A stretch of DNA of 64,000 bases from an uncultured bacterium (GTDB lineage Bacteria > Poribacteria > WGA-4E > PCPOR2b): positions 177,511 to 241,510 of the forward strand of contig CAZOAL010000006.1 in assembly GCA_964577695.1 (NCBI GenBank). The letters run 5' to 3'. This document shows positions 1-64,000 of the stretch, one piece after another (the stretch's first letter is position 1; every line of letters begins with the position of its first letter). The translations under genes were made by a program, and so were the position numbers. The notes below the pieces were generated by a model. It did no database searches and was not told where the DNA came from. It saw only the letters and a list, made by a program, of their open reading frames with translations.

Positions 1-63
1 TTGAGATGACCTCATCCACTCCCTCATCAATCACGTCCCACACGTAAGACCAGATACTAAGAA
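1..63 (-). CDS. 5' end of a gene that runs off the left edge of the window (about 20 N-terminal codons, GTG start, RBS ggaggaat upstream)
   Basis: Minus-strand frame opens VEILSIWSYVWDVIDEGVDEVIS after a GGAGG-like RBS; too short to assign function. Confidence 0.2.
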
Positions 64-126
64 TCTCCACTGTATTCCTCCTCTCCTTTGGGCATAATGA
101 CGTGCCCCGAGCCCCTTGCAAATCGG

Positions 127-254
127 CATGTTTCAGAAAACCGTTTACACTTCGAGAACCCGTAAAACGTAAAACGTAATTCAGCCCACTTTACGTTTTA
201 CGTTTTACGCATCACGCCAAACATCAACACACTTTTTCGGGAATTTGAAACATG
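127..254. mobile_element. MITE-like repeat family A, copy 1 (catgtttcagaaa...aatttgaaacatg ends; internal hairpin of CGTAAAA heptamer arms)
   Basis: Imperfect terminal inverted repeats plus an internal palindrome; three more copies lie elsewhere in the window. Confidence 0.7.
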
Positions 255-279
255 CCCCTGTGAAGGGTGAAATCTGCAA

Positions 280-486
280 CTATGATTGGTGTTTTTCTAG
301 CATCCTTCCCACGAAGAAAATCAAGATGCCGGCGACCAGTGAACCCATCTCAGCCCCCATCGCTCTGCCCTCGCTTAAGCCAGTCGGGTTGGCGAATCCA
401 ACGTATAAACCAACAGCGAGAAATGCCATTCCCATCAATTCTAAGGTTTTACTAATGATAAACACATCTCCTCCGATTTCAGACAT
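280..486 (-). CDS. possible small two-TM membrane protein (68 aa, MSEIGGDVF...). Its ATG lies in the CATG terminus of the MITE copy at 484-602
   Basis: Hydrophobic ORF between two MITE copies; no recognisable family. Confidence 0.25.
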   Translation of the reverse strand: MSEIGGDVFIISKTLELMGMAFLAVGLYVGFANPTGLSEGRAMGAEMGSLVAGILIFFVGRMLEKHQS

Positions 487-602
487 GTTCCAGAAAACTG
501 TTGACACGTCGCGTAATGCGTAATTTCTATTTGCCCTTTACGCATTACGTATTACGCATTACGTAAAAGTATCAACTCCTTTTTGGAGAAATTTGAAACA
601 TG
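484..602. mobile_element. MITE-like repeat family A, copy 2 (contains ttgaca; internal CGCATTA/CGTAAT heptamer hairpin)
   Basis: Same termini as copy 1 (catgttccagaaaactgttgacac ... aaatttgaaacatg). Confidence 0.7.
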
Positions 603-611
603 ACACTCGTA

Positions 612-1325
612 TCAATACAGACTTTTGATGCGTCCCCACTGCACGGCTTTTTGGTTTTCATTTGGCTTAATTTTGGTGACAAATACTAAATCGCCAAGTA
701 AGTCTTCTGATTCCGTGAGCCCTACAGGGCCCCAGCCAATTTTATGGTGCAGGCTTCCGCCATCCGCATCATTATAATAAATGCCAAAGCCAATCCTGTC
801 ATCCTTCCGTGGTGTCTGTCGCAAGTTAAAACTCAACTCACAGGAGCGCCCATCGCTTCCCCATGCAATCGCCATGATGGGTGAATTAGGCGGTGGGAAA
901 TTCTCTCCAACGCGGAGGACATAACGATAAAGGTCGCTTCTGTGGCCCGTATGGTCTATATCGAGATAGAGCTCCAGATGGTCTTGACGAGAGAGTTTTT
1001 CAGGGTGAGTTTCGACCTGATCGTCGGTCAGTTTAATCGCAAGGTAAAGAAACCCATTTCGCCACACAGCCGCGAACGTTCCATCAAAGTCATCTGAGCT
1101 ATGCCAACGTTTGTTTTCTATAACATCCTGCTCCATCTTGCCCAATACCGCTCCTTCCCAGGCGGGGTCATCTAAGAATCCGTCGATCACTGGGGCAACG
1201 ACTGCCACTTCCGCTCTATATTGGAAAGAAAGCCCCGTGTCTGGAGCTATGAGATGGGCGAAACTACTAACCGCTGTCACAAGCAGGAAAACAGCGATCA
1301 GGAAAAACTGTTTTAAGAATTTCAT
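612..1325 (-). CDS. secreted protein with a CBM9-like / DOMON-like carbohydrate-binding domain
   Basis: N-terminal signal peptide; DGxLDDPAW and YLAIKxTDD motifs typical of CBM9-like modules. Confidence 0.5.
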   Translation of the reverse strand: MKFLKQFFLIAVFLLVTAVSSFAHLIAPDTGLSFQYRAEVAVVAPVIDGFLDDPAWEGAVLGKMEQDVIENKRWHSSDDFDGTFAAVWRNGFLYLAIKLTDDQVETHPEKLSRQDHLELYLDIDHTGHRSDLYRYVLRVGENFPPPNSPIMAIAWGSDGRSCELSFNLRQTPRKDDRIGFGIYYNDADGGSLHHKIGWGPVGLTESEDLLGDLVFVTKIKPNENQKAVQWGRIKSLY

Positions 1326-1715
1326 ATAACCTCCTTATATCATCAGGACTGACGCGCAGACGATTTTGCCCACTGAAGTGCGTAAGTCCTGATTATGTAA
1401 AATCAACACAGATGCGAAAAGATCTCTCCTTTTCGCGCCCGGATATATTGTATGAAACGTGAAATGTCAAGAGAGGTTTATAGGTCATGTGCCATTTCTT
1501 TAACGTTACCATTTCTTCGTCGCATCGGAAAAGCCGTTTGTAGTATACTGTCAGGGATAGTGTGTGTCAAGTGAAATAAGGTGGCAGGCGTACCCTACCC
1601 ATACTATTTTCTGTACATTTTCGGCGGATGTAAGGTATAATCGGTGAAAAGTGCGGCAGTTAAACTGGCATTTAAGTGGTCGAACAAAATGATTTCAATA
1701 AGTCCCCATCCAGAC

Positions 1716-1752
1716 TTCCGAAGTCTTTGAGACTTCGGAAGTCTCAAACTAA
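1716..1752. repeat. perfect palindrome tttgagacttcggaagtctcaaa (related to family C repeat termini), just upstream of the RBS of the next gene
   Basis: Seen in sequence; same gacttccgaagt motif as the family C elements. Confidence 0.6.
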
Positions 1753-1763
1753 GGAGGCAAATC

Positions 1764-2864
1764 TTGAATACCAACAAAGCAGATGTTATTGTTATTGGGG
1801 GGGGCGTGATCGGCTGTGCAATTGCCTATAACCTCGCCAAAGCACAGGTGAAAACACGAGTTATCGACAAAGCAGATAGCGTTGGTAGAGAGGCCTCATG
1901 GGCGGGCGCGGGAATCTTGGCCTCTCACGCCTCAACACGAGAGCCTTACGCCGAGCTCTGTCGAGCGAGCCTTGCGCTGTATCCGTCGTTGGCAGAGGAG
2001 TTAAAAGCGCAAACACAGATCGACATTGAGTTTATCCGCTCCGGTTCGATTGCCCTATTTTTCACTGAAGAGGAAAGGCGAGGATTGACAGGATTGGCAG
2101 AGCGACGTCTTGATCGCGGCTTCTCAGCGGAAGTGCTGACCGCCGAACAGGTGTGGGAGGTGGAGCCTGCAATTTCAAGAGAGATTGTCGGTGGTGTTTA
2201 CTTCCCGCACGATGCCCAGGTCAGAAATCCAAAACTGGTCAAAGCGCTGGCGAAAGGCGCGGCGCAGTTGGGGACGGAATTTCTGTTCGGGAATCCGGCC
2301 ACCGCATTTTTGCGAGGGAGCGATCGCGTCATCGGTGTTGAAGTCAACGGGGAAGCCCACTACGCGGATACCATCGTCATCGCCGCGGGGTGTTGGTCCG
2401 GCAAGATTGCGAGCCTCCTTGGCTATGCGCTGCCGATTGAACCGGCGCGCGGGCAGATGGTATTGGCTGAAGCGATGCCGCCGATCTTACGACACACAAT
2501 CGATGGACTCGGTGTCTATCTGGTCCCGAGGGCGGATGGAAAGCTCCTCATCGGTGCCACCGTCGAGTTTGTCGGCTACGACAAACGGACGACGCTAGAA
2601 GGCGTCAGGCAGATGATCGAAGCTGGCCTCACATTGGTGCCGGGGCTCGCCGAGAAGTCGTTCGTACAGGCATGGGCGGGGCTGCGTCCTTATGCAAAAC
2701 ATCCGTATCTTGGGAAGTTGCCCAGCTTCGACAATGTGATTGTGGCATCGGGGCACCACAAAAACGGCATCCTTCTCTCGCCGATTACTGGCAAACTGAT
2801 CTGTGAGCTCATCACGACGGGGAATCCATCAATGTCGCTGGATGCGTTTCGCCTTGAAACATGA
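1764..2864 (+). CDS. FAD-dependent oxidoreductase (glycine oxidase ThiO / D-amino-acid oxidase family)
   Basis: N-terminal VIVIGGGVIGCAIAY dinucleotide-binding motif; DAO-family length and layout. Confidence 0.75.
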   Translation: MNTNKADVIVIGGGVIGCAIAYNLAKAQVKTRVIDKADSVGREASWAGAGILASHASTREPYAELCRASLALYPSLAEELKAQTQIDIEFIRSGSIALFFTEEERRGLTGLAERRLDRGFSAEVLTAEQVWEVEPAISREIVGGVYFPHDAQVRNPKLVKALAKGAAQLGTEFLFGNPATAFLRGSDRVIGVEVNGEAHYADTIVIAAGCWSGKIASLLGYALPIEPARGQMVLAEAMPPILRHTIDGLGVYLVPRADGKLLIGATVEFVGYDKRTTLEGVRQMIEAGLTLVPGLAEKSFVQAWAGLRPYAKHPYLGKLPSFDNVIVASGHHKNGILLSPITGKLICELITTGNPSMSLDAFRLET

Positions 2865-2870
2865 GAGCGA

Positions 2871-2911
2871 GGCTTTAGCCGGTTCTTTTTTCGCTCTACC
2901 CGGCTAAAGCC
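2871..2911. terminator. stem-loop ggctttagccgg...ccggctaaagcc with a T-run in the loop, directly after the oxidoreductase stop
   Basis: 12-bp perfect inverted repeat seen in sequence. Confidence 0.45.
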
Positions 2912-2941
2912 TAAATCCAGGGGGCTATGACTCGCAGACAT

Positions 2942-3247
2942 TTATGCCTTCGCTCCAAGTTCAACTTGCTCCAGTGATTCAGCGCGTATCACTTGTGCCA
3001 ACAGTTGATCCAATGTTTCTATGGAATCGATTTCCTGCACACGTTGTGCAGTGTCAGGTGGCAATTCGCCGAATCTGATTTGTAACTGCCGTGCCAGGAT
3101 TTCGCGCTTCGCTTTCAATTCGCCTCTCAGGACGTAAGGATTTACAATCTGCATCGGGGTCACCTCCTCTGTGAGAAAGCAAATGGGCTTATGCACGCTT
3201 TCTGAGATTAACTTGCTCCAACGATTCAGCGTGTATAGCTTGTTCAA
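2942..3247 (-). CDS. stand-alone DUF4351-like C-terminal module; tandem duplicate of the 3' end of the adjacent Rpn-family gene
   Basis: About 70% identical to the C-terminus of the next ORF (EEVTPMQIVNPY...LPPDT.QRVQEIDSIE.LD...AESLEQV.L); about 250 nt duplicated. Confidence 0.5.
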   Translation of the reverse strand: MNKLYTLNRWSKLISESVHKPICFLTEEVTPMQIVNPYVLRGELKAKREILARQLQIRFGELPPDTAQRVQEIDSIETLDQLLAQVIRAESLEQVELGAKA

Positions 3248-4106
3248 ACAATTTATCTAATTCCTCTATTGAATCGATCTCCTGCACCCGTTGTACTGTG
3301 TCAGGAGGCAATTCACTGAATTTGGCTTGCAATAAACGGGTCAGTGTTCTGTGCATTGCCTTCAATTCGCCTTGAATTTCGCCTCTCCGGATGTAAGGAT
3401 TTACAATCTGCATCGGGGTCACCTCCTCTGTGACGATGCGTTTCTGAACTTCTTCCTCCTCTTCGGGAGTGAGTTTGAGATACGTTTCTAAAAAATGGAA
3501 CAGCAGGGCACTTTGCACTTCATTCAAATTCTGGCATTCACCGATGCCGACGATACACACAGCTTTCAATTCCACCCGGCTCATCTCGTTTTTGAAATTC
3601 ATCAGCGGGGCCAGACCATAAGCCACGGGATTTTTCGTCTTGAGATACTCCGCCGCAGAGAGCTTGGGTAAGCTGATGCAGTGAAAGCGGTAAAGCAAGT
3701 ATTCGTCACCGAAAAGCTCTTCCGAATACGTTTCCCAGCCGAGTCCAACGGGAGCAGATGGGAGGTAAAGCACCCCAGCAAAAAGCCGGGTATCACCTCG
3801 CAAACGAATTTGGCAAAAATATCGAAACATCCGAAGTGGAAAGCCACTTTTGCGATCCGCTTGAAATTCAATATGAATGAGGATTAACTCCGGCTCCCCT
3901 GAAAGGGTTTTGATCTCAACAAGGGTATCAACATAACGATGCGCTCCCTCTGGGAAATCGGTGAACTTCTCCTGTTCCAGAAATTTGACCGTTGTAAAAT
4001 CCAGTTTCGCCGCGTGTTCTGGGAAGAACAGTTGCATGAATTCAGCAAACAACTGGTGTAACAATTCTTTGAAGAGTTGATCGTGGTCGATTGTCTCGTT
4101 ATTCAT
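3189..4106 (-). CDS. Rpn-family recombination-promoting nuclease / putative transposase (PD-(D/E)XK, YhgA-like) with a C-terminal DUF4351 module
   Basis: N-terminal HDQLFKELLHQLF...IHIEFQA motifs; start taken at MNNETIDHDQ. Confidence 0.65.
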   Translation of the reverse strand: MNNETIDHDQLFKELLHQLFAEFMQLFFPEHAAKLDFTTVKFLEQEKFTDFPEGAHRYVDTLVEIKTLSGEPELILIHIEFQADRKSGFPLRMFRYFCQIRLRGDTRLFAGVLYLPSAPVGLGWETYSEELFGDEYLLYRFHCISLPKLSAAEYLKTKNPVAYGLAPLMNFKNEMSRVELKAVCIVGIGECQNLNEVQSALLFHFLETYLKLTPEEEEEVQKRIVTEEVTPMQIVNPYIRRGEIQGELKAMHRTLTRLLQAKFSELPPDTVQRVQEIDSIEELDKLFEQAIHAESLEQVNLRKRA

Positions 4107-4174
4107 GCTCCTTATTTTACAGCGATTTGAGAGCAAAGTCAAGATACAAACCATGTAAAGGCATATAGAACCCA

Positions 4175-6103
4175 ATGAAAAAATCCGAACCTGAACATCT
4201 TCCCGCTCAAGTTACATGGCGGGCCTTACTTCTTGGCGTCCTGTTGATTCCGGTCAATGTTTACTGGATGACAATCGTCGAAGTAAAATACTATTCCCTC
4301 GACGGCTCTTGTCTCCCACTTTTCGTTGAACCTGTTTTTATCCTTTTTGTGATTATCCTTTTCAATTTACCCTTGAAGCGTTTCGCGCCGGGGGCAGTTC
4401 TGACGCAGGCGGAGCTCTTGACTATCTACATCATGGTGGCGATCTCCTGCACCTTCGCCGGACATGACACGCTCCAAAATATGTTTGGTAGCATCGTCCA
4501 CCCCTTCTGGTTTGCAACGCCGGAAAATGAGTGGCAGGAGCTATTCTTCCGCTACATCCCACGCTGGCTGACAGTGACCGACAGCCAAAGCCTCAAAGGG
4601 TTTTACGAAGGGGAATCGACTTTTTATCTGAGCCGAAACCTTTCCCTGTGGGCGAGACCACTCGCATTTTGGGGTCTGTTGTTTTTAGTGATGATGTTCA
4701 TGATGCTCTGCATCAACACGCTCATCCGTAAACGGTGGACTGAACAGGAGAAGCTCGCCTATCCGATTATCCAATTGCCGCTTGGGTTATCTGAAGATAG
4801 CGGCACAAAACTGCTGAAAAATCAGATGATGTGGATGGGGTTCAGCATTGCCGTCATCATCGGTCTCATCAACGGGATTCACTTTCTCGCGCCGCAATTC
4901 CCTGAAATCCCGTATATCAAACGAACGCTTATCTGGGATAACATCTTTACGGAGCGACCCTGGAGCGCGATGCGCGGCGTGCGGGTCTCAATGTACCCCT
5001 TCGCGATCGGATTGGCATTCTTCCTTCCGCTCGATTTGTCGTTTTCATGCTGGTTCTTCTTTGTCGTCCGGCTCATTGAACGGGTAATCGGCGAAGCGCT
5101 CGGTACGCGGTATTTTCCCGCGCTCAACGACCAGGCTTCCGGCGCATGGATTGCGCTGTTCTTCCTTGCGGTGTGGGTTACGCGCCGTCATTTAATCCAG
5201 GTCGGCAAAAAGATCTTTGGGCTTGATACGACGCTGGATGATTCCAACGAACCGATGCCGTATCGATGGGCGGCGATCGGCATTCTGGGTTCGATGCTCT
5301 TCATCGGCGCTTTCGTGTCTATCGCAGGGATGAAGCTATGGGTCGCGGGGATTTTCTTCGGACTGTATTTCATGCTCTCCTTTGCCATCACCCGGGTTCG
5401 AGCGGAGCTTGGCACGCCGCATGAGATCTATTTCGTCAACCCACACGACATCATGGCAACCGTGGGTGGGACTCGGCGCTTCGACCCGTCGAGTTTAACG
5501 ATTGTTTCCATGTTCTACTGGTTCAATCGCGGCTACCGAAACCACCCGATGCCGAACCAGATTGAGGCGTTCAAGATGGCGGAGGTCACCGGAATGGGGA
5601 ATCGACGCCTCTGGCTTGCGATGCTCATCGCTATCGTTGTGGGAATTTTTGCCACCTTTTGGGCGAACCTGGACATTACCTTTCGGAATGGCGCAATTGC
5701 AAAGGCGGGTGGATTCAAAGGGTGGGTCGGCTGGGAGTCCTTCAATCGGCTCCAGCGGTGGCTCATCAATCCATCAGACCCCAACTGGGCGGGGATTTCT
5801 TTCATGGGGGTTGGCGCAGTCCTGACCTTCCTCATGATGTTCATGCGGATGCGATTCTTATGGTGGCCCTTCCACCCTGCCGGATACGCCCTGGCGATCA
5901 GCTTTGCGATGGATTATTTCTGGTTCGCGTTCTTCGTGGCGTGGCTACTCAAGTACCTCATTCTGAGACACGGCGGCATCCAGATGCACCGGCGGGCGGC
6001 CCCCCTGTTTTTAGGGTTGATTCTGGGCGATTATGTGATCGGCAGCATCTGGGCGATTATTGGGCCGTCGTTCGGTATCCGAACCTACAAGATTTTTATA
6101 TGA
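4175..6103 (+). CDS. large polytopic membrane protein (more than 12 predicted TM segments), unknown function
   Basis: Long hydrophobic segments throughout; no family recognised. Confidence 0.6.
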   Translation: MKKSEPEHLPAQVTWRALLLGVLLIPVNVYWMTIVEVKYYSLDGSCLPLFVEPVFILFVIILFNLPLKRFAPGAVLTQAELLTIYIMVAISCTFAGHDTLQNMFGSIVHPFWFATPENEWQELFFRYIPRWLTVTDSQSLKGFYEGESTFYLSRNLSLWARPLAFWGLLFLVMMFMMLCINTLIRKRWTEQEKLAYPIIQLPLGLSEDSGTKLLKNQMMWMGFSIAVIIGLINGIHFLAPQFPEIPYIKRTLIWDNIFTERPWSAMRGVRVSMYPFAIGLAFFLPLDLSFSCWFFFVVRLIERVIGEALGTRYFPALNDQASGAWIALFFLAVWVTRRHLIQVGKKIFGLDTTLDDSNEPMPYRWAAIGILGSMLFIGAFVSIAGMKLWVAGIFFGLYFMLSFAITRVRAELGTPHEIYFVNPHDIMATVGGTRRFDPSSLTIVSMFYWFNRGYRNHPMPNQIEAFKMAEVTGMGNRRLWLAMLIAIVVGIFATFWANLDITFRNGAIAKAGGFKGWVGWESFNRLQRWLINPSDPNWAGISFMGVGAVLTFLMMFMRMRFLWWPFHPAGYALAISFAMDYFWFAFFVAWLLKYLILRHGGIQMHRRAAPLFLGLILGDYVIGSIWAIIGPSFGIRTYKIFI

Positions 6104-6167
6104 TGTCACATAAGTACCTCGTTTTCGTCCAAGCAAATGGGGGTATAATTATACTTTGACAAAAAAC

Positions 6168-6199
6168 GCATTGACAAACTCGTTGGTTTTGAATATACT
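6168..6199 (+). promoter_or_regulatory. sigma70-like promoter TTGACA-17 bp-TATACT upstream of the AbrB-PIN toxin-antitoxin operon. The palindrome acgtaaattacgt at about 6211 is a possible operator
   Basis: Consensus hexamers with 17-bp spacing seen in sequence. Confidence 0.4.
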
Positions 6200-6276
6200 A
6201 ACTACTAACCACGTAAATTACGTCATTTGATTCGATGGAACCAACCCCATTACAACGCACAAGGGAAGATATTGAA

Positions 6277-6558
6277 ATGTCGCTTGTCAAAGTTATCCGA
6301 CATGGTCAAATTACTTTACCCGCAGGATTCCGTAAAGAATTAGCGATTCACGAGGGAGACTACCTGCAAGCTGAAATCCAAAAGGATTGCATCGTTCTCC
6401 GTCCACAAGTGGTGCTTGATCGCAACGATGCGATTTCTGCCTTGCATGCTCTCATGAACACAGTTCAAGATCGAACCGAAGGGATAAACGCAAAGACAAT
6501 CGATCAAGAAGTTGCAGAGGCGATCCAATCCATGCGACAGAAGAAACGCAATGCGTAA
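6277..6558 (+). CDS. AbrB/MazE/SpoVT-type DNA-binding antitoxin
   Basis: MSLVKVIRHGQITLPAGFRKEL looped-hinge-helix motif; overlaps the downstream PIN gene by 8 bp (ATGCGTAA). Confidence 0.65.
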   Translation: MSLVKVIRHGQITLPAGFRKELAIHEGDYLQAEIQKDCIVLRPQVVLDRNDAISALHALMNTVQDRTEGINAKTIDQEVAEAIQSMRQKKRNA

Positions 6559-7042
6559 AGTTGAACGAAGCGAAATCCCGAAAATCGGGGCGGTACTCGA
6601 TACCAACGTTATCATCAGTGCGCTTCTGACCCGTGGACGGACACCGGATCAGGTCGTGCGGCAGGCAGGGCTGACCTATCAGTTTTGTACGAGCCATGAA
6701 CTTTTGGAAGAAATTGAGGGCGTCTTACATGAGCCGAAGATTCAAAAAAGAAGCGGTATGACCGAAGCGGAGATGAGTGCGTTTTTAACGAACCTTCGAT
6801 CTGTTGCTGTTGTCGTTGAAGCGCTTCCGGCACTTCAGGTAATCAAAGACGACCCCGACGATGATTTGATTCTTGCCTGTGCGGTCAAAGCCCAAGCCGA
6901 TTATCTGGTCAGCGGAGACACTCACCTCTTACAACTTCAAACTTACGAAGGAATCCAGATCGTCTCTCCAGCACAGTTTCTCACCATCTTGCAACAATCT
7001 CAGGGGAAGAAAGAGAAAAACAATCCAAGGCACCCCCTATAA
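6551..7042 (+). CDS. PIN-domain toxin (TIGR00305-like toxin-antitoxin PIN family)
   Basis: VLDTNVIISAL N-terminal PIN signature and acidic residues further on. Confidence 0.65.
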   Translation: MRKVERSEIPKIGAVLDTNVIISALLTRGRTPDQVVRQAGLTYQFCTSHELLEEIEGVLHEPKIQKRSGMTEAEMSAFLTNLRSVAVVVEALPALQVIKDDPDDDLILACAVKAQADYLVSGDTHLLQLQTYEGIQIVSPAQFLTILQQSQGKKEKNNPRHPL

Positions 7043-7144
7043 ACCACTTTTTCACATGCTTCAATCTCACTCCCAGCACTCACAAAAAAACTGCGCTTTT
7101 GTGCATCTGAGTATTCCCTCACCCTTGGAAAGGTTGTACCGATA

Positions 7145-7903
7145 ATGCCACGAGTTAAACTGGAAATTTCCAATCGAGTCGCCACGCTCACCCTGACCCG
7201 CCCTGAAGTTCTCAACGCCATCGACCCGGCGATGTTGCGTGAGTTTGAGGCGGCATTGCATCAGGTGCGTCAGTCTTCGGATGTCGTGGTACTTGTGACG
7301 CAAGGCAGTGGGCGAGCGTTCTCAGCAGGCAGCGACCTGAAGGAGTTGGCGAAGTGCTCACCACAGGAGGCGGTTGAGTTCGAGGCTGAACATGGGCGCG
7401 TCTTTGCCCAACTAGAGACCCTGCCACAGATTACCGTGGCGGCGTGGCGCGGGTACGTCCTGGGCGGCGGACTCTTCATGGGTGTCTATCACGACTTCCG
7501 TGTGGCCGCACAAGGAGCGAGCATCGGTTTGCCGGAAGTGGCTCACGGCTGGACGCCTCCCTGGGGGGTTTCACGCCTGGTCGAATTGGTGGGCTGGCAG
7601 GCAGCCAAAAGGCTCATGCTATACGGTGGGCAGTTTGACGGTACAATGGCTCAACGGATGGGGTTAGCCGATGTGGTCTGGCCTGATGAGGTGTTTGAGC
7701 CGCAGTTGTGGGGGTGGGTAGAGGAACTTGCCTCCCGTCCGGCGACCGCCCTGCGCGAGACCAAGGCGTTGCTGCGTGAGATGCGAGCGTTAGACCACGC
7801 CTATTGGGAGCGACGAGCGGTGGAGGCATTTCAGCGTTGCTACGCGACGGATGAAGCGCAAGGTGCGGTGCAGCGGTTCGTTCAAGGTAAGAGTAAGAGG
7901 TGA
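7145..7903 (+). CDS. enoyl-CoA hydratase/isomerase (crotonase family)
   Basis: ATLTLTRPEVLNAI ... AFSAGSDLKE ... GYVLGGG crotonase motifs. Confidence 0.8.
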   Translation: MPRVKLEISNRVATLTLTRPEVLNAIDPAMLREFEAALHQVRQSSDVVVLVTQGSGRAFSAGSDLKELAKCSPQEAVEFEAEHGRVFAQLETLPQITVAAWRGYVLGGGLFMGVYHDFRVAAQGASIGLPEVAHGWTPPWGVSRLVELVGWQAAKRLMLYGGQFDGTMAQRMGLADVVWPDEVFEPQLWGWVEELASRPATALRETKALLREMRALDHAYWERRAVEAFQRCYATDEAQGAVQRFVQGKSKR

Positions 7904-7991
7904 TTGGTTTAATATTTTCATTTTGCGCTTGTTTTTGAGCCCAAATATGAATTTACCCCAACATCTTGTAATGGAGCTTTGAGATTCATTT

Positions 7992-8819
7992 ATGAAGCAA
8001 GAAAAATTCAATTTTCTTCGTTACCCAGGTGGAAAGCAAAGAATATTAAATCACTTAATACCTCACTTGCCGTTGCCAGAATCAATAAAGGGAAGGTTTG
8101 TAGAACCTTTTGTTGGTGGCGGTGCTGTTTTCTTTGCCTTGAATCCCAAACGAGCACTTTTGGCTGATATTAATTCGGAACTTATTGATCTATATCGTGG
8201 CCTACATCGTTATCCAGTCAAAGTTTGGGAAATATTCCAAGCATTTCCTCCAACGAAAAAGGCTTATTATGAAATTCGCGATTCAGATGTTGATGGATTG
8301 GATTTAGCATCACGAGCAGCCAGAACTCTCTATTTAAATAGGACGTGCTTTAAGGGTATGTGGAGACACAATTCAAATGGACAATTTAATGTTGGATATG
8401 GCGGCCAAGACAGGCGTTGGGTCATTAGCAAAGAAACTTTAATTGAGGTTTCTAGGAGGTTAAAGTATACCTCATTGAAAAGTAGTGATTTTGAAGAAGT
8501 GATTGATACTTGTACGGAGAGTGATTTCCTTTTTGCTGATCCTCCATACCGACCTGGTGAACGCGAAATGATTCATGATCATTATGTTTATCGCAGATTT
8601 AGCTATGATGATTATAAACGGTTGGCAAGTGTCTTAGAACGAGCATCTCACAAAGGAGTACAATGGACTATGACTACATCTTCCCACCATGATATATTGG
8701 ATCTGTTCCATGGAAATCGAATTATTTTGCTCCCGAAAGGCACAGGAAAAAAACCTGGCATACTCGCGGACAATCCTGGAGAAGTCTTAATCTGTAACTA
8801 CGAGGAGGCACCACAATGA
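7992..8819 (+). CDS. Dam-like DNA N6-adenine methyltransferase (D12 class)
   Basis: YPGGKQR N-terminal motif, FVEPFVGGGAV and DPPY motifs; AT-rich relative to its neighbours. Confidence 0.8.
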   Translation: MKQEKFNFLRYPGGKQRILNHLIPHLPLPESIKGRFVEPFVGGGAVFFALNPKRALLADINSELIDLYRGLHRYPVKVWEIFQAFPPTKKAYYEIRDSDVDGLDLASRAARTLYLNRTCFKGMWRHNSNGQFNVGYGGQDRRWVISKETLIEVSRRLKYTSLKSSDFEEVIDTCTESDFLFADPPYRPGEREMIHDHYVYRRFSYDDYKRLASVLERASHKGVQWTMTTSSHHDILDLFHGNRIILLPKGTGKKPGILADNPGEVLICNYEEAPQ

Positions 8820-11071
8820 AAGCGTTTTTTGAGAAAGCCGCGATGCAAAATCATCCCCTGCGAGTCTTAGAAACCTTCCTTAAACAGGAGAAGGCAAATG
8901 AGCAGGCGAAGAAGTATGACGATATGAGATTTGTCGGATATGTGCTTGAAATTGGCTACGATACAATTACAATCATCACTTGTGATCCATTTAAGATTGC
9001 TGTGGGTGGAGTTCCTCGGAATTCTTTGCTCATAATGGTGCCTGCAAGTCTTGATTCATTGCCTCTTCATTTTACTTTGCTCAGGGTTCTGGAATCTGCA
9101 CCCACTCCATTATCAAAAGAAGTTCAGCAAACCTACTTTGAGTTACAGAAAAAATCTATGCCTGAACTGGATGTATTCACCCAAAGCGAACTGCAATGGG
9201 GAGCACTTAAAACTGCTGTTCTCGGTATGTTCTATCCCCATCCTGAGAAAATGAATGCCGTCGAGTTTTCAGGTGACTTAAATAACTTCGTAAGTGCACA
9301 CAAATATCATGTGTACTCTCCAAATGATGACCTTTTGAATCTGATAGTTAATTCTATGGTACCTGACGAGAATCGCTTTGAAATAGGTAAACTGCGGCTG
9401 ACCGAGTGCCGTCTTCCTTTGCCCAATAAGCCTCTACCTGACGTTACCGTTCATGTTTCAACAAGAGATTTTATGGGTGCACGGACAGCAATGTTCGGTA
9501 AAACTCGACTTGGTAAAAGTAATGTTGTTAAGCTTATTGCCCAAAGCCTGATTGAGACGACAAATTTACAAAAAACGATTTTTGAGATCACAGAAACAAC
9601 TCTTCAGTCGCTAAAAAATGCTGAAGTACCAGAAGGAGTTATAGCAAAATTAGCAGAAAAAGATCAACACGTACAAGGTGTTAGTAAATTCAAAGAAGAA
9701 GTGTTATCTGTTTTAACTAACATTGAACAAAAAAATCACTCAAACATAATTATTGAGTGCTCGCATATTAAAGTAGGTCAACTCATTTTCGACATCACCG
9801 GTGAATACGCTAACGATAATCCACAGGATGATAGCCGCTCCCTTGCAAGTGGATATCCCGATCGTTGTTTTGTGTACGCTCTGAATCCCAAACCCTCGAC
9901 ACTATCGAAACCTTTGAAATTGAATTTTTATGAACAACCCGAAAGTTCGCACCGTATTATTGGAAGTTTGCTAAAACAAGATGGAAGAGCTTCAGGGTAT
10001 ATACAGAGTTTCATTAGTGTCGAATTACCTTCAATAGATGAAGTTAGACAACTGCCACCGGGAGGCGATCAGGTGGGGGCACTTAGGCAGATTCAGATCT
10101 TTTGGGCTATTCTTAAAAAAGCCGGATATCCCGTTGATGAATCTCGCCTTCGTTCAAAAGCTCCGACTGGCAGGGTAGCAAGTCAATTTAATCCTGGCTT
10201 CAGTAAAGATTTAAGAAAAGCAGTTTATGGGGATGAAAATTCCCCGCAACCGCCAAGTAGTCTTGATGAGTTAGTTAAAGAGTTTGAAAGGATAAACCGT
10301 TTTCGTAAGGAGAACTCAGATCACAAGTGCTTGGTCACTGATTCAAACAAATCCTTGTTTGACCCTGATGACATTGCACTCCTGGAATTTTTAGAACCGC
10401 AATCCGGACGGAGTGGAACAACACTTACCCAACCATACAGAATGTATCATGATAAGAATGCAGGAGATTTTATCAATGAAATCCTTAAACTTTTAGATGA
10501 TGGACAAACCGTGATCTTGGATTTAGGTAATGCGAATGAAGAAGTAAGAGACTACTTTTCTAATGAACTTTCAAAAGCAGTTTTTAATCACCAGAATGAC
10601 AAGTTCACAAATAATCGTTTGGGAAACCATTTTGTACAATTATATTTTGAAGAAGCACACAACCTTTTTCCGCACACCGAGGACGTAACTACTATTTACA
10701 GCCGTTTTTCAAAAGAAGGCGCAAAATACCATATCGGCATGGTATATTCCACTCAATCACCAACAACAGTTAATAAAGATTTACTCGCACAAACTGAGAA
10801 TTTCTTTATTGCTCATCTTTCCTCGCAGGATGAAGTCAATGCACTCGCAAGAGTTAACATTGCTTATGACAGCCTGAAAGACGACATACTTCGAGCAAAA
10901 ACCACTGGATATATCAGAATGTTGACTCGCTCACACCGCTTTGTGGTATCAGTACAAGCCAGAAGATTTACACCACCCACCACGGCAAAGGAAGCGGCTT
11001 ATGAAGCCACAGGCTTCCCCACGGCACATAAAAATACACTACCGCTATTTTCAGAGGAGGAAACGATATAA
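8816..11071 (+). CDS. HerA/FtsK-superfamily ATPase (HerA-like, DUF87): HAS-barrel N-terminus, Walker A GKTRLGKS, Walker B FEEAH
   Basis: Walker A at 9497-9524; Walker B LYFEEAHNLF at about 10641-10665; C-terminal YSTQSPTTVNKDLLAQTENFFIAHL resembles the HerA arginine-finger region. Overlaps the MTase by 4 bp. Confidence 0.7.
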   Translation: MKAFFEKAAMQNHPLRVLETFLKQEKANEQAKKYDDMRFVGYVLEIGYDTITIITCDPFKIAVGGVPRNSLLIMVPASLDSLPLHFTLLRVLESAPTPLSKEVQQTYFELQKKSMPELDVFTQSELQWGALKTAVLGMFYPHPEKMNAVEFSGDLNNFVSAHKYHVYSPNDDLLNLIVNSMVPDENRFEIGKLRLTECRLPLPNKPLPDVTVHVSTRDFMGARTAMFGKTRLGKSNVVKLIAQSLIETTNLQKTIFEITETTLQSLKNAEVPEGVIAKLAEKDQHVQGVSKFKEEVLSVLTNIEQKNHSNIIIECSHIKVGQLIFDITGEYANDNPQDDSRSLASGYPDRCFVYALNPKPSTLSKPLKLNFYEQPESSHRIIGSLLKQDGRASGYIQSFISVELPSIDEVRQLPPGGDQVGALRQIQIFWAILKKAGYPVDESRLRSKAPTGRVASQFNPGFSKDLRKAVYGDENSPQPPSSLDELVKEFERINRFRKENSDHKCLVTDSNKSLFDPDDIALLEFLEPQSGRSGTTLTQPYRMYHDKNAGDFINEILKLLDDGQTVILDLGNANEEVRDYFSNELSKAVFNHQNDKFTNNRLGNHFVQLYFEEAHNLFPHTEDVTTIYSRFSKEGAKYHIGMVYSTQSPTTVNKDLLAQTENFFIAHLSSQDEVNALARVNIAYDSLKDDILRAKTTGYIRMLTRSHRFVVSVQARRFTPPTTAKEAAYEATGFPTAHKNTLPLFSEEETI

Positions 11072-12394
11072 ATGCCATACAGAGCCGGACAACGTCTGCC
11101 AGCAGAAAAAGCAAGTCGCTTAGGACACCTTGATGTTCTAAAGAGCGATCTTGTCAAAGAACTATGCCACAGCTTTGAGGATCCCGAACTATCTATCACT
11201 TCACATAACGTTACGTGGGAACCTATACCTTCCAGCGGGGCTGCTGCCTTGCCATTGGTATTTGGCGTCGATGGTTCAATGCAACCTATCGAATCTGAGA
11301 CTCCACCTCATAAAGCGCTTGCATTTGTGAAAACGGCACTTTTAAGGATTGATTCATATGCTCTTGCAAAAATAGATAGAGATTCACCACACCCGTTTGC
11401 TCTAAGAGATATACTTGCAGATTCGGCGTTGTACCATGCCACGGTATTTCCACTAAGGAATGTGAGTATATCAGGACTAAATACCTATGATGCAATTCGC
11501 CAAATCATCTTTGAATCGGTTAAGGACGCCTCTTTGAAGGGCGAACCAATGGAAACGCTCAAATGGATTGTATATGGAAAATGGGATAATCAGGAAAAAG
11601 AACTTCCAAAGTTTGACTGCCCCCACTGTGAGGAGGAAGTTGCCACCCTACCGTATGATGTTGAAGAAGGGAAATGTCCAAAATGTAGCGAGAAATTATA
11701 TATTACCGATATGCTTGGCTTCCATCTAGAAATGGCTCCAGACTCAGCCCCCGATACCATAGCGACTGCATATATGAACATTCACGAGACGTTGCTCCTT
11801 TTTACTGGCATTCGCTACTTCTGGGAAACGAATAGAGATTTCTTATCTACTGATTGCCTTTTTGTGAAAGATGGTCCTCTCTCAATACGCGCTCAATACT
11901 CAAAACTGGTTGCACCAATTCGCCGCTTCTTGGCTTTTGCCAGGGAACAGGGTTATCCTGTGCATATCATTGGACAGGAAAAAACAGGCAGATTTGCAGA
12001 TTACCTACAATTGATAGGAAAGCACGCCCCTGTTCAGTCAATATTCATCCCCAACAATAAACATATTACAGAACATATTCAACATAGACCCCATCGTGGT
12101 GCCCCTTATGGGAGGGATACCAACTACGGTGCTAAAGTTTTCGTAAAAATCAATGACTATCACCAGATGGTATTGAATATTCCAACAGGTGCTTACAAAG
12201 AAAATCCAAAACAATCTGACCTCATTGGTGCTGATAGAATACTTGCTACATTACCGACGATTCTTAGTAATCGCTACGAAGGAGCACTCTTGCCAATTGA
12301 GCTTGCTCATGGTATTGCATCTCTATCAACCTATCCTTCAGCTCAGATTCTCAAAATTTTCGCCGAAAAAGCAATAAGTAAAAATACCCCATAA
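11072..12394 (+). CDS. putative NurA-like (RNase H-fold) nuclease with an inserted CxxC...CxxC zinc ribbon
   Basis: VFGVDGS (about 11258-11278) and LFVKDGPLS motifs resemble NurA motifs I and II; zinc ribbon CPHCEEE...CPKC; start abuts the HerA stop (TAAATG). Confidence 0.45.
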   Translation: MPYRAGQRLPAEKASRLGHLDVLKSDLVKELCHSFEDPELSITSHNVTWEPIPSSGAAALPLVFGVDGSMQPIESETPPHKALAFVKTALLRIDSYALAKIDRDSPHPFALRDILADSALYHATVFPLRNVSISGLNTYDAIRQIIFESVKDASLKGEPMETLKWIVYGKWDNQEKELPKFDCPHCEEEVATLPYDVEEGKCPKCSEKLYITDMLGFHLEMAPDSAPDTIATAYMNIHETLLLFTGIRYFWETNRDFLSTDCLFVKDGPLSIRAQYSKLVAPIRRFLAFAREQGYPVHIIGQEKTGRFADYLQLIGKHAPVQSIFIPNNKHITEHIQHRPHRGAPYGRDTNYGAKVFVKINDYHQMVLNIPTGAYKENPKQSDLIGADRILATLPTILSNRYEGALLPIELAHGIASLSTYPSAQILKIFAEKAISKNTP

Positions 12395-12440
12395 TTGACA
12401 CAGGACGGTGCATAATACAGGGAAAGAGTCGGAGGGAACC

Positions 12441-13988
12441 ATGGACATCGTCGGTCATCGCACACTATCGAGCATCTTCAGCCAGTTTGCGGCGTACCAC
12501 CCTGACAAGACATACCTGATATTTGAGGACCTGGAAGGAAGGTGCGAGCAATGGAGCTTCGCCCAATTCGAGGCGCGGGTCAATCAGACCGCCCGCTGGT
12601 TGACGGCAATGGGGATTCAGCGGGGCGATGCGTTCGCCTACCATGCCCCCAACTCGCCGACGTTCGTTGCGCTGGCTATCGCCGCCAGCCGTATCGGGGC
12701 GGTCATGGTGCCCACTGATCATCGCGCTACCGTCGAGGAGCTCACCTATATCCTCGACCACTCCGAATCGCGGCTCGTCGTCACCGAGCCTGAACAACTG
12801 AGCGTTGCGCAGGTTGCGGCGTCGGCGACCTCTTGCGTGCAAGACATTGTGCTGTCTCGGTGTGAGCGTCCCAACAGGCATCCGATCTTCGAGCGCGAGA
12901 TTGCTAGACAGGAGACCGCTCCGCCTGCCGTCGAGACCAGCCCCGATGATGTCGTCCATACGCTGTACACCTCCGGCACAACCAGCAAGCCCAAAGGCGT
13001 GTTGCTCACCAACAGGGCGTTGATTTACGGGGCTGAAGTCTTCGTTCGGGCGAGCGGGCTGCGAAACGATGACCGGCACCTCATCACACTGCCTGTCTTT
13101 CACGCCGCCGCCCAGTGCCATGCTTTCTGGCCCTCTCTGGTCTGTGGGGCGAGTATTGTCCTGTCTCCAAGATTCAGCCCCACGCGGTTTTTTGGACTCG
13201 CCATCCGGCATGGTTGCACCATGGCGGCGTTATTCTCATCCCCGTTGCGGTTGTTGCTCGCCCAGCCCCCCAACGAGAGTTGGCGAGCGCATCGGCTGAG
13301 AAACGTCACCTTCGCCATCGCCCTGACTGACGGGCAGTTCGCCGAGTGGGATAGGCGGTTCGGCGCGCCACTTCAGCACCTCTGGGGGATGACCGAAACG
13401 GTGGGACTGCCGCTGATGAGTCCGCTTTATGGCCCCCGGAATCTGGCATCTATGGGCCGACCTGTGCTGGGCTACGAGGTGAAAATCGTTGACAACGATG
13501 GAAACGAAGTGCCCCCCGGACAGATTGGACAAATCGTCGTCGCAGCGAAGCCCGGTCACACCGTCATGAAGGGGTATTTCAAGAACGAGAAGGCGACCCA
13601 TGAGACGATTCGGGATGGCTGGCTATATACCGGCGACAATGCCTATTACGATGAGCACGGGTTCCACTATTTCGTAGACCGCGGCAAAGAGATGATCAAG
13701 CGGGGCGGCGAAAACATCGCTCCCAGCGAAGTCGAGGAGGTCATCAAACTCCTTGAGGGCGTGGCTGACGTCGCAGTTGTCGGCGTCCCCGACCCGCTGT
13801 ACGACGAGGTTCCCAAGGCGTTCGTTATTCTCCATCCGGGAGCCACGCTTAACGCCGAACAGATTCTCGAACAGTGTCGCAGGGCGCTCACGAAGTTCAA
13901 GGTGCCTGTGTCGGTGACGTTCTTGAAGGAATTTCCGAGAACCTCTGTTGGAAAAATTCAGAAGCATTTGTTGCGGAATCAGGAATAA
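12441..13988 (+). CDS. AMP-dependent acyl-CoA synthetase/ligase
   Basis: YTSGTTSKPKGV AMP-binding motif; RBS ggaggg before the ATG at 12441. Confidence 0.8.
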   Translation: MDIVGHRTLSSIFSQFAAYHPDKTYLIFEDLEGRCEQWSFAQFEARVNQTARWLTAMGIQRGDAFAYHAPNSPTFVALAIAASRIGAVMVPTDHRATVEELTYILDHSESRLVVTEPEQLSVAQVAASATSCVQDIVLSRCERPNRHPIFEREIARQETAPPAVETSPDDVVHTLYTSGTTSKPKGVLLTNRALIYGAEVFVRASGLRNDDRHLITLPVFHAAAQCHAFWPSLVCGASIVLSPRFSPTRFFGLAIRHGCTMAALFSSPLRLLLAQPPNESWRAHRLRNVTFAIALTDGQFAEWDRRFGAPLQHLWGMTETVGLPLMSPLYGPRNLASMGRPVLGYEVKIVDNDGNEVPPGQIGQIVVAAKPGHTVMKGYFKNEKATHETIRDGWLYTGDNAYYDEHGFHYFVDRGKEMIKRGGENIAPSEVEEVIKLLEGVADVAVVGVPDPLYDEVPKAFVILHPGATLNAEQILEQCRRALTKFKVPVSVTFLKEFPRTSVGKIQKHLLRNQE

Positions 13989-13998
13989 CTAATTTCAG

Positions 13999-14157
13999 CA
14001 TGTTTCAGAAACCTCTTTACACGCTTTGCCGTTGGAAGAAAGGAAGGAGGGGAAGGAAGGGAAGGAAATGCGCGCTCCCTTCCTTTTCTTCCATTCTTCC
14101 ATCCTTCCATCCTTCCATGCAAAGTATCAACTCATTTTTTCAGGAATTTGAAACATG
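13999..14157. mobile_element. MITE-like repeat family A, copy 3 (internal hairpin made of GGAAGG-type units)
   Basis: catgtttcagaaacctctttacac ... caggaatttgaaacatg ends. Confidence 0.7.
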
Positions 14158-14176
14158 CCTCAATAGGAGGATTTAT

Positions 14177-14653
14177 ATGCGTATGACTTGGCTAATCTTC
14201 GCTCTCATGACTGTTGTATCATGGGGGCTTTACGGTGTCTTTCTTCATACCGGTCAAGTGACGATGAGCGATCCGATCCATGGACGTTACAAAGCTTTTC
14301 TTTTCGTCGGGATTGCCTACTTGCTGACAGCGGTCATCGGGTCTGCGTTCATGCTGATAGTCAACGGCGCGTCATGGAGTTTCCCGGCGAAGGGGATGGT
14401 CTGGTCAACCCTTGCGGGGCTCGTCGGCGCTGTGGGGGCATTTTGCGTCTTATTGGCATTTGGCGCGAAGGGAACGCCCCCTGTGGTCATGTCCATCGTT
14501 TTCGCCGGCGCACCAATCATCAATGCAATCGTTGCGATAGCAATGCATCCGCCTGCGGGAGGGTGGGCGAGTTTGCGGTGGCAGTTTGTCCTCGGTATCT
14601 TCTTAGCGGCTCTGGGCGGGTGCCTTGTGACGCTCTTTCGACCGGGGTCGTAG
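14177..14653 (+). CDS. small membrane protein (about 158 aa, 4-5 TM)
   Basis: RBS aggagg at 14165; hydrophobic throughout. Confidence 0.55.
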   Translation: MRMTWLIFALMTVVSWGLYGVFLHTGQVTMSDPIHGRYKAFLFVGIAYLLTAVIGSAFMLIVNGASWSFPAKGMVWSTLAGLVGAVGAFCVLLAFGAKGTPPVVMSIVFAGAPIINAIVAIAMHPPAGGWASLRWQFVLGIFLAALGGCLVTLFRPGS

Positions 14654-14874
14654 GCTGACTTGTGGAGGTATCGGCTGTACTTAGTGCCTATCCGAATAAT
14701 CGGTTTCTGGTAGCGGAAGTCGCCAGACTTCTTCTCCGAATTCTGGTGAATTCGGCTACGGATGACTTTTAGGATAGGTACTTAGGGGATGGACGCTCGT
14801 GAACGTTAGACTGAGGACGTTTTGCCCGAAACTTCCTCAATCTTAAAATAGACTCGCCAAAGGAAGTCCTTATT

Positions 14875-15105
14875 ATGAAAGCAACCGATTCAAGTCACCA
14901 GCGACGAATTCAAAAGGATTTTGAATGGCTGGGGAGCCATCCCGAAGAGAAGCAAAAATATAAGGGAGAATACATCGCCGTGGTGGGCGAAAAAATCGTG
15001 GCGCATGGTGCCAATCTGACGCAAGTCATGACCGAGGCGAAAAAATTCTCCCCCAAACCGTTAATTGCCGCAGTTCCCGAATGGGAGGGCTCGCTGATTG
15101 TATGA
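14875..15105 (+). CDS. DUF5678-like small protein (putative antitoxin-like)
   Basis: Similar layout to ORF 40772-41074 (W..........IAVVGEKIVAHG). Confidence 0.4.
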   Translation: MKATDSSHQRRIQKDFEWLGSHPEEKQKYKGEYIAVVGEKIVAHGANLTQVMTEAKKFSPKPLIAAVPEWEGSLIV

Positions 15106-15197
15106 TTCGTCTTTTTGATTGACGCTATCCCGAATGTGTGGTAGCATAGGCCTTTGGTAGGGGAGGGTACCCATGCCCATCCCTTTGTTTTGCTTGA

Positions 15198-15521
<324 letters not shown>

Positions 15522-15522
15522 G

Positions 15523-15876
15523 ATGAAACTGCTGATGGATGAAAATATGCCCAGAGAAGCGGCCGACTTGCTACGAAATTCAGGACATGATGTCAAGTCC
15601 ATCCAGGATTTGAACTTACAGGGAACGAAAAATGGCGACATCTATCGACTCATACAGGCGGAAGATCGAATGCTCGTCACATTAGATTTGGATTTTGCCA
15701 ATATTCTGAACTATCCCACGCAGACGCATCCGGGAATCATTGTTTTGCGAGTTCGAGTACAAAATCCACCCTCAATCGTAGCAACCTTGCAACGTTTTCT
15801 CCAACAAGTGACCCCTGATCGACTGAAGGGAAATCTGACGATTGTTGATGAATTTCGCTACCGGATGAGGTCCTGA
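15523..15876 (+). CDS. DUF5615 (PIN-like) protein paired with DUF433
   Basis: MKLLMDENMP N-terminus; overlaps the upstream DUF433 gene. Confidence 0.55.
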   Translation: MKLLMDENMPREAADLLRNSGHDVKSIQDLNLQGTKNGDIYRLIQAEDRMLVTLDLDFANILNYPTQTHPGIIVLRVRVQNPPSIVATLQRFLQQVTPDRLKGNLTIVDEFRYRMRS

Positions 15877-15966
15877 TGATTTTTCATCATCTCCCGAATG
15901 GAAGGGCTTGATGATTGTATGATTTGCAAAGATTAGCAACCTGCCACAAGGAAGGAGGGATAAAAA

Positions 15967-16158
15967 ATGCTCAATACACACCAAGCAATCGTTCACAACG
16001 GCGAAATTAGACTTTTAGAACCCGTCAACCTACCAGAAGGCGCAAAAATTCTCCTGACGGTTCTACAAGACGATCCGAATGATTTCTGGATGGCAGCCAG
16101 TCAATCTTCACTTGAAAAAATTTGGGGCAATGCCGAGGACGATGTTTATGAGCAGTGA
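15967..16158 (+). CDS. small antitoxin-like protein (DUF104-like?)
   Basis: 63 aa, IVHNGEIRLLEPVNLPEGAKILLTV; weak recognition. Confidence 0.3.
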   Translation: MLNTHQAIVHNGEIRLLEPVNLPEGAKILLTVLQDDPNDFWMAASQSSLEKIWGNAEDDVYEQ

Positions 16159-16252
16159 CTCGAAATCAGATGCTCAACAACTCCAGCATTCGATTAAACA
16201 GTGGCTTGGATTTCCTTAACAAGATGATACAAAACTCAAGGAGGTTTTTACC

Positions 16253-19216
16253 ATGAACGCAATTTATTCAAGCAACCTGCAATCCATTCATAGCACCTTT
16301 GATTATCGCGAGAAATCAAGAAAGCAAGAGAACCGACAAACCAGCAGACTGACTTTCCGGCTTTCTGGTTCTCTTGGGCTTGTCCTCCTGCTGACCCTCT
16401 CCTGCCTCTCCGCCGCTTTTGCGGAACTCACCCCCACCACCCTGAAGCATGACGGTTGGGTATATTCAGTCGCCTTCAGCCCCGATGGAAAACTGCTGGC
16501 GACGGGGTCAAATGACAACACCGCCAAGGTGTGGGAGATGCCGTCGGGGGTGCTGTTGGCCACCCTCAAGCATGGCAGTTCTGTCCGGTCAGTCGCCTTC
16601 AGCCCCGATGGAAAGCTGTTGGTGACGGGGTCAGATGACAACACCGCCAAGGTGTGGGAGATGCCCGCTGGGAGGCTGATTGCCATCCTGAAGCATGACG
16701 ATGATGTAAATTCAGTCGCCTTCAGCCCCGATGGGACGCTGTTGGCGACGGGGACACGGCTAGCTGCCAAGGTGTGGGAGATGCCGTCGGGGGTGCTGAT
16801 GGCCACCCTGAAGCATGACGATTGGGTCGGGTCAGTCGCCTTCAGCCCCGATGGAAAGCTGCTGGCGACGGGGTCAGATGACAACACCGCCAAAGTGTGG
16901 GAGATGCCGTCGGGGGTGCTGATGGCCACCCTGAAGCATGACCCTATTGTAGGTTTTGTCTCCGTCGCCTTCAGCCCCGATGGGAAGCTACTAGCGACGG
17001 GGTCAGCGGACAAGACCGCCAAGGTGTGGGAGATGCCGTCGGGGAGGCTGATTGCCACCCTGAAGCATGACAATTATGTAAATTCAGTCACCTTCAGCCC
17101 CGATGGGAAGCTACTGGCGACGGGGTCTTATGACAACACCGCCAAGGTGTGGGAGATGCCGTCGGGGGTGCTGATGGCCACCCTCAAGCATGACGGTGAT
17201 GTCCGTTCAGTCGCCTTCAGCCCCGATGGAACGCTGCTGGCGACGAGGTCAAATCTCTGGAACAGTAATCTACAAAAATATACAATATCTGAAGCCAAAG
17301 TCTGGGAGATGCCGTCGGGGGTGCTGATTGCCACTCTCAAGCATGGTGATGGGGTCAGTTCAGTCGCCTTCAGCCCCGATGGGACGCTGCTGGCGACGGG
17401 GTCTGGTGGCAGTAGTAGGGTGTGGGCATCAAATACTGCTGATATTCCAATCCTCACGCAACCTTCAGATGGAAGCAAATTTGTAAACGCACTCCCCGAA
17501 CTAAAGTGGGGGAGGGTCCCGGATGTTTGGCTGTATCAAGTACAGGTGTCTAAAGACAAGAACTTTTCACAGATGGCAGTGGAGGCTTTCACCGGCGCAG
17601 AATCGTTGCAATCCAATATGGGGCAAATGGGTAGAGGTATTTTCTTTTGGCGTGTACGCCTAGTGGGATGGACTTTCGGAAACTGGTCGGAGGTTTGGAC
17701 ATTTAACATAGACCTGCCCGTTGTCCTCACCAAAATCAGCAATCAAGCAGGCTTGGACATCACCGTAGATATCGTCATCGAAGAGGTGAAAAACCTGTCG
17801 GGATTCCAGTTGAATCTGGGCTTTGATCCAAGCGTGCTGGAAACGGTCGGAGTTACCGAAGGTTCATTCCTCAAAAGCGACGGCAGCGGCACGTTCTGGA
17901 AACCTCCTGAGATTGACAATGTGGGGGGACAAATTCGCAACATCACAGGGGCGCGAATCGCTGCAACAGGCGTGGAGGGCTTGGGTGTGTTGGCGAGCGT
18001 TCAGTTCAAAGCCAAAAAGACCGGAACCTCCAGGTTGACCCTCAGCAGCGTCCAGCTGTCCGATGTGCAGAATAACGCTATTCCGCTGGTCACGGCAAGC
18101 GGCAGCGTGGAAATCGGCGCGACATCGATATTGAAGCCGGTGACAAAGGTGGACAAGTCCATCGTTGTCGAAGTGGTTGCGGGTAACGTCTTCAACCTGC
18201 ACGCCTTCAGCTTTGACCTGGCTTACGATGCGAAGTTGCTGGAAGTGATGGACGTGAGCGAAGGCGATCTGCTCAAACGGGATGGACATCAAACGACCTT
18301 TGGCGCTCCAAAGGTTGACGCTTCAAACGGCATCATCACAGGCATCACTGCGGAGAGGGTCAAGAAAGAGGGCGTGAACGCATCCGGAGTATTGGCGCGA
18401 ATTGAGTTTAAGATCTGGGAAGGCGGTGCTCCCAAATTCAGCATTCGCAACAGCAACCTGCGAGACCCGAACGGAAATGTCGTCTTGGCGACGCCCCAGG
18501 ATGCCAGCGTTACTGTCGTCGCTTCGCCGGAGTGGGACGTGAACAAAGATTACGTGGTGAACATTTTGGATCTGGTCATTATCGGCAGCAACTTCGGCAA
18601 AACGATCAGCGGCAAGCCCCGCCCCAATCCCGATGTCAAACCCGATGGCGTCGTGAATATCTTCGACATCATCCCCGTCGCCACCCATTTCGGTGAGAGT
18701 TACAGTGCCGTGCCGCAGCCCCCCGCCGCGCCTTTCGCTTTGCGCCTGGGGGAGAATAGGAATTATCGCGGTCAAGAGACCGCTCTCACAACGGCTCAAC
18801 GCGCCATTTTGCAATCGCTCTATGAAAAGCTGAAGGCTTATCCCGATACGGACCCTTCGGTGGTCGTCGTCAAGCGGTTGTTGGCGGCATTGCTGTCGAT
18901 AAAATCAGAACCAGCTTTGCCGGAAGTGACGCGACTGGCTCAGAACTATCCCAACCCCTTCAACCCCGAAACATGGATTCCGTACCAGTTAGCTCACGAT
19001 GCAGAGGTGCAGATTACCATCTACGACCTTAAAGGTTCAGTGGTGCGTCGGTTAGATCTGGGGCATCAGAAGGCGGGCTACTACGCTAATCGGGACAGTG
19101 CGGCGTATTGGGACGGCCGGAATGAGGCAGGTGAACGGGTTTCAAGCGGTGTGTATTTCTACACCTTCACCGCGGGAGCGTTCACTGAAACGCGAAGGCT
19201 GATAGTGCTGAAGTAG
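16253..19216 (+). CDS. secreted WD40-repeat protein (about 10 near-identical repeats) with cohesin/dockerin-like regions and a T9SS-type (Por_Secre_tail / FlgD-Ig-like) C-terminal domain
   Basis: Repeats VAFSPDGKLLATGSDDNTAKVWEM; DVNKDYVVNILDLVIIGSNFGK dockerin-like; C-terminal NYPNPFNPETWIPYQL...IYDLKG. Confidence 0.7.
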   Translation: MNAIYSSNLQSIHSTFDYREKSRKQENRQTSRLTFRLSGSLGLVLLLTLSCLSAAFAELTPTTLKHDGWVYSVAFSPDGKLLATGSNDNTAKVWEMPSGVLLATLKHGSSVRSVAFSPDGKLLVTGSDDNTAKVWEMPAGRLIAILKHDDDVNSVAFSPDGTLLATGTRLAAKVWEMPSGVLMATLKHDDWVGSVAFSPDGKLLATGSDDNTAKVWEMPSGVLMATLKHDPIVGFVSVAFSPDGKLLATGSADKTAKVWEMPSGRLIATLKHDNYVNSVTFSPDGKLLATGSYDNTAKVWEMPSGVLMATLKHDGDVRSVAFSPDGTLLATRSNLWNSNLQKYTISEAKVWEMPSGVLIATLKHGDGVSSVAFSPDGTLLATGSGGSSRVWASNTADIPILTQPSDGSKFVNALPELKWGRVPDVWLYQVQVSKDKNFSQMAVEAFTGAESLQSNMGQMGRGIFFWRVRLVGWTFGNWSEVWTFNIDLPVVLTKISNQAGLDITVDIVIEEVKNLSGFQLNLGFDPSVLETVGVTEGSFLKSDGSGTFWKPPEIDNVGGQIRNITGARIAATGVEGLGVLASVQFKAKKTGTSRLTLSSVQLSDVQNNAIPLVTASGSVEIGATSILKPVTKVDKSIVVEVVAGNVFNLHAFSFDLAYDAKLLEVMDVSEGDLLKRDGHQTTFGAPKVDASNGIITGITAERVKKEGVNASGVLARIEFKIWEGGAPKFSIRNSNLRDPNGNVVLATPQDASVTVVASPEWDVNKDYVVNILDLVIIGSNFGKTISGKPRPNPDVKPDGVVNIFDIIPVATHFGESYSAVPQPPAAPFALRLGENRNYRGQETALTTAQRAILQSLYEKLKAYPDTDPSVVVVKRLLAALLSIKSEPALPEVTRLAQNYPNPFNPETWIPYQLAHDAEVQITIYDLKGSVVRRLDLGHQKAGYYANRDSAAYWDGRNEAGERVSSGVYFYTFTAGAFTETRRLIVLK

Positions 19217-19325
19217 AAAACGTGAAACGTGAAACGTGAAACGTGATGAAGAGACCGTTCTTTTTCACGCATCACGCATCATTCTTCTCACGCATCACGC
19301 AGCACGCATCATTCCTTTCACGTTT
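19213..19325. repeat. hairpin-type repeat with tandem heptamer arms (GTGAAAC x3 / CACGCAT units) after the WD40 gene
   Basis: Seen in sequence. Confidence 0.6.
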
Positions 19326-19418
19326 CTGGTCTACATCGGTGACCTTTTAATCGGGCTTCCACTTAATAACGGTCGGTTACGCCCGCGCTTGACAACATAA
19401 AAATACGCCTCACAAATC

Positions 19419-19844
19419 ATGCCACACGAATATCGCACCAAACGAAAAATCGAATTTTCTGACACCGACATGGCGGGAATCGTCCATTTTTCCCAGTTTT
19501 TTATCTTCATGGAAACCGCCGAACACGAATTTATGCGCTCGCTAGGGACAAGCGTCGTCACGGAATGGGACGGAAACGCTATCGGCTGGCCACGGCTGAC
19601 GGCGTCGTGCGAGTACCGTCAGCCCGCGAAATTTGAAGAGGAACTGGACATCCACTTGACAGTTGCCAGAAAAGGCACCAAATCCATCACCTATCAATTC
19701 GTTTTTACAAAAGGGGATGTAGAGGTCGCTCGCGGTCAAATGGCGACTGCGTGCTGCATCTGCAATCCCGGTGAAAAGTTAAGAGCCATTCCGATACCGG
19801 ATTTTATCGCCGAACAAATTGAAGAAACTCCAAATGCAGAATAA
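19419..19844 (+). CDS. acyl-CoA thioesterase (4HBT / YbgC-like hotdog fold)
   Basis: EFSDTDMAGIVHFSQFFIFME motif. Confidence 0.7.
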   Translation: MPHEYRTKRKIEFSDTDMAGIVHFSQFFIFMETAEHEFMRSLGTSVVTEWDGNAIGWPRLTASCEYRQPAKFEEELDIHLTVARKGTKSITYQFVFTKGDVEVARGQMATACCICNPGEKLRAIPIPDFIAEQIEETPNAE

Positions 19845-20583
19845 AATAGAAAATTCACCCTCACCCGATTCAGCAGGGGCACAGCAGACTGCGGCCCTAC
19901 GAGTCACCGATGTCTATAAAAACTTCGGGAGTCCGGCGCATCCCGTGGAAGTGCTGCGCGGCATTTCGTTTGAAATTGCCACAGGCCAAGCCCTTGCCAT
20001 CACCGGCCCCTCCGGGTCTGGGAAAAGTACGATTTTGCACCTGATTGGAACTTTGGACAGACCTTCATCGGGACAGATCGGGATAAACGGCAGCGATCCA
20101 TTTTCCCTCCCCGAACCTGAATTGGCAAGATTTCGGAATCAGGTGATTGGCTTCGTCTTCCAGGAACATCATCTTCTGCCGCAATACTCTGTCCTGGAAA
20201 ATGTCCTCATCCCCACAATGGCTTTTAAAAACAGAAGCAGAGATACGACAGGTCATATCTCTGCTGAAAAACGCGCCCGCGAATTGCTGGAAAAAGTGGG
20301 GCTTACCGATCGGCTTGACCATCGCCCGGCGGAACTTTCCGGCGGTGAACGTCAACGAGTCGCTGTCGCTCGGGCGCTGATCAATCGACCAAGCCTTCTG
20401 CTCTGCGATGAGCCGACAGGGAGTCTTGATCGTTCCACGGCAAATACGGTAGCCTCTCTCTTATTTGAGCTCCACGAAACTGAACAAAACATCCTGATTG
20501 TGGTCACTCACAGCCTGGAACTCGCAGCACACTTTGAACGGCGTTTTGAACTTGTCAATGGGGCCATAGGAGGCTGGCACTGA
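19819..20583 (+). CDS. ABC transporter ATP-binding protein (LolD/MacB-like)
   Basis: GPSGSGKST Walker A; LSGGERQRVAVARAL signature; LLLCDEPTGSLD Walker B. Start may be at 19834. Confidence 0.8.
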   Translation: MKKLQMQNKIENSPSPDSAGAQQTAALRVTDVYKNFGSPAHPVEVLRGISFEIATGQALAITGPSGSGKSTILHLIGTLDRPSSGQIGINGSDPFSLPEPELARFRNQVIGFVFQEHHLLPQYSVLENVLIPTMAFKNRSRDTTGHISAEKRARELLEKVGLTDRLDHRPAELSGGERQRVAVARALINRPSLLLCDEPTGSLDRSTANTVASLLFELHETEQNILIVVTHSLELAAHFERRFELVNGAIGGWH

Positions 20584-20710
20584 CTTGAACAAAACAAGAT
20601 AGGTCATAAACTGCGATTTAATGTGCTGCATCTTGCATCTTGAATCCTGCATTCATCACAGATTCAAGATTCAGGATTCAGGATGCAAGAGTGTCATTTT
20701 GCAGTAGAGG

Positions 20711-21007
20711 TTACTCCTTCTGGTGCCGCTCAAGAAATTCTCTGAGTTTAACAAAACTTTTGATGTTCTTCATAATCCGCCCGCTCTCCCGCTCTTCGAG
20801 ATACAGAAAAAAACCCATCAGATACAAACTAATCAAGAACAGTAGAAAGCCGATGAAACATTGAACGATAGCGGGATAGTTTGCGTGGAAATCCAGTTTC
20901 GGGATACCTCCCTCCCCCGTTAGGGAAACGAAGCCGCGCCACCCCGTTACACCTATCGATAAGAAGGCGATTGAAAGTGCGAAGACGATGAAAAAGGGTA
21001 TACCCAT
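20711..21007 (-). CDS. small membrane protein, hypothetical
   Basis: Two or three hydrophobic helices; no family recognised. Confidence 0.35.
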   Translation of the reverse strand: MGIPFFIVFALSIAFLSIGVTGWRGFVSLTGEGGIPKLDFHANYPAIVQCFIGFLLFLISLYLMGFFLYLEERESGRIMKNIKSFVKLREFLERHQKE

Positions 21008-21100
21008 GACTGACCTCGTGCGTAATTCGTAAGACGTAATGCGTAAAAAGACACTTGCTCTTGTTACGCATTACGCATTACGCATTACGTCTCACGTTTT
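21005..21100. repeat. hairpin repeat with CGTAATG/CGCATTA heptamer arms
   Basis: cgtaagacgtaatgcgtaa ... ttacgcattacgcattacgcattacg. Confidence 0.6.
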
Positions 21101-22181
21101 ATTCCGAGACTTTCACCAACCCCTTGGTGCACTCGTCTTCGCGATTCCGCACCTGAGTGATTCCCTCGACCAGCTCATCCAACGGGAACCGATGACTGAT
21201 AATCTTATCCATGTCGACGGCTCCTGTGGAGATCAACTGAACGGCTTCCTCCCAGGTATTCGGCGCAAGCCAGGAGAAGCGGATGGTTTTGTCCATCAGG
21301 ATGGTGTTGAGAATCGGGACTTGCATCACGTCTTTGTCGCCGGGCAAGCCAAAGAGCACAACCGTCGCGTGACGCCCCGTGACTGCAAGCGCCGTATGAA
21401 TCGCGTCGAGCGAGCTCGTTGCGGTGATCGCCCGATCTGCGAGTTCACCGTTGTTGAGTGACTTAATCTTTTCAGAAAGGTCTTTGACATAGTAAGGCGA
21501 ATGGGGGTCCTTTGTATTGACAACCACATCCGCCCCCAACTCCGCACCGCGTTTGAGGCGGTAGTCGCGCGTGCCAACAAGGATGACGTTGCCTAACCCT
21601 CGGCTTTTGAGGACCTGTACCATCATCAAACCGATTGGGCCAGGTCCGAACACGACGGCTGTCTGTCCCGGCTCGGCATTCAGGTTATTGACTGCGTACA
21701 AGCCGCACGCCAACGGTTCCGTCAGGGCACCTTGATCATAAGTGACGTGGTCTGGAAGTTTTAATGTCCAGTGGTAATCAGAGAGCGTATATTCTGCAAA
21801 GCCCCCATTGACACTCACGCCAAGCACACGTTTTTCAGTACAGAGGTTGGAAAGCCCCTTTTTGCTCCAGTAGGAATTGGGGTTTGACTGCACCGGGTTC
21901 GCAACGACGCGGTCGCCAATCTTAAAGCCCCCTACCCTCGCCGCCTCACTTCCAACCGCGACAACGTCACCGGTAAACTCATGCCCAAGAACGAGCGGAC
22001 CTTTACCGTTAGGTGTCTCAAGAGAACTTTTACCGAAATAGTAAGCGACATCGGAACCGCAAATCCCAACCGAGTGAACTTTAATGAGCACGTCACTAGG
22101 TTTGGGTTCGGGAATATGCTTCTCCTCAATCGCCATCTTTTCGGGTTCATAGAAGATTTGCGCCTTCATGGATTCCGCCAT
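21099..22181 (-). CDS. zinc-dependent alcohol dehydrogenase (MDR family; sorbitol/threonine dehydrogenase-like)
   Basis: GICGSDVAYY zinc motif; GxGxxG; RBS AGGAGG before MAESMKAQ. Confidence 0.8.
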   Translation of the reverse strand: MAESMKAQIFYEPEKMAIEEKHIPEPKPSDVLIKVHSVGICGSDVAYYFGKSSLETPNGKGPLVLGHEFTGDVVAVGSEAARVGGFKIGDRVVANPVQSNPNSYWSKKGLSNLCTEKRVLGVSVNGGFAEYTLSDYHWTLKLPDHVTYDQGALTEPLACGLYAVNNLNAEPGQTAVVFGPGPIGLMMVQVLKSRGLGNVILVGTRDYRLKRGAELGADVVVNTKDPHSPYYVKDLSEKIKSLNNGELADRAITATSSLDAIHTALAVTGRHATVVLFGLPGDKDVMQVPILNTILMDKTIRFSWLAPNTWEEAVQLISTGAVDMDKIISHRFPLDELVEGITQVRNREDECTKGLVKVSE

Positions 22182-22231
22182 GATTTTATCCTCCTTTAGA
22201 TAGAGAGATGTCAAAACTGCTAATTAATGAG

Positions 22232-22360
22232 GCTTGGTCATAATGACTTGGAGATGCAGTTGTAGCCTAAGATTCTATCTTGGCTGCTGGCATGAGAACC
22301 AAGTTAGAAACTTGGGCTACGTAAAGATTTCATCCGAATTATGACCACTCCTCAACTCAT
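22232..22360. mobile_element. MITE-like repeat family B, copy 1 (ends ggcttggtcataat / gaattatgacc; palindromic core gtagcc.aagattctatcttgg)
   Basis: Seen in sequence; shared with copies at 22555 and 40652. Confidence 0.6.
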
Positions 22361-22554
22361 TTTGCATTCTGAATTTGCTGAAGGTCATCAGGGCGTTATG
22401 CGAGTCTCGGATGCCCGAGTCTCGATCTATCGGCGTTCGGGCATCTCGGATCAGCGGTGATAGGGTTTTAGAGAAACTCGCATGAGCCCCTTTAAGATTG
22501 TATTATAGCATATTGAGCCAGTGTTGGTAAACCCTATATTCCCTTAATTAGAAG

Positions 22555-22695
22555 AGGGTTGGTCATTATTCTCAGGGGAGGCAATCGTAGCCCAAGATTT
22601 CGACAAGCTCAACCCGGCGGATTCTATCTTGGCCCCTGGCGCATGGGCCAAGATAGAATCTTGGGCTACAACTCAACCGCCGGCGAATTATGACC
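22555..22695. mobile_element. MITE-like repeat family B, copy 2 (composite). Its terminal ATGACCAAGCC supplies the first ATG of the downstream giant ORF
   Basis: cgtagcccaagatt...ggccaagatagaatcttgggctac core; gaattatgaccaagcc end. Confidence 0.6.
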
Positions 22696-22719
22696 AAGCC
22701 TTACTTACCTAAATTTACA

Positions 22720-25700
22720 ATGGTAAACCGAAAGAAAGCAGCAAAGATGAGAGATTGGAAAAAGAAAAGTTATATCATCTTATCCATCATCGTTGGTAGC
22801 CTGTACATCTTCGCAACGTCTACTGTTGCCCAAGAGATTAAACGTCAGTCTATCCCTGTTGGAATGTTCAATGTGTATGCCACCATTGACAACAACAATA
22901 CCGGTCTGCCAACGCCCGACCTCCGCGATGTCTGGCAGGGCGTGCCGACAAACTGGGAGGGGGGCTACTACCCTTACGAAGCGTGTAACCTTGTGCAGCA
23001 CTACTGGCCGAAGGAACTTCCGACGGATGTGCCACCGGGACAGGATGCGTATGTCGTTTGGTGGACACGGTTTCTCCGGGAGGTTTACGAGCAAGGCAAC
23101 GAGAAGGGCGAGGTTCGATTGCGTGCGATTGTCGGTCCACTTTTCAGCCATTACGAAGCGTTCGGCGAGCAGTGGCTCATCAATTTTATCCAACGGCTCT
23201 GTGAGTGGGAGCGGAGCGGCCCACACGATGGCGTAATTGCCGGATGGTATCTCATCGAAGAGCCAATGGGGTCGGGCTCGCACAACTTCAACGTTGACAC
23301 CTTTGAGGAGATGGCGAAGGTCGTCGATAAAGCGGAAACGGCCGGTGGCTTTCGACACCATGACCGCTATGTTGATGTTTCCCTTGATGGGGCATTTTTC
23401 ACTCCACAGGGGCTGGCGCGTTTCTGCCGCCCAGCCGATGTCGTGATGGTCAGCTCCAGCAGCTATCTCTGGCTGACGAGTGGGACGCAGCCTGTATTTA
23501 ATACGCGTTATCGGGATTTAGCGTTCTCAATGAACCAGGTTCGCCGCACCGTTTTTCCAGACCATGACCAACACGGGCTGCCGCGTCCTAAGATTCATCT
23601 CGTCCTGCAAGCCTACGATCCGATGGGGTTTGGACAACCGACGCATTGGGAGATGCGCCAGCAAATTCGAGAGGCGTTGACCCTTGATTTTGAATTGCTC
23701 GGCAACCAACCGGTTGCACCAGCGGATGGAATCTGGTTTTTCTGGTGGCCGGGGCTGACCTTTGAGAACAAAAACCGTGTGGACGACTGGCTCTACGGAC
23801 GACAGATTGCGGAAGCGATCGAGCTTGAAGTGGCAGAGGTGACGGGTAACGGAGGTGAAACCCGGTCTGTGAATGTGCCGACAGCATCCCGCTTTGCCTT
23901 CCCACCGCTGGTTCCCTTCAACCCGGACGATGGCATCATCCCCTACGAGTTGGCAAAGTCAGGGCTTGTCACAATCGAAATCCTCGACATGAATGGCTCT
24001 AAGGTTCAGGCGTTTGACATGGGGATTCAGAGCGCGGGGCGGCTGCACCGGTTCGGAGGCCCCCGCTGGTTGCCACTCTCAACCCAGCCTGACGGGCGAT
24101 ATATCTTCCGGCAGTTTCTCAACTCCGTCCCCGTTGACAGCGTTGAGGTGGAAGTGCAACGGCAACCACGCCTCTTTAGCCCTTCCCATGTGCCCAACAT
24201 TTGGTCAAACGACAACACCATTGAGGTGACATGGCGTCCACCCGCTCTGGGCGCGGGGTTGGGGGGATTTTCATTTCTGTGGAGCAATTCTCCTTTCAGC
24301 ATTCCGCCTCGCACCGTTGCACTGACGCCATCGGATGTCACGTATACAAGTCCACCGTTGCCGGATGGGAAATCGCACTATTTTCATCTCCTAAGCGTCG
24401 ATGCAAACGGCGAATGGGGGGAGACATCGCATTTAGGCCCATTCTGGATTGATACGATACCCCCAGCTTTACCTACCGATGTTGTCAGCTCCAGTCATAA
24501 GACCGGAATTTGGTCATCGGCAAACGTGATTGATATCAAATGGTCTGCTGCGCCCCCCCCTCAATCCCCCCCGCGGGCAGGGGGTGAAGAGGGGCCTCCC
24601 CCCCTGCCCGCGGGGGGGACAGGGGGGGGGGCGTCTTTGCGCGGCTATTCAATCGTCTGGGACCGTCAGCCGTTCACGCTCCCGCCAGCGGAGATTAACG
24701 TTGGGCCCGCTGTCACTGCACTCTCGACGCCTCCACTTGTGGACGGCATCTGGTATCTGCACTTGCGCCCTGCGGATGTCGCTGGCAACTGGACAAGCGA
24801 TGCTGTGCACCTTGGCCCCTTCCAGATTGACACCCACTCGCCCAATCCACCGTCCGACTTGAGGGGCGTCTCTCATCAGGTCGGCGTCTGGTCAAACCGT
24901 GCCGAGATTGAGTTGGAATGGACAGCCGCTTCGGATGAAACCAGCGGCATCAAAAATTATCTCATCGTTTGGGATACCTCCCCGGACACACATCCAACGC
25001 CTGATGCCAATCCGTCCATCTTCCTTCCGCCCCTACTTGCAGGGGGGGGGGCTGGCAATTCGCCTAAGGTCAGCTACCGTGGCCCTGCCCTCGTTGATGG
25101 CGATACCCATTACGTCCATCTTCGCGCTGTGGATGGTGCCGGGCTGACGACAGATGAAACGCTCCATCTCGGTCCCTTCCGAATCGACGCAACCCCGCCG
25201 GGCGATATTCGTGGCTTTGCCGCGTATGGCGTAGAGCCCCCGCCAACCCCTCCCCTCTCGCCTCTCCCCGCTAGCGGAGAGGTTCCGCTTGACCTCAACA
25301 AGTGGCTGATCTCCCCTCAAATGATCCTTGCGTGGCAGGTAAGCACAGATTCCGGTAGCAGCGTTGCGGTCTACGAAATTACGCGAGTGCGCCCGGAAAC
25401 GGGAGAACAGCAGACCTTCCAAATCAACGCGGATGCGCCATCTCAATGGACCCCGGCAGGTCTGAGCGATGGTGCTTGGGTATTTCGCCTCCGGGCCGGC
25501 GATAACGCTGGTAACTGGAGCGCTTATTCCGACCTGACGCTCAAGATTGATACCACCGTGCCAACGCCTATCCTCAACAGTCCCTCCCACCCGAATAGCG
25601 AACGCTGGTACGCGGATGCGAATCCAATCGTCGAATGGATGATTGAGCGCGATCTATCCGGCATCGCGGGGTATCTTGGAGAATGGAGCGATCAACCGGA

Positions 25701-28700
25701 CACCATTCCTCAAACGCCAATCAATGAATCGACAATCGACAATCGAGGTTCGGTGAATGGAGGAACGGAGGAAGTAGAGCGGGCGGCTCGCCCGTTTGGA
25801 AAGATACGCAATACGCAATACGCAATACGCAATACGAACGACTCACCACTCACCATTCACCCATCACTCCCTGACGGCATCTGGTATTTCCACCTGCGTG
25901 CGATCGACAACGCGGGCAACCGGAGCGAAGTCGCTCACTATAAGGTGCAGATTGAGCACCAAGTCCCTGAAACACCAATCATCCGCTCACAGACCCACCC
26001 CCCGGAGCGTTGGTCAAAGAGCCATATTGTCGATCTGCGTTGGGACGAAGCCCCCACATTGAGCGGCCCCCCCCGCTACAGTTTTGCGCTCGACCACGCC
26101 CCCGACACCCTCCCTGACGATACGCCCGAACCAATTAGGGAGGGTGAAGCTCCCGCTGAACCCCACATTGAGCAAACGCTGGACGATGGGATTTGGTACT
26201 TTCATCTCAAGGCAATTAGCAGAACCGGAATTAGGAGCGAGACCGCCCATTATCGTATACAGATTGATAGCCAGATTGCGACGCCGGTCATCCGCAGCCC
26301 CTCGCACGCGGATAGCACGAGCTGGTATGCGAACCCATCGCCGGTGATCGAATGGACGATTGCGGACGACCTCTCTGGAATTGCCGGCTATTTCGGCGAA
26401 TGGGATTCCCAACCGAACACGATTCCGCAAACGCCTATTTCTCCCTCACCCCCCCTCACCCCCGGCCCCTCTCCCACAGGGGGGAGAGGGGAGCCACTTG
26501 ATAACGAAAACAGGGTGTTCGCACTCCAAAGCGGGGTCTGGTACTTCCACCTGCGCGCGATCGATAACGCCGGCAATCTCAGCGAAACGGCGCACTACCA
26601 GGTTCGCATCGATGCGTCCGCGCCGGCTGTGCCTGTCATCCAGTCCAGCTCCCATCCGGCGGGCGTTTGGCGGTCTCAGTCGGCTGTGGATATCCGCTGG
26701 AACGTTGGCACCCCCACCCCAACCCTTCCCCGCGGACAGGGAGGGGGCTTGAGTGGGATGGCTGGCTATAGCTTCGTGCTAGACCAGAAACCCACCACGT
26801 TGCCTGATGAGCGGATTGACGGCCTTCAGCCTCAAGTGACAACCACGCTTGCGGATGGCATCTGGTACTTCCACCTGCGAGCGCAGAGCAATACGGGACT
26901 GTGGAGCGAAACTGCCCATTACGAGATACGAATTGACACCCACCCTCCCGAAATCACGATTACGCTGCCGCCTAGTGGGGAGCGGGAGCGCGAGGCTCCT
27001 GCCGAGTGGTTCAGGCAAGCCATCAATGAATACGCTGGGGAGATGCGCGATGAGCTATCCGGCATTGACGAGACAACGCTCGAATATCGGTACGCGGGGC
27101 TGGATTGGAAGCCCTTCGTCAACGAGGCGTCAAGCGGTTGGCTTGACACAAACGAATTGCCCCATGTCACCCAGGCAAGCGGCGTGTCGTTGCAAGTGCG
27201 CGTTCGCGATCGCGCGGAGAACGTTGGGCTGTCTGAGGAGCGGCTGATTCGCGTGGATGTCGAACCTCCATCACTGACAGTGACAAGTCCCACGCATCCC
27301 CAGCAGGGAAGATGGTACGCCGATCCGAACCCGGTGGTTGAATGGACGGTTAGTAGCGACCTCTCCGGGATTGCAGATTACTTTTGGGTGTGGGACAACC
27401 AATCGGACACGATTCCCCGGCAGGGCCAGAAAACCGGAGACCCAGAAAGCCAGACAGCCAACGAGAGCAAGTCACAGGTTCGGCGGGAGCCTCACCCTCC
27501 CACCAGTCACAGGTTCGGCGGGAGCCTCACCCTCCCACTCACGGATGGCATCTGGTATTTCCACTTAATCGCCTTTGATAACGCCGGCAACCCAAGCGAG
27601 CCAGTCCACTACCGTTTTCAAATTGACACGCAACCGCCGAAGGGGACGATTCACATTCTCAGACCGGAGGTCATCAAGGGTCGTCCAAAATCTGTTCGCT
27701 ATCTTGAATCAAAGGAGGTTCCGCCGCGCGTCAGCTCAGGAGAAATTCGGATTGTTCTCACGCTATCGGAAGAGATGATTGAGCCCCCGAAACTCTTTTT
27801 CCAGCCGAATAGTCGGCAGGAGATAGCCCTTGCACTCGGCCGGAGCCTCGTGCTCCCACTGGATGGGGCCGAGGGGGCACAAAATCGCTCGCCGCTTCAA
27901 TGGCACGCCACATTACAGGTTTCGCCTCACACAGGCGATGGTGTGGGCAAGTTTCGATTTGTCGGCACTGATGGAGCTGGCAACCTTGGGGGTGAAATTA
28001 CGATGGGCATGGAACTCGTCATCGATACGCTCATCCATGCGGATGAAACGGAAGTCCAGCATCGAATCGGCGATAACGGCGCGATTGCGACAATCCCTCC
28101 CCGAGCGCTCCGCTCCGATGTACGCTTGCACCTTGAGGCGTCCCCCCATACCCCCCCCTCCAGGGGGGGGACGCAAGGTTCTGACCCTGGCTTCCCCCCC
28201 GTGGACGGGGGGGGTACGGGGGGGACCACAGGGGGGGGGACATCCAACCGCTACCGCCTCATCGCCTGGGATGGAACTGGACGTCCCCTTCCGAATCTGA
28301 CGTTTGTCGCGCCGATTGAGTTACAACTGCCAATCGATGCAACGCAGCCGATTGGGGCGGGAGATGCCGCGTATACAGTGCTTTACAACGATGGTGTCAG
28401 GACCCATCGGATCGGCACCGTCGTCGCAGGTGGCCAGGCGATCGCGTCCGTCAGTCAGATCGGCGAATTTCTGATTGCCCCCGCGCCCACGCCCAAGCGG
28501 AAGATTACCGGCGGGTGGGCGGCCCCGAATCCTTTCACGCCCAACCACAGCGGCGATGCCAGCGATCGAACAATCTTCCACGTTCAAACGCGGGGGGACG
28601 ATGTGACCTTCACCATCGAAATCTATGGCCTGACGGGACGACGCATTCGCACGTTGCGCAACGGATTGAATGTGTGGGATGGGTCAGATGAAAGCGGCAG

Positions 28701-28782
28701 GGTTGTCGAAAATGGTGTGTACATCTACCAGATTCATGCGGGGGATGAGGTGATTAGCGGGACCGTTGTCGTGGTGAGGTGA
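22720..28782 (+). CDS. giant secreted modular surface protein (about 2020 aa): N-terminal TIM-barrel-like putative glycosyl-hydrolase-like domain, about 10 tandem ~100-aa beta-sandwich modules (PSHP..RWYA..DLSGIAGY..WD.QPDTIP...DGIWYFHLRA.DNAGN) and a T9SS-type C-terminal sorting domain
   Basis: Repeated modules visible in the translation; C-terminal PNPFTPN...FTIEIYGLTGRRIRTL tail; signal-peptide-like N-terminus after M at 22720 or 22747. Confidence 0.65.
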   Translation: MVNRKKAAKMRDWKKKSYIILSIIVGSLYIFATSTVAQEIKRQSIPVGMFNVYATIDNNNTGLPTPDLRDVWQGVPTNWEGGYYPYEACNLVQHYWPKELPTDVPPGQDAYVVWWTRFLREVYEQGNEKGEVRLRAIVGPLFSHYEAFGEQWLINFIQRLCEWERSGPHDGVIAGWYLIEEPMGSGSHNFNVDTFEEMAKVVDKAETAGGFRHHDRYVDVSLDGAFFTPQGLARFCRPADVVMVSSSSYLWLTSGTQPVFNTRYRDLAFSMNQVRRTVFPDHDQHGLPRPKIHLVLQAYDPMGFGQPTHWEMRQQIREALTLDFELLGNQPVAPADGIWFFWWPGLTFENKNRVDDWLYGRQIAEAIELEVAEVTGNGGETRSVNVPTASRFAFPPLVPFNPDDGIIPYELAKSGLVTIEILDMNGSKVQAFDMGIQSAGRLHRFGGPRWLPLSTQPDGRYIFRQFLNSVPVDSVEVEVQRQPRLFSPSHVPNIWSNDNTIEVTWRPPALGAGLGGFSFLWSNSPFSIPPRTVALTPSDVTYTSPPLPDGKSHYFHLLSVDANGEWGETSHLGPFWIDTIPPALPTDVVSSSHKTGIWSSANVIDIKWSAAPPPQSPPRAGGEEGPPPLPAGGTGGGASLRGYSIVWDRQPFTLPPAEINVGPAVTALSTPPLVDGIWYLHLRPADVAGNWTSDAVHLGPFQIDTHSPNPPSDLRGVSHQVGVWSNRAEIELEWTAASDETSGIKNYLIVWDTSPDTHPTPDANPSIFLPPLLAGGGAGNSPKVSYRGPALVDGDTHYVHLRAVDGAGLTTDETLHLGPFRIDATPPGDIRGFAAYGVEPPPTPPLSPLPASGEVPLDLNKWLISPQMILAWQVSTDSGSSVAVYEITRVRPETGEQQTFQINADAPSQWTPAGLSDGAWVFRLRAGDNAGNWSAYSDLTLKIDTTVPTPILNSPSHPNSERWYADANPIVEWMIERDLSGIAGYLGEWSDQPDTIPQTPINESTIDNRGSVNGGTEEVERAARPFGKIRNTQYAIRNTNDSPLTIHPSLPDGIWYFHLRAIDNAGNRSEVAHYKVQIEHQVPETPIIRSQTHPPERWSKSHIVDLRWDEAPTLSGPPRYSFALDHAPDTLPDDTPEPIREGEAPAEPHIEQTLDDGIWYFHLKAISRTGIRSETAHYRIQIDSQIATPVIRSPSHADSTSWYANPSPVIEWTIADDLSGIAGYFGEWDSQPNTIPQTPISPSPPLTPGPSPTGGRGEPLDNENRVFALQSGVWYFHLRAIDNAGNLSETAHYQVRIDASAPAVPVIQSSSHPAGVWRSQSAVDIRWNVGTPTPTLPRGQGGGLSGMAGYSFVLDQKPTTLPDERIDGLQPQVTTTLADGIWYFHLRAQSNTGLWSETAHYEIRIDTHPPEITITLPPSGEREREAPAEWFRQAINEYAGEMRDELSGIDETTLEYRYAGLDWKPFVNEASSGWLDTNELPHVTQASGVSLQVRVRDRAENVGLSEERLIRVDVEPPSLTVTSPTHPQQGRWYADPNPVVEWTVSSDLSGIADYFWVWDNQSDTIPRQGQKTGDPESQTANESKSQVRREPHPPTSHRFGGSLTLPLTDGIWYFHLIAFDNAGNPSEPVHYRFQIDTQPPKGTIHILRPEVIKGRPKSVRYLESKEVPPRVSSGEIRIVLTLSEEMIEPPKLFFQPNSRQEIALALGRSLVLPLDGAEGAQNRSPLQWHATLQVSPHTGDGVGKFRFVGTDGAGNLGGEITMGMELVIDTLIHADETEVQHRIGDNGAIATIPPRALRSDVRLHLEASPHTPPSRGGTQGSDPGFPPVDGGGTGGTTGGGTSNRYRLIAWDGTGRPLPNLTFVAPIELQLPIDATQPIGAGDAAYTVLYNDGVRTHRIGTVVAGGQAIASVSQIGEFLIAPAPTPKRKITGGWAAPNPFTPNHSGDASDRTIFHVQTRGDDVTFTIEIYGLTGRRIRTLRNGLNVWDGSDESGRVVENGVYIYQIHAGDEVISGTVVVVR
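24553..24633. repeat. G/C mini-palindrome (poly-C-CCGCGGGCAGGGGG ... CCCCCTGCCCGCGGGGGGG) lying in frame inside the giant CDS
   Basis: Encodes PPPQSPPRAGGEEGPPPLPAGGTGGGA; shares the CCGCGG core with similar elements at 26710-26748 and 59992-60060. Confidence 0.6.
25775..25862. repeat. heptamer-arm repeat element ((ACGCAAT)x4 ... (ACTCACC)x3, preceded by palindrome cgggcggctcgcccg) lying in frame in a loop of one module of the giant CDS
   Basis: Translated as ERAARPFGKIRNTQYAIRNTNDSPLTIHPS; same unit type as intergenic hairpin repeats. Confidence 0.6.
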
Positions 28783-28812
28783 AGTGAAATGTGATTAAAC
28801 AGGTCATCTCTT

Positions 28813-29127
28813 TCATCGTTCATACAGGATTGTTCCCTCCTTGACTGCTGGGTAGATAACCGTTCCAACCATCTCTTTATAGGTGTTAAATTCTTCAGGC
28901 GTTTTAACGATAATATCTTTGGCAATCTTCCAGCGACGGAGTATCCTCTTTATTCCCAGGTTTCTTTTGGGGTTGGGGAGATCGGTTTCCAAAACAATCA
29001 GTAAATCTAAATCGCTATCATCTGTTGGATTACCATTGGCGTAAGAGCCAAAAAGGATAATCTTCTCCGGCTGATACGTCTCTACGAGAATGTCCCGGAT
29101 TTCGTCGATGGTCTTTTGATTAATCAT
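28813..29127 (-). CDS. minimal nucleotidyltransferase (MNT) toxin-antitoxin component
   Basis: LFGSYANGNPTDDSDLDLLIV nucleotidyltransferase motif. Confidence 0.7.
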   Translation of the reverse strand: MINQKTIDEIRDILVETYQPEKIILFGSYANGNPTDDSDLDLLIVLETDLPNPKRNLGIKRILRRWKIAKDIIVKTPEEFNTYKEMVGTVIYPAVKEGTILYER

Positions 29128-29159
29128 ATTCCTACCTCAAAATGTAACGCTTCATCTAA

Positions 29160-29255
29160 GCGACGTAGGCTTCCTCAGTGCGGATGGAATCATGCTTGAA
29201 CTGGATAGCTTCACGAACCGGGGCGAGAAATTTTGGGGGTTGTTTGTTCATCGGT
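29160..29255 (-). pseudogene. 31-codon fragment resembling the N-terminus of an integron-type tyrosine recombinase (MNKQPPKFLAPVREAIQFKHDSIRTEEAYVA*)
   Basis: L..VRE.IR.KHYS.RTE.AYV pattern typical of IntI-like N-terminal SAM-like domains; ends in a stop. Confidence 0.35.
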
Positions 29256-29385
29256 TATCTACCTCTTGACAGGTAGGGAATTTTAAGAGTATCATATTGG
29301 ACAGGTTAGGAGTCCGCTGGGTTTAATTCCGTCTAATAGGTAGCCGGATAAAAGCATTGTTTTAACTGCCAGATGAAAGTAAAAG

Positions 29386-32298
29386 ATGTCAAATAAACAA
29401 GCACTCCAAGAATTTGTTGATTACGTCAGACGATTAAAAGGCGATGAGAAAGGAGAGGCACAGTTGTTTTGTGACCGTTTCTTCCGTGCCTTTGGTTATG
29501 GCGGCATATTAGAGGCTCATGGCTCACTTGAGGCACGTATCAAGTTTAGCGACTCGGGTCGCACTAAATTTGCGGATTGCCTTTGGTCGCCGCATGGCAA
29601 AGATGGAGTGTTGATTGAGATGAAAAAGAAGGCGGAAAAGAATCTTGAAACTCATTTTCCGCAAGCCCGCGACTATTGGATTGAAATGAATCCGGAAAAG
29701 GTCATCGGGCCGGGGGCTCAAAAGCCAAAATATATCATTCTTTGCAACTTTGAGCGTTTTTTGCTCTACAGACAATTATCATTCGTTGACGAGATTACAA
29801 TTGACGAGTTTGTGGAGCGAGCCAGCGCCTTTAACTTTATGCTCCCGGAAGATAAAGAACCGATCTTCCACAACAATATTGAAGCTATTTCACAAGACGC
29901 GGCACGAACAATCGGTGAAATATTCAAACACTTAATTTTTGAAAAAGGGGAAGAACGGGAAGTCGCTCAACGTTTTCTTTTACAGTGTGTACTTGCCCTA
30001 TTTTCAGAGGATTTCGGTCTTTTGCCGCCGTTCATTTTTTCTGAGCTCATTCGTGACTGCCAAAGAGGGCAAAGCGCATACGATCTCTTAGGCGGCCTTT
30101 TTAGACAAATGGCGAGCGAGAAACCTGCGAAGGGTGGACGGTTCAAAGATGTCAAATATTTCAACGGCGGCCTTTTTGACGAAGTTGAGCCGCTGGAGCT
30201 CGATTCAACAAGTCTTAACCTTCTCGCTAACGCTGCCGATTTCAACTGGAAAAGTGTTAACCCTTCTATTTTTGGCGCTCTTTTTGAAAGCACGATGAAC
30301 GAAAAGGAGCGTCACCAATTTGGGGCGCATTACACAAGCGAAGCGGATATTTTGAAAATTGTTAATCCAACCATCGTGCGTCCGTGGAAGGAACGCTTAA
30401 ATAAGGCGAAAACACTCCAAGAGTTATCGAATTTACTGGACGAACTTGAAAATTTCAAAGTGCTAGACCCAGCCTGCGGGTGTGGTAATTTTCTTTATGT
30501 TGCCTACCGTGCTTTGAAAGACATTGAGATGCAGATTATTGAGAAAATCGCTGCTAACTTTTCTTCACGTTCGGTCAAACCTTTGAAATTCGGTATCTCC
30601 CGCGTATCTACTAAGCAATTCTACGGGATTGACCTTCTGCCCGTTGCCGTAGAGGTCGCGAAAGTGACCCTAATGCTTGGCAAGGAGTTGGCGGCAGATG
30701 AATGGAACAAACGTATCCGTTTGCTCATGTCAATCCTTGATCTCAATTTTGATGAGGGGTTGCCGTTGGAACGTCTGGACGATTTTATCATCTGTGATGA
30801 CGCCCTTTTCTGTGATTGGCCGGAATTCGATGTGGTTATCGGTAATCCGCCGTATCAATCGAAAAATAAAATGCAGATGGAAATGGACAGGGAATATATT
30901 GACCGGGTGAGAGCCCATTACCCCGATGTTCCAGGTCGAGCCGACTATTGCGTCTATTGGTTCCGACGAGGACACAAAGAGATGAAAGAAGGTCAACGTG
31001 CAGGTTTTGTCGGTACAAACACGATACGTCAAAACTATTCCCGCGAAGGTGGGCTCGACTATATTGTAAATAATGGTGGCACGATTACCGAAGCCGTTTC
31101 TACACAGGTGTGGTCAGGTGACGCTGTCGTTCACGTTTCGATTGTCAACTGGATAAAAGGAGCGGAAAAAGGGGGAAAGTCACTTGTATTACAACGTGGC
31201 GACTCGGTTGACTCGCCTTTTGATTATTATGATTTAGAATACATAAACTCCGCGTTGAGCCTTGCTGTCGATTTGACCTCAGCCAGATCCCTCAAGGTGA
31301 ATGAGAATTCCAATGCGTGTTTTCAAGGCCAAACACATGGGCACGAGAGTTTTTTGCTGGTGAGAGAGGAAGCGGAAAGTTTGCTGAAATCCGATGCAAA
31401 ATGTGGGGAGGTCTTGTTCCCATTTCTTACAGCCAATGAAATGATCGGGGGTGAAAATTCGCTTCCAAGACGATATGTGATTGACTTCCGCAAACACGAC
31501 ATATTTTCAGCCAAGAAATATTCAGAGCTTTTCAATAGAGTCCAGAGTTCCGTTTTGCCAGATCGGAAGGCAAAGGCGAAAGAAGAAGAACGACGAAACA
31601 ACGCTACGCTGGCAAAAAACCCGAATGCCCGTGTCAACCATCACCACGCCAATTTCCTTAAGCAATGGTGGAAGCTATCTTATCCACGAGACGAACTTAT
31701 GGAAATTATTGAGTCTATCCCCCGTTATTGCGTTTGTGGACAGGTTACTAAGCGCCCGATTTTTGAATTCATCTCTTCCGAGATTCATCCGAATGCAGCA
31801 TTGGTAGTTTTCCCCCTTGCTGATGACTACTCCTTTGGTATTTTGCAATCAATAGTACACTGGGAATGGTTCACCGCGCGCTGTTCAACATTGAAAGGTG
31901 ATTTCAGGTATACTTCAAATACTGTTTTTGACTCTTTTCCGTGGACTCAGAAACCAGCAAAGGCACAGGTAAAAGAAATCGCCAAGCGTGCTGTGGAATT
32001 GCGCTCCGTGCGGCGCAGGATAATGGCGGAAAATAAAATGAGTTTGCGTGAACTTTACCGGGTAATGGAAGAAACCGCTGCTAACCCGGTCAGTGAGGTG
32101 CAAGACAAACTAGATGCGGCAGTATTTTCAGCCTATGGGATGAAAAAGAATGATGATATTCTCGCTTTTCTACTTGCGTTAAATCTCGATTTGGCTGCAC
32201 AAGAAGCGAATGCGGAAGAAATATTCGGCCCAGGTCTCCCGCCACATATTGAAAATCCCGCAGAGTTTATTACGGGCGATTGCATTCGTATGCCGTAA
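29386..32298 (+). CDS. MmeI-family Type IIL/IIG restriction-modification enzyme (single-chain nuclease + gamma-class N6A MTase + target-recognition domain)
   Basis: N-terminal AQLFCDRFFRAFGY ... D-x9-EMK nuclease motif; VIGNPPYQSK MTase motif IV; 970 aa; AT-rich. Confidence 0.7.
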   Translation: MSNKQALQEFVDYVRRLKGDEKGEAQLFCDRFFRAFGYGGILEAHGSLEARIKFSDSGRTKFADCLWSPHGKDGVLIEMKKKAEKNLETHFPQARDYWIEMNPEKVIGPGAQKPKYIILCNFERFLLYRQLSFVDEITIDEFVERASAFNFMLPEDKEPIFHNNIEAISQDAARTIGEIFKHLIFEKGEEREVAQRFLLQCVLALFSEDFGLLPPFIFSELIRDCQRGQSAYDLLGGLFRQMASEKPAKGGRFKDVKYFNGGLFDEVEPLELDSTSLNLLANAADFNWKSVNPSIFGALFESTMNEKERHQFGAHYTSEADILKIVNPTIVRPWKERLNKAKTLQELSNLLDELENFKVLDPACGCGNFLYVAYRALKDIEMQIIEKIAANFSSRSVKPLKFGISRVSTKQFYGIDLLPVAVEVAKVTLMLGKELAADEWNKRIRLLMSILDLNFDEGLPLERLDDFIICDDALFCDWPEFDVVIGNPPYQSKNKMQMEMDREYIDRVRAHYPDVPGRADYCVYWFRRGHKEMKEGQRAGFVGTNTIRQNYSREGGLDYIVNNGGTITEAVSTQVWSGDAVVHVSIVNWIKGAEKGGKSLVLQRGDSVDSPFDYYDLEYINSALSLAVDLTSARSLKVNENSNACFQGQTHGHESFLLVREEAESLLKSDAKCGEVLFPFLTANEMIGGENSLPRRYVIDFRKHDIFSAKKYSELFNRVQSSVLPDRKAKAKEEERRNNATLAKNPNARVNHHHANFLKQWWKLSYPRDELMEIIESIPRYCVCGQVTKRPIFEFISSEIHPNAALVVFPLADDYSFGILQSIVHWEWFTARCSTLKGDFRYTSNTVFDSFPWTQKPAKAQVKEIAKRAVELRSVRRRIMAENKMSLRELYRVMEETAANPVSEVQDKLDAAVFSAYGMKKNDDILAFLLALNLDLAAQEANAEEIFGPGLPPHIENPAEFITGDCIRMP

Positions 32299-32340
32299 GG
32301 GGGGAGATAAACTGAGTGGTTGAAAACAAAATCCGGCTAA

Positions 32341-32445
32341 CAAAGCAGGTAGGTCAGGCTGCGCCTGACACCATATAGTCAGGCACAGCCTGACCTACTT
32401 ACTGACACCATATAGTCAGGCACAGCCTGACCTACTTACTCTGAC
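32341..32445. repeat. complex imperfect hairpin (aggtaggtcaggctgcgcctgac...cagcctgacctactt) followed by a 37-bp tandem direct repeat (gacaccatatagtcaggcacagcctgacctacttact x2)
   Basis: Seen in sequence. Confidence 0.6.
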
Positions 32446-32793
32446 TTTGGAGACGCTCTTAGGTTTGGAAGTGATGAGCCCTGTGATCTTGTTGTTGGTA
32501 AGGATGCTATCGATACTAAATACAGGGTGGGTTCTGGAGATTCTGGAACTCTAAAAAAGTTCAAGCAATATGGAAAATTACTTCAAGATGAAGGTTATAC
32601 CCCTGTTCTATTATTGGTTCGAGATGACAACTTGCCTGCTGCAATAACAGCATGCGAGGTCGGCGGATGGACGATTTCCACAGGGAAGGCAACATTTGAC
32701 TACATCGAACAAAAAACGGGTTTCGATTTATTGGGTTGGTTGAGCAATCATAGAGATAGAGGAACATTCTTGATTAATAGGGAGCAGCAATGA
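32431..32793 (+). pseudogene. 5'-truncated ORF (no ATG; opens immediately after the hairpin/direct-repeat region) overlapping the downstream MTase by ATGA; possible remnant of the cognate restriction endonuclease
   Basis: Reading frame DFGDALRFGSDEPCDLVVGKDAIDTKYRVGSGDSGTLKK...; position and 4-bp overlap suggest an R-M operon; function not recognised. Confidence 0.3.
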
Positions 32794-33716
32794 ACTATTT
32801 AGATCAAATTCTTCAAGGTGACTGCATTTCTATTATGTCAGAAATGCCAAAGGATTCTATTGCTGCGTGTATCACCGACCCACCATACAATTATGAATTT
32901 ATTGGTAGAAAATGGGATGACAAGGAAATCAATCGAAGATTAGAGAGAATAAAAGAGAGCAAAACACTTGTGAAAAATATCCCCTATGGGAGTGGGTTGG
33001 CTGGAGGAGTCCGCAATTTTAGATGGTATGAAAGAAATTATGAAAATGTAATTGAGTACACAAACTGGTGCAAAGAGTGGGGTAAGGAGCTTTTTAAGGT
33101 ATGCAAGAACGGATCACCCGTTGCTGTTTTCAATAGCACAAGAACCGTGGCGCATGTACAAGTCGCTCTTGAAGAAGCTGGTTTCTATACACGCGATATT
33201 CTTGTACATCGCCGACGTTCAGGCATACCAAAGGGGTTAAACCTTAAAAGCAAATTAGAAAAAATGCATCATCCGGATGCAGATAAATGGGAGGGCTGGC
33301 ACACTTGCTTTAGAAACGAATGGGAAGCGATAGTGCTTGTTCAGAAGCCTTTAATTAAAAACTATTGGGAGACACTTGAAAAAACAGGTGTTGGAGTCTT
33401 TAAGACTCTCAATGAAGATGGCTCTTTTCAGTCAAACATTCTAGAGGGTTACTATAGTAAGTCTGAGAAAAAGTTTGCGCACTGCACGGTCAAGCCTTTG
33501 GAGCTAATAAAGAAACTTATTCTTACTCTGGTGCCGAAATCGGATGACAACGTAGTTCTAGACCCTTTTGCCGGAAGTGGCACTACTCTAGTAGCGGCAA
33601 AACAGCTCGGTTATCATTTTACAGGAATCGAAATAGAGCCAGAGTATGTACAAATAATTGAAAATAGAATCTTAGAAACCTTTCAGCCTGCACTTGAATT
33701 TGAAAAAAGCACCTAA
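32790..33716 (+). CDS. beta-class DNA methyltransferase (DPPY motif IV near the N-terminus, FAGSGTT motif I near the C-terminus), probably N6-adenine
   Basis: ACITDPPYNY and VLDPFAGSGTTLVAA motifs; AT-rich. Confidence 0.75.
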   Translation: MNYLDQILQGDCISIMSEMPKDSIAACITDPPYNYEFIGRKWDDKEINRRLERIKESKTLVKNIPYGSGLAGGVRNFRWYERNYENVIEYTNWCKEWGKELFKVCKNGSPVAVFNSTRTVAHVQVALEEAGFYTRDILVHRRRSGIPKGLNLKSKLEKMHHPDADKWEGWHTCFRNEWEAIVLVQKPLIKNYWETLEKTGVGVFKTLNEDGSFQSNILEGYYSKSEKKFAHCTVKPLELIKKLILTLVPKSDDNVVLDPFAGSGTTLVAAKQLGYHFTGIEIEPEYVQIIENRILETFQPALEFEKST

Positions 33717-33741
33717 CAAGGCGCTGTAGTTGACGGTCCGA
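33711..33741. repeat. direct repeat copy 1 (cctaacaaggcgctgtagttgacggtccgat) bounding a small TA cassette
   Basis: About 26 of 31 nt identical to the copy at 34880-34910. Confidence 0.55.
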
Positions 33742-33950
33742 TAGATCGGACGAGCACGGGGCTCTTCGGTTTAATAATGTTTTTTGGGTTGCGACGGGTT
33801 TCGGTTTGTTGGACGTTTTCGGCAACCCCCCGCCGTGCTCGTCCGAGAATCGGAAAACTGAACTTTTGTTGTTAAGCACCGAATATACCCGGGCTGAGTT
33901 TTATAACGGACAATGTTTGCCTAACCCGCCGAAAAAAATTAACTGACTGA

Positions 33951-34256
33951 TTGAAAGAGATGCCAAGAAGCAGAATTGAGCGCATCAGAGAGAAGGTTCG
34001 ACGGCGGCAGCACGATATGTCGGCTCATTCGATGGAAGAAATGGCTGAAGACGGCTTAGACATTGAGGATGTTGAGCGAGCCATTCTCAACGGGCGTATT
34101 GCCAGAATTGAAAGAGACGATCCAAGAGGAACGAAATATGTTGTGGAAGGCATTGGAGCAGATGGGTTGACTCCCGTCGGGAGTGTTGGCCGTTTCACCA
34201 GTACCGGACGCTATTTGATTATCACAGTTTATGAGATCTCCACCCTTGAGGATTAA
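33951..34256 (+). CDS. DUF4258-family protein (toxin-like)
   Basis: HA.ERM.ERGI-like N-terminal region; weak recognition; paired with the zinc-finger protein downstream. Confidence 0.4.
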   Translation: MKEMPRSRIERIREKVRRRQHDMSAHSMEEMAEDGLDIEDVERAILNGRIARIERDDPRGTKYVVEGIGADGLTPVGSVGRFTSTGRYLIITVYEISTLED

Positions 34257-34261
34257 AAACT

Positions 34262-34519
34262 ATGTACGGATATCGATGTGAATACTGCGAAGGCAAAGTG
34301 CAACCCCGACAGGTTGAACGTGAGGCATTTAAACATAAAAATGGCTTTGTTATTTTAGAAAATATCATTGTTGGTGTCTGTGATGTATGTGGAAATCGGT
34401 ATTACAGTGCTGACATACTGCACACGGTTCATGAGATTGCCACGGGCAAGCAGAAACCGGAACGAATAGAACAGATTCCTGTTGCTCGTTTGATACCAGC
34501 AAGTCCAGGCGTGAGCTAG
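34262..34519 (+). CDS. YgiT/MqsA-type zinc-finger protein (antitoxin-like)
   Basis: CEYCEG...CDVCGNRYYS two CxxC pairs. Confidence 0.5.
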   Translation: MYGYRCEYCEGKVQPRQVEREAFKHKNGFVILENIIVGVCDVCGNRYYSADILHTVHEIATGKQKPERIEQIPVARLIPASPGVS

Positions 34520-34586
34520 AGCTCGCTGTCCGTTGCACCGGATGTTATTCGCTTCAAACATCACACGTTACCTAAGGAGGTCGTAA

Positions 34587-34877
34587 ATGATGAAACCTGA
34601 AGAAAGAAAAACAACAGCAATAGACAGTGTCATTACATGCGATGACGAGATTCTGAGTGGCACACCTGTGTTCAGGAGAACTCGTGTGCCTATCAAAAAC
34701 CTGATTGATTATTTGGAAGCTGGTGATAGCCTTGACGACTTCTTGGATGACTTCCCTTCAGTCAACCGTGAACAAGCCATCCAAGCGTTGGAACTGGCAA
34801 AAGAGGCCCTCTTAACACAAGCCTATGCGAATTCTTATCGACGAGTGTCTGCCTACTCACCAAATCGTTCTCATTGA
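34587..34877 (+). CDS. DUF433-domain protein (second copy), aberrant C-terminal tail
   Basis: Resembles ORF 15234-15521; paired DUF5615 gene is truncated. Confidence 0.5.
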   Translation: MMKPEERKTTAIDSVITCDDEILSGTPVFRRTRVPIKNLIDYLEAGDSLDDFLDDFPSVNREQAIQALELAKEALLTQAYANSYRRVSAYSPNRSH

Positions 34878-34884
34878 ATCCTAA
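34825..34884 (+). pseudogene. DUF5615 N-terminal remnant (MRILIDECLPTHQIVLIES*), cut off at the direct repeat at 34880
   Basis: Matches the N-terminus MKLLMDENMP of the intact DUF5615 gene at 15523; stop lies inside CCTAACAAGG. Confidence 0.45.
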
Positions 34885-34910
34885 CAAGGCATTGCCGTTG
34901 ACGGTCCGAT
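34880..34910. repeat. direct repeat copy 2 (cctaacaaggcattgccgttgacggtccgat)
   Basis: See copy 1. Confidence 0.55.
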
Positions 34911-34921
34911 TCCCCCCTTCA

Positions 34922-35779
34922 TCACCACCGCGGCGGCGTTTCAACAAACTGCTGATAGTACCCCTCAATATTGGCTTCAGCGGCGTCGCCTTCGTGGATG
35001 AGGATGCGAAACCGTTGCGTCAAGCGTCCACCATGAGGAAGCTCGTACTTTTCCAGCAGCGTGAAATTCGTGAGAAATGTGCCGTAATTCCGCGTAAAAA
35101 AGGGCGATGGCGGATTCGATGGGTGGTTCATCAACGTAATCCCGACCTTTTTCCCTGCAACGACCCCGCTATAGTCCGTCCAATTCGCATACTGCCGCAT
35201 CGCTTCCTCTTCGTTGCGTTGCCCGTTCGAGTTCAGAATGGTCCCGCCATCTTCCACATCAATCGTATCGGCGACGCGCGCGCCCAGAAACGAATGGGTA
35301 TCCTGCCCAAATATCAGATCGGTCTGGCTGGCGATAAGCGTACTGGTCAGATCGATGATATGCGCCGCTTCGCCGGGGATGACCGTGAAGTTGCGCGCCT
35401 CGTCCAGCATATGAACTCCCTTCTTCGTAATCCAGCCGTTATGCGTCATGACGTGGATGCCGTTAGCGTCGATCTCATGCTCACTTCTTTCAAGAACGAT
35501 ATCCCCTTCATTCGGGCGGGTCGGATTGTTGTCGTGAAAAAAGTTAATCCCATTCACGTTGGCGTGCCCGATGAAAATCGATTTGTGGTGGTTGAAACGA
35601 TAGGCACTGGTACACGTCACTTCACATCCGCTGGGTGAATAGACGGGATAGAAGTCAGGACGCGACTTGTACATATCGCCGTAGCGGATACAGCCTTTGT
35701 TATAAGCGAGGAAAAATGTCTCGCCGTTATAGAATTTGAAACGGAGTTCTTCTTCAACAATTCTTGGGTTGATTGCCAT
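34922..35779 (-). CDS. PmoA-family / DUF6807-like protein
   Basis: FYPVYSPSGCEVT...NHHKSIFIGHANVNGINFF pattern. Confidence 0.45.
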   Translation of the reverse strand: MAINPRIVEEELRFKFYNGETFFLAYNKGCIRYGDMYKSRPDFYPVYSPSGCEVTCTSAYRFNHHKSIFIGHANVNGINFFHDNNPTRPNEGDIVLERSEHEIDANGIHVMTHNGWITKKGVHMLDEARNFTVIPGEAAHIIDLTSTLIASQTDLIFGQDTHSFLGARVADTIDVEDGGTILNSNGQRNEEEAMRQYANWTDYSGVVAGKKVGITLMNHPSNPPSPFFTRNYGTFLTNFTLLEKYELPHGGRLTQRFRILIHEGDAAEANIEGYYQQFVETPPRW

Positions 35780-35822
35780 GGGGATACTCCTTATTCAGGT
35801 TCAGGTTGACGCCGTGCTTTTG

Positions 35823-35938
35823 CTCATATTTTGTGAGACTTCCGAAGTTTGATACGATACTTTTGCTGAATCGGTTTTTCATGGTTTCGCATCGTCTGAG
35901 TTCACCTCGCGTATTGAAACTTCGGAAGTCTGGGTCTC
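35823..35938. mobile_element. MITE-like repeat family C, copy 1 (tgagacttccgaagtttga ... ttgaaacttcggaagtctgggtctca)
   Basis: 19-bp terminal inverted repeats; shared core tttgctgaatc.gtttttcatggtttcgcatcgtct with the copy at 49479. Confidence 0.65.
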
Positions 35939-35989
35939 ACTTTTGCTTATAACTGAAAAAGTCGTAAGCATTCATCGTTTTGTCAAAAG

Positions 35990-36313
35990 TCAATCGGGAT
36001 GGGCATCTGACTCCGATTGAGGTTCATCATAGCTAACGATTTCCCCGGTGGTTGGGTCAAAGATGGCCCCGTAACTCCCCGGTGCTGCAAAATCCACATC
36101 GGTCTGCATTGCCAAGTGGGTATTCGCGTCCAGCAAATAGTAGTATCCGCAGTACCGGTGAGCGGCGTCCTCGATCCGTTTGACGTGGTAGCAGTGGCTA
36201 TGAAACTGGATGGTGTTATCGTAGATGATGATAAACCGATCACCGAACAGGCTGTGGGCAATTTGATTGATAAGGAATGGGTCAATTTTGGGGGATAGGG
36301 TCGCGTCCGTCAA
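35990..36313 (-). CDS. hypothetical protein
   Basis: ORF only. Confidence 0.35.
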   Translation of the reverse strand: MTDATLSPKIDPFLINQIAHSLFGDRFIIIYDNTIQFHSHCYHVKRIEDAAHRYCGYYYLLDANTHLAMQTDVDFAAPGSYGAIFDPTTGEIVSYDEPQSESDAHPD

Positions 36314-36314
36314 A

Positions 36315-36425
36315 TCCTACAAACCTCCGTTTTGAGACCAGGAAGGAAGGGAAGAAGGGAAGGATGGAAGGAGGCAATCTTCCATCCTTCCTTTCACGTT
36401 TCACGCATCACGCATCACGTTTCTA
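36315..36425. repeat. hairpin repeat with GGAAGG-unit arms plus CACGTTT/CACGCAT heptamers
   Basis: Seen in sequence. Confidence 0.55.
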
Positions 36426-38132
36426 CTCCCGCGTCAGAATGAGCGTGTCAATCCGGCGATTCTTATCCCTGCCAGCCGGCGTGCTGTTATCTGCAATTGG
36501 GTGTGATTCACCTAAACCGACAGCGGTCATCCGTGACGCCGGCACCCCACATTTTCGGGAGAGGTATTTCATAAAGCCGTTCGCACGCTTCTCCGTCAAT
36601 CTGAGATTCGTATCGGAATCCCCAGAGCTGTCGCTATGCCCCTCAATACGGACTTTGTAATCGGCATACGTTTTGATAATCTCAGCCAATTGCCCCAGCA
36701 TTGGGAAGTATTTGGGGGTAATTTCCGAAGCCCCCGGCGCAAAAAGATTACCGCTGAAACGAATCAATATCCCTTTCGGGTTGCGCTCTGTTTCCGCATC
36801 CGGAATGGCTTTGGCGGCGTTGAGAATACGAGTTTCAATCGTTTCAATCTTTTGGGCTTTCTCAATTGCCTGCGTTATCAGTGCAGCGCTCTGTTCCGCT
36901 AAGGTGATAGCGCGTTCATAGTTCCCATCGGCTAAGGCACTTTTGGCATTCGCCAGCGATGCTTTCGCCTGTTCGTAGGTTCCAGGCATAAAGATTGGGG
37001 CTTGCGTTCTCGCTTCTCGGTTGACCCCTTCTTCAGCCTTAAAGATTGCATCTTTGGCGTGAGCTATCTTTTCCTCCCTTGCTTCCCTTTCGAGACGTTG
37101 CTTTTCTGCGACTTCGGCAATGGCGTAAGCCTCACGCGCACTGGTTCCGGCTTGCGCGGCTAACTGCAATGCCTGGTCATACTGTTCCCCCTTCAATGCC
37201 ATATTTGCCTGTTCCAACGTGGACTTTGCACGTTGAAAAGGGGCCTCAGCATGCTTAAAGGCGTTCACCTTATCCGCCCGATCGATTTCAGCCTGCGCTT
37301 TTGTGACTGCCACTTTTGCGTTGGTGTATGCTTCGAGTTTTGCCGCTTGTACCTGATTGGTTGCGACATTCGTTCCAGCGATCGCCGCAATCCGAGCCGC
37401 AGTTGCCCGCTCTTCGGCTTGCGCCGCCGTCGCTTTGGCTTGATCGAAGTTATCCTGGTTGAGCAGGGACTTTGCTTGATCGATCAGGTTTTCAGCGGCT
37501 TTATAGTCGTTCACGGCATAAATGAGCGCTCTGGCATCCTTGGCGGCGTCGAGTACCAGTTGGGCCTTCCCGATTGCCAATTGCGTCTGAGACCTGAATA
37601 GGGCTTTTTGCGCCTCAACCCTTGCCGCATCCGCTTCGGCTTGAGCAACCATGGCACGCTGATCGGCGCGGGTAGCTCTAGCTACAGCGCGGTTTGCACG
37701 TTCCTCCGCGATGGTCTGACGATTTTGGGAGGCTTGAACCTTATATTCCATCTCCTGAATGATCGCTTTCGATATCTCCTCGTGCGCCAGGTCAATCCGC
37801 TGTTGAGCAATCTGTCGACGTGCCTCTGCTTCTGCAATCTGCGCCTCCATCTGTGACTGAAATGCCAATTCCAAACTTTTAACGCCGTCCCCTGCCTGTT
37901 GGGCTTGCTGCGCCTCCTGTAGCAAGTTGACTGCCTTCGCCATCTGTTCCTTGGCATAGTCTTCGGCTTGTGACCGCCTCGCGTTTGAAATTGCGTTTTG
38001 GGCATCGCGCTGGCTCGGTTCTAGCAGGATTGGATCGATTTTTCCTGCACATCCGATCGATATTCCCAGGAGCGCCAGCAAGCCCGGCACCCATGTCAAT
38101 CGATTCAACTGCATGATATATGTTCCCTTCAA
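36423..38132 (-). CDS. OmpA-family lipoprotein with a long coiled-coil N-terminal region
   Basis: Lipobox LGISIGC; C-terminal OmpA_C motif (GHSDSSGDSDTNLRLTEKRA...). Confidence 0.75.
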   Translation of the reverse strand: MKGTYIMQLNRLTWVPGLLALLGISIGCAGKIDPILLEPSQRDAQNAISNARRSQAEDYAKEQMAKAVNLLQEAQQAQQAGDGVKSLELAFQSQMEAQIAEAEARRQIAQQRIDLAHEEISKAIIQEMEYKVQASQNRQTIAEERANRAVARATRADQRAMVAQAEADAARVEAQKALFRSQTQLAIGKAQLVLDAAKDARALIYAVNDYKAAENLIDQAKSLLNQDNFDQAKATAAQAEERATAARIAAIAGTNVATNQVQAAKLEAYTNAKVAVTKAQAEIDRADKVNAFKHAEAPFQRAKSTLEQANMALKGEQYDQALQLAAQAGTSAREAYAIAEVAEKQRLEREAREEKIAHAKDAIFKAEEGVNREARTQAPIFMPGTYEQAKASLANAKSALADGNYERAITLAEQSAALITQAIEKAQKIETIETRILNAAKAIPDAETERNPKGILIRFSGNLFAPGASEITPKYFPMLGQLAEIIKTYADYKVRIEGHSDSSGDSDTNLRLTEKRANGFMKYLSRKCGVPASRMTAVGLGESHPIADNSTPAGRDKNRRIDTLILTRE

Positions 38133-38561
38133 TTAAGGTTCAGGGGTTGACTTCAATTGTTCCAACTCGCTTTCTGCTTGTTTTAACTCACGGGCTGCCG
38201 CTTCCACAGCCTGCCCTTTTAATTCGAGTTCCTGCTCGACTTTGTGGGCTTGTTCCTCCATTCGACTGGCGGCAGCAACCGCTTCAGCAACTCTGGCTTT
38301 GAGGTAGGAACGCTTACCCAACCGATACGCATCCTTCTCTTTTCCAGCGTTCAGCGCCGTTTCTGCCTGAGAGAGCCACTGTTCAGCATCTGCCATCTCT
38401 GGATTCGCCAGATTGAGGGCATCAGCCGCTTTTGCGGAAGTAATCTTTGCTCTGGCGTCGTCAATGATTCCAGTAGCAAGCTGGCTTGATGTTCCGCACC
38501 CTAGGCTTGTCAGGACGATAATCAAGCTGAAACTTGTAAAGACCAGCCATTTTTTCATCAA
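38133..38561 (-). CDS. DUF4398-like lipoprotein
   Basis: Lipobox LTSLGC; helical Ala/Glu-rich; adjacent to the OmpA gene, as is typical. Confidence 0.5.
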   Translation of the reverse strand: MMKKWLVFTSFSLIIVLTSLGCGTSSQLATGIIDDARAKITSAKAADALNLANPEMADAEQWLSQAETALNAGKEKDAYRLGKRSYLKARVAEAVAAASRMEEQAHKVEQELELKGQAVEAAARELKQAESELEQLKSTPEP

Positions 38562-38719
38562 ACCTCTCCTGAAGATTATTCTGAATGTTTCAAAACCGCT
38601 TCAAATCGCTTGCTTGGAAGTATATCACAGGTTGCAAAATTTTACAACGAAGGAATAGCAGCAAACCACTTTGTAAATTCCCAGATGCTCAGATTCGTTG
38701 AGGAAAAGAGCAGCACGCA

Positions 38720-39406
38720 TCATTTTCTCTCCTGCTCATCGGTCCCCTTTTTCTCTTTTTCCTGCTGTTCCTCCTCATCCATCTGCGCTAACATTCGCTT
38801 GGGCAGGTCATAATCGGGGCGCATGCGTAACGCCTGGTGGAACAATTCTCGCGCTTTCTCATAATCCTTAAGCGCACAATAAACGCAACCGAGGTTGTGG
38901 ATGAGTTCGGGGGGACAATCCTCATCTAACTGGAAGACCATTTCGAGGTCTTCCTTTGCTTTCTCCATCTGTTCGGTGGAAGCATAAGCCGTTCCCCGGA
39001 TGGTGCGAAGTTTGAGATTCTCCTCATCCATCGCTAAACCGATGTCTGCCTCCTTGATTGATTTTTTATACTGCCCCTTCGCCGCAAGTTTCGCAGATTT
39101 CTGGACCTGTTCCTCGACCAAGATTTCGGTTAGTACACTCGCATCCAGCATCAGTACCTGCCCCTTTGGCTGCACGATGGCTTCTTCCATGGAAATAATT
39201 TTGGTTTCAAACCGTAGCTGAAGTTGCATCCGTCGTTCCAACAATTTCGGATTCGCGGTAACAAAAACGCCTTCCCGCTTTTCAAAGGCGCAGGAGATAT
39301 AGCACGCAAGGCTATCCTGGCCATACTTGTCAAGGAATCGACCACGAAACTTTTCGTCAAACTCCTCCTTTGTGAAAAGACCACGCTCAATGGCAGCCTG
39401 GTACAT
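38720..39406 (-). CDS. TPR-repeat protein (start taken at MYQAAIERG; the upstream in-frame stretch overlaps a repeat element)
   Basis: C-terminal TPR-like helices (LGCVYCALKDYEKARELFHQAL). Confidence 0.5.
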   Translation of the reverse strand: MYQAAIERGLFTKEEFDEKFRGRFLDKYGQDSLACYISCAFEKREGVFVTANPKLLERRMQLQLRFETKIISMEEAIVQPKGQVLMLDASVLTEILVEEQVQKSAKLAAKGQYKKSIKEADIGLAMDEENLKLRTIRGTAYASTEQMEKAKEDLEMVFQLDEDCPPELIHNLGCVYCALKDYEKARELFHQALRMRPDYDLPKRMLAQMDEEEQQEKEKKGTDEQERK

Positions 39407-39539
39407 CTCTTCCCTTCGGGCTTCAATCGATAGGTATTGATTGCCGTTACCCGAATGCTTGCCATTTCCAGCAGAGGATATCAAATTTCGTATTACTGAT
39501 AAATTCTTCAATTTGTTTTCTCCTATTCTTGTGTTATCA

Positions 39540-39655
39540 CATGAAACGTAAAACGTAAAACGTGATGGAGGACTGGAAGATTGGAGGCTTGTCTTTACCC
39601 ATCCTTCCGTTCCTTCCATTCTTCCTTCTTTTACATTCTTCCATCTTTTACCCCG
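39540..39655. repeat. hairpin repeat: (ACGTAAA)x2 heptamers followed by GGAAGG-unit arms
   Basis: Seen in sequence. Confidence 0.55.
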
Positions 39656-39667
39656 TCACGGCTGTAC

Positions 39668-40477
39668 CTAATTGTTGAGCGTCCAATCGTAATCGAGATA
39701 CTTCACCTGTATCCCTTCCTGTTTGATAAATGCCGCATCCGCTTGGGACATATAGACTGCAATGAAATCGATTACGTTGTCAGCCCGCTCTTCAAAGTCC
39801 TCCGCATACCACTCAAAAATTTTGGAGAGGTATAGCACGCGGTCGGGGTGCTCTAAACGCACCTTTTCCGGGTTATTGATAAAGTTCCTCGTGGCGTTTT
39901 CCAGTTGTTCCTCAAGGGTATCGGGCAGAAACGCCCGATTCTCCAATTGAGGGCACCCTTTCGACGCACAAACCAGCGCAAAGTGGATACGCGGTTCATA
40001 AAATTTGGCTCTGATGATGCCGTGTTCGATATCATTCAAGGTGTAGCTGTGTCCGCCAACCTGGTATATAATACGTCTAAAGAAACCACCAAGCGGCTTA
40101 ATTCTACGGACACTTGGGGTCGGATAATGATCAATCACGCCCTTGATTGTCAGGGCATTGTAGGCGTTAATCCAGAACGCGAGTTTATCCTGGCGTGTTG
40201 GCAAATTGTCTGGAGATGTCACAGCGAGCTGATCTAAGTAAGATTCTAACGCTTGTGAATCTTTTTTCAGCGCGGCGTAGTTGACCCGCCCTTGTGAATC
40301 GACATATTGTCGCAAGACCTGATCGAACTGGTCGTGACTGAACGCATCAGCAGCAGTAGGGGAAACCGCTCTCCCCACGCGCTCGTCGCGTTCAACCCGA
40401 TTCCAATACAGAAAACTTGCGCCAATCACACATAAGATGAGTAAAATTCCGATGAGTAAACGCATGCCTGATTTCAT
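39668..40477 (-). CDS. DUF547-domain protein
   Basis: KLAFWINAYNALTIKGVIDHYP motif. Confidence 0.65.
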   Translation of the reverse strand: MKSGMRLLIGILLILCVIGASFLYWNRVERDERVGRAVSPTAADAFSHDQFDQVLRQYVDSQGRVNYAALKKDSQALESYLDQLAVTSPDNLPTRQDKLAFWINAYNALTIKGVIDHYPTPSVRRIKPLGGFFRRIIYQVGGHSYTLNDIEHGIIRAKFYEPRIHFALVCASKGCPQLENRAFLPDTLEEQLENATRNFINNPEKVRLEHPDRVLYLSKIFEWYAEDFEERADNVIDFIAVYMSQADAAFIKQEGIQVKYLDYDWTLNN

Positions 40478-40651
40478 GATGAATAAGCCTCTGGTTCGGC
40501 AGAAGCCGAACCCTCGCATCTGAACGGTTACATTTTAACAGCATACGGATCGTGCGCCTGCGAATCAATTCGCAGGCTAAAACAGACGACTTGAGTTTTT
40601 AGCCCCCCGAGGGAGCGGGGCAGGCCGATCTTGAGATAAGGGCTAACGGAG

Positions 40652-40780
40652 GGATGGTCATCATTCGCCGACGGTTGAGTTGTAGCCCAAGATTCTATCT
40701 TGGCCCCTTACGCAAGGGCCAAGTTAGAAACTTGGGCTACGATTGCCTCCCCTGGGAATTATGACCAACCCTCAACTAAC
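40652..40780. mobile_element. MITE-like repeat family B, copy 3
   Basis: ggatggtcatcattcg...gttgtagcccaagattctatcttggcc...ggccaagttagaaacttgggctac...gaattatgaccaacc. Confidence 0.6.
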
Positions 40781-41074
40781 GTTTTGTACATCAACCGGAC
40801 GACGAAACCGGAGGGGGCTCTCGACGAAGTCATAGATACAGGGTCCCCTGCCAACTTCGTCCTCTTTCTGCCCACCCACGCGGTAAACTTCTCCCAAATC
40901 TTTGCTTGCAATCACGACCTCCTTATCCATAATAGCAATCCACATATCGGGATATTTCTGAACCAACTCCGTATAGTTTTCCAACAGCCACCTGGTATCG
41001 TCGGTGTACCGTTTGGGGAAAATGAGCGATTCAGAGGAATTTTTCGGGGGTTTAGTGTCAGGCATCTGATTCAT
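40772..41074 (-). CDS. DUF5678-like small protein (second copy)
   Basis: MWIAIMDKEVVIASKDLGEV resembles the ORF at 14875. Confidence 0.4.
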   Translation of the reverse strand: MNQMPDTKPPKNSSESLIFPKRYTDDTRWLLENYTELVQKYPDMWIAIMDKEVVIASKDLGEVYRVGGQKEDEVGRGPCIYDFVESPLRFRRPVDVQNVS

Positions 41075-41171
41075 CTCCTTTCATTTTCTGGGATTCATTT
41101 TCTTCTTCATCCGTGTCATCACTTCGTGCAACTCAGTGCAGGCTCTAAAGATCCGTGTTCTATAATTCATC

Positions 41172-41927
41172 CTATCGGGAAATACTGGAGGACGAGGCGC
41201 AACGAAAACCAACACTGTCGCTCGCGTCCGAGGGCTCGTCCCAGCCGCGGTAGTCGACGCGCACGGTGCCGAAGATGTGGCGCCACGAGCCGCCGCGAGA
41301 GACACGCACTGTTTTAACGTTAGTGAAATCATTATTAACAAATGATATCCTCCCCCCTGCCACGGGGTTGCTCTGAGGGCTCTTTGAGTAGAAGCCGGAG
41401 TCGTACTCATCTTGGCACCACTCCCAGACGTTCCCCGCCATGTCATACAAGCCGTAGCCATTCGGTGGATATTTGCCAACAGAGGTTGTGTCACGGATCT
41501 TGTCACCGTAGTTCGCTTTGCTGGAATCGATCGCATCCCCCCACGGATACTGTTTGCCGACCAGGCCGCCCCGCGCCGCCTTCTCCCACTCTGCCTCCGT
41601 CGGCAGGCGTTTCCCCACCCACTGGGCGTAGGCGGCGGCTGCGTACCAACTGACATAGACAACAGGGTGATTCCCTTTGCCGCTCGGATAGTCGTTCCAC
41701 TCCCAATGTCTGAGATACCTTCCATCGTGATATTCTCTCGGAATGACATCTTTTCGCCACTGCGGGTTCGCATCAATAAACGCTTTGAACTGGACGTTGG
41801 TGACTTCATATTTATTGATGTAGAACGCATCGAGGTAGACCGTATGTACAGGATTTTCATCGCTACTGCCATGGTTGCTATTTACCGCTGCCCGCGGAGG
41901 TACCTGCGTGGGACTATTGTCTGGGGT
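41172..41927 (-). pseudogene. formylglycine-generating-enzyme (FGE-sulfatase) family domain lacking any in-frame start codon and signal peptide; abuts the upstream DUF1553 gene
   Basis: Frame reads ...HTVYLDAFYINKYEVTNVQF...WYAAAAYAQWVGKRLPTEAEWEKAARGG...; no ATG, GTG or TTG between the upstream stop and the domain. Confidence 0.55.
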
Positions 41928-43705
41928 TCAGTCGCTTTGATTGGTGCCGAGGGTTTGGTGTCGAGGGAGGGAGTTGGCTTGATCGGTTTACCGGTTGCAA
42001 ACTCCTGCGCCACTAACCCAAACTGCTCCTCCCACGCATCGTGCTGTATCGTGCCGCCCTCCGTCAACAGCACCGTCAACCCCGCGTTTTGCAGCGGGCC
42101 ACTGGCGCGTATCTTTTGGACGAACTCCTCCACTTTCAAACCGGCTTCCACCGCCGCGTGGGCGGCATCAAGCGGTGCCTCAAACTGCTTCACTAACCTG
42201 ACGATCGGCTCGCGCCCGCCAACCACACCACCAGTCGCTTTCACCGCTTTCGCAAATCGCCCCTTGTCCTCTTCAACCAGTTGACTCATCCCTTCGGATG
42301 GCACATACAGCCTCAACGCCCGGGTCTGGTCGTAAGGCGGGTTGACAGTCCCCTCCACCGTCGCCCGCACCTGGTCTTTGAACGCCTTGATTCCTTCCGT
42401 ATGGCAGGACATGCAGGTGAGTCCATTGTGAACCACGGGGTCGTTGATAGCATCTTTGTTAAACACAATGCCGATGGGGGCGTCATCCAGCCGTTCGCCT
42501 TTGGCGTTGACGAGGTAGTATGCCTGCAAGCCGTTGGGAAGGTTAAAGATAATCTCGCCGCCCGCCTGCTCAAAGTCCAGCGGGTGCTGGAAAATATTTT
42601 GTTTCTCCACGTTCGCTGAGAAGTCGTAACTCCTCCAGTAGGCACCGTAAGAGGAGCGGTGGCGTTCGACGACGCGGTTGTTCCTTGAGACCCCGGAGTT
42701 GTTAAACCCCGCACGCCACACGCGCCGACCCGGAGAATCCCGCAGGTTCCGTATCACATCTATGTCCAGCTTCTCCTCCAAATCCCGGTCAGTCTTCGGC
42801 AACTCCAGAATCTCATGATACAGCGGAGGCAAGGAGGCGCGAGCAATGAACCAGTCCGCGCGGAGGAACGGCAACTCACACGCGGTGTACTGACACAACT
42901 TCGCGTAGGTGGGGCTGGCAAGTTGCACGCCATAAGGATACGGTCTCTGGGGAGTCTGCCAGAGCTTCTGCCATGTTGTTTCATCCCAATCGTAGTCGCG
43001 TAAGTCGATGCGGAAGATGGTCTTTGTGGTGTCAATCGGCCTGGGGACAATCACCTCGCCTTCCCACGAGAGGCTGTTGATGAGCTTGGACAGCGCCACG
43101 CGATAGGCTTTGAGCTCCTCGTCAGAATTCCCTGCGTTGTAGAGATGGGTCAACGTGAAATAGCGAGCAAAGGGGCGGTTAAATTCGGGAAGGGAGCGCA
43201 CATCCTGTTCAATTGCTGAGAGTACCGCTTCGGTGGGGATGAATTCGTGCCTGGGCTTGGGGAGGTCTTTCCAGTCCGGTGCCCCGGCTTGAATCCATCG
43301 CCTGATGATGTTGTTCTGTTCCTGCGGTACTGCGCCTCGGTCCAAAGGCATCCGTGGGCCCCTCTTTGTATCGCCAAGCAGCCGCTGGTACAACTCCGAC
43401 CCATCAGGGTTTCCAGGGATGACCACTTTCTTCTCAACCACCATCGTTTGGCGATCGATGAACAATTTATCTTTGTACGAACCATACTCGCCGTGGCACT
43501 CAAGGCAGTGCGCTTCAAAGACCTCGAACGCCTCTTGAGCAAGCTGGGCATCGTCCCGTAGGGCTTTATCTTCGATTATTCCAACGGGTCCGGCAAATAG
43601 CTCTTGAGCAAGCTGGGCATCGTCCCGTTGCGCGTCGGTGATGTGAAAGACAAGGAGGATGAATCCACCCAAGGCCAAGATCAGAGATTTGAGTTTGTGA
43701 GTCAT
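41882..43705 (-). CDS. PSCyt (planctomycete-type cytochrome c) / DUF1549 / DUF1553 family protein
   Basis: CLECHG heme motif; in-frame 28-bp tandem duplication near the N-terminus (DDAQLAQE repeated). Confidence 0.65.
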   Translation of the reverse strand: MTHKLKSLILALGGFILLVFHITDAQRDDAQLAQELFAGPVGIIEDKALRDDAQLAQEAFEVFEAHCLECHGEYGSYKDKLFIDRQTMVVEKKVVIPGNPDGSELYQRLLGDTKRGPRMPLDRGAVPQEQNNIIRRWIQAGAPDWKDLPKPRHEFIPTEAVLSAIEQDVRSLPEFNRPFARYFTLTHLYNAGNSDEELKAYRVALSKLINSLSWEGEVIVPRPIDTTKTIFRIDLRDYDWDETTWQKLWQTPQRPYPYGVQLASPTYAKLCQYTACELPFLRADWFIARASLPPLYHEILELPKTDRDLEEKLDIDVIRNLRDSPGRRVWRAGFNNSGVSRNNRVVERHRSSYGAYWRSYDFSANVEKQNIFQHPLDFEQAGGEIIFNLPNGLQAYYLVNAKGERLDDAPIGIVFNKDAINDPVVHNGLTCMSCHTEGIKAFKDQVRATVEGTVNPPYDQTRALRLYVPSEGMSQLVEEDKGRFAKAVKATGGVVGGREPIVRLVKQFEAPLDAAHAAVEAGLKVEEFVQKIRASGPLQNAGLTVLLTEGGTIQHDAWEEQFGLVAQEFATGKPIKPTPSLDTKPSAPIKATEPQTIVPRRYLRGQR

Positions 43706-43775
43706 TGCGTTACCTCCTTCACCCTTGATTTCTAATACAGTTTCACTCCGATTGAATTTTGGAGTGGGAGCTCTT

Positions 43776-43808
43776 AGAAACCGAGTTTTTTAGAAAAACT
43801 CGGTTTCT
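43776..43808. terminator. perfect hairpin repeat family D copy 1 (agaaaccgagttttttagaaaaactcggtttct); bidirectional terminator-like
   Basis: 15-bp stem, T-runs on both strands. Confidence 0.5.
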
Positions 43809-43819
43809 GACCGTTTCTG

Positions 43820-45637
43820 CTACTTTGTGTGAGAAAAGACAAGTTCATCCTTCGGATTTTCAACAGCCAATTGATAGCTCCAACCGTCTGCGTAGTCGGC
43901 ACATTTGACCATCACGGTATTCCACCCTTCGTTTAATGGCAGGTCGATGTAGACGAGTTGACCGGACGCAGACCATTGGGTATAAAGTTCGACCCCGTTC
44001 ACAAACAGGCGCGTGACGTCATCGCCTCGGATGCCAGCGAAAACCGTTCGTTTATCAGGGCTTTTGATATAGGCAACGCCATAGCCGATCGCCCAGTCAG
44101 GTTCGTGAAAGGCCTGGTTCAAGTCAACGGCTTCCCCTTGCGCGTGGTACTCCTGCCAACCGATTTCGCCATCCTTCCCCTGATATTTCTGATCGATCGC
44201 CCCATCAAGCTCAGGACCCAATTTCGCTTTGAAATTGGGGAGACTCGCTTCGGGGTCTTTGGCATCGCCAGCGGGCTTGGTCGTTGTACCGAGCTCAAAG
44301 GGCCCGACAATCATCCAATCCTTCAGCGCGTGCAAATCATCCGGTTTAATCGGATTGAGCGTGACATCTCTGCCGTACAGTTGTTCTCCCCCGTATATGA
44401 TCGCGTAGTGGTAGGTGGGGAAAGGGGTGAGGGTGTTCGATGGACAAGAGAGTTCGACGCTTCCACTGACCTCCCAGCCGGGCGGGATTTCAAGGCTAAT
44501 CTTATCCGGGGTAATCTGCCAGTTGCCTGTCTGATTAAAAGCCACTTCGACCTTCGTCACCTTTTCGAGCTCATTTTTTAACTTGACCGCAACGGTTCCG
44601 GTGGAGCGCGGCTGACTCCTGTCAATGTTGAAAGTGGTTCGATAAGTCAGCAGGTCACGGAGTTTGTCTTTGAATTCAGCGGTGGAGATATTTGCGGGAT
44701 AGACATTCCCCGGCTCAACGAGGGCGACGGTCACATCCGCTCCGTCTATCGTCACAATACTGTAGTGGTCGAATGACCCAAGTTCTTTGGTCTGTTTGGG
44801 GGTAAATCCCGCCCCCGTCGCACCGAGCACGAAATATCGATAGTCGTTTCGCGTGTGCAGTGTGAGATTGTGATAGTGCCCCGCGAAGACCGTGTACTTT
44901 CGGCCGGAGAGCGCGGCTTCAATCCGATTCCAATCCGAATCGCTGTGCAACCATGCGGGCTTGTGCATGAAGACGAACGTGTGCCGCACACCTTTGTTCT
45001 TTTCCAATTCTCCAATGACGTAGGCAATCTGCGTTTCCCCGAACCAGCCATTTGCCCCGCTCCCGATTGCATCGGGACTCAAAGCAGCTTGTTTTTCTGC
45101 CGTATTCAACAGGAGAAAAAGGCACCCTTTATAGGTGAAGGCATAATATGTCAAGCCGATTTTATTGACCCAGTAATCGTACATAATCCGATTGGAGATA
45201 TCGTGGTTCCCCGGCAGGGGCAGGAATGGAATTTGTAACCGCTATTGATGCGCCCAGAACTCCGCCCACTCCTGCTCAATCGTGTCAAGATTCTCGGTGT
45301 AGCCCTGTATCAGGTCTCCGACCATGATGGCGAAATCCGGGTCGAATTCGTTGACCTCAACCATCGCGCGATCAAAGATGGGCCACTTATCCAGCCCCCC
45401 TCCGGTCTTATCACCGATAATCGCAAAGCTAAACTTGTCCGGGTCCTCTGTGAATGGGCGCGGGACAATCGGTGCGCCGGTAGGAAATTCTGGGGCTTGT
45501 GCTCCTGTGATGACAGCTATGGCACAGAATAGCCCCAAACCAATCAACAAGACCAGCAACTTTTGAATCATCAATCGTGAATGTTTGTACATACTGGTCT
45601 CCCTTCGTAAGCGTGAAACGTGAAAAATATTGCGCAT
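43820..45637 (-). pseudogene. calcineurin-like metallophosphoesterase with a signal peptide, interrupted by a single in-frame TAG at 45242-45244
   Basis: The two listed ORFs are in the same frame (...EFWAHQ*RLQIPFLPLPGNHDISNRIMYDYW...); GNHD phosphoesterase motif lies just after the stop. Confidence 0.6.
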
Positions 45638-45667
45638 TAAAAGAAACCGAGTTTTTTCAAAAAACTC
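45632..45667. terminator. hairpin repeat family D copy 2 (agaaaccgagttttttcaaaaaactcggtttct)
   Basis: Seen in sequence; flanks the phosphoesterase gene on the other side from copy 1. Confidence 0.5.
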
Positions 45668-45706
45668 GGTTTCTCGTTACTAAATTTTCAATCTCCATAA
45701 ATCTTT

Positions 45707-46459
45707 TCAAGGGTGAGCCGATGGGGTGCGCAATCGCTCCAATTCCGCTCGCAATCGAGCCAACTCCGCTTCGGCTTGCTGGGCTCTGGCTTTGGCTTGT
45801 CGGGCTTGGGCTCGAGCGCGTCGAACTTGGGCTTGAGCGCGTAGGGCTTCGGCTTTGGCTTGCTCTGCCGGTTTCAACACCCATTTCTTCGTCAGGGGGT
45901 TGTATAACCTTAACCTCCCTCCTTCTTCCCCTAGCTCTAACCCCAAGGTGTCTGAAGGCAATCGACCTTCAACGGCTTGAATCGGAACATAGACTCCCTT
46001 AATGAGACGAAACCCCAGAAGTGGCGACGGGAGATACCTCTTGTCGGGGTCATACAAGTAATACTCCTGAACACCCAGTCTGGAGGCGTACAGGTCTTTC
46101 TTCTCCCCCAAATCGTAGTCACAAGTGCTTTGGCTCGCGACCTCCAAGACAAAATCAGGCCCCTTGCCTTCTTCCCAGAGCCGATAGGTTCGACGCTTCT
46201 TTTTCTCGACCCCAAAGACCACAAACACATCCGGGGCAAGGAACTTTTTGGGCTGTTTCTCCTGATAGTACACTATCAAGTTCCCTGCAACATACACATC
46301 GTGATGCTCCGCGTAGCGTTCTTTGAGGGTATCAATCGTGTCGGTCATTATCTCATAGTGGAAATCGGTTTCTGCCATAGGTTTTCCATCCGATTCGGGA
46401 TACACCACCGTCAGATCGGTGGGAAGAGCGTGAAGTTTTGTATCCATTTTTCTGACCAT
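45707..46459 (-). CDS. Uma2-family (DUF820) putative restriction-endonuclease-like protein with a C-terminal coiled coil
   Basis: PD-(D/E)XK-like core and Ala/Arg/Gln-rich C-terminal tail; weak recognition. Confidence 0.45.
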   Translation of the reverse strand: MVRKMDTKLHALPTDLTVVYPESDGKPMAETDFHYEIMTDTIDTLKERYAEHHDVYVAGNLIVYYQEKQPKKFLAPDVFVVFGVEKKKRRTYRLWEEGKGPDFVLEVASQSTCDYDLGEKKDLYASRLGVQEYYLYDPDKRYLPSPLLGFRLIKGVYVPIQAVEGRLPSDTLGLELGEEGGRLRLYNPLTKKWVLKPAEQAKAEALRAQAQVRRARAQARQAKARAQQAEAELARLRAELERLRTPSAHP

Positions 46460-46486
46460 CAGCCAACATCTCCCTTCCTAATCATT

Positions 46487-46523
46487 CTGCACAACCGTTG
46501 AAAAGGTTCGCAACCTTTTCAAC
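46487..46523. terminator. perfect hairpin aaccgttgaaaaggtt-cgc-aaccttttcaacggtt downstream of the racemase-family gene
   Basis: 16-bp stem seen in sequence. Confidence 0.4.
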
Positions 46524-46542
46524 GGTTCAAACGTTTTACGCC

Positions 46543-47634
46543 TCACGCATACTGCTCCAATACCGCTCGCTCGATCTCAATTCCCAGACCCGGCCCTTGC
46601 GGGACGGGGATGTAGCCTTCCACTGCACGGATGGGTTCTTTGGCAAGATCGGTGCGGAGGCGGTTTTCGGTCATATCAAATTCAAATAACGAAGGGATGG
46701 GATTCAGCACTTGCGGGGAATCGGGAATTGTCGCTTGCCAATGGAGCGTTGCGGCGAGGCGGATGCTGCTTCCCCACATGTGCGGCAGCACGCGGACATA
46801 GTTGGCACTCGCCATCGCGGCGATCTTGCGGCATTCTGTGAATCCGCCAGCGATGCTAATATCGGGCTGCACAATGTCAAGCCCGCGCTTCTGGATGAGA
46901 TCGCGGAATGCCCAGCGTCCCCGGAGCATTTCGCCACCGGCAATTCGGATGTTGAGGGCGTGCCGAATCTCGACATAGCCATCCACATCAGCCGTCGTGA
47001 TTGGTTCCTCATACCAGAACAGGTCGTTCTCGGCGATCTTCCGCCCGATGTCAATCGCTGTTCCGACATCGTAACCGCAGTTGGCATCGACTGCCAGAAG
47101 TATCGAATCCCCGATTGCTTTCCGCACCGCCGCGACATTTGTCACATCATAAGCTTCTCCAAAACCGATTTTCATCTTTACGGCGGGGAAACCTTGATCA
47201 ACGTAACTTTTTGCCTCATCCATGAGGGCTTGCGTGATGTTGGCTTTGTCTTTCTTGAAAAGCCCACTGGCATAAGCAGGGATGCGCTCTCTGAACGCCC
47301 CACCGAGCAGGCGATAAATTGGCAACTCCAACGTTTTCCCCATGATGTCCCACAACGCAATATCCACCGCGCTCAACGCCGCGATGTCGCTCCCACCCTT
47401 TTGATAGATTGCATTCCAGATGACCTCGACATCAAACGGATCTTTCCCAATCAGATGGGCATTGATGACCGATTGGCTCGGTGTCGCTAATCCTTCCCCC
47501 CAGCCCGTGATACCTGCATCGGTGATGACCTCCACAACGCCGGCACTCCTCGACCTTGACCAATCCTGTGAGTTTGCAAACGGTTCGACCAGAGGGTATC
47601 TAAGGTTATAAGTTTTGACTTCAGTGATTTTCAT
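46543..47634 (-). CDS. mandelate racemase / muconate lactonizing enzyme family protein (enolase superfamily)
   Basis: MKITEVKTYNLRYPL...GITGWGEG N-terminal capping-domain pattern. Confidence 0.7.
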   Translation of the reverse strand: MKITEVKTYNLRYPLVEPFANSQDWSRSRSAGVVEVITDAGITGWGEGLATPSQSVINAHLIGKDPFDVEVIWNAIYQKGGSDIAALSAVDIALWDIMGKTLELPIYRLLGGAFRERIPAYASGLFKKDKANITQALMDEAKSYVDQGFPAVKMKIGFGEAYDVTNVAAVRKAIGDSILLAVDANCGYDVGTAIDIGRKIAENDLFWYEEPITTADVDGYVEIRHALNIRIAGGEMLRGRWAFRDLIQKRGLDIVQPDISIAGGFTECRKIAAMASANYVRVLPHMWGSSIRLAATLHWQATIPDSPQVLNPIPSLFEFDMTENRLRTDLAKEPIRAVEGYIPVPQGPGLGIEIERAVLEQYA

Positions 47635-47718
47635 GGAAAATCTTGCGGCGGAACCCCCACGATTCAATGGCGGTGAGGGAGCCGCGCCTCCTTCCCTTTT
47701 TTGAGTTTCCTTCCCCCC

Positions 47719-48792
47719 CTAAGCGGGCCGCAGATTAATCTCGCTCCGTTGTTCGGCGGACTGATACATCGCCTCCGTGATGCGAGCAACAGTCAAACCG
47801 ATTGCGCCGGTGTCGATCAGTTCCACGCGCCCAAGTAAGCCCCAGACGAAGTGCTGCTGAGAGCCATCGAAGCCATTGCCCATGTATCCAAGCGATCGCT
47901 GCCGACGCTCATAAGCGTCGATATTGAAGCTGACATCGGCGTCCATTCCGTACATATCCGTGTAGAATGTGAAAGGCTCTAGCTTGATTCCACCTTTCGA
48001 GCCCATAATGCGGTCCCCTTCGCCGCCATCAATATTGGCAGCCCACGCCTCCTCCACGAACATCGTGATGTTACCGCTGAAGCGCACAAAGCCGGTCCCT
48101 AACTCTTCGACATTGTAGCCGCTTTCCTTCCGGCGTTTTTCGTCCATATCAATCTCCTGGAAGGTTGACGCAGTCACCGTCTCAACTTCTGGGTTATCTA
48201 GCAGATAGACCATACGCGCCATATGATAGACTGCCATGTCTAGCAGTGTGCCACCCCCCGACTTCTCCTTCTGCACGAAATGGGGTGTTGCATAGCCATC
48301 AACGTACACCCGTCCACGGCGGCGATAATGGCTCGTCTTGACATAGTAAACCCGGCCTAACGCCCCTTCTTCGATCAAGCGTTTGGCAGTCCGCGCTTCT
48401 TTGGTAAAAACAGTGCCCATCTGCACCGCCAGTTTTTTCCCGGTCCGCTGTGCGGCATCATACATCGCCTGCGCTTCCGTGCCTGTTTTTGCCATCGGCT
48501 TTTCGCAGTAGACATGCTTCCCTGCCTCAAGTCCGGCGATTGTGACTGGCGCGTGCAGGAAGTTTGGCAGACAGACATCAACGCTGTCAATCTCATCAAT
48601 CTTCAGCAAGTCTCGGTAATCTGAAAATACGTGCGGGATACCGTTCTCTTGAGCCACACGTTGCGCCTCAACCGGATCGACATCCGCCACTGCGATGATC
48701 TCGACATCATCCCTCATCGATTTATAGCCATGAATATGGCTCTTGCCGATGATGCCGGTTCCAATAATACCAACTTTGAGTTTATCTGGCAT
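47719..48792 (-). CDS. Gfo/Idh/MocA-family oxidoreductase
   Basis: KVGIIGTGIIGKSH Rossmann motif; EKPMA motif. Confidence 0.75.
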   Translation of the reverse strand: MPDKLKVGIIGTGIIGKSHIHGYKSMRDDVEIIAVADVDPVEAQRVAQENGIPHVFSDYRDLLKIDEIDSVDVCLPNFLHAPVTIAGLEAGKHVYCEKPMAKTGTEAQAMYDAAQRTGKKLAVQMGTVFTKEARTAKRLIEEGALGRVYYVKTSHYRRRGRVYVDGYATPHFVQKEKSGGGTLLDMAVYHMARMVYLLDNPEVETVTASTFQEIDMDEKRRKESGYNVEELGTGFVRFSGNITMFVEEAWAANIDGGEGDRIMGSKGGIKLEPFTFYTDMYGMDADVSFNIDAYERRQRSLGYMGNGFDGSQQHFVWGLLGRVELIDTGAIGLTVARITEAMYQSAEQRSEINLRPA

Positions 48793-48850
48793 ATCTTTCT
48801 CCTAAAATAAATTGCAATGCGTGAAACGTGAAACAGCAAATGAGCAAAGG

Positions 48851-48985
48851 CATGTTTCAGAAAACGGTTGACACTTCGAGAGCATGATGCGTGAGGCGTA
48901 AAACGTGAAACGTAAGAAGAGCTCCCTTTACGTTTTACGTTTTACGAAAGCAGTTCAACACCTTTTTTCGGAAATTTGAAACATG
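48851..48985. mobile_element. MITE-like repeat family A, copy 4 (contains ttgacac; internal CGTGAAA/CGTAAAA heptamer hairpin)
   Basis: catgtttcagaaaacggttgacac ... cggaaatttgaaacatg. Confidence 0.7.
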
Positions 48986-48997
48986 CCTTTTGTTTTC

Positions 48998-49429
48998 TCA
49001 TTTTCCCGTCTTCAATTTCTCCATTCCACTGGGCTGTAAGTCGATTCGCACGGTTTGTGAAATCCCTTTCCCCGTCACCTCTACAGATTCTGTCCGCTCC
49101 GCATAGCCCTGCTTCTTCAGTGTGATTTGATAGGTCTTCGGAGCAAGGTTAAATAGCATCGCACTGTAGTGGGTGTCAGAAGTCAGCCCCATTGGCTGGC
49201 CGTTAACGGATATCTCAGCGCCACCGACATTGGACTGAATGATGACGTTGACTTTGGGCAGGCGCAATTCCCCTACAGGCTTGGGTGGGCCTTTGCTTCG
49301 ATTCGTCAGTAAAGGAATGAGCACAGCCCCGAGCACGACCAGGATGAGAATCCCGATAACGGCCCACGGCAGGAATCTTTGAATGTTTCGACGATTTCTC
49401 TGAAATTGTCGATTGTTTTGCTGTCGCAT
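48998..49429 (-). CDS. PEGA-domain membrane-anchored protein
   Basis: N-terminal TM helix then GAEISVNGQPMGLT...KKQGYAE PEGA-like pattern. Confidence 0.5.
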   Translation of the reverse strand: MRQQNNRQFQRNRRNIQRFLPWAVIGILILVVLGAVLIPLLTNRSKGPPKPVGELRLPKVNVIIQSNVGGAEISVNGQPMGLTSDTHYSAMLFNLAPKTYQITLKKQGYAERTESVEVTGKGISQTVRIDLQPSGMEKLKTGK

Positions 49430-49478
49430 GACGGCACCGCCTTCTGGTTGAAATCACCTTACTATACGAGTTTTTCAC

Positions 49479-49584
49479 TTAGACTTCCGAAGTTTGAGAC
49501 CAGATGTTTGCTGAATCTGTTTTTCATGGTTTCGCATCGTCTTGGCTCACCTCACCTGTTGAAACTTCGGAAGTCTGGGCCTCA
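49479..49584. mobile_element. MITE-like repeat family C, copy 2
   Basis: gacttccgaagtttgagacc ... ttgaaacttcggaagtctgggcctca. Confidence 0.65.
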
Positions 49585-49668
49585 CTTTTGCCCATAAATG
49601 AAAAAGTTATATTATAATATCAGATTCTACTTTCGCTGTCCATTGTAAAAATTCCTCTGTAGCGGATA

Positions 49669-49700
49669 AGAAACCGAGTTTTTCAGAAAAACCCGTTTTC
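49669..49700. repeat. degenerate copy of hairpin family D (agaaaccgagtttttcagaaaaacccgttttc)
   Basis: Seen in sequence. Confidence 0.4.
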
Positions 49701-49714
49701 GACTCAGTGCTTTT

Positions 49715-50285
49715 TCGCTTCATGAAATATCGCGTTATGCCAACCCCCACCGAAATGAGTGATTTTGCGATGGGGGCCAACAAGCTATTCTTAACAGGGC
49801 GTGTGGCAATGTTCCATTCGGGACTCTAGGAAAACTCGCAGTTGGCAAAATCAAAGGGCCTGGATTACAACGTGGCCTTATTCCCGAAAGGATCCGATGG
49901 GCATCGCGGCTGGGGGTCTGGGGGGACAGCGTGGTGCATCAGCGCCGATGCGGATAAGGAAGCCGCATGGAATCTGATTCGGTTCATGTTAAGCGAACGC
50001 GCATTTGAAATGAGTCAACAGCACGTTGTTGAGCTGGGTGGGGCACCGGCTATTATTGATTGGGCAAAGGGCAGGTTTTTCAGCCTGGATGCACGTCCAC
50101 CCAAAGATAAGGACATCCGGATCGAGGGGATGAAGTACATTCGTTATACGCCATTCCATCCGGATTGGCCGCAGATTCAGGAAACGATTATTGACCCTGC
50201 TATGGAACTGATGATGAATGGCGAAAGAACGATCGCGGAAACCATCCGGGAGATTGTTCCAAAAGTGAATGCTAAACTGAAGTGA
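49715..50285 (+). pseudogene. remnant of an ABC-transporter substrate-binding protein (family 1): N-terminus missing (replaced by C and D repeats) and an in-frame TAG at 49827-49829
   Basis: Frame reads ...MPTPTEMSDFAMGANKLFLTGRVAMFHSGL*ENSQLAKSKGLDYNVALFPKG...; the TAG sits where SBPs usually carry Trp (G.VAM..SG.W). Confidence 0.5.
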
Positions 50286-50351
50286 AAGGTATTTAGGTAT
50301 CAGGTGTTAGGGCTTCAGTATCAGGCGAGGCACAAAGGGGAAAGGTTCACG

Positions 50352-50963
50352 TCATGTCATTTTTTCTTCAAGGATTGTGAACAGGCGATCGCAATGCGGG
50401 GCGGCTTTTCTGACTTTGGAGACATCTAATTGTTCGAGAAGCTTTGGCCCATGATGCGTCTTGTGATATTCCCCTTTCGTTGTTCTTTGGGTCGCCGCTT
50501 TCAGAGTAGATTCGATTCGGTGCTTGGATATCTTTTCCACATTGGGATTCCTCGGGATGGCATTTGCGTTGAAGCCTTGTCCATAGAAACCTTCAAGCGA
50601 ATTGATGTCCGCAATGAACCACGCTTCCATCATTTGGACCATCAGATGGCATTGGGCATCATCTACCCCGTATGAAGTCCAACCATCCCGGCGCTGCAAA
50701 TGTTCCCAAGGCTTTCCACGCACCGGACCCTCTGAATCCACAAGCAACACATTAAAGGCATCAGGATGCTTTTCTAAGGCATTCACAAAATTACGATAAG
50801 TATCATTACGGGAGCCGCACGGGATAATCTGCCATTTGATCCGATGACTTCGCGCTCTGGCAACAAGATCTTTTAGGAAACCGTTAAAGCCATGACGAAC
50901 ATGGATTTTTGTCCTGTTATCATCTCCTCCGCCTTCGACATAGATACGAATCTCGTTCACCAT
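50352..50963 (-). CDS. DUF4276-family protein (TOPRIM/RloB-like partner of an AAA ATPase)
   Basis: MVNEIRIYVEGGGDD N-terminus typical of DUF4276; overlaps the upstream ATPase gene by 7 bp. Confidence 0.55.
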   Translation of the reverse strand: MVNEIRIYVEGGGDDNRTKIHVRHGFNGFLKDLVARARSHRIKWQIIPCGSRNDTYRNFVNALEKHPDAFNVLLVDSEGPVRGKPWEHLQRRDGWTSYGVDDAQCHLMVQMMEAWFIADINSLEGFYGQGFNANAIPRNPNVEKISKHRIESTLKAATQRTTKGEYHKTHHGPKLLEQLDVSKVRKAAPHCDRLFTILEEKMT

Positions 50964-52177
50964 CGGGTTCCTCCGATCTCACCCATCATCCAGAGTTCAC
51001 CCAGGGAATAATCTTTAAGCCAAACTGAAAGCTGCTTTCGATCCAGGCGATGCAAATGACTCCCTGCATCATCACGTTCGCACACCACAACCGACTCGGG
51101 AATTTCCGTCAGTGAAGAGACTATCACATCGGAATAGGTGGTGACAATCAGTTGTGTCCGCTGAGAGGCATCAATCAGCAGGTCGGCGACGGTGGGTAAG
51201 AGATCCGGGTGCAATCCGAGCTCAGGTGCCTCAATACAGATCAGCGGTGGCGGCGTTGGATGGCAAAGCAGTGTGAGCAAGCAAAGATAACGGAGCGTGC
51301 CATCTGACAAGCGAGCCGCGGGGACCGGTTGACCCAGTCCATTTTCATGAACAAAGACCTGGACGGTGCCGCCGTGAATCCTGATGGTGATATCATCCAC
51401 AGCATCGTAGAATTTCCTTAGCTGTTCCAGAAGGAGTTTTCTGGATTTCGGTTGATGTTGCAAGTGGTTCAGAACCAGTCCGAGGTTGCTTGCATCCTCT
51501 AAGAGGAAGTCTTCAGGGAGATCTGCTTGCTGGGGCATCCGCACTGGTGCGTAACGTCCTAAATTCCACTCTCTGTACAATCTCATTTTGGCAAACTGAT
51601 TTGCCAGGTAAGTAATTTCTGGATACAGGTCTGGGTCTTTCCGCTGAGAAAGCACCGATTGTTCGAGGCTCAGATCTTCGCGCCGCAAATAACGGGGCAT
51701 TCTTCCTGAAGCGACACCTGCCTTTTCGTCGATATCCTTCCTCACGTTGAGGACGGGAACACCTTTCTGAAACCTGTAAAAGAAGTAAACATCGTCTGCT
51801 GAAGCCTCCGTAGCTCTCTCGTTCTCAATCACCTCGTCGACACGTTCGAGTCTCTGCCCAACCGAGGTAAAACCGATCCGGTAACGAAGAGGCATGATTC
51901 CTTCAGGGTAATCAACTGTTGCTTCGATCTCCGCGATTGGATCCGTTTCTCCTCCCTTCCAAAGCCACTCGCTAATACCCCCACCCTCGCGAATCGGCAA
52001 TGTGAGATCTCGTGGCGTCGCTCGTAGAAGCCCAATCGCTTCAAGCAGGTTTGACTTACCAGAGGCGTTGGGACCGATCAAAACATTGAGCGGTTCAAGC
52101 CGAATTTCTTCGCTCTCACTTCCAAACGAAAGCAAGTTCCGCAGTCGGAGGGTTCTGATGAATCTTTTGCCTTCCAT
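50957..52177 (-). CDS. AAA/ABC-type ATPase (AAA_21/RecF-like, OLD/AbiLi-like)
   Basis: LIGPNASGKSNLLEAI Walker A; DEPE/LHP Walker B region (LICIEAPELGLHPD). Confidence 0.6.
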   Translation of the reverse strand: MEGKRFIRTLRLRNLLSFGSESEEIRLEPLNVLIGPNASGKSNLLEAIGLLRATPRDLTLPIREGGGISEWLWKGGETDPIAEIEATVDYPEGIMPLRYRIGFTSVGQRLERVDEVIENERATEASADDVYFFYRFQKGVPVLNVRKDIDEKAGVASGRMPRYLRREDLSLEQSVLSQRKDPDLYPEITYLANQFAKMRLYREWNLGRYAPVRMPQQADLPEDFLLEDASNLGLVLNHLQHQPKSRKLLLEQLRKFYDAVDDITIRIHGGTVQVFVHENGLGQPVPAARLSDGTLRYLCLLTLLCHPTPPPLICIEAPELGLHPDLLPTVADLLIDASQRTQLIVTTYSDVIVSSLTEIPESVVVCERDDAGSHLHRLDRKQLSVWLKDYSLGELWMMGEIGGTRW

Positions 52178-52261
52178 TCTACCCACCTCTCGAAGAATTG
52201 AATATTGAAGGAGTTCTTCCAATCCTCAATATACAATATACAATCCTTAATCTTCAATTCC

Positions 52262-53524
52262 TCACATCCGCACCTGCCCATTCCCGTAGATGATGTACTT
52301 ATAGCTCGTCAACCCTTCAAGCCCCATCGGTCCCCGGCAATGCAGTTTCTGCGTACTGATGCCAACCTCCGCGCCGAGTCCAAATTCGTAACCATCCGTG
52401 AAGCAGGTACTCGCGTTGACATAGACGGCAGCCGAGTCAACCGCTTTGAGGAAGCGTTGCGCCGTTGTATAGTTCTCCGTGACAATCGAATCCGAGTGGT
52501 GTGAGCCGTAGGTTTCGATGTGTTCTACTGCTTCGTCGAAGTCTGCGACAACTCGGATGGATAGGATTTTGTCGAGGTACTCCGTTCGCCAATCCTCTTC
52601 AGTGGCGGGGAGAAGATGTGGGCAAACCTGCCGCGTTTTCTCACAGCCGCGCAGTTCTACCCCTTCGGCGGTAAACTTTTCACATAGAGATGGGAGGAAT
52701 TGGGGAGCGACTTTCTCATGGACAAGCAGGGTTTCCATCGCATTGCAGACAGCGACTTTATATCCGATTTTCGCGTTGATACAGATTCGCTCTGCCATGT
52801 CGAGGTCTGCTGCTTCATCCACATAGACATGGCAGATTCCGTCCGCATGCCCAACGACGGGGATGTCCGACGTTTTCATGATGTAACGGATAAACTCCTG
52901 ACTTCCGCGCGGCACAATCAGATCGATGAGGTCAGGCATCGAAATCATTTCCCGAACCGCCTGCCGGTCCGTAACCTCTACGAACTGAATCGCGCCCGGT
53001 ATGCCTTCCCTTTCAGCGGTTTCGCCCAAGATAGTGGCAAGCGTCGTATTCGAGCGAATCGCCTCTGAACCGCCGCGGAGGATGACGCCATTGCCGGACT
53101 TGACGCACAAGGCAGAGACCTCAACGGTGACATCCGGGCGCGATTCATAGATGACGCCGATGACCCCAATCGGGACCCGGACGGTCCCAATTCTCAGCCC
53201 ATTGGGGCGTTCCCACATCCGCGTCACTTCGCCGATTGGGTCCGGCAACGCGGCAACCTGTCTCAAATTATCCGCCATCCTCGAAATCTTCTTCTCATTC
53301 AATGCGAGTCGCTCCATCAGCGGTTGAGCGAGTCCGGTTCTCCGACCATTCTCTAAATCAATCTGATTGGCTTCCTGAATTTTCTCTTTGAATGTCAAAA
53401 TGCTATCCGCCATCGCCAGAAGAGCTCTGTTACGCACATCGGAGGAAGTTCTGGACAATTTTCGCATCGCGGCTTTGGCGGCATGGGCTTTAGAGCGGAT
53501 GGTTTCGTGAATCGTTTGGCTCAT
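52262..53524 (-). CDS. proA: glutamate-5-semialdehyde dehydrogenase
   Basis: Full-length, 420 aa, ProA-like throughout (VPIGVIGVIYESRPDVT...). Confidence 0.8.
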   Translation of the reverse strand: MSQTIHETIRSKAHAAKAAMRKLSRTSSDVRNRALLAMADSILTFKEKIQEANQIDLENGRRTGLAQPLMERLALNEKKISRMADNLRQVAALPDPIGEVTRMWERPNGLRIGTVRVPIGVIGVIYESRPDVTVEVSALCVKSGNGVILRGGSEAIRSNTTLATILGETAEREGIPGAIQFVEVTDRQAVREMISMPDLIDLIVPRGSQEFIRYIMKTSDIPVVGHADGICHVYVDEAADLDMAERICINAKIGYKVAVCNAMETLLVHEKVAPQFLPSLCEKFTAEGVELRGCEKTRQVCPHLLPATEEDWRTEYLDKILSIRVVADFDEAVEHIETYGSHHSDSIVTENYTTAQRFLKAVDSAAVYVNASTCFTDGYEFGLGAEVGISTQKLHCRGPMGLEGLTSYKYIIYGNGQVRM

Positions 53525-53536
53525 GGAATCATCTCC

Positions 53537-53923
53537 TTATGGGATTTTTATAAACAATGTCCGAATTTCAGCAATGACCTCCGCAAGAGTTGGAGCTGTC
53601 GATTCGACGATTTGTCCATCGGCTGTATGTTTATGATGAGGATAGGTTTTCAAAGCCTTCGCTCTGGGATCAGGGGCATTATCGTATCGAAATAGAAATT
53701 TATCTTTCCGCATGAAATGGTAGGAATACTTAATTCGATCAATGTCCCATTCGACATCTACATACTCCGAGAAGTGTAGTCGCGAATCATCGATGAAGTA
53801 GATATCGCCTCGGATATAGCCGATAAAATTTGAACGTTGATCGAATGTGATATTTTGACTGCTAATCTCCGCAACAGTATCCAGATTTGATAGAATCTGG
53901 TCGAAATAATCTGTTATCTGCAT
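53537..53923 (-). CDS. hypothetical protein (AT-rich; possibly the toxin-like member of a two-gene module)
   Basis: ORF; overlaps the upstream 93-aa ORF by 10 bp. Confidence 0.4.
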   Translation of the reverse strand: MQITDYFDQILSNLDTVAEISSQNITFDQRSNFIGYIRGDIYFIDDSRLHFSEYVDVEWDIDRIKYSYHFMRKDKFLFRYDNAPDPRAKALKTYPHHKHTADGQIVESTAPTLAEVIAEIRTLFIKIP

Positions 53924-54195
53924 ATTTTTAATTCATCAATCTGTTTCAACTTCTCCCTCAAACGACGCAGGACTTCGGTTTCACCTTCCCATTCCACCCA
54001 ATCAAAGTCGTCGATTTCTCTGGCAGAACTTTTCAATACTTGGAGCGAACAACCATATTTTTCCTCAAAGTGAGTCATCCGCGCTTCGGTTTTTTCGATG
54101 CCTAAGCGTAAAAAAGCTGCTTCTTTTAATAAAGCCGATTGAATGAGATGTATCGTCTCTTCGACGTTTTTTGCCTCAATTGTCAATGATGCCAT
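53914..54195 (-). CDS. hypothetical small protein (AT-rich; possible antitoxin-like partner)
   Basis: ORF in an operon-like overlap. Confidence 0.35.
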   Translation of the reverse strand: MASLTIEAKNVEETIHLIQSALLKEAAFLRLGIEKTEARMTHFEEKYGCSLQVLKSSAREIDDFDWVEWEGETEVLRRLREKLKQIDELKICR

Positions 54196-54198
54196 AAT

Positions 54199-54564
54199 TC
54201 AGTTCCCCCTTTCATCATGTTTCACAACATGGGGCAGGTCTGCAAGGCGCAATCCCTTCCCTTCGGCAATTTCCTGCTTTGCCTTCTCTATCCGCTTTCG
54301 TGTCCTGGCTGTCGGCACCTCGTCAGCATAGCGAACGGTGAAACCTTGCTCATCAACGAAATACGCTTTGACCTCACTGGGGAGTTTGCCTTTATGCTCG
54401 GCGAGATATGCCGCGTAGTCTTCCTCAAAAAGAAAGATGAGGTTGCCGTCTTTATCAGTGCGCCAACATGAAAAAGCTTCTTCGCGGACGACCTGACGGA
54501 TGATGTCGCGCAGTTCCCGCAACGTCAGATTGCCGATGGGACGGTCTAAGGCCGTCTGGGTCAT
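54199..54564 (-). CDS. hypothetical protein (122 aa)
   Basis: RBS GGAGGT before MTQTALDRPI. Confidence 0.4.
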   Translation of the reverse strand: MTQTALDRPIGNLTLRELRDIIRQVVREEAFSCWRTDKDGNLIFLFEEDYAAYLAEHKGKLPSEVKAYFVDEQGFTVRYADEVPTARTRKRIEKAKQEIAEGKGLRLADLPHVVKHDERGN

Positions 54565-54605
54565 GATACGACCTCCTATATGTGGTTGTAAATTCATCCT
54601 GAAAA

Positions 54606-55445
54606 CTAACGAGGAACACGCGGGGACGAACCACGAAAACCGAGGTTGCTGAACCAGTTGAAGGGGGTGGTCCTGACGCGACGGGCGGCGCGCACATCGT
54701 TTGGATTGCCGTCCCACGAGCTGCTACGCAACACGCGTTCAGCCCCCGACGATGGGCCTTGCGGATTCCGGTCAGGGGCGGAGATGTAGTATTTCTCACC
54801 ATACCAGTCTGCGCACCACTCCCAGACGTTCCCCGCCATGTCCATGACGCCGTAGGGACTTGCCCCCGCGGGGTAACTGCCCACAGGCGCCGTCCGATTC
54901 AGTCCCGCGGCACCGCTGTTGCACTTGCCCGCGACCCATTCATCCCCCCACGGATAAATCCTCCCATCCGTTCCCCTTGCCGCTTTTTCCCACTGCGCTT
55001 CCGTTGGAAGGGTAACTCCTGCCCATTCACAATACGCGACAGCGCCATGCCATGTCACGCCGACAATCGGGTGGTCATCCTGCCAGCCCCAGGAGGGCGC
55101 TGGGGGCATCTGCCTGGGCATCTGCCTCTTTGTCTCATTGCAGAACTTGCGATACTGGGCGACGGTCACCTCGTATTTGTAAATCCAGTAGTCGTCGAGG
55201 TAGACTTTGCGTTGAGGGAGTTCATCGCCCTGAGCCTTGTCGTCTTTGCTTTTGTCGCTGCCCATGAGGAACTCCCCCGCGGGGATGTAGACCATCTCCG
55301 CGCCGTCTTTCGGATTACGGGCGACGTTGGAATTGAGTGTGAGGGTGGTAGGAGGTTGTTTAGGACCACAGCCTCCTACCAACAGCCCTAGCAGTAATCC
55401 AATGAACATTTTGATTTGTGTGGACATAGCAATTTCTCCTTTCAA
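54606..55445 (-). CDS. formylglycine-generating-enzyme family (SUMF1/EgtB/PvdO-type) lipoprotein
   Basis: Lipobox LLVGGC; YLDDYWIYKYEVTVAQY ... GNVWEWCADWY FGE-domain motifs. Confidence 0.75.
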   Translation of the reverse strand: MKGEIAMSTQIKMFIGLLLGLLVGGCGPKQPPTTLTLNSNVARNPKDGAEMVYIPAGEFLMGSDKSKDDKAQGDELPQRKVYLDDYWIYKYEVTVAQYRKFCNETKRQMPRQMPPAPSWGWQDDHPIVGVTWHGAVAYCEWAGVTLPTEAQWEKAARGTDGRIYPWGDEWVAGKCNSGAAGLNRTAPVGSYPAGASPYGVMDMAGNVWEWCADWYGEKYYISAPDRNPQGPSSGAERVLRSSSWDGNPNDVRAARRVRTTPFNWFSNLGFRGSSPRVPR

Positions 55446-55473
55446 TTTTCCTTGTTTCAGTCAATGCCGAATC

Positions 55474-55794
55474 TCACAAACCAAGTTGCACCTTCACAGC
55501 ATCTTCTATTCTGCGCATGTCAGCTACAGACAGCCTACCTATCCGGTTCATTAAGCGCAACTTGCTTACAGTGGTGAGTTGGTCAGCCATAGCTTTGTGC
55601 CGCCTGCCATTCAGCGTCATATAGGCCTCGCTCGGATAGAGCCGATCTACGTTGCTTGTCAGTGGCACGACTTGCACGCGGTTCAAATGTTTATTTGAAG
55701 CATCGTTGCTGATGATAACTGCCGGTCGCTTCTTTCGGATCTCCCCACCAACTGACGGTTCAAAGTTGACCCACCATACTTCACCGCGGTTCAT
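55474..55794 (-). CDS. mazF: MazF/PemK-family endoribonuclease toxin
   Basis: [29 protein letters not shown] motif. Confidence 0.75.
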
Positions 55795-56011
55795 CGCTCA
55801 CATCTCCTATAGTTGCTTCCGACCATTCCAAAGCATCAGCTTCACGCGCTTTATCTTGGGCCATCTCCGCATAGGCAGCCTCAAAATCTTGATGAAGCAC
55901 ATAAGGACGCACCAGGTCTTCAATAAAGCGGCTGATATGGTGACGGCCTATAACCCGGTGCAAACCTTCATAGACTTTCTCGTTGATCGTGATAGTAAGC
56001 TTTTTCTGCAT
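55781..56011 (-). CDS. MazE-like antitoxin
   Basis: 77 aa; overlaps mazF by 14 bp; RBS GGAGGT. Confidence 0.55.
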
Positions 56012-56059
56012 GATACCAGCACCTCCATTAACACAACTCATTTCCCTCCTGCGCTTCGC

Positions 56060-56125
56060 TGTCCTCATTTCCTTTATCCTTACGTTTTACGCAATACGCA
56101 ATACGTTTCACGTTTCACGCTTTCC
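56060..56125. repeat. heptamer-unit repeat (ACGCAAT x2, CACGTTT x2) between the proB start and the TA module
   Basis: Seen in sequence. Confidence 0.5.
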
Positions 56126-57260
56126 GCATCAGCACCAGGTTATCCCGATGAATGACCTCATCGTAATCGTAACGGTAGCTAAGGATCTTTTTGATTTCGC
56201 TGGTTTGTCTACCGATAATTTGAATGACCGCCTGGGTGTCATAATTCGCAAGCCCTCTGGCAAACTCAATCCCATTTTCGTCAAGGCAGGAAACCGTATC
56301 ACCGTACCCAAAGTCCCCTTCAACCTCGCGTACCCCTGATGGCAGAAGACTTTTCCCACGATGAATGAGCGCGTCACGCGCACCGTTATCCACAAACAGG
56401 ATACCTTTGGGGGGGCGAGAATAGGCGATCCAACGCTTGCGAGCTGACATCCGCTTCTGGGGCAGGAACAGGGTCCCAATCTCTTCCCCCGCTAGGATTC
56501 GGTTGACAGCCTGGGGTTCACTTCCGTTGGCGAGCACCATCATTTCACCCGAACCGGTAACAATCTCGGCTGCCCGTAACTTCGTGCTCATCCCGCCGAT
56601 GCCCGTTTCACTGGCGGTGCTTCCGGCTGAACGCTTCATATCTTCCGTAATGTTCGGAACGCGGCTGATGAGTTTCGCATTCGGGTCCTTGCGGGGGTCT
56701 GCTGTGTAAAACCCATCCTGGTCTGATAAGATAATCAGCAAGTCCGCTTCAGCGAGATTGGTCACATAAGCCGCCAGGGTATCGTTGTCACCGACCTTGA
56801 TCTCCTCGACAGCCACGGTGTCATTCTCATTGATAATTGGGATGACGTTCAGCCGCAACAGGGTACGGAGCGTGTTGCTGATATGGATATAGCGCCCGCG
56901 ATGACTGAAGTCCTCTTGTGTGAGAAGTATCATCGCTGTGGTCAGGTGATACTGTTGAAACCGGCTCTCATAAGCGTGCATCAACCAACTCTGCCCAACC
57001 GCCGCTGCTGCCTGCAATTCAGGGAGCGTTTGGGGGCGGTGGGTAAAGCCCAGTTTCCCGGAACCTGCCACGATCGCGCCAGAAGTCACAAGGATGACCT
57101 CTTTGCCTTGACCTTTCACGGTTGCCAGATTACCCACAAGCCCGTCAAGACGTTCAGCGTTGAAAACAAATTTCTGTGCAATGGTGCTCGTGCCAACTTT
57201 GACGACCACTCGCCTGATGCGCGATAACAATTGGCATCGATTATTTTTTGTCAATTCCAT
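56115..57260 (-). CDS. proB: glutamate 5-kinase
   Basis: VVVKVGTS N-terminal motif; AAK-family layout; PUA-like C-terminus; start uncertain. Confidence 0.8.
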   Translation of the reverse strand: MELTKNNRCQLLSRIRRVVVKVGTSTIAQKFVFNAERLDGLVGNLATVKGQGKEVILVTSGAIVAGSGKLGFTHRPQTLPELQAAAAVGQSWLMHAYESRFQQYHLTTAMILLTQEDFSHRGRYIHISNTLRTLLRLNVIPIINENDTVAVEEIKVGDNDTLAAYVTNLAEADLLIILSDQDGFYTADPRKDPNAKLISRVPNITEDMKRSAGSTASETGIGGMSTKLRAAEIVTGSGEMMVLANGSEPQAVNRILAGEEIGTLFLPQKRMSARKRWIAYSRPPKGILFVDNGARDALIHRGKSLLPSGVREVEGDFGYGDTVSCLDENGIEFARGLANYDTQAVIQIIGRQTSEIKKILSYRYDYDEVIHRDNLVLMRKA

Positions 57261-58539
57261 CGGCGGTGAATGTAAACTCGAATTCATCAATTTGAACTGT
57301 ATCTCCCTCTTGGATGCCGGCTTTGATTAGTGCATTGATGACGCCCATTTTTTGGAGTTTGCGGTGCAGCAAAACAAGTGCCTGATCGTTTTCCATATCT
57401 GTCATGAGAACCGCGCGACGCGGCTCTTCCCCATATACGATGAAACGCTTCCCTTTTTTGACCAATTCAAATCGTTCGCGTGGCTTAGGAATTTCAAGTG
57501 GTTGTTGCGCGACATCGGTTTCTTGTTGTTCACGGTGGCGTTGTCGAATGCGTTGCAAGCGTTGGTGCGCCGCTCGGATTAAATGGTCAACCCCTTCACC
57601 CGTCACAGCAGAGATTGGGAAGACCGGACGCTCGCCAAAATAATCCATGAGTTTCGGCAAATAAGTCTGCGCATTGGGCAAATCGATTTTGTTCAGCGCA
57701 ATCAACTGCGGCAAACGAAGCAATTGCGGATTATGCAGTCCGAGTTCCTCCTTGAGGGACTCATAATCCGCGATCGGGTCGCGCCCATCGACAGCGGCGC
57801 TGTCAATCATCAGAATCAGCATTTTCGTGCGTTCGATGTGCCGCAAAAAATCGTGTCCAAGCCCCGCCCCTTCATGTGCTCCTTCGATCAGTCCGGGGAT
57901 ATCCGCAAGCACAAAATTGTGTTCAGCGTCAATTCGGACAACCCCTAAATTGGGCGCAAGCGTTGTAAACGGATAACTTCCGATTTTCGGTTTCGCAGCG
58001 GACGTCCGCGCCAGCAATGTCGATTTCCCCGCGTTCGGGTAGCCAACTAAGCCAATGTCCGCGATTAATTTGACTTCCAGTTCAATGAGGCGTTCCTCGC
58101 CGGGCTCCCCTTTTTCAGCAACACGGGGTGCCCGAAACGTGCTGCTTTTGAAATGGGGATTTCCCCTTCCGCCGATTCCCCCTCGCGCAACGACAACACG
58201 CTGGCCGGGCTGCTTCAAATCAGCAATGATTTCTCCAGTTTCAGCGAGCCGCACAAGGGTGCCGACGGGGACTTTGACAATCCGATTGCCTGCATCCTTC
58301 CCGTGCCTGAGTTTTCCCATGCCGTGCTGTCCATCTTCAGCCTTTTGCTGCGGGTTGTATATCAGATCAATCAGCGTGCTCATTCCCTCTGTCGTTTCCA
58401 GGAGCACACTTCCCCCGCGTCCGCCATCACCACCGTGTGGCCCACCTCTCGGCACATTTTTCTCGCGGCGGAAACTAATGCAGCCGTTCCCGCCCCTGCC
58501 ACCTTTCACATGGATTTCTGCCGTATCGATCGTTATCAT
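57241..58539 (-). CDS. obg: GTPase Obg/CgtA
   Basis: N-terminal glycine-rich Obg fold (GGRGGNGCISFRRE...GGDGGRGGSV); G-domain GLVGYPNAGKST. Confidence 0.85.
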   Translation of the reverse strand: MITIDTAEIHVKGGRGGNGCISFRREKNVPRGGPHGGDGGRGGSVLLETTEGMSTLIDLIYNPQQKAEDGQHGMGKLRHGKDAGNRIVKVPVGTLVRLAETGEIIADLKQPGQRVVVARGGIGGRGNPHFKSSTFRAPRVAEKGEPGEERLIELEVKLIADIGLVGYPNAGKSTLLARTSAAKPKIGSYPFTTLAPNLGVVRIDAEHNFVLADIPGLIEGAHEGAGLGHDFLRHIERTKMLILMIDSAAVDGRDPIADYESLKEELGLHNPQLLRLPQLIALNKIDLPNAQTYLPKLMDYFGERPVFPISAVTGEGVDHLIRAAHQRLQRIRQRHREQQETDVAQQPLEIPKPRERFELVKKGKRFIVYGEEPRRAVLMTDMENDQALVLLHRKLQKMGVINALIKAGIQEGDTVQIDEFEFTFTADGIDKK

Positions 58540-58742
58540 TTTGAATCTAACCCCTCTTCATCAGCGGCGGCGTCGCCGGGCACGTTGATAGATGTTTTCT
58601 CTTGTTCCAGGAGCAGTGACAATTATTTGAGGCTTGGTCATCATGCTGTGGGAGAGTCCTCCCGGACTCGATAGCTCATCCTCGCGACCGGGAGATCGCT
58701 CCCACAGCAAATGTGAACCACTCGCGCAGCAACCTTGACGAA

Positions 58743-59486
58743 TCATTGTTGTTTGATTGCTGCCCAAGTCACCGCTAACTTGCCAACGCTATCGACAGCA
58801 AGTCCCTGTTTCGCTAACTGTTGAATTTCAGCCTGGGTCAGGGTTCTGTTAAAAATCATCACTTCGTCGATTTTCCCTTTGAAGTACCTCGCGCCACAGC
58901 ATTCGTCCCAGCCAAATTTCAAATTCGTTATCGTCTGTTCGATATGGGGAATCTCATTCGCTGCGGCATCCAGCTTGCCGGTAGCCCCGTCATAGATGTA
59001 GCTCATTGCCTTTTTGGGTTCAATGGCAATGCTGACCATCGCCCATTTTTCTTTCGGAATCTTTGGTGCGCCTTTCCAATCCCAAGTATTTGCAGCATCA
59101 TTGTTCCAAACATAAGTCAAGGTGTCATTTGAAGCGACTCCCATCCAGAATGTCGTTCCACTGCGACCCACGACAATTCCGGACCAGTCTATCGTTTTCC
59201 ACCCATTGATCCACGCCACGACGGTCACGGTGCTGGTCGTCAACTTAAATTTATCTGAAACTGTCATATGACCACCAGCGCCATCCAGTTCAATGGCACC
59301 ATTCCGCCACCCATCGTTTACAAACTTCGCCCCTTTCTCCGCCTTCGCGTCGTTTTTGCCAATCGGGTCTGTTCCATCGCCATCCAGTGGCCAATACCCA
59401 ACGAGACCGTCGGTAATGTTAGCAGCGTTGGAATAGCCGATACACACCCATAAGGCGAAAATCAGAATCATGAGTCTGTTATTCAT
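58743..59486 (-). CDS. secreted LamG-like (concanavalin-A-like lectin) domain protein
   Basis: Signal peptide; LVGYWPLDGDG...TVVAWINGW...KGKIDEVMIFNRTLT LamG pattern. Confidence 0.6.
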   Translation of the reverse strand: MNNRLMILIFALWVCIGYSNAANITDGLVGYWPLDGDGTDPIGKNDAKAEKGAKFVNDGWRNGAIELDGAGGHMTVSDKFKLTTSTVTVVAWINGWKTIDWSGIVVGRSGTTFWMGVASNDTLTYVWNNDAANTWDWKGAPKIPKEKWAMVSIAIEPKKAMSYIYDGATGKLDAAANEIPHIEQTITNLKFGWDECCGARYFKGKIDEVMIFNRTLTQAEIQQLAKQGLAVDSVGKLAVTWAAIKQQ

Positions 59487-59694
59487 TTTATTGTCTCCTT
59501 TATTAAAGTAAAACCGTCGAATCAATCATCGACGTTGATAACCGTACACACCATTTCGCTCGCTTATGAAACTGCCGATAAATTTGGTTATTAGACGTTT
59601 TGGCGCGGATTTCGGTTTACTGAACTTGGCATATTGCAATATGTAATCTTTTGAAGGCAAATCAGTGTCAAGACCTCTTAAAAGGTTCTGAAGT

Positions 59695-61281
59695 TCAACG
59701 CTTTGCTCCCAGCTTCAGCTTTTTCAGCGTGAAGGGGGTGTATTGCGACTCGCCTTCAACGATCCGGATGAACTGATCGACCGGCACGTTATGGAAGGTT
59801 TGTGTGAGTCCGGTGGTTGGCCAAAAGACCTCAAGAGTCTCGATTTTTTCCGCCACCCCCAAGCCGATTGTCTGCCTCAAGGGATTGGCACCGAAACTGC
59901 CGCCGCTGTTGACATGCTTGTAGATGGCGCGTCTGGCACCGTTCTCAATGACTTCGGCGCGGATGCGCGCCCCGATGGCCGATCGGTTGCTCCCCCCCCC
60001 CGCCCGCGGGGGGGATTTAAGGGCATCCCCTCGGCCCCCCCCGTGAACGGGGGGGGTGCCGACCAATTGAATGCTGATAAAATGATTGCCGAACCCTGGG
60101 TTTTCATACAGGACGTTGCTGTACCTGTCGCCGGGGAAGGCACCGCCCATCTGCTCGAAAACGTCCGAATCGCCATCGTTGTCAAGGTCAGCAAAGACAA
60201 CGGCATGTCCCTTCTGCAAGTGACCGAAGCCACCCGTGTATGTCACGTCCACGAACCGCCGCCCCCCCTGATTGCGGTACATGACGTTCGGCATCAGTTC
60301 CTGATAGTCCGGGTACCCCGTGCCGAGGTAAAAATCGAGATAGCCATCGTTGTCGAGGTCGCCAAAGTTGGCCCCCATTGGCGCGTTGGGGTGTATCAGG
60401 TTGTATTGTTTGGCAACTTCCTCAAACCCGCCGCTCCCATTTCCACGATATAGACAAGCCAACTCGGTTTGTACGGGCCTCCCAAGGGCGTCTGCCGCGA
60501 TCTCCGCGATGCCAGCGGCATAAGCGGACACATACAGGTCTAAGACGCCATCGTTGTCAAAGTCCCAGAACCAGGCGGGAAAGCTCTCCATCGGAAAGGC
60601 AACATCCAGTTGCCAGGCCATGTCAGTGAAAGTCCCATCGCCGTTGTTGCGATAGAGGCGATTGGGGCCCTTGTAGTTGGACACGTAGATGTCCTGCCAG
60701 CGGTCACCATCATAATCGCCCCAGATGACGGCCTTGGTAAAACCGTTGTTCTGCACACCGGCTATCGCGGCGACATCGGTAAAGCTGCCGTCGCCATTGT
60801 TGTGGAAAAGTTGGCATGGGGCGTTCAACGTCCCGGAGGATTCGTTTCCGATGTACAGATCGAGCGCACCGTCATTGTCATAATCACCCCAGGAGGCGGT
60901 CTGGGTGGGGTAATGCACCAAGCCCAAACCGGCATCGAAGGTCACGTCCGTGAACGTGCCATCCCCGTTGTTACGCAACAGGGAGTTCGGATGCCTCCCA
61001 TTTTGGCCAAGCCAGGCACCCCGTAGCACGAGGATATCGGTATCCCCATCGTTGTCATAGTCCGCTTGAATGAGGTTCAGTCCGCCATACAGCCCCAGCA
61101 GTCCGGCACGTTCCGTTTGTTCGGAGAAGGTGCCGGACTGATTGTTCCTGAAAAAATGAATCTGTCCAGCGGTGTCCGAGGTCGAAACCACGATGTCCAG
61201 ATAGCCGTCGTTGTCGAAATCGTCAGCGATGGCACCGCCCGCCAGATCGAATGTATCAAGCCCCAGACGCGGCTCGATGTT
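59695..61281 (-). pseudogene. CRTAC1/ASPIC-UnbV-family protein with FG-GAP repeats, 5'-truncated (no signal peptide or start) by the adjacent IscB element
   Basis: FG-GAP motifs DFDNDGYLDIV, DYDNDGDTDIL; C-terminal UnbV_ASPIC-like region; the frame opens directly after AT-rich junk at 61285-61344. Confidence 0.6.
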
Positions 61282-61344
61282 CGTAAAACGTGGTATTGAA
61301 TTTGTTTATAAAAATTCTATAAAAATCGTGAAATCTTATGAAAA

Positions 61345-62574
61345 TTATACGGCTTTTTCCCAGATGACGGTTTGCCCTCGCACTAACAATTGACAGTCTT
61401 TTGGTTTTGCGGCATTGGGTTCACCTTTGACTCGTGCAAAGGCTAAGTACCCGTTACTATAAATGGAGTTGATTTGCTTAACCCATTTTCCTTTAACACC
61501 GACTATATCGCCTTTGCGAAAACCATCTAATTCCACATTGACCTGATACCTCACACGTCCCACCCCTTTACGTGGCAAGTCGTGGTAAATCCGCCGTGTT
61601 TGTCGAGGTCTGAACGTGACGATATAAAAGTTTTCACGATTTTCTGGGATAACATCACCCATTTCTAAGGTTGCAACACACAAGGCATCAATCGAGTGGC
61701 TTTTGGCTAAATCGAGTGATTTGCGATAAAAGGAGGTCTGATAACCAAACACTTTTGATAGTTTAGCCATTTGACCTAATGTTTCATAGAGGTATGCTTT
61801 TCCTTGCATGGTTCGTTGGGCGATTCGATCCTCAAACCCGCTGACACCGCTGACATCAAGTTGAAGTTTCCCAAGATGTGTCTTATTGTGACAAGGTTTG
61901 CAAAGCGTTATCAAGTTGGTAATCGTATCTTTACCCCCCTGTGAGCGTGGGACAATGTGGTGTGCTTCAAGAGGAGGGTTCTTTTCCCCGCACGGTGTAC
62001 ATTGGTAGCCATCACGCATCAAGGTTGCAATTCGGAGGTTTTCATCAAGGCGGTTCGATTGTTGATAGGCTTGCCCAATCAAGGTCGGGTTATTCAGACG
62101 GGCAATATCAACCTGCACATCTTCAATGACAATGGAGGTCATTGGCAATGGAATTTGACGCACAACACGAATCACCTCATCGGCATTGGCTTTTATTGAG
62201 GGTGGCAGACGCCCACTGCGCTTTGACGAGGCACGGTTTGAAAAACGTCTCGGGCGATACCATGTTCGGTTACGTCTGTTTCGCCTGTTAGCTCGTCGGG
62301 CGTCCATTTTGTCTTTGATGTCCGTTCGATGATTGATTTCACCTGACATCAAAATTCGTCCGTTTGCCACACAACTCAATCCTGTGATGTGACTCCCTTT
62401 GTCAATACCAACGGTTACCTGTTGGACATTTTCTTCACAATCCCAAAGCAGTTGAATCGTAAACGGACACCGATTCACGACTTTGGCTTTCTGATCTCGC
62501 AACAACTTTCTTGCCTTGGCGGGTTTACATGGCATTAATGGCGTGCCATTTTTATTTCTAACATAAACATTCAT
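61345..62574 (-). mobile_element. iscB: iscB: IS200/IS605-family OMEGA RNA-guided nuclease (no tnpA nearby; non-autonomous element)
   Basis: PLMP motif (TPLMPCKPAKARKLL), RuvC-I GIDKGSHITG, arginine-rich bridge RRANRRNRRNRTWYRPRRF, RuvC-II IVIEDV, HNH (CTPCG...HHIVPRSQGG...CKPCHNKTH), 409 aa. Confidence 0.8.
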
Positions 62575-62870
62575 ATTGTCACTAAGACCTCCTGAATGCG
62601 AGAGTGAAAGACTCCTCGGGGTTGTTAAATCGGCTTTTTACGCCTGACACACCTTCACGTTTCCGCTACCCTTAATGCCAGGCCACAGAGCGACCGACTG
62701 GAATCACATCTGCCGGTGTGATGACCTATCTAACTGCTGCAACGAATCGATGATCCGTTGCCCACTGTTAGTTCCATGTCTACGAATATTTTTCCATAAA
62801 CATTAGGAATATTTTTCAGTAGATTTAGGAACTATCTGTTCCTCAGATTCAAAGGCCTGCGGCGGGATGA
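62575..62870 (-). ncRNA. predicted omega-RNA region upstream of iscB (guide expected at its 5' end, next to the IS left end)
   Basis: Position only: non-coding and GC-balanced, immediately 5' of iscB where omega-RNAs are encoded. Confidence 0.3.
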
Positions 62871-62924
62871 GGTACGGTTCAGGCACCTGCTCCGGGTAGC
62901 CCCCGATGGTCATGTACGCAATGT

Positions 62925-63590
62925 TCAGAGCCATCTCGATCGAAGATCAGGATAACGCCGAATCCCCCCTACCCCCCTTTCCAAAGGGGGGTAGGGGGGA
63001 TTTTCCGACGGATTCTGCAATACCTGAGTAAAACAAGCAATCGCTTGTCGAGCGGCATCCTGCTGGGTGTGGAGACCGCCGCCGCGCAGGGGCAGGATGC
63101 AGCTTTCGGGCATAAGGCGCAGGCAACAGTTTTGTGTTTCACCCAGCCGTAGGTACGCCACACCGAGGCGAAAGAGGGTTTGATTCACCACCGCCGGTAC
63201 TGGACTCCCCCCCTCAATCCCCCCCAAAGTTGTGGGGGAAGGGGGAGGTAGCAACTGGCGCGCCCGTGTAAAGAGATTGATTGCCTCCGCTTCATTCCCC
63301 AGATGAAGTTCCGCCTCCCCCGCTGCCATATACAGTTGCCATCGCTCTGAGGCTGGCGTGTCAGCGGGAGTCGCCGCGAGCCGTTCCCGTAACCGACGCG
63401 CCACGCTATCCCCGATGTAAATGTGTTCTTCTGGAGTTTGGTCAGCAATCTGTTTCAGCACATCCAACATCTTCTGGTGGCCCGGTGAAACTTCACGCGC
63501 GGCTGTCTCGGCAGGTATGGAGGCGACAAAACCCACCGTCCAGAGGGTCAAAAGCACGCCTGCAATGATTGGACGGCATGAGCAAACCAT
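62925..63590 (-). CDS. TPR-like secreted protein; the C-terminal region carries two in-frame G/C mini-palindromes
   Basis: Signal-peptide-like N-terminus; helical repeats; palindromes at 62957-63003 and 63205-63250. Confidence 0.35.
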   Translation of the reverse strand: MVCSCRPIIAGVLLTLWTVGFVASIPAETAAREVSPGHQKMLDVLKQIADQTPEEHIYIGDSVARRLRERLAATPADTPASERWQLYMAAGEAELHLGNEAEAINLFTRARQLLPPPSPTTLGGIEGGSPVPAVVNQTLFRLGVAYLRLGETQNCCLRLMPESCILPLRGGGLHTQQDAARQAIACFTQVLQNPSENPPYPPLERGVGGIRRYPDLRSRWL

Positions 63591-63689
63591 GGATGTCCCC
63601 TTCTCTTGATGATTTCGTGATTCACGAGGAAAGTTAGGTACCTACCTAACCCAAGTTGTCAGTTATTTCAATTTCGTTTCGCCATTCTG

Positions 63690-63770
63690 GAAGGAGAGGA
63701 AGAAAAGGAAGGAAAGGAAGGAGAACCGGCTTGAAGTCGCTTTCTTCCTTTCCTTCCATCCCTCCTTTCT
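63690..63770. repeat. GGAAGG-unit hairpin repeat
   Basis: ggaaggagaggaagaaaaggaaggaaaggaagg ... cttcctttccttccatccctcc. Confidence 0.55.
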
Positions 63771-63805
63771 GTCCGTCATGGGAGAAGGCGTTCCAGCACC
63801 ACAGG

Positions 63806-64000
63806 TTAGTAGATACCTGACAGTTTGGCTTCCTTGGCTTTTCTTTCATCCACAAATGAGAGCAAAATTAAACCCACGATAAAGAAAATCACCAATGAAA
63901 TGATAGCAGGTCGCGCGGTTCCGGCTATCTGTCGTATCGCCGCAAAAACCAACGGTCCCCAAATCGCGGAGAACTTGCTAAATACGGAATAAAATCCATA
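63806..64000 (-). CDS. 3' end of a transporter gene (MFS-like C-terminal TM helices); gene runs off the right edge
   Basis: Frame ...FYSVFSKFSAIWGPLVFAAIRQIAGTARPAIISLVIFFIVGLILLSFVDE...*. Confidence 0.4.
   Translation of the reverse strand, partial: YGFYSVFSKFSAIWGPLVFAAIRQIAGTARPAIISLVIFFIVGLILLSFVDERKAKEAKLSGIY

Follow-up and report, generated by a model that had tools for sequence, protein, structure and literature searches.

Five sites in a 64,000-nt stretch of an uncultured Poribacteria genome (the window) are DNA-level palindromes of C-run, loop and G-run, located in frame inside two genes (Table 1). These strong sites probably belong to a family of very short dispersed stem-loop repeats. 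They are best read as REP/RPE-like hairpin repeats that are dispersed and persist in coding DNA where they fall in loops and have a length that is a multiple of three; we assign this reading a probability of about 0.65. The copies appear to have arrived by insertion and are presumably neutral passengers.

Table 1. Features of the window. Strong sites are palindromic, in frame and missing from the compared orthologues.
Feature	Positions	Strand	Description
Host gene 1	22690-28782	+	2,030-aa surface protein (ORF and translation)
g1, strong	24551-24633		83-nt inverted doublet, B-C loop of module 2
g2, weak	25030-25062	+	CCCC-TACTTGCA-G10, encodes PLLAGGGAGNS; absent from the earlier note
g3, weak	25250-25282	+	CTCCCCT heptamer-like run and 7-bp stem CCTCTCC/GGAGAGG, linker before module 4
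Heptamer tandem arrays (three)	25727-25861	+	Module 5 loop; AATCGAC x2.9, ATACGCA x4.7, ACTCACC x3.0 (Tandem Repeats Finder)
Second intragenic repeat family, GGCGGGAGCCTCACCCTCCC	26138-26157 (-), 26984-27003 (-), 27482-27501 (+), 27517-27536 (+)	both	Span 26138-27536
g4, separate family (CTCTCC type)	26441-26493	+	CTCACCCCC-GG-CCCCTCTCCC-ACA-GGGGGGAGAGGGG, without right outer arm
g5, degenerate g1-type unit	26710-26748	+	TTCCCC-GCGGACA-GGGAGGGGG, B-C loop of module 8
g6, strong	28142-28239		98-nt inverted doublet, C-terminal non-module region
Host gene 2	59695-63590	-	One CRTAC1-family gene, pseudogene; TPR N-terminus, FG-GAP repeats, UnbV_ASPIC domain
c3, strong	59992-60056		Two simple hairpins, C10-GCCCGC-G7 and C8-GTGAAC-G8, 20 nt apart
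IscB-like ORF	61345-62574	-	409 aa (RRXRR + HNH); Pfam RRXRR E=2.7e-53, HNH E=1.2e-13
HEARO (omega) RNA	62604-62835	-	Directly upstream of IscB ORF; Rfam RF02033
c2, strong	62961-63002		Four-run hairpin AAT-C6-TA-C6-TTTCCAAA-G6-TA-G6-ATT
c1, strong	63205-63249		Four-run hairpin C7-TCAAT-C7-AAAGTTGT-G5-AAG-G5
Scan hairpins (all eight)	24566-24618, 28151-28214, 59992-60056, 62972-62991, 63219-63238		
Regions recoded, strong sites	24550-24636, 28141-28242, 59992-60056, 62958-63005, 63205-63249		

Palindromy and codon use

The window was scanned for at least five C, up to 14 nt, then at least five G. Eight such core hairpins were found, compared to 0.7 expected under a first-order Markov model (maximum 4 in 100 simulations). 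Folding was compared with synonymous recodings of the same peptide at nine sites in all. At the five strong sites, 0-2 of 500 recodings matched the observed folding energy, with MFE z-scores of -2.7 to -6.8 and palindrome arms of 20-51 nt. An earlier note on this DNA had listed eight in-frame palindromes; all eight are C-rich then G-rich and in frame, and five are palindromic beyond coding, but those at 25250, 26441 and 26710 are not (109-159 of 500 recodings as good). The CCGCGGG-like core ascribed to them is present only at 24573-24611, 26733-26739 and 60002-60007, whereas the loops elsewhere are GTGRAC, TCCA, TTTCCAAA and AAAGTTGT.

Proline is encoded by CCC at 31 of 45 insert codons (69%) as compared to 29% in 23 other genes (Fisher P = 1e-7), and glycine by GGG at 36 of 48 (75%) as compared to 28% in the same genes (Fisher P = 7e-11). 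Because of this excess within the inserts, the C- and G-runs are a property of the DNA and not a requirement of the peptide. This bears on the notion that the inserts are ordinary Pro/Gly low-complexity linkers under protein selection, their palindromy being a by-product of CCN/GGN codons. Every insert does translate to a Pro...Gly-rich coil, and four of the nine tested sites (g2-g5) show no hairpin excess over coding, 109-275 of 500 recodings being equal or better. However, the strong CCC/GGG bias is limited to the inserts, at five sites no more than 2 of 500 recodings fold as well, and the complementarity in c2 includes A/T positions (AAT...ATT, TA/TA, TTT/AAA). In addition, none of the compared orthologues has the inserts, and elsewhere the same DNA is translated in more than one frame. 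The linker explanation is very improbable, and for the five strong sites it is largely refuted.

The two host genes, 32-35 kb apart, have three sub-units in common: C7-GTGGAC-G8 (28194) and C8-GTGAAC-G8 (60035); C7-TGCCCGC-G7 (24598) and C10-GCCCGC-G7 (59992); and C8-TCAAT-C7 (24553) and C7-TCAAT-C7 (63207). Only sub-units are common, as no two window copies are identical over their full length. No intergenic hairpin was found in ~72 kb of this genome, all being within the two genes. This confinement could mean local generation or selection instead of random insertion.

Strong elements in a giant surface protein gene

The N-terminus of the host gene 1 product resembles a signal peptide, nine FN3-like modules (104-140 aa) follow, and the C-terminus is a sorting domain of the CHU_C/T9SS type. 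Pfam matches are to Big_13 and CHU_C, one homologue is annotated as a T9SS type A sorting domain protein of Candidatus Poribacteria, and the predicted module structure matches FN3 domains of titin and fibronectin.

In g1, which encodes PPPQSPPRAGGEEGPPPLPAGGTGGG, a left unit (C8-TCAAT-C7-GCGGGCA-G5) and a right unit (C7-TGCCCGC-G7-ACA-G10) are separated by a 13-nt spacer and form 37-nt arms that are 89% complementary. Its MFE is -46.9, compared to -22.8 +/- 4.1 for synonymous recodings, and 0 of 500 reach the observed value. The g6 element adds 31 residues to the protein and consists of C6-ATA-C8-TCCA-G8, a 23-nt spacer and C7-GTGGAC-G8-TAC-G7, followed by ACCACA-G9. The g6 arms are longer (51 nt) and 73% complementary; the MFE is -39.5 as compared to -21.1 +/- 3.6, again with 0 of 500 recodings reaching it. 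Among the Poribacteria homologues of the giant protein, 11 of 11 lack both inserts (24553 and 28142).

Module alignment, a check proposed in the earlier note, places the inserts as extra sequence relative to insert-free modules, and homologue alignments agree. The inserts had been thought to fall always between the DTIPQTPI and DGIWYFHLRA motifs. The alignments of modules and homologues instead place them in at least three different loops and the C-terminal region. The inserts at 24553 and 26710 are in the loop that precedes SGIxGY, those at 25030 and 26441 in the loop that precedes DGIWYFHL, that at 25250 in a linker between modules, and that at 28142 in the C-terminal non-module region. The two inserts that were modelled are predicted to be disordered surface loops between beta-strands. 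For g1 the model shows a coil of low confidence lying between strands 27-31 and 62-70; in c3, residues 383-400 (pLDDT <50) are a predicted coil between strands 370-378 and 409-416.

Strong elements in a CRTAC1-family pseudogene

Host gene 2 had been described as separate TPR-like and CRTAC1-like genes. These are two halves of one gene, which an IscB element with its HEARO RNA interrupts and which also carries a 1-nt frameshift. The N-terminal ORF aligns with the first ~230 residues of 740-835-aa homologues. The ~1.54-kb IscB element splits the gene between codons ...EEQI and PRFTNIE..., with the frame resuming on either side, and a 1-nt deletion near 62928, seen in comparison with L050, causes a frameshift outside any homopolymer. 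The HEARO match covers model positions 1-211 of 211 at 68.3 bits (E=8e-13), which is under the gathering score of 83.

The c3 element reads PPVHGGGRGDALKSPPRAGGG on the minus strand and is a net gain of 60 nt; 1 of 500 recodings folds equally well. In c2 the 20-nt arms are perfect and 0 of 500 recodings fold as well; it is net 36 nt extra relative to L050, and a Poribacteria orthologue of the giant gene (L176) carries a near-identical design. The c1 element fits the widespread unit C6-TCAAT-C6-loop-G-run-AAG and is 24 nt extra relative to L050, with 2 of 500 recodings folding as well. None of the 40 closest CRTAC1 homologues has an insert matching the 20 residues of c3, and 0 of 17 homologues have either N-terminal insert (c1, c2). 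Identical segments in all orthologues, which the earlier note had named as evidence against its claim, are therefore not what is found (0/40, 0/17 and 0/11 homologues for the respective strong inserts). Target-site duplications were absent at the three sites comparable at the DNA level, c3 among them.

Weak sites and other repeats of the giant gene

The sites at 25030, 25250, 26441 and 26710 are extra sequence relative to paralogous modules or homologues. The g2 site, which may be a decayed unit, is additional sequence in comparison with most homologues, and 275 of 500 recodings fold equally well. At g3, which has a period of 7 according to Tandem Repeats Finder, ~11 aa are extra relative to the closest homologue and 159 of 500 recodings are as good. 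The g4 site, in the module 7 loop that precedes DGIWYFHL, encodes PLTPGPSPTGGRGE; its 10-bp stem is real, yet within coding expectation (109 of 500). A complete element of g4 design occupies the same loop of three modules in another Poribacteria orthologue (L177). Six of the seven positions of the g5 loop agree with GCGGGCA, the loop of g1; g5 adds 11 aa by module alignment, and 154 of 500 recodings are as good.

The giant gene also holds two other repeat families. The GGCGGGAGCCTCACCCTCCC family, translated as GGSLTLP or, from the opposite strand, as (R)EGEAPA, has 4 matches at three or fewer mismatches (0.00 expected), all within this gene. In comparison with homologues, its copies at 26138 and 26984 add 6 and 8 aa, respectively, and Tandem Repeats Finder reports a 35-nt tandem duplication at 27470-27538. 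The module 5 loop is ~30 aa longer than that of other modules by module alignment. Its heptamer arrays are of the same kind as those filling intergenic regions of the window.

Run lengths in assemblies and a related strain

Run lengths agree in three assemblies (NCBI MAG, JGI contig and Logan assembly). The JGI metagenome contig, from the same population, differs by 5 substitutions and zero indels over 6,093 nt, and the Logan assembly encodes an identical CRTAC1 fragment. In GCA_016178185.1, a ~96% identical strain, g1 is present at the same site with equal run lengths, except that G10 is G9T; the element is thus inherited between two strains. No empty site was found in a close relative, the sole close strain already carrying g1. 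The g1 inner stem has two uncompensated changes in that strain, so the stem is under no detectable constraint.

Long homopolymers are error-prone, and the related strain's contig terminates exactly at the G10 run of g2. Homopolymer errors or chimeric joins are nevertheless a scarcely credible source of these elements, considering the equal run lengths in the three assemblies, the occurrence of g1 in a different strain, the keeping of all frames and the presence of the same elements in cyanobacterial isolate genomes.

The run lengths also bear on whether the elements are retained for their usefulness, as 8-10-nt G/C contingency tracts that switch the gene or as selected diversification of host-facing FN3 loops. 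Eleven runs of seven or more C or G occur in the giant gene, among them two G10 and a G9, and at least three repeat families are concentrated in it. Its orthologues bear different inserts in the same kinds of loop, and the FN3 B-C loop is a known binding loop. However, tract length does not vary among the three assemblies and the related strain shows only the G10 to G9T substitution, while so many tracts with frequent slippage would rarely leave an intact frame. The same elements also occur in cytoplasmic housekeeping genes elsewhere, and the CRTAC1 gene frameshift lies outside homopolymers. Retention for usefulness is quite unlikely.

Recurrence in other genes and phyla

The design of the unit recurs in other genes, other Poribacteria and other phyla. 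C7-GTGRAC-G7 was found in 48 stretches of species-representative genomes (Chloroflexi, Cyanobacteria, Planctomycetes and others), with an outer C- or G-run on 55 of 56 copies; cyanobacterial isolate genomes also carry the elements. Of 128 metagenome copies of CCCCCCTCAATCCCCCC, 91 continue with a loop and a G-run, and after the G-run come AAG (47; 52%) or AGG (18), an asymmetric feature forced by neither the search pattern nor symmetry. At least 16 of the wider-family copies are inverted doublets with complementary loops, as are g1 and g6, and one MAG has a dispersed repeat of ~150 nt with the hairpin as its core. Two other Poribacteria have hairpins of the same design at different sites of the giant gene, which were counted as independent insertions.

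By the proxy of stop-free frames of at least 200 aa, which is crude for coding in GC-rich DNA, 80% of copies are within such frames as compared to 83% of random positions (70% and 79%, respectively, for the TCAAT set). Every frame is used by copies (PPVHGG 12, PPFTGG 8, PPVDGG 7, PRSRGG 4, others). All 10 hairpin-bearing ORFs tested contain Pfam domains, and the hairpin is internal to the gene in at least seven. C7-GTGRAC-G7 lies in frame within CobN, a PTS enzyme I fusion, adenine deaminase, amine oxidase and a MurG-like glycosyltransferase in other phyla. The hosts in the window had been taken for surface or secreted proteins, but host gene 2 is now a pseudogene and no longer encodes a working exported protein. 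Nor does the element class as a whole prefer such proteins, as its hosts elsewhere are often ordinary cytoplasmic genes.

This recurrence speaks against an origin in place, by which Pro/Gly-coding C/G runs grew by replication slippage and were then inversely duplicated by fold-back or template switching, with nothing having moved. Such an origin agrees with the lack of both target-site duplications and identical full-length copies, with the location of all copies in two genes and none between genes, and with g2, g3 and g5, which resemble intermediates or remnants. Loops that vary between copies yet are complementary inside a doublet are also expected of fold-back copying. However, the TCAAT spacer, AAG after the G-run (52%) and the GTGRAC and GCCCGC loops recur in unrelated genes and phyla, one hairpin is embedded in the ~150-nt repeat, and the same 20-mer is read in every frame and hence did not grow from Pro/Gly codons. 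Insert-free orthologues also have no Pro/Gly seed, e.g. GVR-SNRS at the c3 site. We consider origin in place unlikely.

A proposed route into coding DNA

In dispersed hairpin repeats, our preferred reading, the basic unit would run from an outer C-run tail (6-10 nt) through a spacer of 2-5 nt, which often resembles TCAAT, and an inner C-run to a loop of 4-8 nt and a G-run. Such units would be arranged singly or as four-run hairpins or inverted doublets with complementary loops. As a palindrome with a C-run at its 5' end, the element looks alike on both strands, and since the runs contain no stop codons it is open in 3-5 of 6 frames. A genic copy would be harmless in a surface loop or linker, provided that the net gain is divisible by three, and its translation would give a flexible stretch of the Pro...Gly kind (for example PPVHGGG, PPRAGGG or PPYPPLERGVGG); insertions of other length or place would be purged by selection. 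The giant gene may have gathered several because the FN3-like modules of this T9SS surface protein have permissive loops. The CRTAC1-family gene probably took up its three in-frame copies before the IscB element and frameshift inactivated it. Single-strand HUH/RAYT-type transposition would agree best with the hairpin ends, the inverted doublets and the missing target-site duplications; no Y1/RAYT transposase was present among 36 window ORFs scanned.

Some copies are REPIN-like, being inverted doublets with two complementary loops. Unlike classic REPs, the hairpins in ~72 kb of this genome are all genic. The parallel drawn with Rickettsia RPE is fair as a functional analogy, in that both are palindromes in frame within genes and lineage-specific extras, with predicted disordered loops for the two modelled inserts. 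Judged by length and distribution, it does not extend to family membership: the Poribacteria elements are shorter, and their unit design recurs in other phyla. This class of hairpin repeats is no new type of system but a variant of known in-frame palindromic repeats, and it occurs across many bacterial phyla.

Hairpins at the DNA level

C and G runs of at least 7 nt were clustered at the C/G-rich sites which the earlier note had described as palindromes inserted in genes 1 and 2 (g1 and g3-g6 in gene 1, c1-c3 in gene 2). When the window was scanned for a run of C>=5 followed, within 14 nt, by a run of G>=5, there were 8 matches against 0.7 expected, all at five of these sites. Inverted-repeat searches found arms of 37 nt with 89% complementarity at 24551-24633 (g1), arms of 51 nt with 73% complementarity at 28131-28233 (g6 region), perfect 20-nt arms at 62961-63002 (c2) and two hairpins at 59994-60056 (c3).

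Codon usage and synonymous recoding were used to distinguish a DNA-level palindrome from a Pro/Gly linker of palindromic appearance. In the inserts, CCC supplied 31/45 Pro codons and GGG 36/48 Gly codons, compared to 29% and 28% in 23 other window genes and to 37/161 and 38/147 in the giant gene minus its inserts (P = 1e-7 and 7e-11), a test that is partly circular because the runs drew attention to the sites, although the insert boundaries were set by alignment gaps. Each insert was also recoded 500 times with window codon usage and refolded. The stability of g1 (24550-24636), g6 (28141-28242), c3, c2 and c1 exceeded that of at least 498 of the 500 recodings, whereas for g2 (25030), g3 (25250), g4 (26441) and g5 (26710) between 109 and 275 of the 500 recodings were equally stable. 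Five sites (g1, g6, c1, c2 and c3) are therefore solid. The palindromes claimed at 24553, 28142 and c1-c3 therefore stand; those claimed at 25250, 26441 and 26710 are at best decayed or partial copies. Across the whole window no Rfam family reached its gathering score, and at a relaxed threshold the hairpins matched just generic miRNA-precursor models, far under threshold, which indicates that no known structured RNA explains them.

The strong sites share, as DNA, a unit of ~20-35 nt made up of an outer C-run, a short spacer, an inner C-run, a loop and a G-run; element length is 20-98 nt. Elements g1 and g6 each consist of a first half and its inverted copy, with paired loops (GCGGGCA/TGCCCGC in g1, TCCA/GTGGAC in g6). 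The g5 loop, GCGGACA, differs from that of g1 at one position of 7, and g4 is the left two-thirds of another hairpin family, the CTCTCC type. Complete CTCTCC-type copies occupy g4's loop in a Poribacteria orthologue of gene 1 (L177). Independent insertion of this orthologue's three identical copies was rejected, since their flanks are ~90% identical and thus reflect module duplication or conversion. Sub-units common to genes 1 and 2 are GTGGAC/GTGAAC hairpins, (T)GCCCGC hairpins and C-TCAAT-C tails. The C-run always comes first, whichever strand is read, and only 3 G...C hairpins occur in the window, one being the middle of g1. The elements are open (stop-free) in 3-5 of 6 frames, compared to 2.3-3.8 for random segments of equal length.

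Positions of the hairpin sites, host genes and other repeats in the window
Feature	Position	Strand	Description
Gene 1 (giant gene)	22690-28782	+	ORF, 2,030 aa
g1	24551-24633		C8-TCAAT-C7-GCGGGCA-G5, spacer 13 nt, C7-TGCCCGC-G7-ACA-G10; loop ahead of SGIxGY strand
g2	25030-25062		loop ahead of DGIWYFHL
g3	25250-25282		inter-module linker
g4	26441-26493		loop ahead of DGIWYFHL
g5	26710-26748		loop ahead of SGIxGY strand
g6	28142-28239		C6-ATA-C8-TCCA-G8, spacer 23 nt, C7-GTGGAC-G8-TAC-G7, then ACCACA-G9; C-terminal region beyond modules
"CRTAC1-like" ORF	59695-61191	-	part of gene 2
c3	59992-60056		two simple hairpins; gene 2
"TPR-like" ORF	62925-63590	-	part of gene 2
c2	62961-63002		hairpin of four runs; gene 2
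c1	63205-63249		hairpin of four runs; gene 2
IscB-like ORF (RRXRR + HNH)	61345-62574	-	Pfam RRXRR 2.7e-53, HNH 1.2e-13
HEARO/omega RNA match, full-length	62604-62835	-	Rfam E=8e-13; 68 bits, below gathering score of 83
GGCGGGAGCCTCACCCTCCC repeat	26138-26157, 26984-27003	-	
GGCGGGAGCCTCACCCTCCC repeat	27482-27536	+	tandem
GGCGGGAGCCTCACCCTCCC repeat	27833-27860	+	more diverged
Heptamer tandem arrays	161-216, 538-565, 19218-19322, 20626-20690, 21019-21101, 36392-36423, 39544-39563, 48820-48946		intergenic
Palindromic repeat GATTCTATCTTGGCCC	22620-22660, 40649-40773, 22271-22286		5 matches vs 0.69 expected
Purine-rich GGAA/GGAAGGAAG arrays paired with CCTT/CTTCCATC arrays	14034-14118, 36340-36395, 39599-39651, 63689-63775		

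Host genes and placement of the inserts

The window has a G+C content of ~50%, and its best protein matches are to named Candidatus Poribacteria. The gene 1 product has a signal-peptide-like N-terminus, nine repeated modules of 104-140 aa each and a C-terminus resembling CHU_C/T9SS sorting domains; one module, modelled with AlphaFold2 (pLDDT 86.9), matches titin and fibronectin FN3 domains.

The TPR-like and CRTAC1-like ORFs, taken by the earlier note for separate genes, are one gene. In homologues of gene 2 a single protein of 740-835 aa covers both parts, its first ~230 residues aligning with the TPR ORF and its last ~500 with the CRTAC1-like ORF. An element of ~1.54 kb (61296-62835, minus strand) interrupts the CRTAC1 frame, which ends at ...EEQI and restarts at PRFTNIE... 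Its RRXRR/RuvC and HNH ORF with an upstream HEARO/omega RNA identifies it as an IS200/IS605-type IscB (OMEGA) element, the RNA match falling below the gathering score. At ~62928 (minus strand), a 1-nt deletion compared to the orthologue (GGCT-CTGAAC vs GGCTACTCAAC) introduces the stop codon at which the TPR-like ORF terminates, past which the frame carries on as LNIAYMTIGGYPEQVPEPYLIPPQAFESEEQI; the deletion may be either a genuine frameshift or an error of sequencing. Gene 2 is considered a pseudogene because the IscB element splits its frame and the deletion shifts it. Neither a target duplication nor C/G hairpins were found at the IscB element's boundaries, and a link between that element and the hairpin repeats was dropped since its ends carry no C/G hairpins.

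The 20-residue c3 insert was absent in all 40 of the closest CRTAC1 homologues, which have G-V-R-SNRSAIG in place of the window's G-T-PPVHGGGRGDALKSPPRAGGG-SNRSAIG. The two N-terminal inserts of gene 2 (c1 and c2) were absent in 17 homologues; of 11 homologues of the giant protein, none has the insert at 24553 or that at 28142, and most lack the weaker ones. Alignment of the modules likewise showed the inserts to be extra relative to insert-free modules, and the reading frames are intact, as had been proposed. Given these absences, ordinary linkers common to all orthologues are an unlikely account of the strong inserts. In the giant protein the inserts were not confined to one loop of the module as previously suggested, but occupy two loops, an inter-module linker and the C-terminal region.

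Placement in surface loops agrees with two AlphaFold2 models, both of which predict low-pLDDT coil between beta-strands. In the CRTAC1 fragment (pLDDT 84.8, pTM 0.87), residues 383-400, flanked by strands 370-378 and 409-416, have pLDDT <50. In module 2 the g1 insert is predicted as a low-confidence coil joining strands 27-31 and 62-70, and its site is read as the B-C loop of an FN3-like fold.

Reproducibility across assemblies

The window region is also present in an NCBI MAG contig (243 kb), in JGI metagenome 3300010391 and, in part, in the Logan assembly of SRR6155503, which encodes an identical CRTAC1 fragment. Comparison of the JGI contig with the window across the 6,093-nt gene showed 5 substitutions and 0 indels; tract lengths varying among strains and frame switching, the marks of phase variation, were thus not seen between the two assemblies. 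In GCA_016178185.1, a strain of ~96% identity, g1 occupies the same site with equal run lengths save for G10 becoming G9T; its inner stem has two uncompensated changes and its left edge 9 additional nucleotides. The agreement of the assemblies and the presence of g1 in a second strain show that the elements are real, heritable, older than the strain split and fast-evolving. One contig of that strain (JACOTU010000996.1) ends exactly at the window's G10 run, 25042-25051, suggesting that such tracts break short-read assemblies.

Other repeats and neighbouring genes

Gene 1 is a sink for repeats generally, holding GGCGGGAGCCTCACCCTCCC copies and three heptamer arrays in addition to the hairpins. 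Four GGCGGGAGCCTCACCCTCCC copies, against 0.00 expected, occur inside the giant gene only and in both orientations, with 27833-27860 as a possible fifth. The repeat reads GGSLTLP/GRSLVLP on one strand and EGEAPA/EREAPA on the other, and each copy is an in-frame extra compared to homologues. Positions 27470-27538 hold a tandem duplication of 35 nt, and module 5 (25727-25861) contains the three heptamer arrays in frame, of the same kind as the intergenic ones. The several kinds of repeat in this gene point to permissive loops rather than to a special affinity of one element.

The intergenic heptamers (CGTAAAA, TTACGCA, AAACGTG, TCACGCA, TGCATCT and others) often occur with their reverse complement, forming hairpins, and are reminiscent of cyanobacterial STRR repeats. 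A perfect GATTCTATCTTGGCCC hairpin precedes the start codon of the giant gene by ~30 nt; a second is the core of the inverted repeat at 40649-40773, with arms of 58 nt. The GGAA/CCTT-type array pairs form long hairpins in intergenic DNA, and the one at 63689-63775, just upstream of the CRTAC1-family gene, is the source of spurious Rfam miRNA-precursor matches. Two perfect, near-identical hairpins at gene ends, AGAAACCGAGTTTTT/AAAAACTCGGTTTCT (43776-43808 and 45642-45674), look like terminators, yet are repeated sequence.

Two restriction-modification or defence-like clusters were also observed. The first (7992-12394) includes a D12-class adenine methylase and a HerA/DUF87-like ATPase and is low in GC (0.40-0.42); the second (29386-33716) consists of an MmeI-type enzyme (29386-32298) followed by an N6_N4 methylase (32790-33716), with a 37-nt tandem repeat and hairpin directly past the MmeI gene (32365-32440). 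An AAA_21 ATPase and a DUF4276 protein, identified by Pfam at 50352-52222 (minus strand), are paired and may be an OLD/Gabija-like defence pair. A 987-aa protein (16253-19216, plus strand) has a WD40 beta-propeller and cohesin domains, and its WD40 part (16437-17251) is a DNA-level tandem array of 6.6 copies of 123 nt.

Related hairpins in other genomes

A scan for C7-GTGRAC-G7 was performed on one genome per species, in a collection that does not include the source genome (the window's own two matches were not returned). It found 48 stretches, from Anaerolineales, Caldilineaceae, Chloroflexales, several cyanobacteria (isolates included), Planctomycetales and others. An outer C-run and/or G-run was present a few bases off in 55 of 56 copies, and one MAG had nine copies inside a dispersed repeat of ~150 nt. 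Copies were read in all frames, and 80% lay in frames that stay open for 200 aa or more, compared to 83% of random positions. All ten of the ORFs checked by Pfam were real genes, with the hairpin between or within domains in at least 7. Hosts include CobN/Mg-chelatase, a PTS EIIA-HPr-EI fusion, TPR-CHAT, adenine deaminase, amine oxidase and a MurG-like GT28 protein, so that the earlier description of the hosts as surface or secreted proteins fits the giant surface protein but not these genes elsewhere. Tandem arrays of C7-GTGRAC-G7 were seen in stretches of a Nostocaceae MAG and an unclassified MAG (L014 6068-6222, L047 3042-3255 and L046 4541-4952); they have a 45-nt or 39-nt period and read, inside long open frames, as VPPVDGGDTGEVMTF or SPPFTGGIKGGGY repeats.

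A metagenome scan for CCCCCCTCAATCCCCCC returned at least 120 stretches. With ~60 chance 17-mer matches roughly estimated, weight was placed on the downstream structure rather than on the match count: among the matches listed, a loop and G-run follow in 91 of 128 copies, and the three bases after the G-run are AAG (47) or AGG (18), AAG being shared by c1. This asymmetry is conserved and was not built into the search pattern. At least 16 copies form inverted doublets with complementary loops. Among the matches listed, 70-86% were in long open frames, compared to 79-91% of random positions.

An adaptive role in the surface protein, through phase variation or loop diversification, is possible, and runs of 8-10 nt G or C within a surface-protein gene do resemble contingency tracts. 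However, the runs here lie in complementary pairs that form hairpins, and the adaptive reading is not supported by their lengths, which are uniform with no polymorphism observed, or by the occurrence of the same elements in housekeeping genes of other phyla.

Giant-gene orthologues of two other Poribacteria contain hairpins of the same design at other sites, and one of these (AAATCCCCCCTGCCCCCCTTTAGAAAAGGGGGGCAGGGGGGATTT, in L176) is a near twin of c2. No further copies were found in 8 kb of this genome outside the window, next to its start, or in three related Poribacteria contigs. The main rival to insertion is an origin in place, by slippage and fold-back copying. This would agree with the lack of full-length identical copies and with the confinement of all copies in ~72 kb to two genes, with 0 intergenic. 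Insertion, in turn, is favored by the absence of the elements in orthologues, the sub-units common to unrelated genes, the non-homopolymer features conserved across phyla and the lineage-specific sites.

Comparison to known elements

The earlier note had likened the inserts to Rickettsia palindromic elements (RPEs), which are elements of roughly 100-150 bp in AT-rich genomes. RPEs (Ogata et al. 2000, as cited in PMC3733652 and PMC3184786) are palindromic repeats in frame in ORFs that probably still code for functional proteins, the RPE peptide being tolerated since it lies outside the folded core. The elements here are also in frame within ORFs, extra compared to orthologues (40, 17 and 11 homologues) and, where modelled, predicted to lie in loops. 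Their length falls outside ~100-150 bp, the stems are C/G homopolymer runs, and the unit design is found in several phyla, compared to one genus for RPEs. Compared by description, the hairpin elements work like RPEs and are not members of the RPE family.

The units of REPs and REPINs are imperfect palindromes, 20-40 nt in length, and two of them in inverted orientation make a longer hairpin (PMC3116915, PMC3733652); unit plus inverted doublet is the REPIN design (Bertels & Rainey 2011, PMC3116915), and a minority of REPs in several species, including GTAG/CGTC-tagged ones, lies within ORFs (Di Nocera et al. 2013, PMC3733652). The elements here have imperfect palindromic units within that length and inverted doublets (g1, g6 and those in metagenomes), and, as in REPs, target-site duplications were not seen. 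However, their stems are homopolymeric, and in place of an unpaired GTAG/CGTC end tag they have TCAAT, ATA, TA, ACA or TAC spacers, GTAG occurring only within c2's paired arms. Unlike the mainly extragenic, high-copy REPs, 0/8 are intergenic in the window, none lies in 8 kb more, and elsewhere copies occupy open frames nearly as often as random positions do. No RAYT or Y1 HUH transposase was found by Pfam among 36 window ORFs scanned, the transposase search yielding just a weak YhgA-like match (3189-4175) and IscB.

Small dispersed repeats (SDRs) of Nostocaceae, reportedly described by Elhai and colleagues in 2008, are said to be dispersed, possibly mobile, hairpin-associated and nested cyanobacterial repeats of ~21-27 nt. 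Set beside them by description only, the class here differs in covering Poribacteria, Chloroflexi, Planctomycetes and Cyanobacteria; the 2008 study is cited in PMC3116915 and PMC5861425. In-frame fusions of MITEs to ORFs involve non-autonomous repeats that can extend or interrupt frames without destroying them (Delihas 2007, PMC2759123; PMC3184786). The usual MITE measures 50-400 bp and has a core enclosed by terminal inverted repeats, together with target-site duplications. In contrast, the whole element here is an inverted repeat, and c1, c2 and c3 show no flanking direct repeats when aligned to the insert-free orthologue.

In the searchable literature C/G-run hairpins in genes of Cyanobacteria, Chloroflexi or Poribacteria are undescribed, just general REP, MITE and RPE work being found. 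In-frame palindromic repeats are already known from RPEs, intragenic GTAG/CGTC REPs and MITE-ORF fusions, and the C/G-run class is a variation on this theme.

Interpretation and significance

The best reading is that the elements are very small REP/REPIN-like hairpin repeats which persist in genes provided that they keep the frame and fall within a loop, where they would add inert Pro/Gly coil to the host protein. Single-strand HUH-type transposition would fit the hairpin ends, the doublets and the lack of target-site duplications. That they belong to an undescribed cross-phylum superfamily of G/C-homopolymer, REPIN-like, coding-compatible elements is a tentative proposal, which we regard as rather unlikely. 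Its unit would be a C-run, a TCAAT-like spacer, a C-run, a loop, a G-run and AAG, and, unlike classic REPs, it would enter protein-coding genes at roughly the same frequency as other DNA because the elements are largely stop-free and would encode inert Pro/Gly coil.

If this proposal is true, such elements would be a widespread, overlooked source of lineage-specific loop insertions in bacterial proteins as varied as CobN, MurG-like enzymes and giant surface adhesins. Independently of this proposal, the finding gives a concrete account, at the DNA level, of the odd PPxxGG-type segments that break otherwise well-conserved proteins in Poribacteria, Chloroflexi and Cyanobacteria. The inserts can mislead structure prediction, alignment and annotation; at such sites assemblies may break, as one contig does here, and gene calls may be split or out of frame. 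If the elements are mobile, the mobilising enzyme would be a new target of study. Whether selfish or slippage-prone, hairpin DNA can have a build that is tolerated within genes, which bears on the origin of new protein loops.

Follow-up and report, generated by a model that had tools for sequence, protein, structure and literature searches.

A heptanucleotide-repeat insert, probably generated by slippage, in a loop of a T9SS-sorted giant surface protein of Poribacteria

We analyzed a 64-kb stretch of DNA (the window) from an uncultured bacterium of the Poribacteria, in which the gene of a giant surface protein carries a block of short heptanucleotide repeats. The block probably represents tolerated repeat DNA that was generated by slippage and is accommodated, in this lineage specifically, by a loop of a T9SS-sorted surface protein. 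Alignment with orthologues shows it to be a lineage-specific in-frame insertion, located directly ahead of the conserved 'L-x-DG-x-WYFH' strand in one of the Ig-like modules (module A). Its parts and the other features discussed below are listed in Table 1.

Table 1. Coordinates in the window of the host gene, the inserted block and related repeats
Feature	Position	Strand	Description and basis
Host gene, secreted surface protein	22690..28782	+	ORF and translation: intact, uninterrupted, 6093 nt, 2030 aa
First-module insert, C-run/G-run palindromic	24553..24631	+	PPPQSPPRAGGEEGPPPLPAGGTGGG; absent from the closest relative, L060
Module A, Ig-like, carries the insert	25552..25968	+	aa 955-1093; module alignment, AlphaFold, Foldseek
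Inserted block, 43-44 codons, ~130 nt	about 25729..25860	+	Translated STIDNRGSVNGGTEEVERAARPFGKIRNTQYAIRNTNDSPLTI(H); protein and DNA alignments to L001-L004, L006 and L007
Array 1, (AATCGAC)x2.9	25727..25746	+	TRF, 100%; exact run 20 nt
Purine-rich heptads GGTGAAT GGAGGAA CGGAGGA AGTAGAG	25752..25779	+	First 9 nt pair with 25853-25861
GC-rich palindrome CGGGCG-GCT-CGCCCG (cgggcggctcgcccg)	25780..25794	+	Sequence
Array 2, (ATACGCA)x4.7, no mismatches	25804..25836	+	TRF, 100%; exact run 33 nt; translated IRNTQYAIRNT
Array 3, (ACTCACC)x2 + ATTCACC	25841..25861	+	TRF: period 7, 3.0 copies, 92%
Module C insert, same loop as module A	26443..26491	+	CCCTCACCCC repeats and palindrome CCCCTCTCCC-ACA-GGGGGGAGAGGGG; translated SPSPPLTPGPSPTGGRGE
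Module E insert, same loop as module A	27425..27538	+	GCCAGAAA x4.5 array and 35-nt tandem duplication; TRF
Intergenic one-sided heptamer string	56082..56125	+	3' of proB-like gene (AA_kinase+PUA); contains TACGCAATACGCAATACG

Host protein and the inserted block

The predicted protein starts with an N-terminal hydrophobic leader and a family-specific N-terminal domain, continues with about eight Ig-like (Big_13 / OmpL47-type) modules, and ends in a C-terminal T9SS type A sorting domain. It matched Big_13 (2.8e-21) and CHU_C (26.2 bits) in Pfam, and an OmpL47-type domain (62.3 bits) and TIGR04183 (28.1 bits, cut-off 23) in NCBIfam. Because the sorting domain TIGR04183 scored above its cut-off, Ig-like modules are present, and the leader is visible in the translation, we class the product as a surface or secreted protein. 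Orthologues of the gene are present in Poribacteria MAGs, and module A weakly matched SiiE BIg, PKD, and FN3-like domains in Foldseek. An exact-protein look-up of the 2030-aa protein returned no record. Word-indexed protein searches returned only relatives at 39% identity or less for the module A-C region and two matches for the N-terminal domain, and neither kind of search found a strain more than 65% identical across module A.

An earlier sequence-only reading of this DNA had placed a repeat element in a variable loop of one module, and the ORF translation, the module alignment, and AlphaFold all agree with this placement. Comparison with orthologous modules, which that reading had suggested, revealed six from Poribacteria MAGs without the element. 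In these, the loop between TIPQTPI and L.DG.WYFH consists of 8-13 residues, compared with about 52 in module A. Thus, the block is a lineage-specific insertion, and the gain of new protein sequence from the repeat that had been proposed amounts to about 43 residues relative to the orthologous modules. DNA homology to the orthologues ends at ...CAATGAATCG and starts again at TCACTCCCTGACGGC, and neither a target-site duplication nor a direct duplication was seen at these alignment-defined junctions. The heptamer and palindrome sequence reported at 25775-25862 agrees with both the coordinates and TRF, and its translation ERAARPFGKIRNTQYAIRNTNDSPLTIHPS is correct and in frame inside the uninterrupted ORF. 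The repeats are thus real, but that span was too narrow for the block, which orthologue alignment delimits at about 25731-25860.

In the AlphaFold model of module A, pLDDT fell below 50 solely for residues 60-102 (25729-25857 in the window), and the remainder consisted of confident beta-sandwich strands on both sides (block-mean pLDDT 74-94). The insert is accordingly modeled as a predicted disordered loop that leaves the Ig-like beta-sandwich intact. The ORF, the module alignment, and AlphaFold concur in an in-frame, stop-free placement compatible with the host fold, and the integrity of the ORF suggests that the block is translated as part of it.

The block is composed of three short heptanucleotide arrays, purine-rich heptads, and a 15-nt GC palindrome. 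Array 1 begins right on the ancestral ...GAATCG (E-S) codons at the junction in the DNA alignment. Array 2 can also be read in another register as (ACGCAAT)x4 at 25806-25833, followed by ACGAACG at 25834-25840. With head-to-tail 7-nt units in at least about three copies, beyond chance, the in-gene arrays are heptanucleotide SSRs. Within the purine-rich heptads, TRF detected GAACGGAG x2.4 at 25755-25773. The likeness of these heptads to GGAAGGA-type intergenic arms is weak, the arm at 39606-39621 matching at 15/16 positions with one gap (E 8). The palindrome is the sole stable local stem of the block, being the only stem kept in centroid folds. Near the block ends lies a 9-bp perfect inverted repeat (25752-25760 and 25853-25861, 100% complementary), for which we estimated a chance probability of ~0.03 within the 136-nt block.

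Period-7 repeats in the window and in the gene family

This genome is specifically characterized by period-7 repeats, and heptamer periodicity marks its intergenic repeats. The window contains nine exact period-7 runs of at least 19 nt, compared with none or one for each of periods 5, 6, 8, 9, and 10, and ACGCAATACGCAAT with up to two mismatches gave seven matches where 0.52 were expected. The heptamer units differ from locus to locus, without one consensus. ATACGCA, the unit of array 2, is a single base away from the intergenic unit TTACGCA, and its sole other copy in the window is an identical 18-mer at 56088-56105 (E 1.9e-4), within the intergenic string of Table 1. This 18-mer was the only match when 25727-25862 was compared with the rest of the 64-kb window by blastn-short; AATCGAC, ACTCACC, and the palindrome had no counterpart elsewhere in it. 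Since a counterpart was found for the ATACGCA array alone, only this part of the block is shown to share its origin with the intergenic elements. On the same blastn-short result, we rejected within the 64 kb the idea that the block is a copy of a dispersed element.

Eight of the nine intergenic elements form strong hairpins from arrays that are complementary to each other (z -2.8 to -8.9; the ninth, -1.8). The corresponding z values of the in-gene block were -1.16 (25750-25865), -0.39 (25775-25862), and -0.13 (25720-25875), and the pairing left in it consists of the 9-bp outer repeat and the central 6-bp palindrome stem. We therefore rejected the block as one hairpin of the intergenic construction, its fold being not significant relative to shuffled sequence. 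A TIR-bounded shell, CATGTTTCAGAAAAC-GTTKACAC ... TATCAAC ... AATTTGAAACATG, surrounds the heptamer hairpins at four of about ten loci. Its motifs occur in the window only at 129, 486, 14001, and 48853 (with their 3' partners), and none was found near 25700-25900, where the block lacks the conserved shell of the four intergenic hairpins. The sequence-only reading had ascribed to the block the 'same construction' as the intergenic repeats. This holds for the heptamer periodicity and the ATACGCA unit, but not for the hairpin, the shell, or the remaining sequence. Its further proposal of a machinery that targets coding loops is not borne out, as no enzyme or target-site signature was found and the enrichment in the gene could reflect tolerance. 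An Rfam scan of the whole window at gathering thresholds matched no family; thus, the heptamer hairpins and the shell are not a described RNA family. The hairpins at 19218, 20627, and 21019 sit just 3' of stop codons. They have no T tail, and a consensus terminator scan of 19000-23000 did not flag them as intrinsic terminators.

Other repeats are present in the same gene. The paralogous modules C and E bear different repeat inserts at the loop used in module A, which supports a tolerant loop, and the closest relative, L060, lacks three further inserts. The 35-nt duplication in module E (2.0 copies, no mismatch) keeps the frame only when its unit is present exactly twice; in-silico alleles with one or three copies broke the frame, with stops at aa 1617 and 1637. 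The gene makes up 9.5% of the window and holds 14 of its 24 G/C homopolymers of at least 7 nt, and the ORF remains open across these runs and at least eight repeat inserts. Small C/G-run palindromes of shared sequence also occur in frame in two unrelated genes.

In-frame heptamer arrays were found in four other members of the family (L005, L057, L059, and P0028), where several of them immediately precede the DG.W.F strand. Across 307 kb of orthologous loci, six of six exact heptamer arrays fell inside the gene, which accounts for 31% of this sequence; they belong to three loci, with none in the flanks. That all exact arrays at these three loci are in the gene is not obviously predicted by mere tolerance. 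Heptapeptide repeats numbered 12 across the 19 family proteins, in which repeats of 4, 5, 6, 8, 9, or 10 aa were absent. At the equivalent loop, the peptide units are IPNSEFR in L005, IPHSAFR in L057, and LPPSAFR in P0028, with the DNA units AATTCCG, CATTCCG, and CTTCCGC (the last back-translated), respectively. The unit differs among the three relatives and is uniform inside each array, a pattern that, from the sequences, appears to be homogenised unit turnover. Many orthologues are without any arrays. The L005 contig terminates inside its own array.

Origin of the insert and its sensitivity to slippage

According to the explanation that we favor, the DNA of the block would be a product of the slipped-strand, hairpin-prone behavior of heptamers that also fills the intergenic regions, and it could have arisen either by local expansion from the ...GAATCG junction or by capture of repeat DNA. 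It would have survived in a loop that accepts nearly any stop-free insertion with a length that is a multiple of three, selection on the insert acting as a filter for frame and stop codons alone. As a repeat unit of 7 nt is not divisible by 3, the arrays expose the gene to frameshifts, a point that the sequence-only reading had missed. When 7 or 14 nt was added to or removed from any of the three arrays in silico, the protein became 1019-1128 aa long, with a stop within 7-90 codons of the gain or loss of one or two units; addition or removal of 21 nt kept the frame (2023 or 2037 aa). In the organism, a change of one or two units would be expected to truncate the protein at about half its length, and a change of three units to add or remove a heptapeptide. 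The insert would thus make the gene a slippage-sensitive, fast-evolving locus, whether or not this property is selected.

In silico, the gene has the hallmark of a contingency gene, namely a non-triplet tract in the ORF in which gain or loss of a single unit causes a frameshift and a truncated product. It is possible, if unlikely, that it is an adaptive contingency locus in which selection maintains the non-triplet loop repeats (7-nt and 8-nt arrays, the 35-nt duplication, and G/C runs). Slippage would then serve as reversible ON/OFF switching, the truncated protein losing its T9SS sorting domain; three-unit steps or compensating shifts between neighboring arrays would change the length and sequence of the loop, with escape from phage, predator, or host recognition as the benefit. 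Such a locus would fit the truncation at aa 1019-1128 caused by one or two units more or fewer, the mismatch-free 35-nt duplication that is in frame at two copies only, the share of the window's G/C homopolymers in this gene (14/24), the arrays with no or few mismatches in five family members, and the confinement of exact arrays to the gene at the orthologous loci (6/6). The homogenised unit turnover at the equivalent loop in L005, L057, and P0028 and the nature of the product as a secreted surface protein point in the same direction. However, every assembled orthologue is in frame, with no out-of-frame allele among the assemblies, copy numbers are low (3-8 units), and many orthologues are without arrays. 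Furthermore, the arrays lie mid-gene, whereas phase-variable tracts are usually enriched near the 5' end (PMC3315296), and several tracts per gene would make an OFF state hard to reverse. A broader version, which we consider rather doubtful, is that the Poribacteria-type T9SS giant-protein family forms a dedicated slippage-driven variation system, in which non-triplet repeats (7-, 8-, and 35-nt units and G/C runs) are kept specifically before the DG-x-WYFH strand of the Ig-like modules and undergo concerted turnover, giving both ON/OFF switching and frame-compensated recoding of exposed loops. If true, this would mean antigenic or phase variation in an uncultured, largely symbiotic phylum, with a possible tie to a heptamer-specific slippage property of the replication or repair machinery.

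The tolerated-repeat explanation also has to be weighed against the transposition of a discrete MITE/RPE-type mobile hairpin of the intergenic family into the gene, followed by erosion in which the arms lost complementarity and one array expanded. The inverted repeat GGTGAATGG/CCATTCACC near the block ends, and the central palindrome flanked by heptads as in the intergenic elements, are what such an origin would leave. The genome does have a conserved TIR-bounded shell around four heptamer hairpins, and shared-sequence C/G-run palindromes sit in the reading frames of two unrelated genes; Rickettsia RPEs are a documented example of palindromic elements that insert in frame (PMC10969869). Nevertheless, we consider this origin improbable: the 64-kb window contains no second copy of the block or its ends, the junctions show no target-site duplication, the block does not contain the shell sequences CATGTTTCA...TGAAACATG, the heptamer units vary by locus without a consensus, the fold is not significant, and no transposase was found. 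It is very improbable that the block results from a misjoin in the assembly or that the gene is a decaying pseudogene no longer under selection. Repeats do break assemblies, as at the contig end in L005, and the exact protein has no record elsewhere, but the two flanks together make up one module and fold into a single domain, and independent assemblies of relatives have similar in-frame arrays. A 6093-nt ORF open across at least eight repeat inserts and 14 G/C runs would also be very unlikely without selection. An origin of DGR type or of intron/intein type seems unlikely, since there are no stops or frame changes to bypass and the variation is in length and repeat content, not in point substitutions.

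Relation to known repeats and significance

In many bacteria, the most common class of long SSR is the heptanucleotide array, which has been explained by polymerase slippage (Mrazek et al. 2007, as summarised in PMC4679880). In the accounts of PMC4679880 and PMC4692102, bacterial LSSRs such as the cyanobacterial STRR/Calothrix heptanucleotides and the G-rich heptamers of Xanthomonas and Nostoc are, as here, genome-specific tandem 7-nt units; they are over-represented mostly in intergenic DNA near ORF ends and are likewise ascribed to slippage. In contrast to LSSRs, most arrays in this genome are paired as complementary arrays in long hairpins, some of them in a TIR-bounded shell, and their units are diverse, mostly CG-containing and otherwise A/T-rich, rather than one motif. 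Moreover, the arrays examined here are in frame within the interior of a coding region, a location in which repeats of this kind are reportedly under-represented (PMC4692102). The TAACTGA heptamers of Beggiatoaceae and cyanobacteria are similar in being mainly intergenic and occasionally translated, when in a stop-free orientation, as a heptapeptide repeat (LSVISYQ) (PMC4679880). The TAACTGA system consists of a single fixed motif, found for the most part immediately 5' of start codons, and the copies within ORFs are located at the ends of proteins or in hypothetical proteins (PMC4679880), whereas we found many motifs in internal loops of one conserved protein family, recurring across relatives.

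Rickettsia RPEs are another case of otherwise intergenic repeat DNA that lies in frame in ORFs, is translated within them, and can be accommodated by the host protein's fold (PMC10969869), much as the present insert sits in a loop and leaves its domain intact. They form conserved families of ~150 bp that encode a conserved peptide in many unrelated genes; the present block, in contrast, occurs once in the window and lacks both a consensus and recognisable ends, and it has the heptamer array alone in common with the intergenic repeats. Borg elements, as PMC9879509 portrays them, also carry mismatch-free tandem repeats both between and within ORFs; the repeats formed recently and, in ORFs, give disordered amino-acid repeats, often in extracellular or membrane proteins. 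Whereas those amino-acid repeats are perfect in that account, the 7-nt unit here cycles through three frames to give a heptapeptide, and a single-unit change shifts the frame. The arrays in our gene are also short and mixed with palindromes, unlike those of Borgs. Phase-variable surface genes of Haemophilus, Neisseria, Campylobacter, and Helicobacter resemble this gene in combining non-triplet repeats and G/C homopolymers in the ORF of a surface protein, and in the frameshift and truncation that follow a one-unit change, in our case in silico (for the background, see PMC3315296). However, many short tracts lie in the middle of this gene, in contrast to one long tract close to the 5' end, their copy-number variation is hypothetical, and the uncultured bacterium is environmental or symbiotic instead of being a host-adapted pathogen.

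Our literature search found no paper joining Poribacteria with heptamer repeats in the library covered, and a search on SSRs or phase variation in Poribacteria returned only papers on other organisms. What is new is the occurrence of in-frame heptamer arrays in four other family members, often at the loop of the module A insert. The wider pattern is of more interest than the single insert: it comprises this recurrence, the seven-residue period of all peptide repeats in the family, the change of unit between relatives at the equivalent loop, and a gene in the window that is open only at certain copy numbers of its many other non-triplet repeats. With its orthologue and structural support, the case shows intergenic-type simple-repeat DNA turning into new protein sequence by a route in which the permissive loop of a modular surface protein is entered and the repeat is read as a disordered extension. 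Should copy numbers prove variable in natural populations, Poribacteria would possess a surface-variation locus of the contingency type; if they are fixed, the gene is still a clear natural example of selection filtering frame and stop codons in hypermutable DNA.

The in-gene block and its host protein

The sequence at 25775-25862 is identical to that described in an earlier sequence-only reading, and the peptide quoted there is its translation in the frame of the 2030-aa open reading frame (ORF) that contains the block. The limits set in that reading are too narrow, because the repeats detected by Tandem Repeats Finder (TRF) and a 9-bp perfect inverted repeat, GGTGAATGG/CCATTCACC, lie partly outside them. 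The window contains nine exact runs with period 7 that are 19 nt or longer, and none or one for each of the periods 5, 6, 8, 9, and 10; a preference specifically for period 7 marks the window DNA, and the arrays of the block have this characteristic period of the genome.

The placement in a variable loop of one module proved correct by motif spacing, DNA junctions, and structure modeling. The distance from TIPQTPI to L-x-DG-x-WYFH is 8-13 residues in six orthologous modules (loci L001, L002, L003, L004, L006, and L007) and approximately 52 in module A (25552-25968), which carries the block. DNA homology to the orthologues extends to ...CCAATCAATGAATCG (P-I-N-E-S) and restarts at TCACTCCCTGACGGC (S-L-P-D-G), and the approximately 130 nt between these points have no counterpart in the DNA alignment. 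An AlphaFold model of module A, for which the alignment comprised the paralogous modules of the window and five database relatives, is a beta-sandwich with block-mean pLDDT values of 74-94 except at residues 60-102, which correspond to the insert (25729-25857) and are all below 50. The ordered part gave weak Foldseek matches to the BIg domains of the giant adhesin SiiE and to PKD and FN3-like domains (best E 4e-3). The block is an in-frame, stop-free insertion in a loop modeled as disordered.

The giant protein begins with a hydrophobic leader and a family-specific N-terminal domain of approximately 480 aa, continues with successive modules of approximately 100-130 aa, each closing with the motif DG-x-WYFH-x-RA-x-D-x-AGN, and ends in a C-terminal T9SS type A sorting domain (TIGR04183; 28.1 bits against a cut-off of 23, NCBIfam). 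It also matches Big_13 (2.8e-21, Pfam) and an OmpL47-type domain (62 bits, NCBIfam). Its best relatives in a collection of species-representative genomes are all Candidatus Poribacteria MAGs (43-55% identity), and the closest metagenome contig (L060; 65% identical) spans the N-terminal 870 aa only; the taxonomic placement is based on these matches. The family is small: nine 50%-identity representatives reached E < 1e-30 when the N-terminal domain was searched exhaustively with HMMER.

Features of the window and of orthologous loci (window coordinates unless a locus is named)
Feature	Position	Description
Giant gene	22690-28782 (+)	ORF containing the block
First array	25727-25746	(AATCGAC)x2.9 (TRF)
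Arms of inverted repeat	25752-25760, 25853-25861	9 bp
Purine-rich repeat	25755-25773	TRF
Palindrome	25780-25794	CGGGCGGCTCGCCCG; then (ACGCAAT)x4, ACGAACG, (ACTCACC)x2, ATTCACC
Second array	25804-25836	period 7, 4.7 copies, 100% matches (TRF)
Third array	25841-25861	period 7, 3.0 copies, 92% matches (TRF)
DNA without counterpart	25731-25860	absent from the six orthologous modules
8-nt array, module E	27425-27460	
35-nt duplication, module E	27470-27538	2.0 copies, 69 nt, no mismatch
C/G-run palindromes, giant gene	24598-24618, 28194-28214	
C/G-run palindromes, FG-GAP/ASPIC gene 59695-61191 (-)	59992-60056	in frame, read TPPVHGGGRGDALKSPPRAGGG
C/G-run palindrome, TPR gene 62925-63590 (-)	62961-63002	in frame, near C-terminus
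Intergenic heptamer elements (about ten)	161-209, 512-565, 14034-14118, 19218-19322, 20627-20690, 21019-21089, 36340-36423, 39544-39651, 48897-48946, 56082-56125	
Four-copy intergenic element (+)	129-254, 486-602, 14001-14157, 48853-48985	CATGTTTCAGAAAAC-GTTKACAC, heptamer hairpin, TATCAACWC-TTTTTT-CGGRAATTTGAAACATG
Related near-perfect hairpins	22620-22660, 40693-40729	(GA)TTCTATCTTGGCCCC...GGGCCAAGATAGAA(TC)
Another hairpin family	43774-43810, 45642-45674	AGAAACCGAGTTTTTT...AAAAAACTCGGTTTCT; between minus-strand genes
37-nt repeat	32365-32440	2.1 copies, no mismatch; includes hairpin with 20-bp stem (32349-32398)
WD40/cohesin gene	16253-19216	987 aa; 123-nt DNA repeats at 16437-17251
Purine repeat	L005 2502-2562	read EEWKERKEGGSGRMEGWKD
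Purine repeat	L057 10171-10188	read MEGWKD
21-nt array	L002 8833-8983	7.2 copies, no mismatch; upstream of orthologue
86-nt array	L002 14922-15265	4.0 copies (99%); from 3' end of orthologue downstream

The loop that takes the block in module A carries a CCCTCACCCC repeat and a C/G palindrome in paralogous module C, and an 8-nt array and the 35-nt tandem duplication in module E. By computation, the 35-nt unit is in frame at exactly two copies; one copy leads to a stop at aa 1617 and three to a stop at aa 1637. Thus, a one-copy ancestor was either out of frame there or compensated nearby, perhaps in the adjoining 8-nt array. The N-terminal modules contain three more C-run/G-run palindromic inserts, which L060 lacks. 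G/C homopolymer tracts are classic frameshift hotspots, and 14 of the 24 in the window that are 7 nt or longer (maximum 10 nt) fall in the giant gene, which makes up 9.5% of the window (5 more are in the FG-GAP gene); the giant ORF is open despite them. For a random 132-nt insert to be stop-free and also a multiple of three in length, we estimate a joint chance of approximately 0.04. With at least eight such inserts and 14 homopolymers, the single 6.1-kb ORF that nevertheless stays open points to purifying selection for an intact protein, and we regard an artefact or a pseudogene as very improbable.

C-run/G-run palindromes form a second class of small palindromes, found within the window in coding DNA only. 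Those of the FG-GAP/ASPIC and TPR genes are C10-GCCCGCG-G7, C8-GTGAAC-G8, and AATC6TAC6TTTCCAAAG6TAG6ATT; the same two types recur in the giant gene, with the peptide SPPRAGG in common.

Comparison with the intergenic elements

The sequence-only reading held that the block has the same construction as the intergenic hairpin repeats, a claim that stands for heptamer periodicity and one unit but not for the hairpin fold, the shell, or a copy of an element. In nearly all intergenic elements, an array (U)n is followed by a short loop and then by the complementary array, and most elements lie within approximately 100 nt 3' of a stop codon. Single-strand folds of eight of the nine tested gave z-scores of -2.8 to -8.9 against shuffled sequence, whereas the block gave -1.16 (25750-25865), -0.39 (the interval of the earlier reading), and -0.13 (25720-25875), with only the 6-bp palindrome stem and the 9-bp outer pairing persisting; we therefore rejected it as an intergenic-type hairpin of this genome. 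Four intergenic hairpins are enclosed by a conserved shell, bounded by terminal inverted repeats of 9 bp (CATGTTTCA...TGAAACATG), that is absent from the block. By sensitive blastn, the sole significant match of the block in the rest of the window is TACGCAATACGCAATACG (56088-56105, E 1.9e-4), in a one-sided string of heptamers downstream of a proB-like gene, and the block unit ATACGCA is one base off the intergenic unit TTACGCA. On these comparisons, the link appears real for heptamer periodicity and one unit.

Heptamer units, both intergenic and in-gene (window, L005, L057, and L059), mostly contain one CG dinucleotide and are otherwise A/T-rich (CGTAAAA, CGTGAAA, CGCATTA, CGCAATA, CGACAAT, CGAATTC, CGCATTC, CGAAATC, and CGAATTA); a second class is GGAAGGA-like. 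In each intergenic hairpin, one arm can be read in all three frames without a stop, unlike its complement. Every in-gene unit lacks stops on the sense strand, and 8 of 11 lack them on both strands.

Other repeats were observed in the window. The four-copy element (approximately 110-150 nt; no Rfam match) ends in 9-bp perfect inverted repeats, GTTGA/TCAAC can also pair, and its central hairpin is of the ACGTAAA type in three copies and of the GGAAGGA type in the fourth. The element has the look of a MITE, or of a structured RNA whose tip is hypervariable. The hairpin at 22620-22660 (18-bp stem), 30 nt 5' of the giant gene's start codon in a divergent intergenic region, may have a regulatory role in the 5' UTR or may represent a further small repeat family. 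The 37-nt repeat lies just 3' of an MmeI-family restriction-modification gene (29386-32298) that neighbors the giant gene. The composite heptamer hairpin at 19218-19322 begins two bases past the stop codon of the gene for a protein with a WD40 beta-propeller and cohesin domains.

Heptamer arrays in relatives

The 22 orthologous loci span 307 kb, 31% of which belongs to the gene, and contain six exact heptamer arrays of 19 nt or longer; each of the six is inside the gene, and there are essentially no arrays of other periods. In 19 family proteins, 12 repeats recur every 7 residues, and periods of 4, 5, 6, 8, 9, or 10 residues are not represented. Locus L005 has (AATTCCG)x5.1, read IPNSEFRIPNS, and its contig stops inside the array. 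The intact 1880-aa ORF of L057 has (CATTCCG)x6, read FQIPHSAFRIPHS, directly 5' of DGVWYFH, and two more arrays; that of L059 (2358 aa) has four, one of which, (AATCATC)x8.1 (57 nt), directly precedes L-S-DGEWLFQ. The intact 2098-aa family protein P0028 contains six heptapeptide repeats, with LPPSAFRLPPS at the same loop in three paralogous modules. L005 and L057 share 77% protein identity. At the equivalent loop, the units AATTCCG (L005), CATTCCG (L057), and CTTCCGC (P0028, back-translated) differ by one or two bases and are uniform inside each array, a pattern characteristic of concerted evolution through slippage. Arrays are missing from many of the other orthologues, so the trait is restricted to certain lineages.

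In L005 and L057, the loop of another module includes a translated GGAAGGA-type purine repeat, of the kind that forms intergenic hairpin arms in the window, and the P0028 counterpart reads VEWKERKERM. Repeat types around the orthologue differ among lineages of the phylum; on the complete Poribacteria chromosome OZ240244.1 (L002), the orthologue has no heptamer arrays and is accompanied by 21-nt and 86-nt arrays.

Probable origin and consequence of the block

We infer that slipped-strand or hairpin-mediated processes made the block, an origin accepted for heptanucleotide arrays in bacteria (Mrazek et al. 2007, summarized in PMC4679880). The first array starts directly on the ancestral ...GAATCG codons (GAATCGA CAATCGA CAATCGA), which fits local expansion, and the rest may be captured DNA or the product of stepwise growth. 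The insert would be tolerated because the loop projects from the sandwich. By computation, lengthening or shortening any one of the three arrays by one or two heptamers leads to a stop within 7-90 codons and a product of 1019-1128 aa without the sorting domain. A change of three units adds or removes one heptapeptide.

The in-gene element works like a heptanucleotide SSR. As protein evolution, it is similar to the in-frame Rickettsia palindromic elements (RPEs; PMC10969869) and to Borg-element tandem repeats, which give rise to disordered stretches of extracellular proteins (PMC9879509). An insertion of a discrete element of the RPE or MITE kind is improbable, because neither consensus copies nor a target-site duplication was found in the window and at the junctions. 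The block also resembles TAACTGA repeats, whose rare ORF copies read LSVISYQ (PMC4679880).

Selection for mutability itself, in the style of a contingency locus, is possible but rather unlikely. The many non-triplet tracts accumulated in the giant gene, the concentration of arrays in it, and the uniform units kept across related lineages would suit such selection, but the tracts lie mid-gene (compare PMC3315296), and arrays are missing from many orthologues. The giant gene has the sequence-level features of a contingency locus, a class defined by observed switching, and would be a candidate member.

Taking these results together, the observation in the sequence-only reading holds, and its interpretation does so in part. 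A literature search found no paper linking Poribacteria with heptamer repeats, and translated heptamer arrays recurring family-wide at one loop are a modestly novel comparative finding. We consider it probable that the block is a tolerated, slippage-generated insertion that incidentally renders the giant gene hypermutable.

Follow-up and report, generated by a model that had tools for sequence, protein, structure and literature searches.

The window, a stretch of 64,000 nucleotides from a Candidatus Poribacteria genome, carries an island of ~6 kb (28783 to about 34910) between a giant surface-protein gene and a gene for a DUF6807 ('PmoA family') protein. The GC content of the island is 0.443 (44.3%) versus 0.512 (51.2%) across the rest of the window, with the adjoining giant gene at 0.578, and equally low values occur in just 1.3% of same-size windows, in agreement with the low GC noted in a previous, sequence-only reading of this DNA. 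Every open reading frame (ORF) which that reading listed was found at its position, and profile searches backed both the individual assignments and the description of the cargo as defence and toxin-antitoxin genes. The features are, from left to right:

28788-28823, minus strand: remnant of a HEPN toxin gene, ~11 codons (MNDERDDLFNH) that overlap the stop codon of the MNT gene
28813-29127, minus strand: minimal nucleotidyltransferase (MNT), intact, MntA-type antitoxin family (Pfam Polbeta and NTP_transf_2)
29138-29251, minus strand: integron-integrase gene, 5' remnant of 38 codons, with TAG in place of TGG at codon 32
29252-29326, plus strand: conserved platform upstream of the integrase start, aligned with contigs L054, L055 and L056
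29386-32298, plus strand: MmeI-family single-chain restriction-modification enzyme, 970 aa, apparently intact, first cargo after the platform
32335-32341, plus strand: R''-box remnant GGCTAAC of an attC after the MmeI gene, site interior deleted
32344-32440, plus strand: hairpin A, a conserved ~60 nt element without ORF, carrying a 37-nt tandem duplication
32433-32793, plus strand: Type II restriction endonuclease, 5'-truncated, promoter and ~72 codons missing
32790-33716, plus strand: N6/N4 DNA methylase, beta-class, DPPY motif, intact, endonuclease lost (PF01555, E 1.5e-33; PADLOC MTase_II)
33711-33877, plus strand: attC-like site B, complete, 167 nt, with the methylase stop codon in its R'' box
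33951-34256, plus strand: DUF4258 (PF14076, E 4.6e-11)
34262-34519, plus strand: YgiT/MqsA-type zinc finger (TIGR03831, E 3.4e-9)
34587-34877, plus strand: DUF433, antitoxin-type partner, intact (PF04255, E 3.3e-17)
34825-34884, plus strand: 19-codon remnant of a DUF5615 (PIN-like toxin) gene that stops within the R'' box of site C
34879-34910, plus strand: attC-like site C, preserved as a 5' half (R'' TCCTAAC, 5 nt, L'', TTGACGGTCCGAT), directly next to the DUF6807 3' flank
34922-35779, minus strand: DUF6807 protein, right-hand neighbour of the island

Toxin-antitoxin and restriction-modification genes

The MNT had been taken for a toxin without an obvious HEPN partner, but its top NCBIfam match is MntA_antitoxin (E 4e-8), which places it in an antitoxin family; the toxin gene is indeed gone, but ~11 of its codons persist. 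In the Poribacteria locus L005, an MNT 73% identical to that of the window is followed by a HEPN gene (PF05168, E 4e-24), and DNA homology between the two loci crosses the HEPN start and ends ~8 nt short of the stop codon of the giant gene. The MNT thus resembles HEPN/MNT type VII toxin-antitoxin systems in its family and in its relative within an MNT-HEPN operon; it differs in the near-complete loss of HEPN, and the window MNT is therefore an orphan antitoxin rather than part of a functioning system.

The MmeI-family enzyme is apparently intact, as described before; all five MmeI Pfam domains are present and PADLOC PDLC03599 matches it end to end (residues 4-968). It shares with MmeI (Type IIL/IIG, PDB 5HR4) the five-domain architecture, the aligned D...E-x-K nuclease motif and the NPPY methyltransferase motif (readable in the translation together with DPACGCGNF), although it is a distant relative (E 1.4e-54, best stretch residues 18-687). 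For the endonuclease, an 88-codon ORF (32527-32793) that overlaps the methylase by ATGA, the proposed 5' truncation is borne out by full-length homologues of 191 aa, one of which (P0001 on L031, from another metagenome) is intact and 99% identical. Compared with L031, the window misses L031 positions 90-379, and the methylase DNA is 98.7% identical to the L031 copy apart from the last 6 codons. In L031 the pair comes with a promoter of its own and without site B, and its homology to the window ends 14 nt before R'', not at a G|TT boundary; both observations count against the integron reading developed below.

Downstream, the DUF4258 and YgiT zinc-finger genes (33951-34519), recognised as a pair beforehand and matched by PF14076 and TIGR03831, apparently form an intact toxin-antitoxin module, and in L054 a DUF4258 ORF lies beside a zinc-finger ORF that weakly matches MqsA_antitoxin. 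The 19-codon ORF starts MRILIDECLP, similar to the MKLLMDENMP of an intact DUF5615 gene at 15502-15876 of the same window, in keeping with the earlier proposal of a truncated DUF5615 partner; this assignment is one of motif similarity only, the fragment being too short for an HMM. Toxin-antitoxin pairs occur throughout the genome, e.g., at 6235-7042 and 15234-15876, and in L033.

The view of the island as decaying and repeatedly remodelled was upheld: HEPN, integrase, endonuclease and DUF5615 are all truncated, the attC-like sites are eroded, L031 has the same restriction-modification pair (98.7% identity) intact among other neighbours, and close DUF6807 relatives part ways just beyond the stop codon of that gene. 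Both flanks of DUF6807 differ between close strains. The surface-protein/PmoA junction was conserved in none of 28 related loci, nor in closer relatives, and therefore cannot be called the recurrent hotspot that had been suggested.

Integrase remnant, platform and attC-like sites

The 31-codon ORF previously seen as an integron-integrase N-terminus (29156-29251, minus strand) is the part of the integrase remnant upstream of the in-frame stop. With the stop read through, the only NCBIfam matches are the integron-integrase models TIGR02249 (E 1.3e-5) and PRK15417 (E 1.8e-4), confirming the identification. The remnant also matches PF13495 (N-terminal SAM-like domain, E 8e-5), a domain not restricted to integron integrases. 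In a tblastn search with a genuine IntI1, residues 9-45 align to the window remnant (43%) and residues 15-97 to the longer L054 copy (E 2.6e-11). Remnant and ~75 nt upstream recur at 76-81% identity in L054, L055 and L056, where each platform copy is next to a housekeeping gene, with restriction-modification or toxin-antitoxin genes as the cargo in front of it; three other integrase copies have TGG at the position of the window's stop. All five or six known copies are cut inside the first 90 codons (24-90 codons kept), with truncation points and flanking genes different in every copy; in the window, the remnant stops where the MNT ribosome-binding site starts. Differences among four integrase coding fragments are distributed over the codon positions as 28:21:70, which indicates that the copies diverged as working genes before being cut. 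Counting against an integron, the catalytic domain, home of the integron-specific insertion, is absent, and no intact relative of the integrase was found among 1.84 billion representative proteins.

The platform contains a promoter directed into the array (TTGACA-18-TATCAT, 29266-29295), the best match in the island (11/12), and homology among the platform copies ends after CTGGGTTTA (29317-29325), a candidate attI crossover. The seven genes or gene fragments downstream are all co-oriented and diverge from the integrase remnant, with this best promoter in between. Behind the MmeI gene, the counterpart in L056 reads GCCTAACAA, ~80 nt of attC and GTT joined to AGCAGGTAGG, and the window reads GGCTAACAA joined directly to AGCAGGTAGG. 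The hairpin/direct-repeat block that follows, reported earlier, is real: a 37-nt unit is present in 2.1 copies at 100% identity (32365-32440), and the region folds with z = -6.5. Copies of hairpin A (81-95% identity) occupy the same relative position in L031, L054 and L056. Hairpin A itself is no canonical attC, which counts against the integron reading.

Site B has canonically spaced boxes (R'' ACCTAAC, 5 nt, L'' GCTgTAG, a long bulged stem, L' CTGAAC, 7 nt, R' GTTAAGC). In L054 and L056, the sequence shared by its copies starts 3 nt ahead of R'' and finishes with the GTT of R', the flanks being unrelated, and judging from these alignments the limits of homology coincide with the expected cassette boundaries. 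Site C matches B over 31 nt at 87% identity, for which the chance expectation is 0 matches, and the 5' core of the B family is confined to the window, L054 and L056, being absent from ~650 kb of other Poribacteria sequence. The R and L box pairs are 91.7% paired over four B-family copies; no compensatory base changes were found among these four, which counts against the integron reading. An attC covariance model (R1) derived solely from class 1 integron attC sites scored the L056 homologue of B at 17.6 bits (E 0.009) and gave another L054 site 21.1 bits (E 0.0012). In the window it returned nothing significant (best E 0.9), and it aligned B globally as R''..R' at only 6.1 bits, both again counting against an integron. 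A loose structural attC scan was non-specific, with 49 matches in the window, and likewise counts against it.

A probable eroded integron and its alternatives

We regard the island as probably what erosion has left of a chromosomal integron, with restriction-modification and toxin-antitoxin genes occupying its slots. The sequence-only reading missed that the integrase fragment is more than stray debris: together with the promoter region and the attC-like sites it organises the whole island. The integrase fragment with its promoter region, hairpin A and the B-family sites are all found again, around other cargo, in L054 and L056. Originally, an integron-integrase gene on the minus strand, with a divergent promoter and an attI-type site alongside, would have headed a row of co-oriented cassettes, each ended by a structured attC of one lineage-specific family, and circular cassettes would have been taken in at attI and excised at attC by the integrase. 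Deletions then cut the integrase after ~38 codons and fused it to the MNT-HEPN module, shrank the attC behind MmeI to its R'' box and removed the 3' half of the last attC; hairpin A acquired its 37-nt duplication beside a 290-bp deletion, which took the endonuclease promoter and first 72 codons.

One alternative, a generic defence island, has unrelated modules coming and going piece by piece between two convergent genes, with the integrase fragment as debris of another tyrosine-recombinase element and A and B as terminator-like or REP-like hairpins travelling along; we consider it unlikely. It would be in line with a genome littered with toxin-antitoxin pairs, with variation of both DUF6807 flanks among close strains, with the promoter of the L031 pair, with the non-significant attC model result in the window and with the non-exclusive PF13495 domain. 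However, it leaves unexplained why integrase 5' fragment, promoter region, A and B recur in the same order elsewhere with other cargo, why B-family homology ends at the R'' and R' boxes, and why a class 1-trained model detects the L056 copy; furthermore, A and B are absent from the ~650 kb of other Poribacteria sequence and thus are not genome-wide repeats.

The window, L054 and L056 differ in cargo and yet share one order (platform, cargo 1, A, cargo 2, B), which simple cassette capture does not predict. This order, together with the truncation of every known integrase copy within 90 codons, would suit a mobile or duplicated scaffold of integrase 5' fragment, promoter, A and B, by now independent of an integron integrase, with cargo swapped by homologous recombination at conserved punctuation; cassette shuffling by transformation and homologous recombination has been shown for chromosomal integrons (PMC12614218). 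The codon-position pattern and the different truncation points and neighbours of each copy fit independent decay of separate, once working integrons better than the spread of a truncated unit, and we consider such a scaffold decidedly unlikely. Highly improbable is a reading of the 31-nt direct repeat (33712 and 34880) as attL/attR of a small integrative module of two toxin-antitoxin pairs (1.17 kb), put into the DUF6807 3' flank by a site-specific recombinase: the two copies agree at 87% of positions, where 0 such matches would arise by chance, and the last 7 nt of the repeat (GTCCGAT) also occur in the DUF6807 flank of L031 and L032 and, diverged, in L041, but the structured element B extends 136 nt further, cargo of quite another kind lies beside its L054 and L056 copies, the segment contains no recombinase gene, and the cut of the DUF5615 gene at the second repeat fits deletion better than insertion.

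Relation to known integrons and functions probably retained

An eroded integron is a familiar sort of element, in an unusual host. In Xanthomonas, chromosomal integrons had their integrase knocked out lineage by lineage via truncation, stop codons and deletions (bioRxiv 10.1101/2025.06.18.660453), and these inactivated integrons, like CALIN elements (attC clusters without integrase), share with the island a dead platform, a fixed array by housekeeping genes and toxin-antitoxin cargo (same source). The island differs in its host, Candidatus Poribacteria, which a full-text search of the literature found tied to integrons in just five papers, by passing mentions only; in that every integrase copy seen retains only the first 24-90 codons; in the erosion of the attC sites themselves; and in a short array made up mainly of restriction-modification and toxin-antitoxin modules, with large genes (2.9 kb). 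Published phage-defence cassettes (bioRxiv 10.1101/2024.07.02.601719; PMC12614218) are compact and reside in active integrons of Proteobacteria; they likewise represent defence genes kept as integron cargo behind a platform promoter, whereas the island has a dead platform, a module that in a sister strain is equipped with its own promoter, and a putative defence role.

The cargo of the proposed integron (MmeI-family enzyme, endonuclease-methylase pair, DUF4258/YgiT pair and DUF433/DUF5615 pair) consists of defence and addiction modules. The MmeI-type enzyme is placed behind the strong platform promoter. Three of the four two-gene modules have a truncated toxic partner (HEPN, endonuclease, DUF5615) and an intact protective one (MNT, methylase, DUF433); breaking the toxic gene while keeping the protective one is the order in which a host can survive the loss of addiction modules. 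As far as their sequences indicate, the MmeI-type enzyme, the orphan methylase and the DUF4258/YgiT pair are most likely still working.

Bounds, composition and cargo of the island

The island extends from the stop codon of a gene for a 2030-aa surface protein with Big_13 and CHU_C domains (28782) to about 34910, 12 nt short of the stop codon of the convergent DUF6807 gene, whose relatives come nearly all from Candidatus Poribacteria genomes. Matches to the window were obtained with contig Ga0136847_10267547 (JGI metagenome 3300010391; 99.9%) and with Logan contigs of SRR6155503 (100%). ORF calls and profile searches recovered all ORFs of the sequence-only reading with the domains it had proposed, and its claim of a compositionally distinct island was borne out (GC 0.443, versus 0.512 in the remaining window; equally low in just 1.3% of same-size windows), with a further low-GC stretch at about 6-12 kb. 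A tRNA-targeting genomic island or a prophage remnant would be recognised by a tRNA or tmRNA target, att repeats and phage or conjugation genes, and this combination was not found: there is no tRNA or tmRNA gene in the 64-kb window, and neither phage nor conjugation domains turned up in the domain search of the island. An Rfam search of the island gave no match.

Outside the island, window positions 7992-12394 (GC about 0.41) encode a methylase of the D12 class (Dam-like), a protein of 751 aa that weakly matches the HerA/DUF87 ATPase domain and one of 440 aa without a Pfam match, and may represent another defence system. Toxin-antitoxin pairs are scattered across the backbone of this genome, and intact ones in the window comprise a MazE-like plus PIN protein (6235-7042) and DUF433 plus DUF5615 (15234-15876). 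A 75-nt intergenic repeat (89% identity) occurs just upstream of the giant surface-protein gene (22622-22696) and near 40.7 kb (about 40655-40729).

Within the island, three of the four two-gene modules combine a broken toxic gene with a preserved protective one.

State of the two-gene modules in the island
HEPN/MNT: toxic HEPN gene reduced to about 11 codons from its start; protective MNT gene intact
Endonuclease/methylase: toxic endonuclease gene without its promoter and 72 codons; protective methylase gene intact
DUF5615/DUF433: toxic DUF5615 gene ends after 19 codons; protective DUF433 gene intact
DUF4258/YgiT: both partners look complete

The MNT protein belongs to the MntA antitoxin family (NCBIfam profile search). 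In L005, another Poribacteria locus, an MNT gene 73% identical to that of the window precedes a HEPN gene (PF05168, E 4e-24), and the homology between the two loci ends 8 nt from the surface-protein stop codon. This intact operon (L005 9262-9979) lies between dnaE and DUF6807, on the other side of DUF6807 relative to the MNT gene of the window. The 88-codon ORF belongs to an endonuclease family of 191 aa with 1217 homologues, and its intact relative P0001, on ENA contig L031, is 99% identical to it. A 290-bp segment of L031 is missing from the window directly beside hairpin A (a non-coding element at 32344-32440); it comprises the TATAAT promoter and the first 72 codons of the endonuclease, so that a complete Type II pair of endonuclease and cognate methylase is not present. 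Pfam returned no match for endonucleases P0001, P0025, P0036 and P0059, and some of the homologues carry a precomputed PF09499 label. The 19-codon ORF after DUF433 begins MRILIDECLP, while the intact DUF5615 protein encoded at 15502-15876 (124 aa) begins MKLLMDENMP.

The MmeI-type enzyme looks complete (PF20464, PF20465, PF20473, PF20466, PF07669). PADLOC model PDLC03599 spans its residues 4-968, and comparison with MmeI (PDB 5HR4) revealed that D...EMK, corresponding to the D...E-x-K motif, is kept. With a predicted nuclease, helical spacer, gamma-class NPPY methyltransferase and target-recognition domain in a single chain, it can be assigned to the MmeI-family Type IIL/IIG enzymes. Exact look-ups of the MNT protein and the MmeI-type enzyme returned the same strain only. 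The state of their reading frames suggests that the surviving genes of the island may be active.

Integrase remnants on a shared platform

Next to the MNT module lies a remnant of an integrase gene, preceded by a conserved promoter region.

Platform features
29138-29251, minus strand: integrase fragment, 38 N-terminal codons with an in-frame TAG
29266-29295: promoter TTGACA-18-TATCAT, 15 nt upstream of the integrase start, directed into the array
29329-29337: one half of a palindromic unit (CCGTCTAAT)

When the TAG is read through, the fragment matches integron-integrase models alone in NCBIfam (TIGR02249, E 1.3e-5; PRK15417, E 1.8e-4), and it also matches PF13495. In tblastn, genuine IntI1 from plasmid pNDM33-1 showed 43-53% identity to the copies in the window (43%) and on contigs L054, L055 and L056, and its residues 98-337 were unmatched throughout the window, in which an intact intI with catalytic and integron-specific additional domains is lacking. 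The end of the fragment coincides with the exact start of the ribosome-binding site of the MNT module. When 1.84 billion representative proteins were searched exhaustively with phmmer, five matches were returned, four of which are short N-terminal fragments (31-69 aa), and no full-length integrase was found; a word-index search with the 40-aa fragment returned only the fragment itself. Three of the fragments found by phmmer could be placed on contigs, one of which holds two copies.

Integrase-fragment copies on other contigs, with their cargo
L054 (same JGI metagenome as the match of the window), first copy: frameshifted, runs to about codon 90 (...EIEAFLTH, stop, AVDGQVVASTQNQAL...), then a TPP-enzyme gene; cargo a 212-aa protein and a 419-aa methylase, then DUF4258 and a zinc finger
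L054, second copy: about 24 codons, adjoins panC; cargo a 216-aa ORF, then DUF433 and DUF5615
L055 (ENA sample shared with L031; 830 bp only): one divergent 67-aa ORF of no assigned family
L056 (NCBI assembly GCA_016178185.1): about 58 codons, abuts an acyl-CoA dehydrogenase gene; cargo a 179-aa protein, then VapB-like and PIN genes, then a HicB-like gene

All known copies end within the first 24-90 codons, and the cargo in L054 and L056 is co-oriented and faces the integrase fragment. The window, the first copy of L054, L055 and L056 have in common the fragment and, with the promoter, about 75 nt of upstream sequence. The TAG of the window is TGG in the other three, and differences among the four coding fragments are distributed over codon positions as 28:21:70. 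The protein sequence was therefore under constraint while the copies diverged, and truncation, at points that differ between copies, came afterwards.

The platform promoter is the top-ranking promoter match of the island and would drive the MmeI-type gene. Platform homology among the four loci stops after CTGGGTTTA (alignment A4), making this a candidate attI region, and GTTTAAT at the homology end fits GTTRRRY at six of seven positions. In the interval that separates the integrase fragment from the first cargo gene, repeated palindromic units TTAGACGGAAA..TTTCCGTCTAA occur in L054 (about 5540-5720), L055 (325-520), L056 (2410-2500) and L031 (92-138), some of which in L054 and L031 read ..CCGTATAAT and form -10 boxes. 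These units could be candidate integrase-binding or operator sites.

A family of attC-like sites

The window carries three attC-like sites within 2.6 kb, one complete (site B), one 5' half (site C) and one R'' remnant, and the cargo is all co-oriented. In site B every attC box is present, with the canonical spacing.

Sites B and C
33711-33877: site B, complete attC-like site
R'' of site B: ACCTAAC, fits RYYYAAC
R''-L'' spacer: 5 nt
L'': G(Y)T-G-(Y)AG, with one extrahelical G
Stem: bulged, with a variable end
L': CTGAAC
L'-R' spacer: 7 nt
R': GTTRRRY
34879-34910: site C, 5' half, 31 nt at 87% identity to B (chance expectation 0)

Copies of site B were found in L054 and L056 at 83-85% identity. 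The sequence common to these and the window copy runs from AGC-ACCTAAC, starting 3 nt before R'', through AACTGAAC-N7-GTT, and the flanks are unrelated on both sides; past GTT the three copies read AAGC, GGGC and AGGC before unrelated DNA begins. Homology therefore stops at the G/TT of R', where integron cassettes join. Both long-stem arms are kept only in the window, the 5' arm being gone in the L054 copy and the 3' arm in the L056 copy. L056 holds a fourth member of 88 nt directly before hairpin A, plus a further 5' half. Past the end of the MmeI gene, GGCTAACAA/AGCAGGTAGG stands in the window where L056 has GCCTAACAA, an attC interior and GTT/AGCAGGTAGG, so the attC at this place has cleanly lost its hairpin interior.

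The 5' core of the family, CTAAC-N5-NYTGNNG-NTGAC, was found only in the window, L054 and L056, and was absent from about 650 kb of other Poribacteria loci. Pairing of R and L boxes across the four copies reaches 91.7%, compared with 10-48% when the partners are slid, and no compensatory base changes were seen among these copies. In the window, L031, L054 and L056 alike, the second cargo slot opens with hairpin A (about 60 nt, no ORF), which in the window has gained a perfect 37-nt tandem duplication. TTAGGT at 32460, considered as an R' box complementary to R'' of B, was dropped, as L031 identifies it as endonuclease coding sequence. A metagenome scan for CTAACAAGGC-N7-GTTGACGG gave five chance-like matches, and GTCCGAT/ATCGGAC was not enriched as a genome-wide motif.

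As an independent test, we built a covariance model (R1) from 11 real attC sites of class 1 integrons on four plasmids, with R and L boxes encoded as 13 base pairs. R1 recovered its training sites and, of the held-out sites, arr-2 and arr-3 but not estX; it penalises long sites, and its E-values are rough. On the whole window nothing was significant (best E 0.9), and on 33650-33950 alone B was aligned globally with the box layout as read, at a non-significant 6.1 bits. On L054, L055, L056 and L031, the B copy of L056 reached 17.6 bits (E 0.009) and that of L054 11.2 bits; the top score in L054, 21.1 bits (E 0.0012), fell on a 69-nt site (1063-1131, minus strand). The latter lies downstream of the second integrase fragment, inside the doubtful 216-aa ORF. 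A hand-made structural scan was discarded as evidence, because its 49 matches in the window mark it as non-specific. We therefore argue for attC sites from the B-family alignment, its boundaries, the stop-codon position by an integrase remnant and partial support from R1, with no significant score for B itself. Curated attC tools would probably count B alone in the window.

Strain variation and the origin of the array

A genome scan with DUF6807 yielded 28 loci, most of them from Poribacteria (identity about 80%), and neither flank of the window is shared by any of them; closer relatives are on 1-kb contigs or in dnaE-DUF6807 contexts, and the close ones (88-95% identity) have both flanks unlike those of the window. 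The surface-protein/DUF6807 junction is thus not conserved in any related genome sampled. The 3' flank common to the window, L031 and L032 (a further DUF6807 contig) consists only of the stop codon, a G-run and ATCGGAC before divergence sets in; contig L041 has a diverged version of the shared stretch, and the flank in L040 is altogether different. In L031, the intact endonuclease-methylase pair and a 68-aa ORF are followed by a DUF6807 3' fragment (1918-2085; 138 bp, last 44 codons) and then DUF433, an arrangement that could be either genuine or the product of a chimeric assembly. Together, the divergent flanks and the L031 arrangement show remodelling between strains, in keeping with the remodelled locus of the sequence-only reading, but they do not show a recurrent hotspot at the surface-protein/DUF6807 junction. 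Upstream of a 95%-identical DUF6807, L032 1-144 encodes a C-terminus (...YRILYAIDDVRQLVTIWLAGKRNDDEIY...) unlike the upstream sequence of the window, which by eye looks like that of a RelE/ParE-type toxin.

What was directly observed (gene content, truncated genes, a scaffold that recurs and the B-family boundaries) leads us to consider it likely that the island is a chromosomal integron in an eroded state, with a cargo of defence and addiction genes, in which an integrase would once have recombined B-family sites. Several observations are awkward for this reading. The endonuclease-methylase pair in L031 is served by a TATAAT promoter of its own, which carries a palindromic operator-like site, and lacks site B, whereas cassettes are mostly promoterless; toxin-antitoxin cassettes with their own promoters are known exceptions. 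Hairpin A is not an attC, the same order of A then B recurs in three arrays with different cargo, and no integrase copy extends past its first 90 codons. We regard it as rather improbable, though worth stating, that integron platforms in this Poribacteria lineage were repeatedly turned into fixed, integrase-free sites for expressing defence and addiction modules. On this reading, the constant punctuation of the arrays (attC, hairpin A, attC B) and the variable cargo between the marks would point to cargo exchanged by homologous recombination at the marks, or to mobilisation in trans, over classical capture. Chromosomal integrons of Xanthomonas are likewise described with repeated lineage-specific truncation of intI and fixed arrays beside housekeeping genes (bioRxiv 10.1101/2025.06.18.660453), and integron cassettes are reported to encode phage defence (bioRxiv 10.1101/2024.07.02.601719). 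A full-text literature search for Poribacteria together with integron turned up five papers, all with passing mentions only.

If the eroded-integron reading is correct, integrons are present in Candidatus Poribacteria and one of them is in late decay, with its integrase gone, its recombination sites eroded and the toxic halves of addiction modules deleted, while the protective partners and a single large restriction enzyme remain. It would provide a natural example of defence islands arising from integron arrays and then becoming fixed, and a mechanical account of co-oriented, hairpin-punctuated cargo. The finding is of moderate interest, which lies in the host and the advanced decay, and the conserved scaffold is the single lead that might add to it. 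For finding more Poribacteria arrays, and perhaps a living integrase, usable search patterns are the conserved platform and the attC family specific to this lineage.
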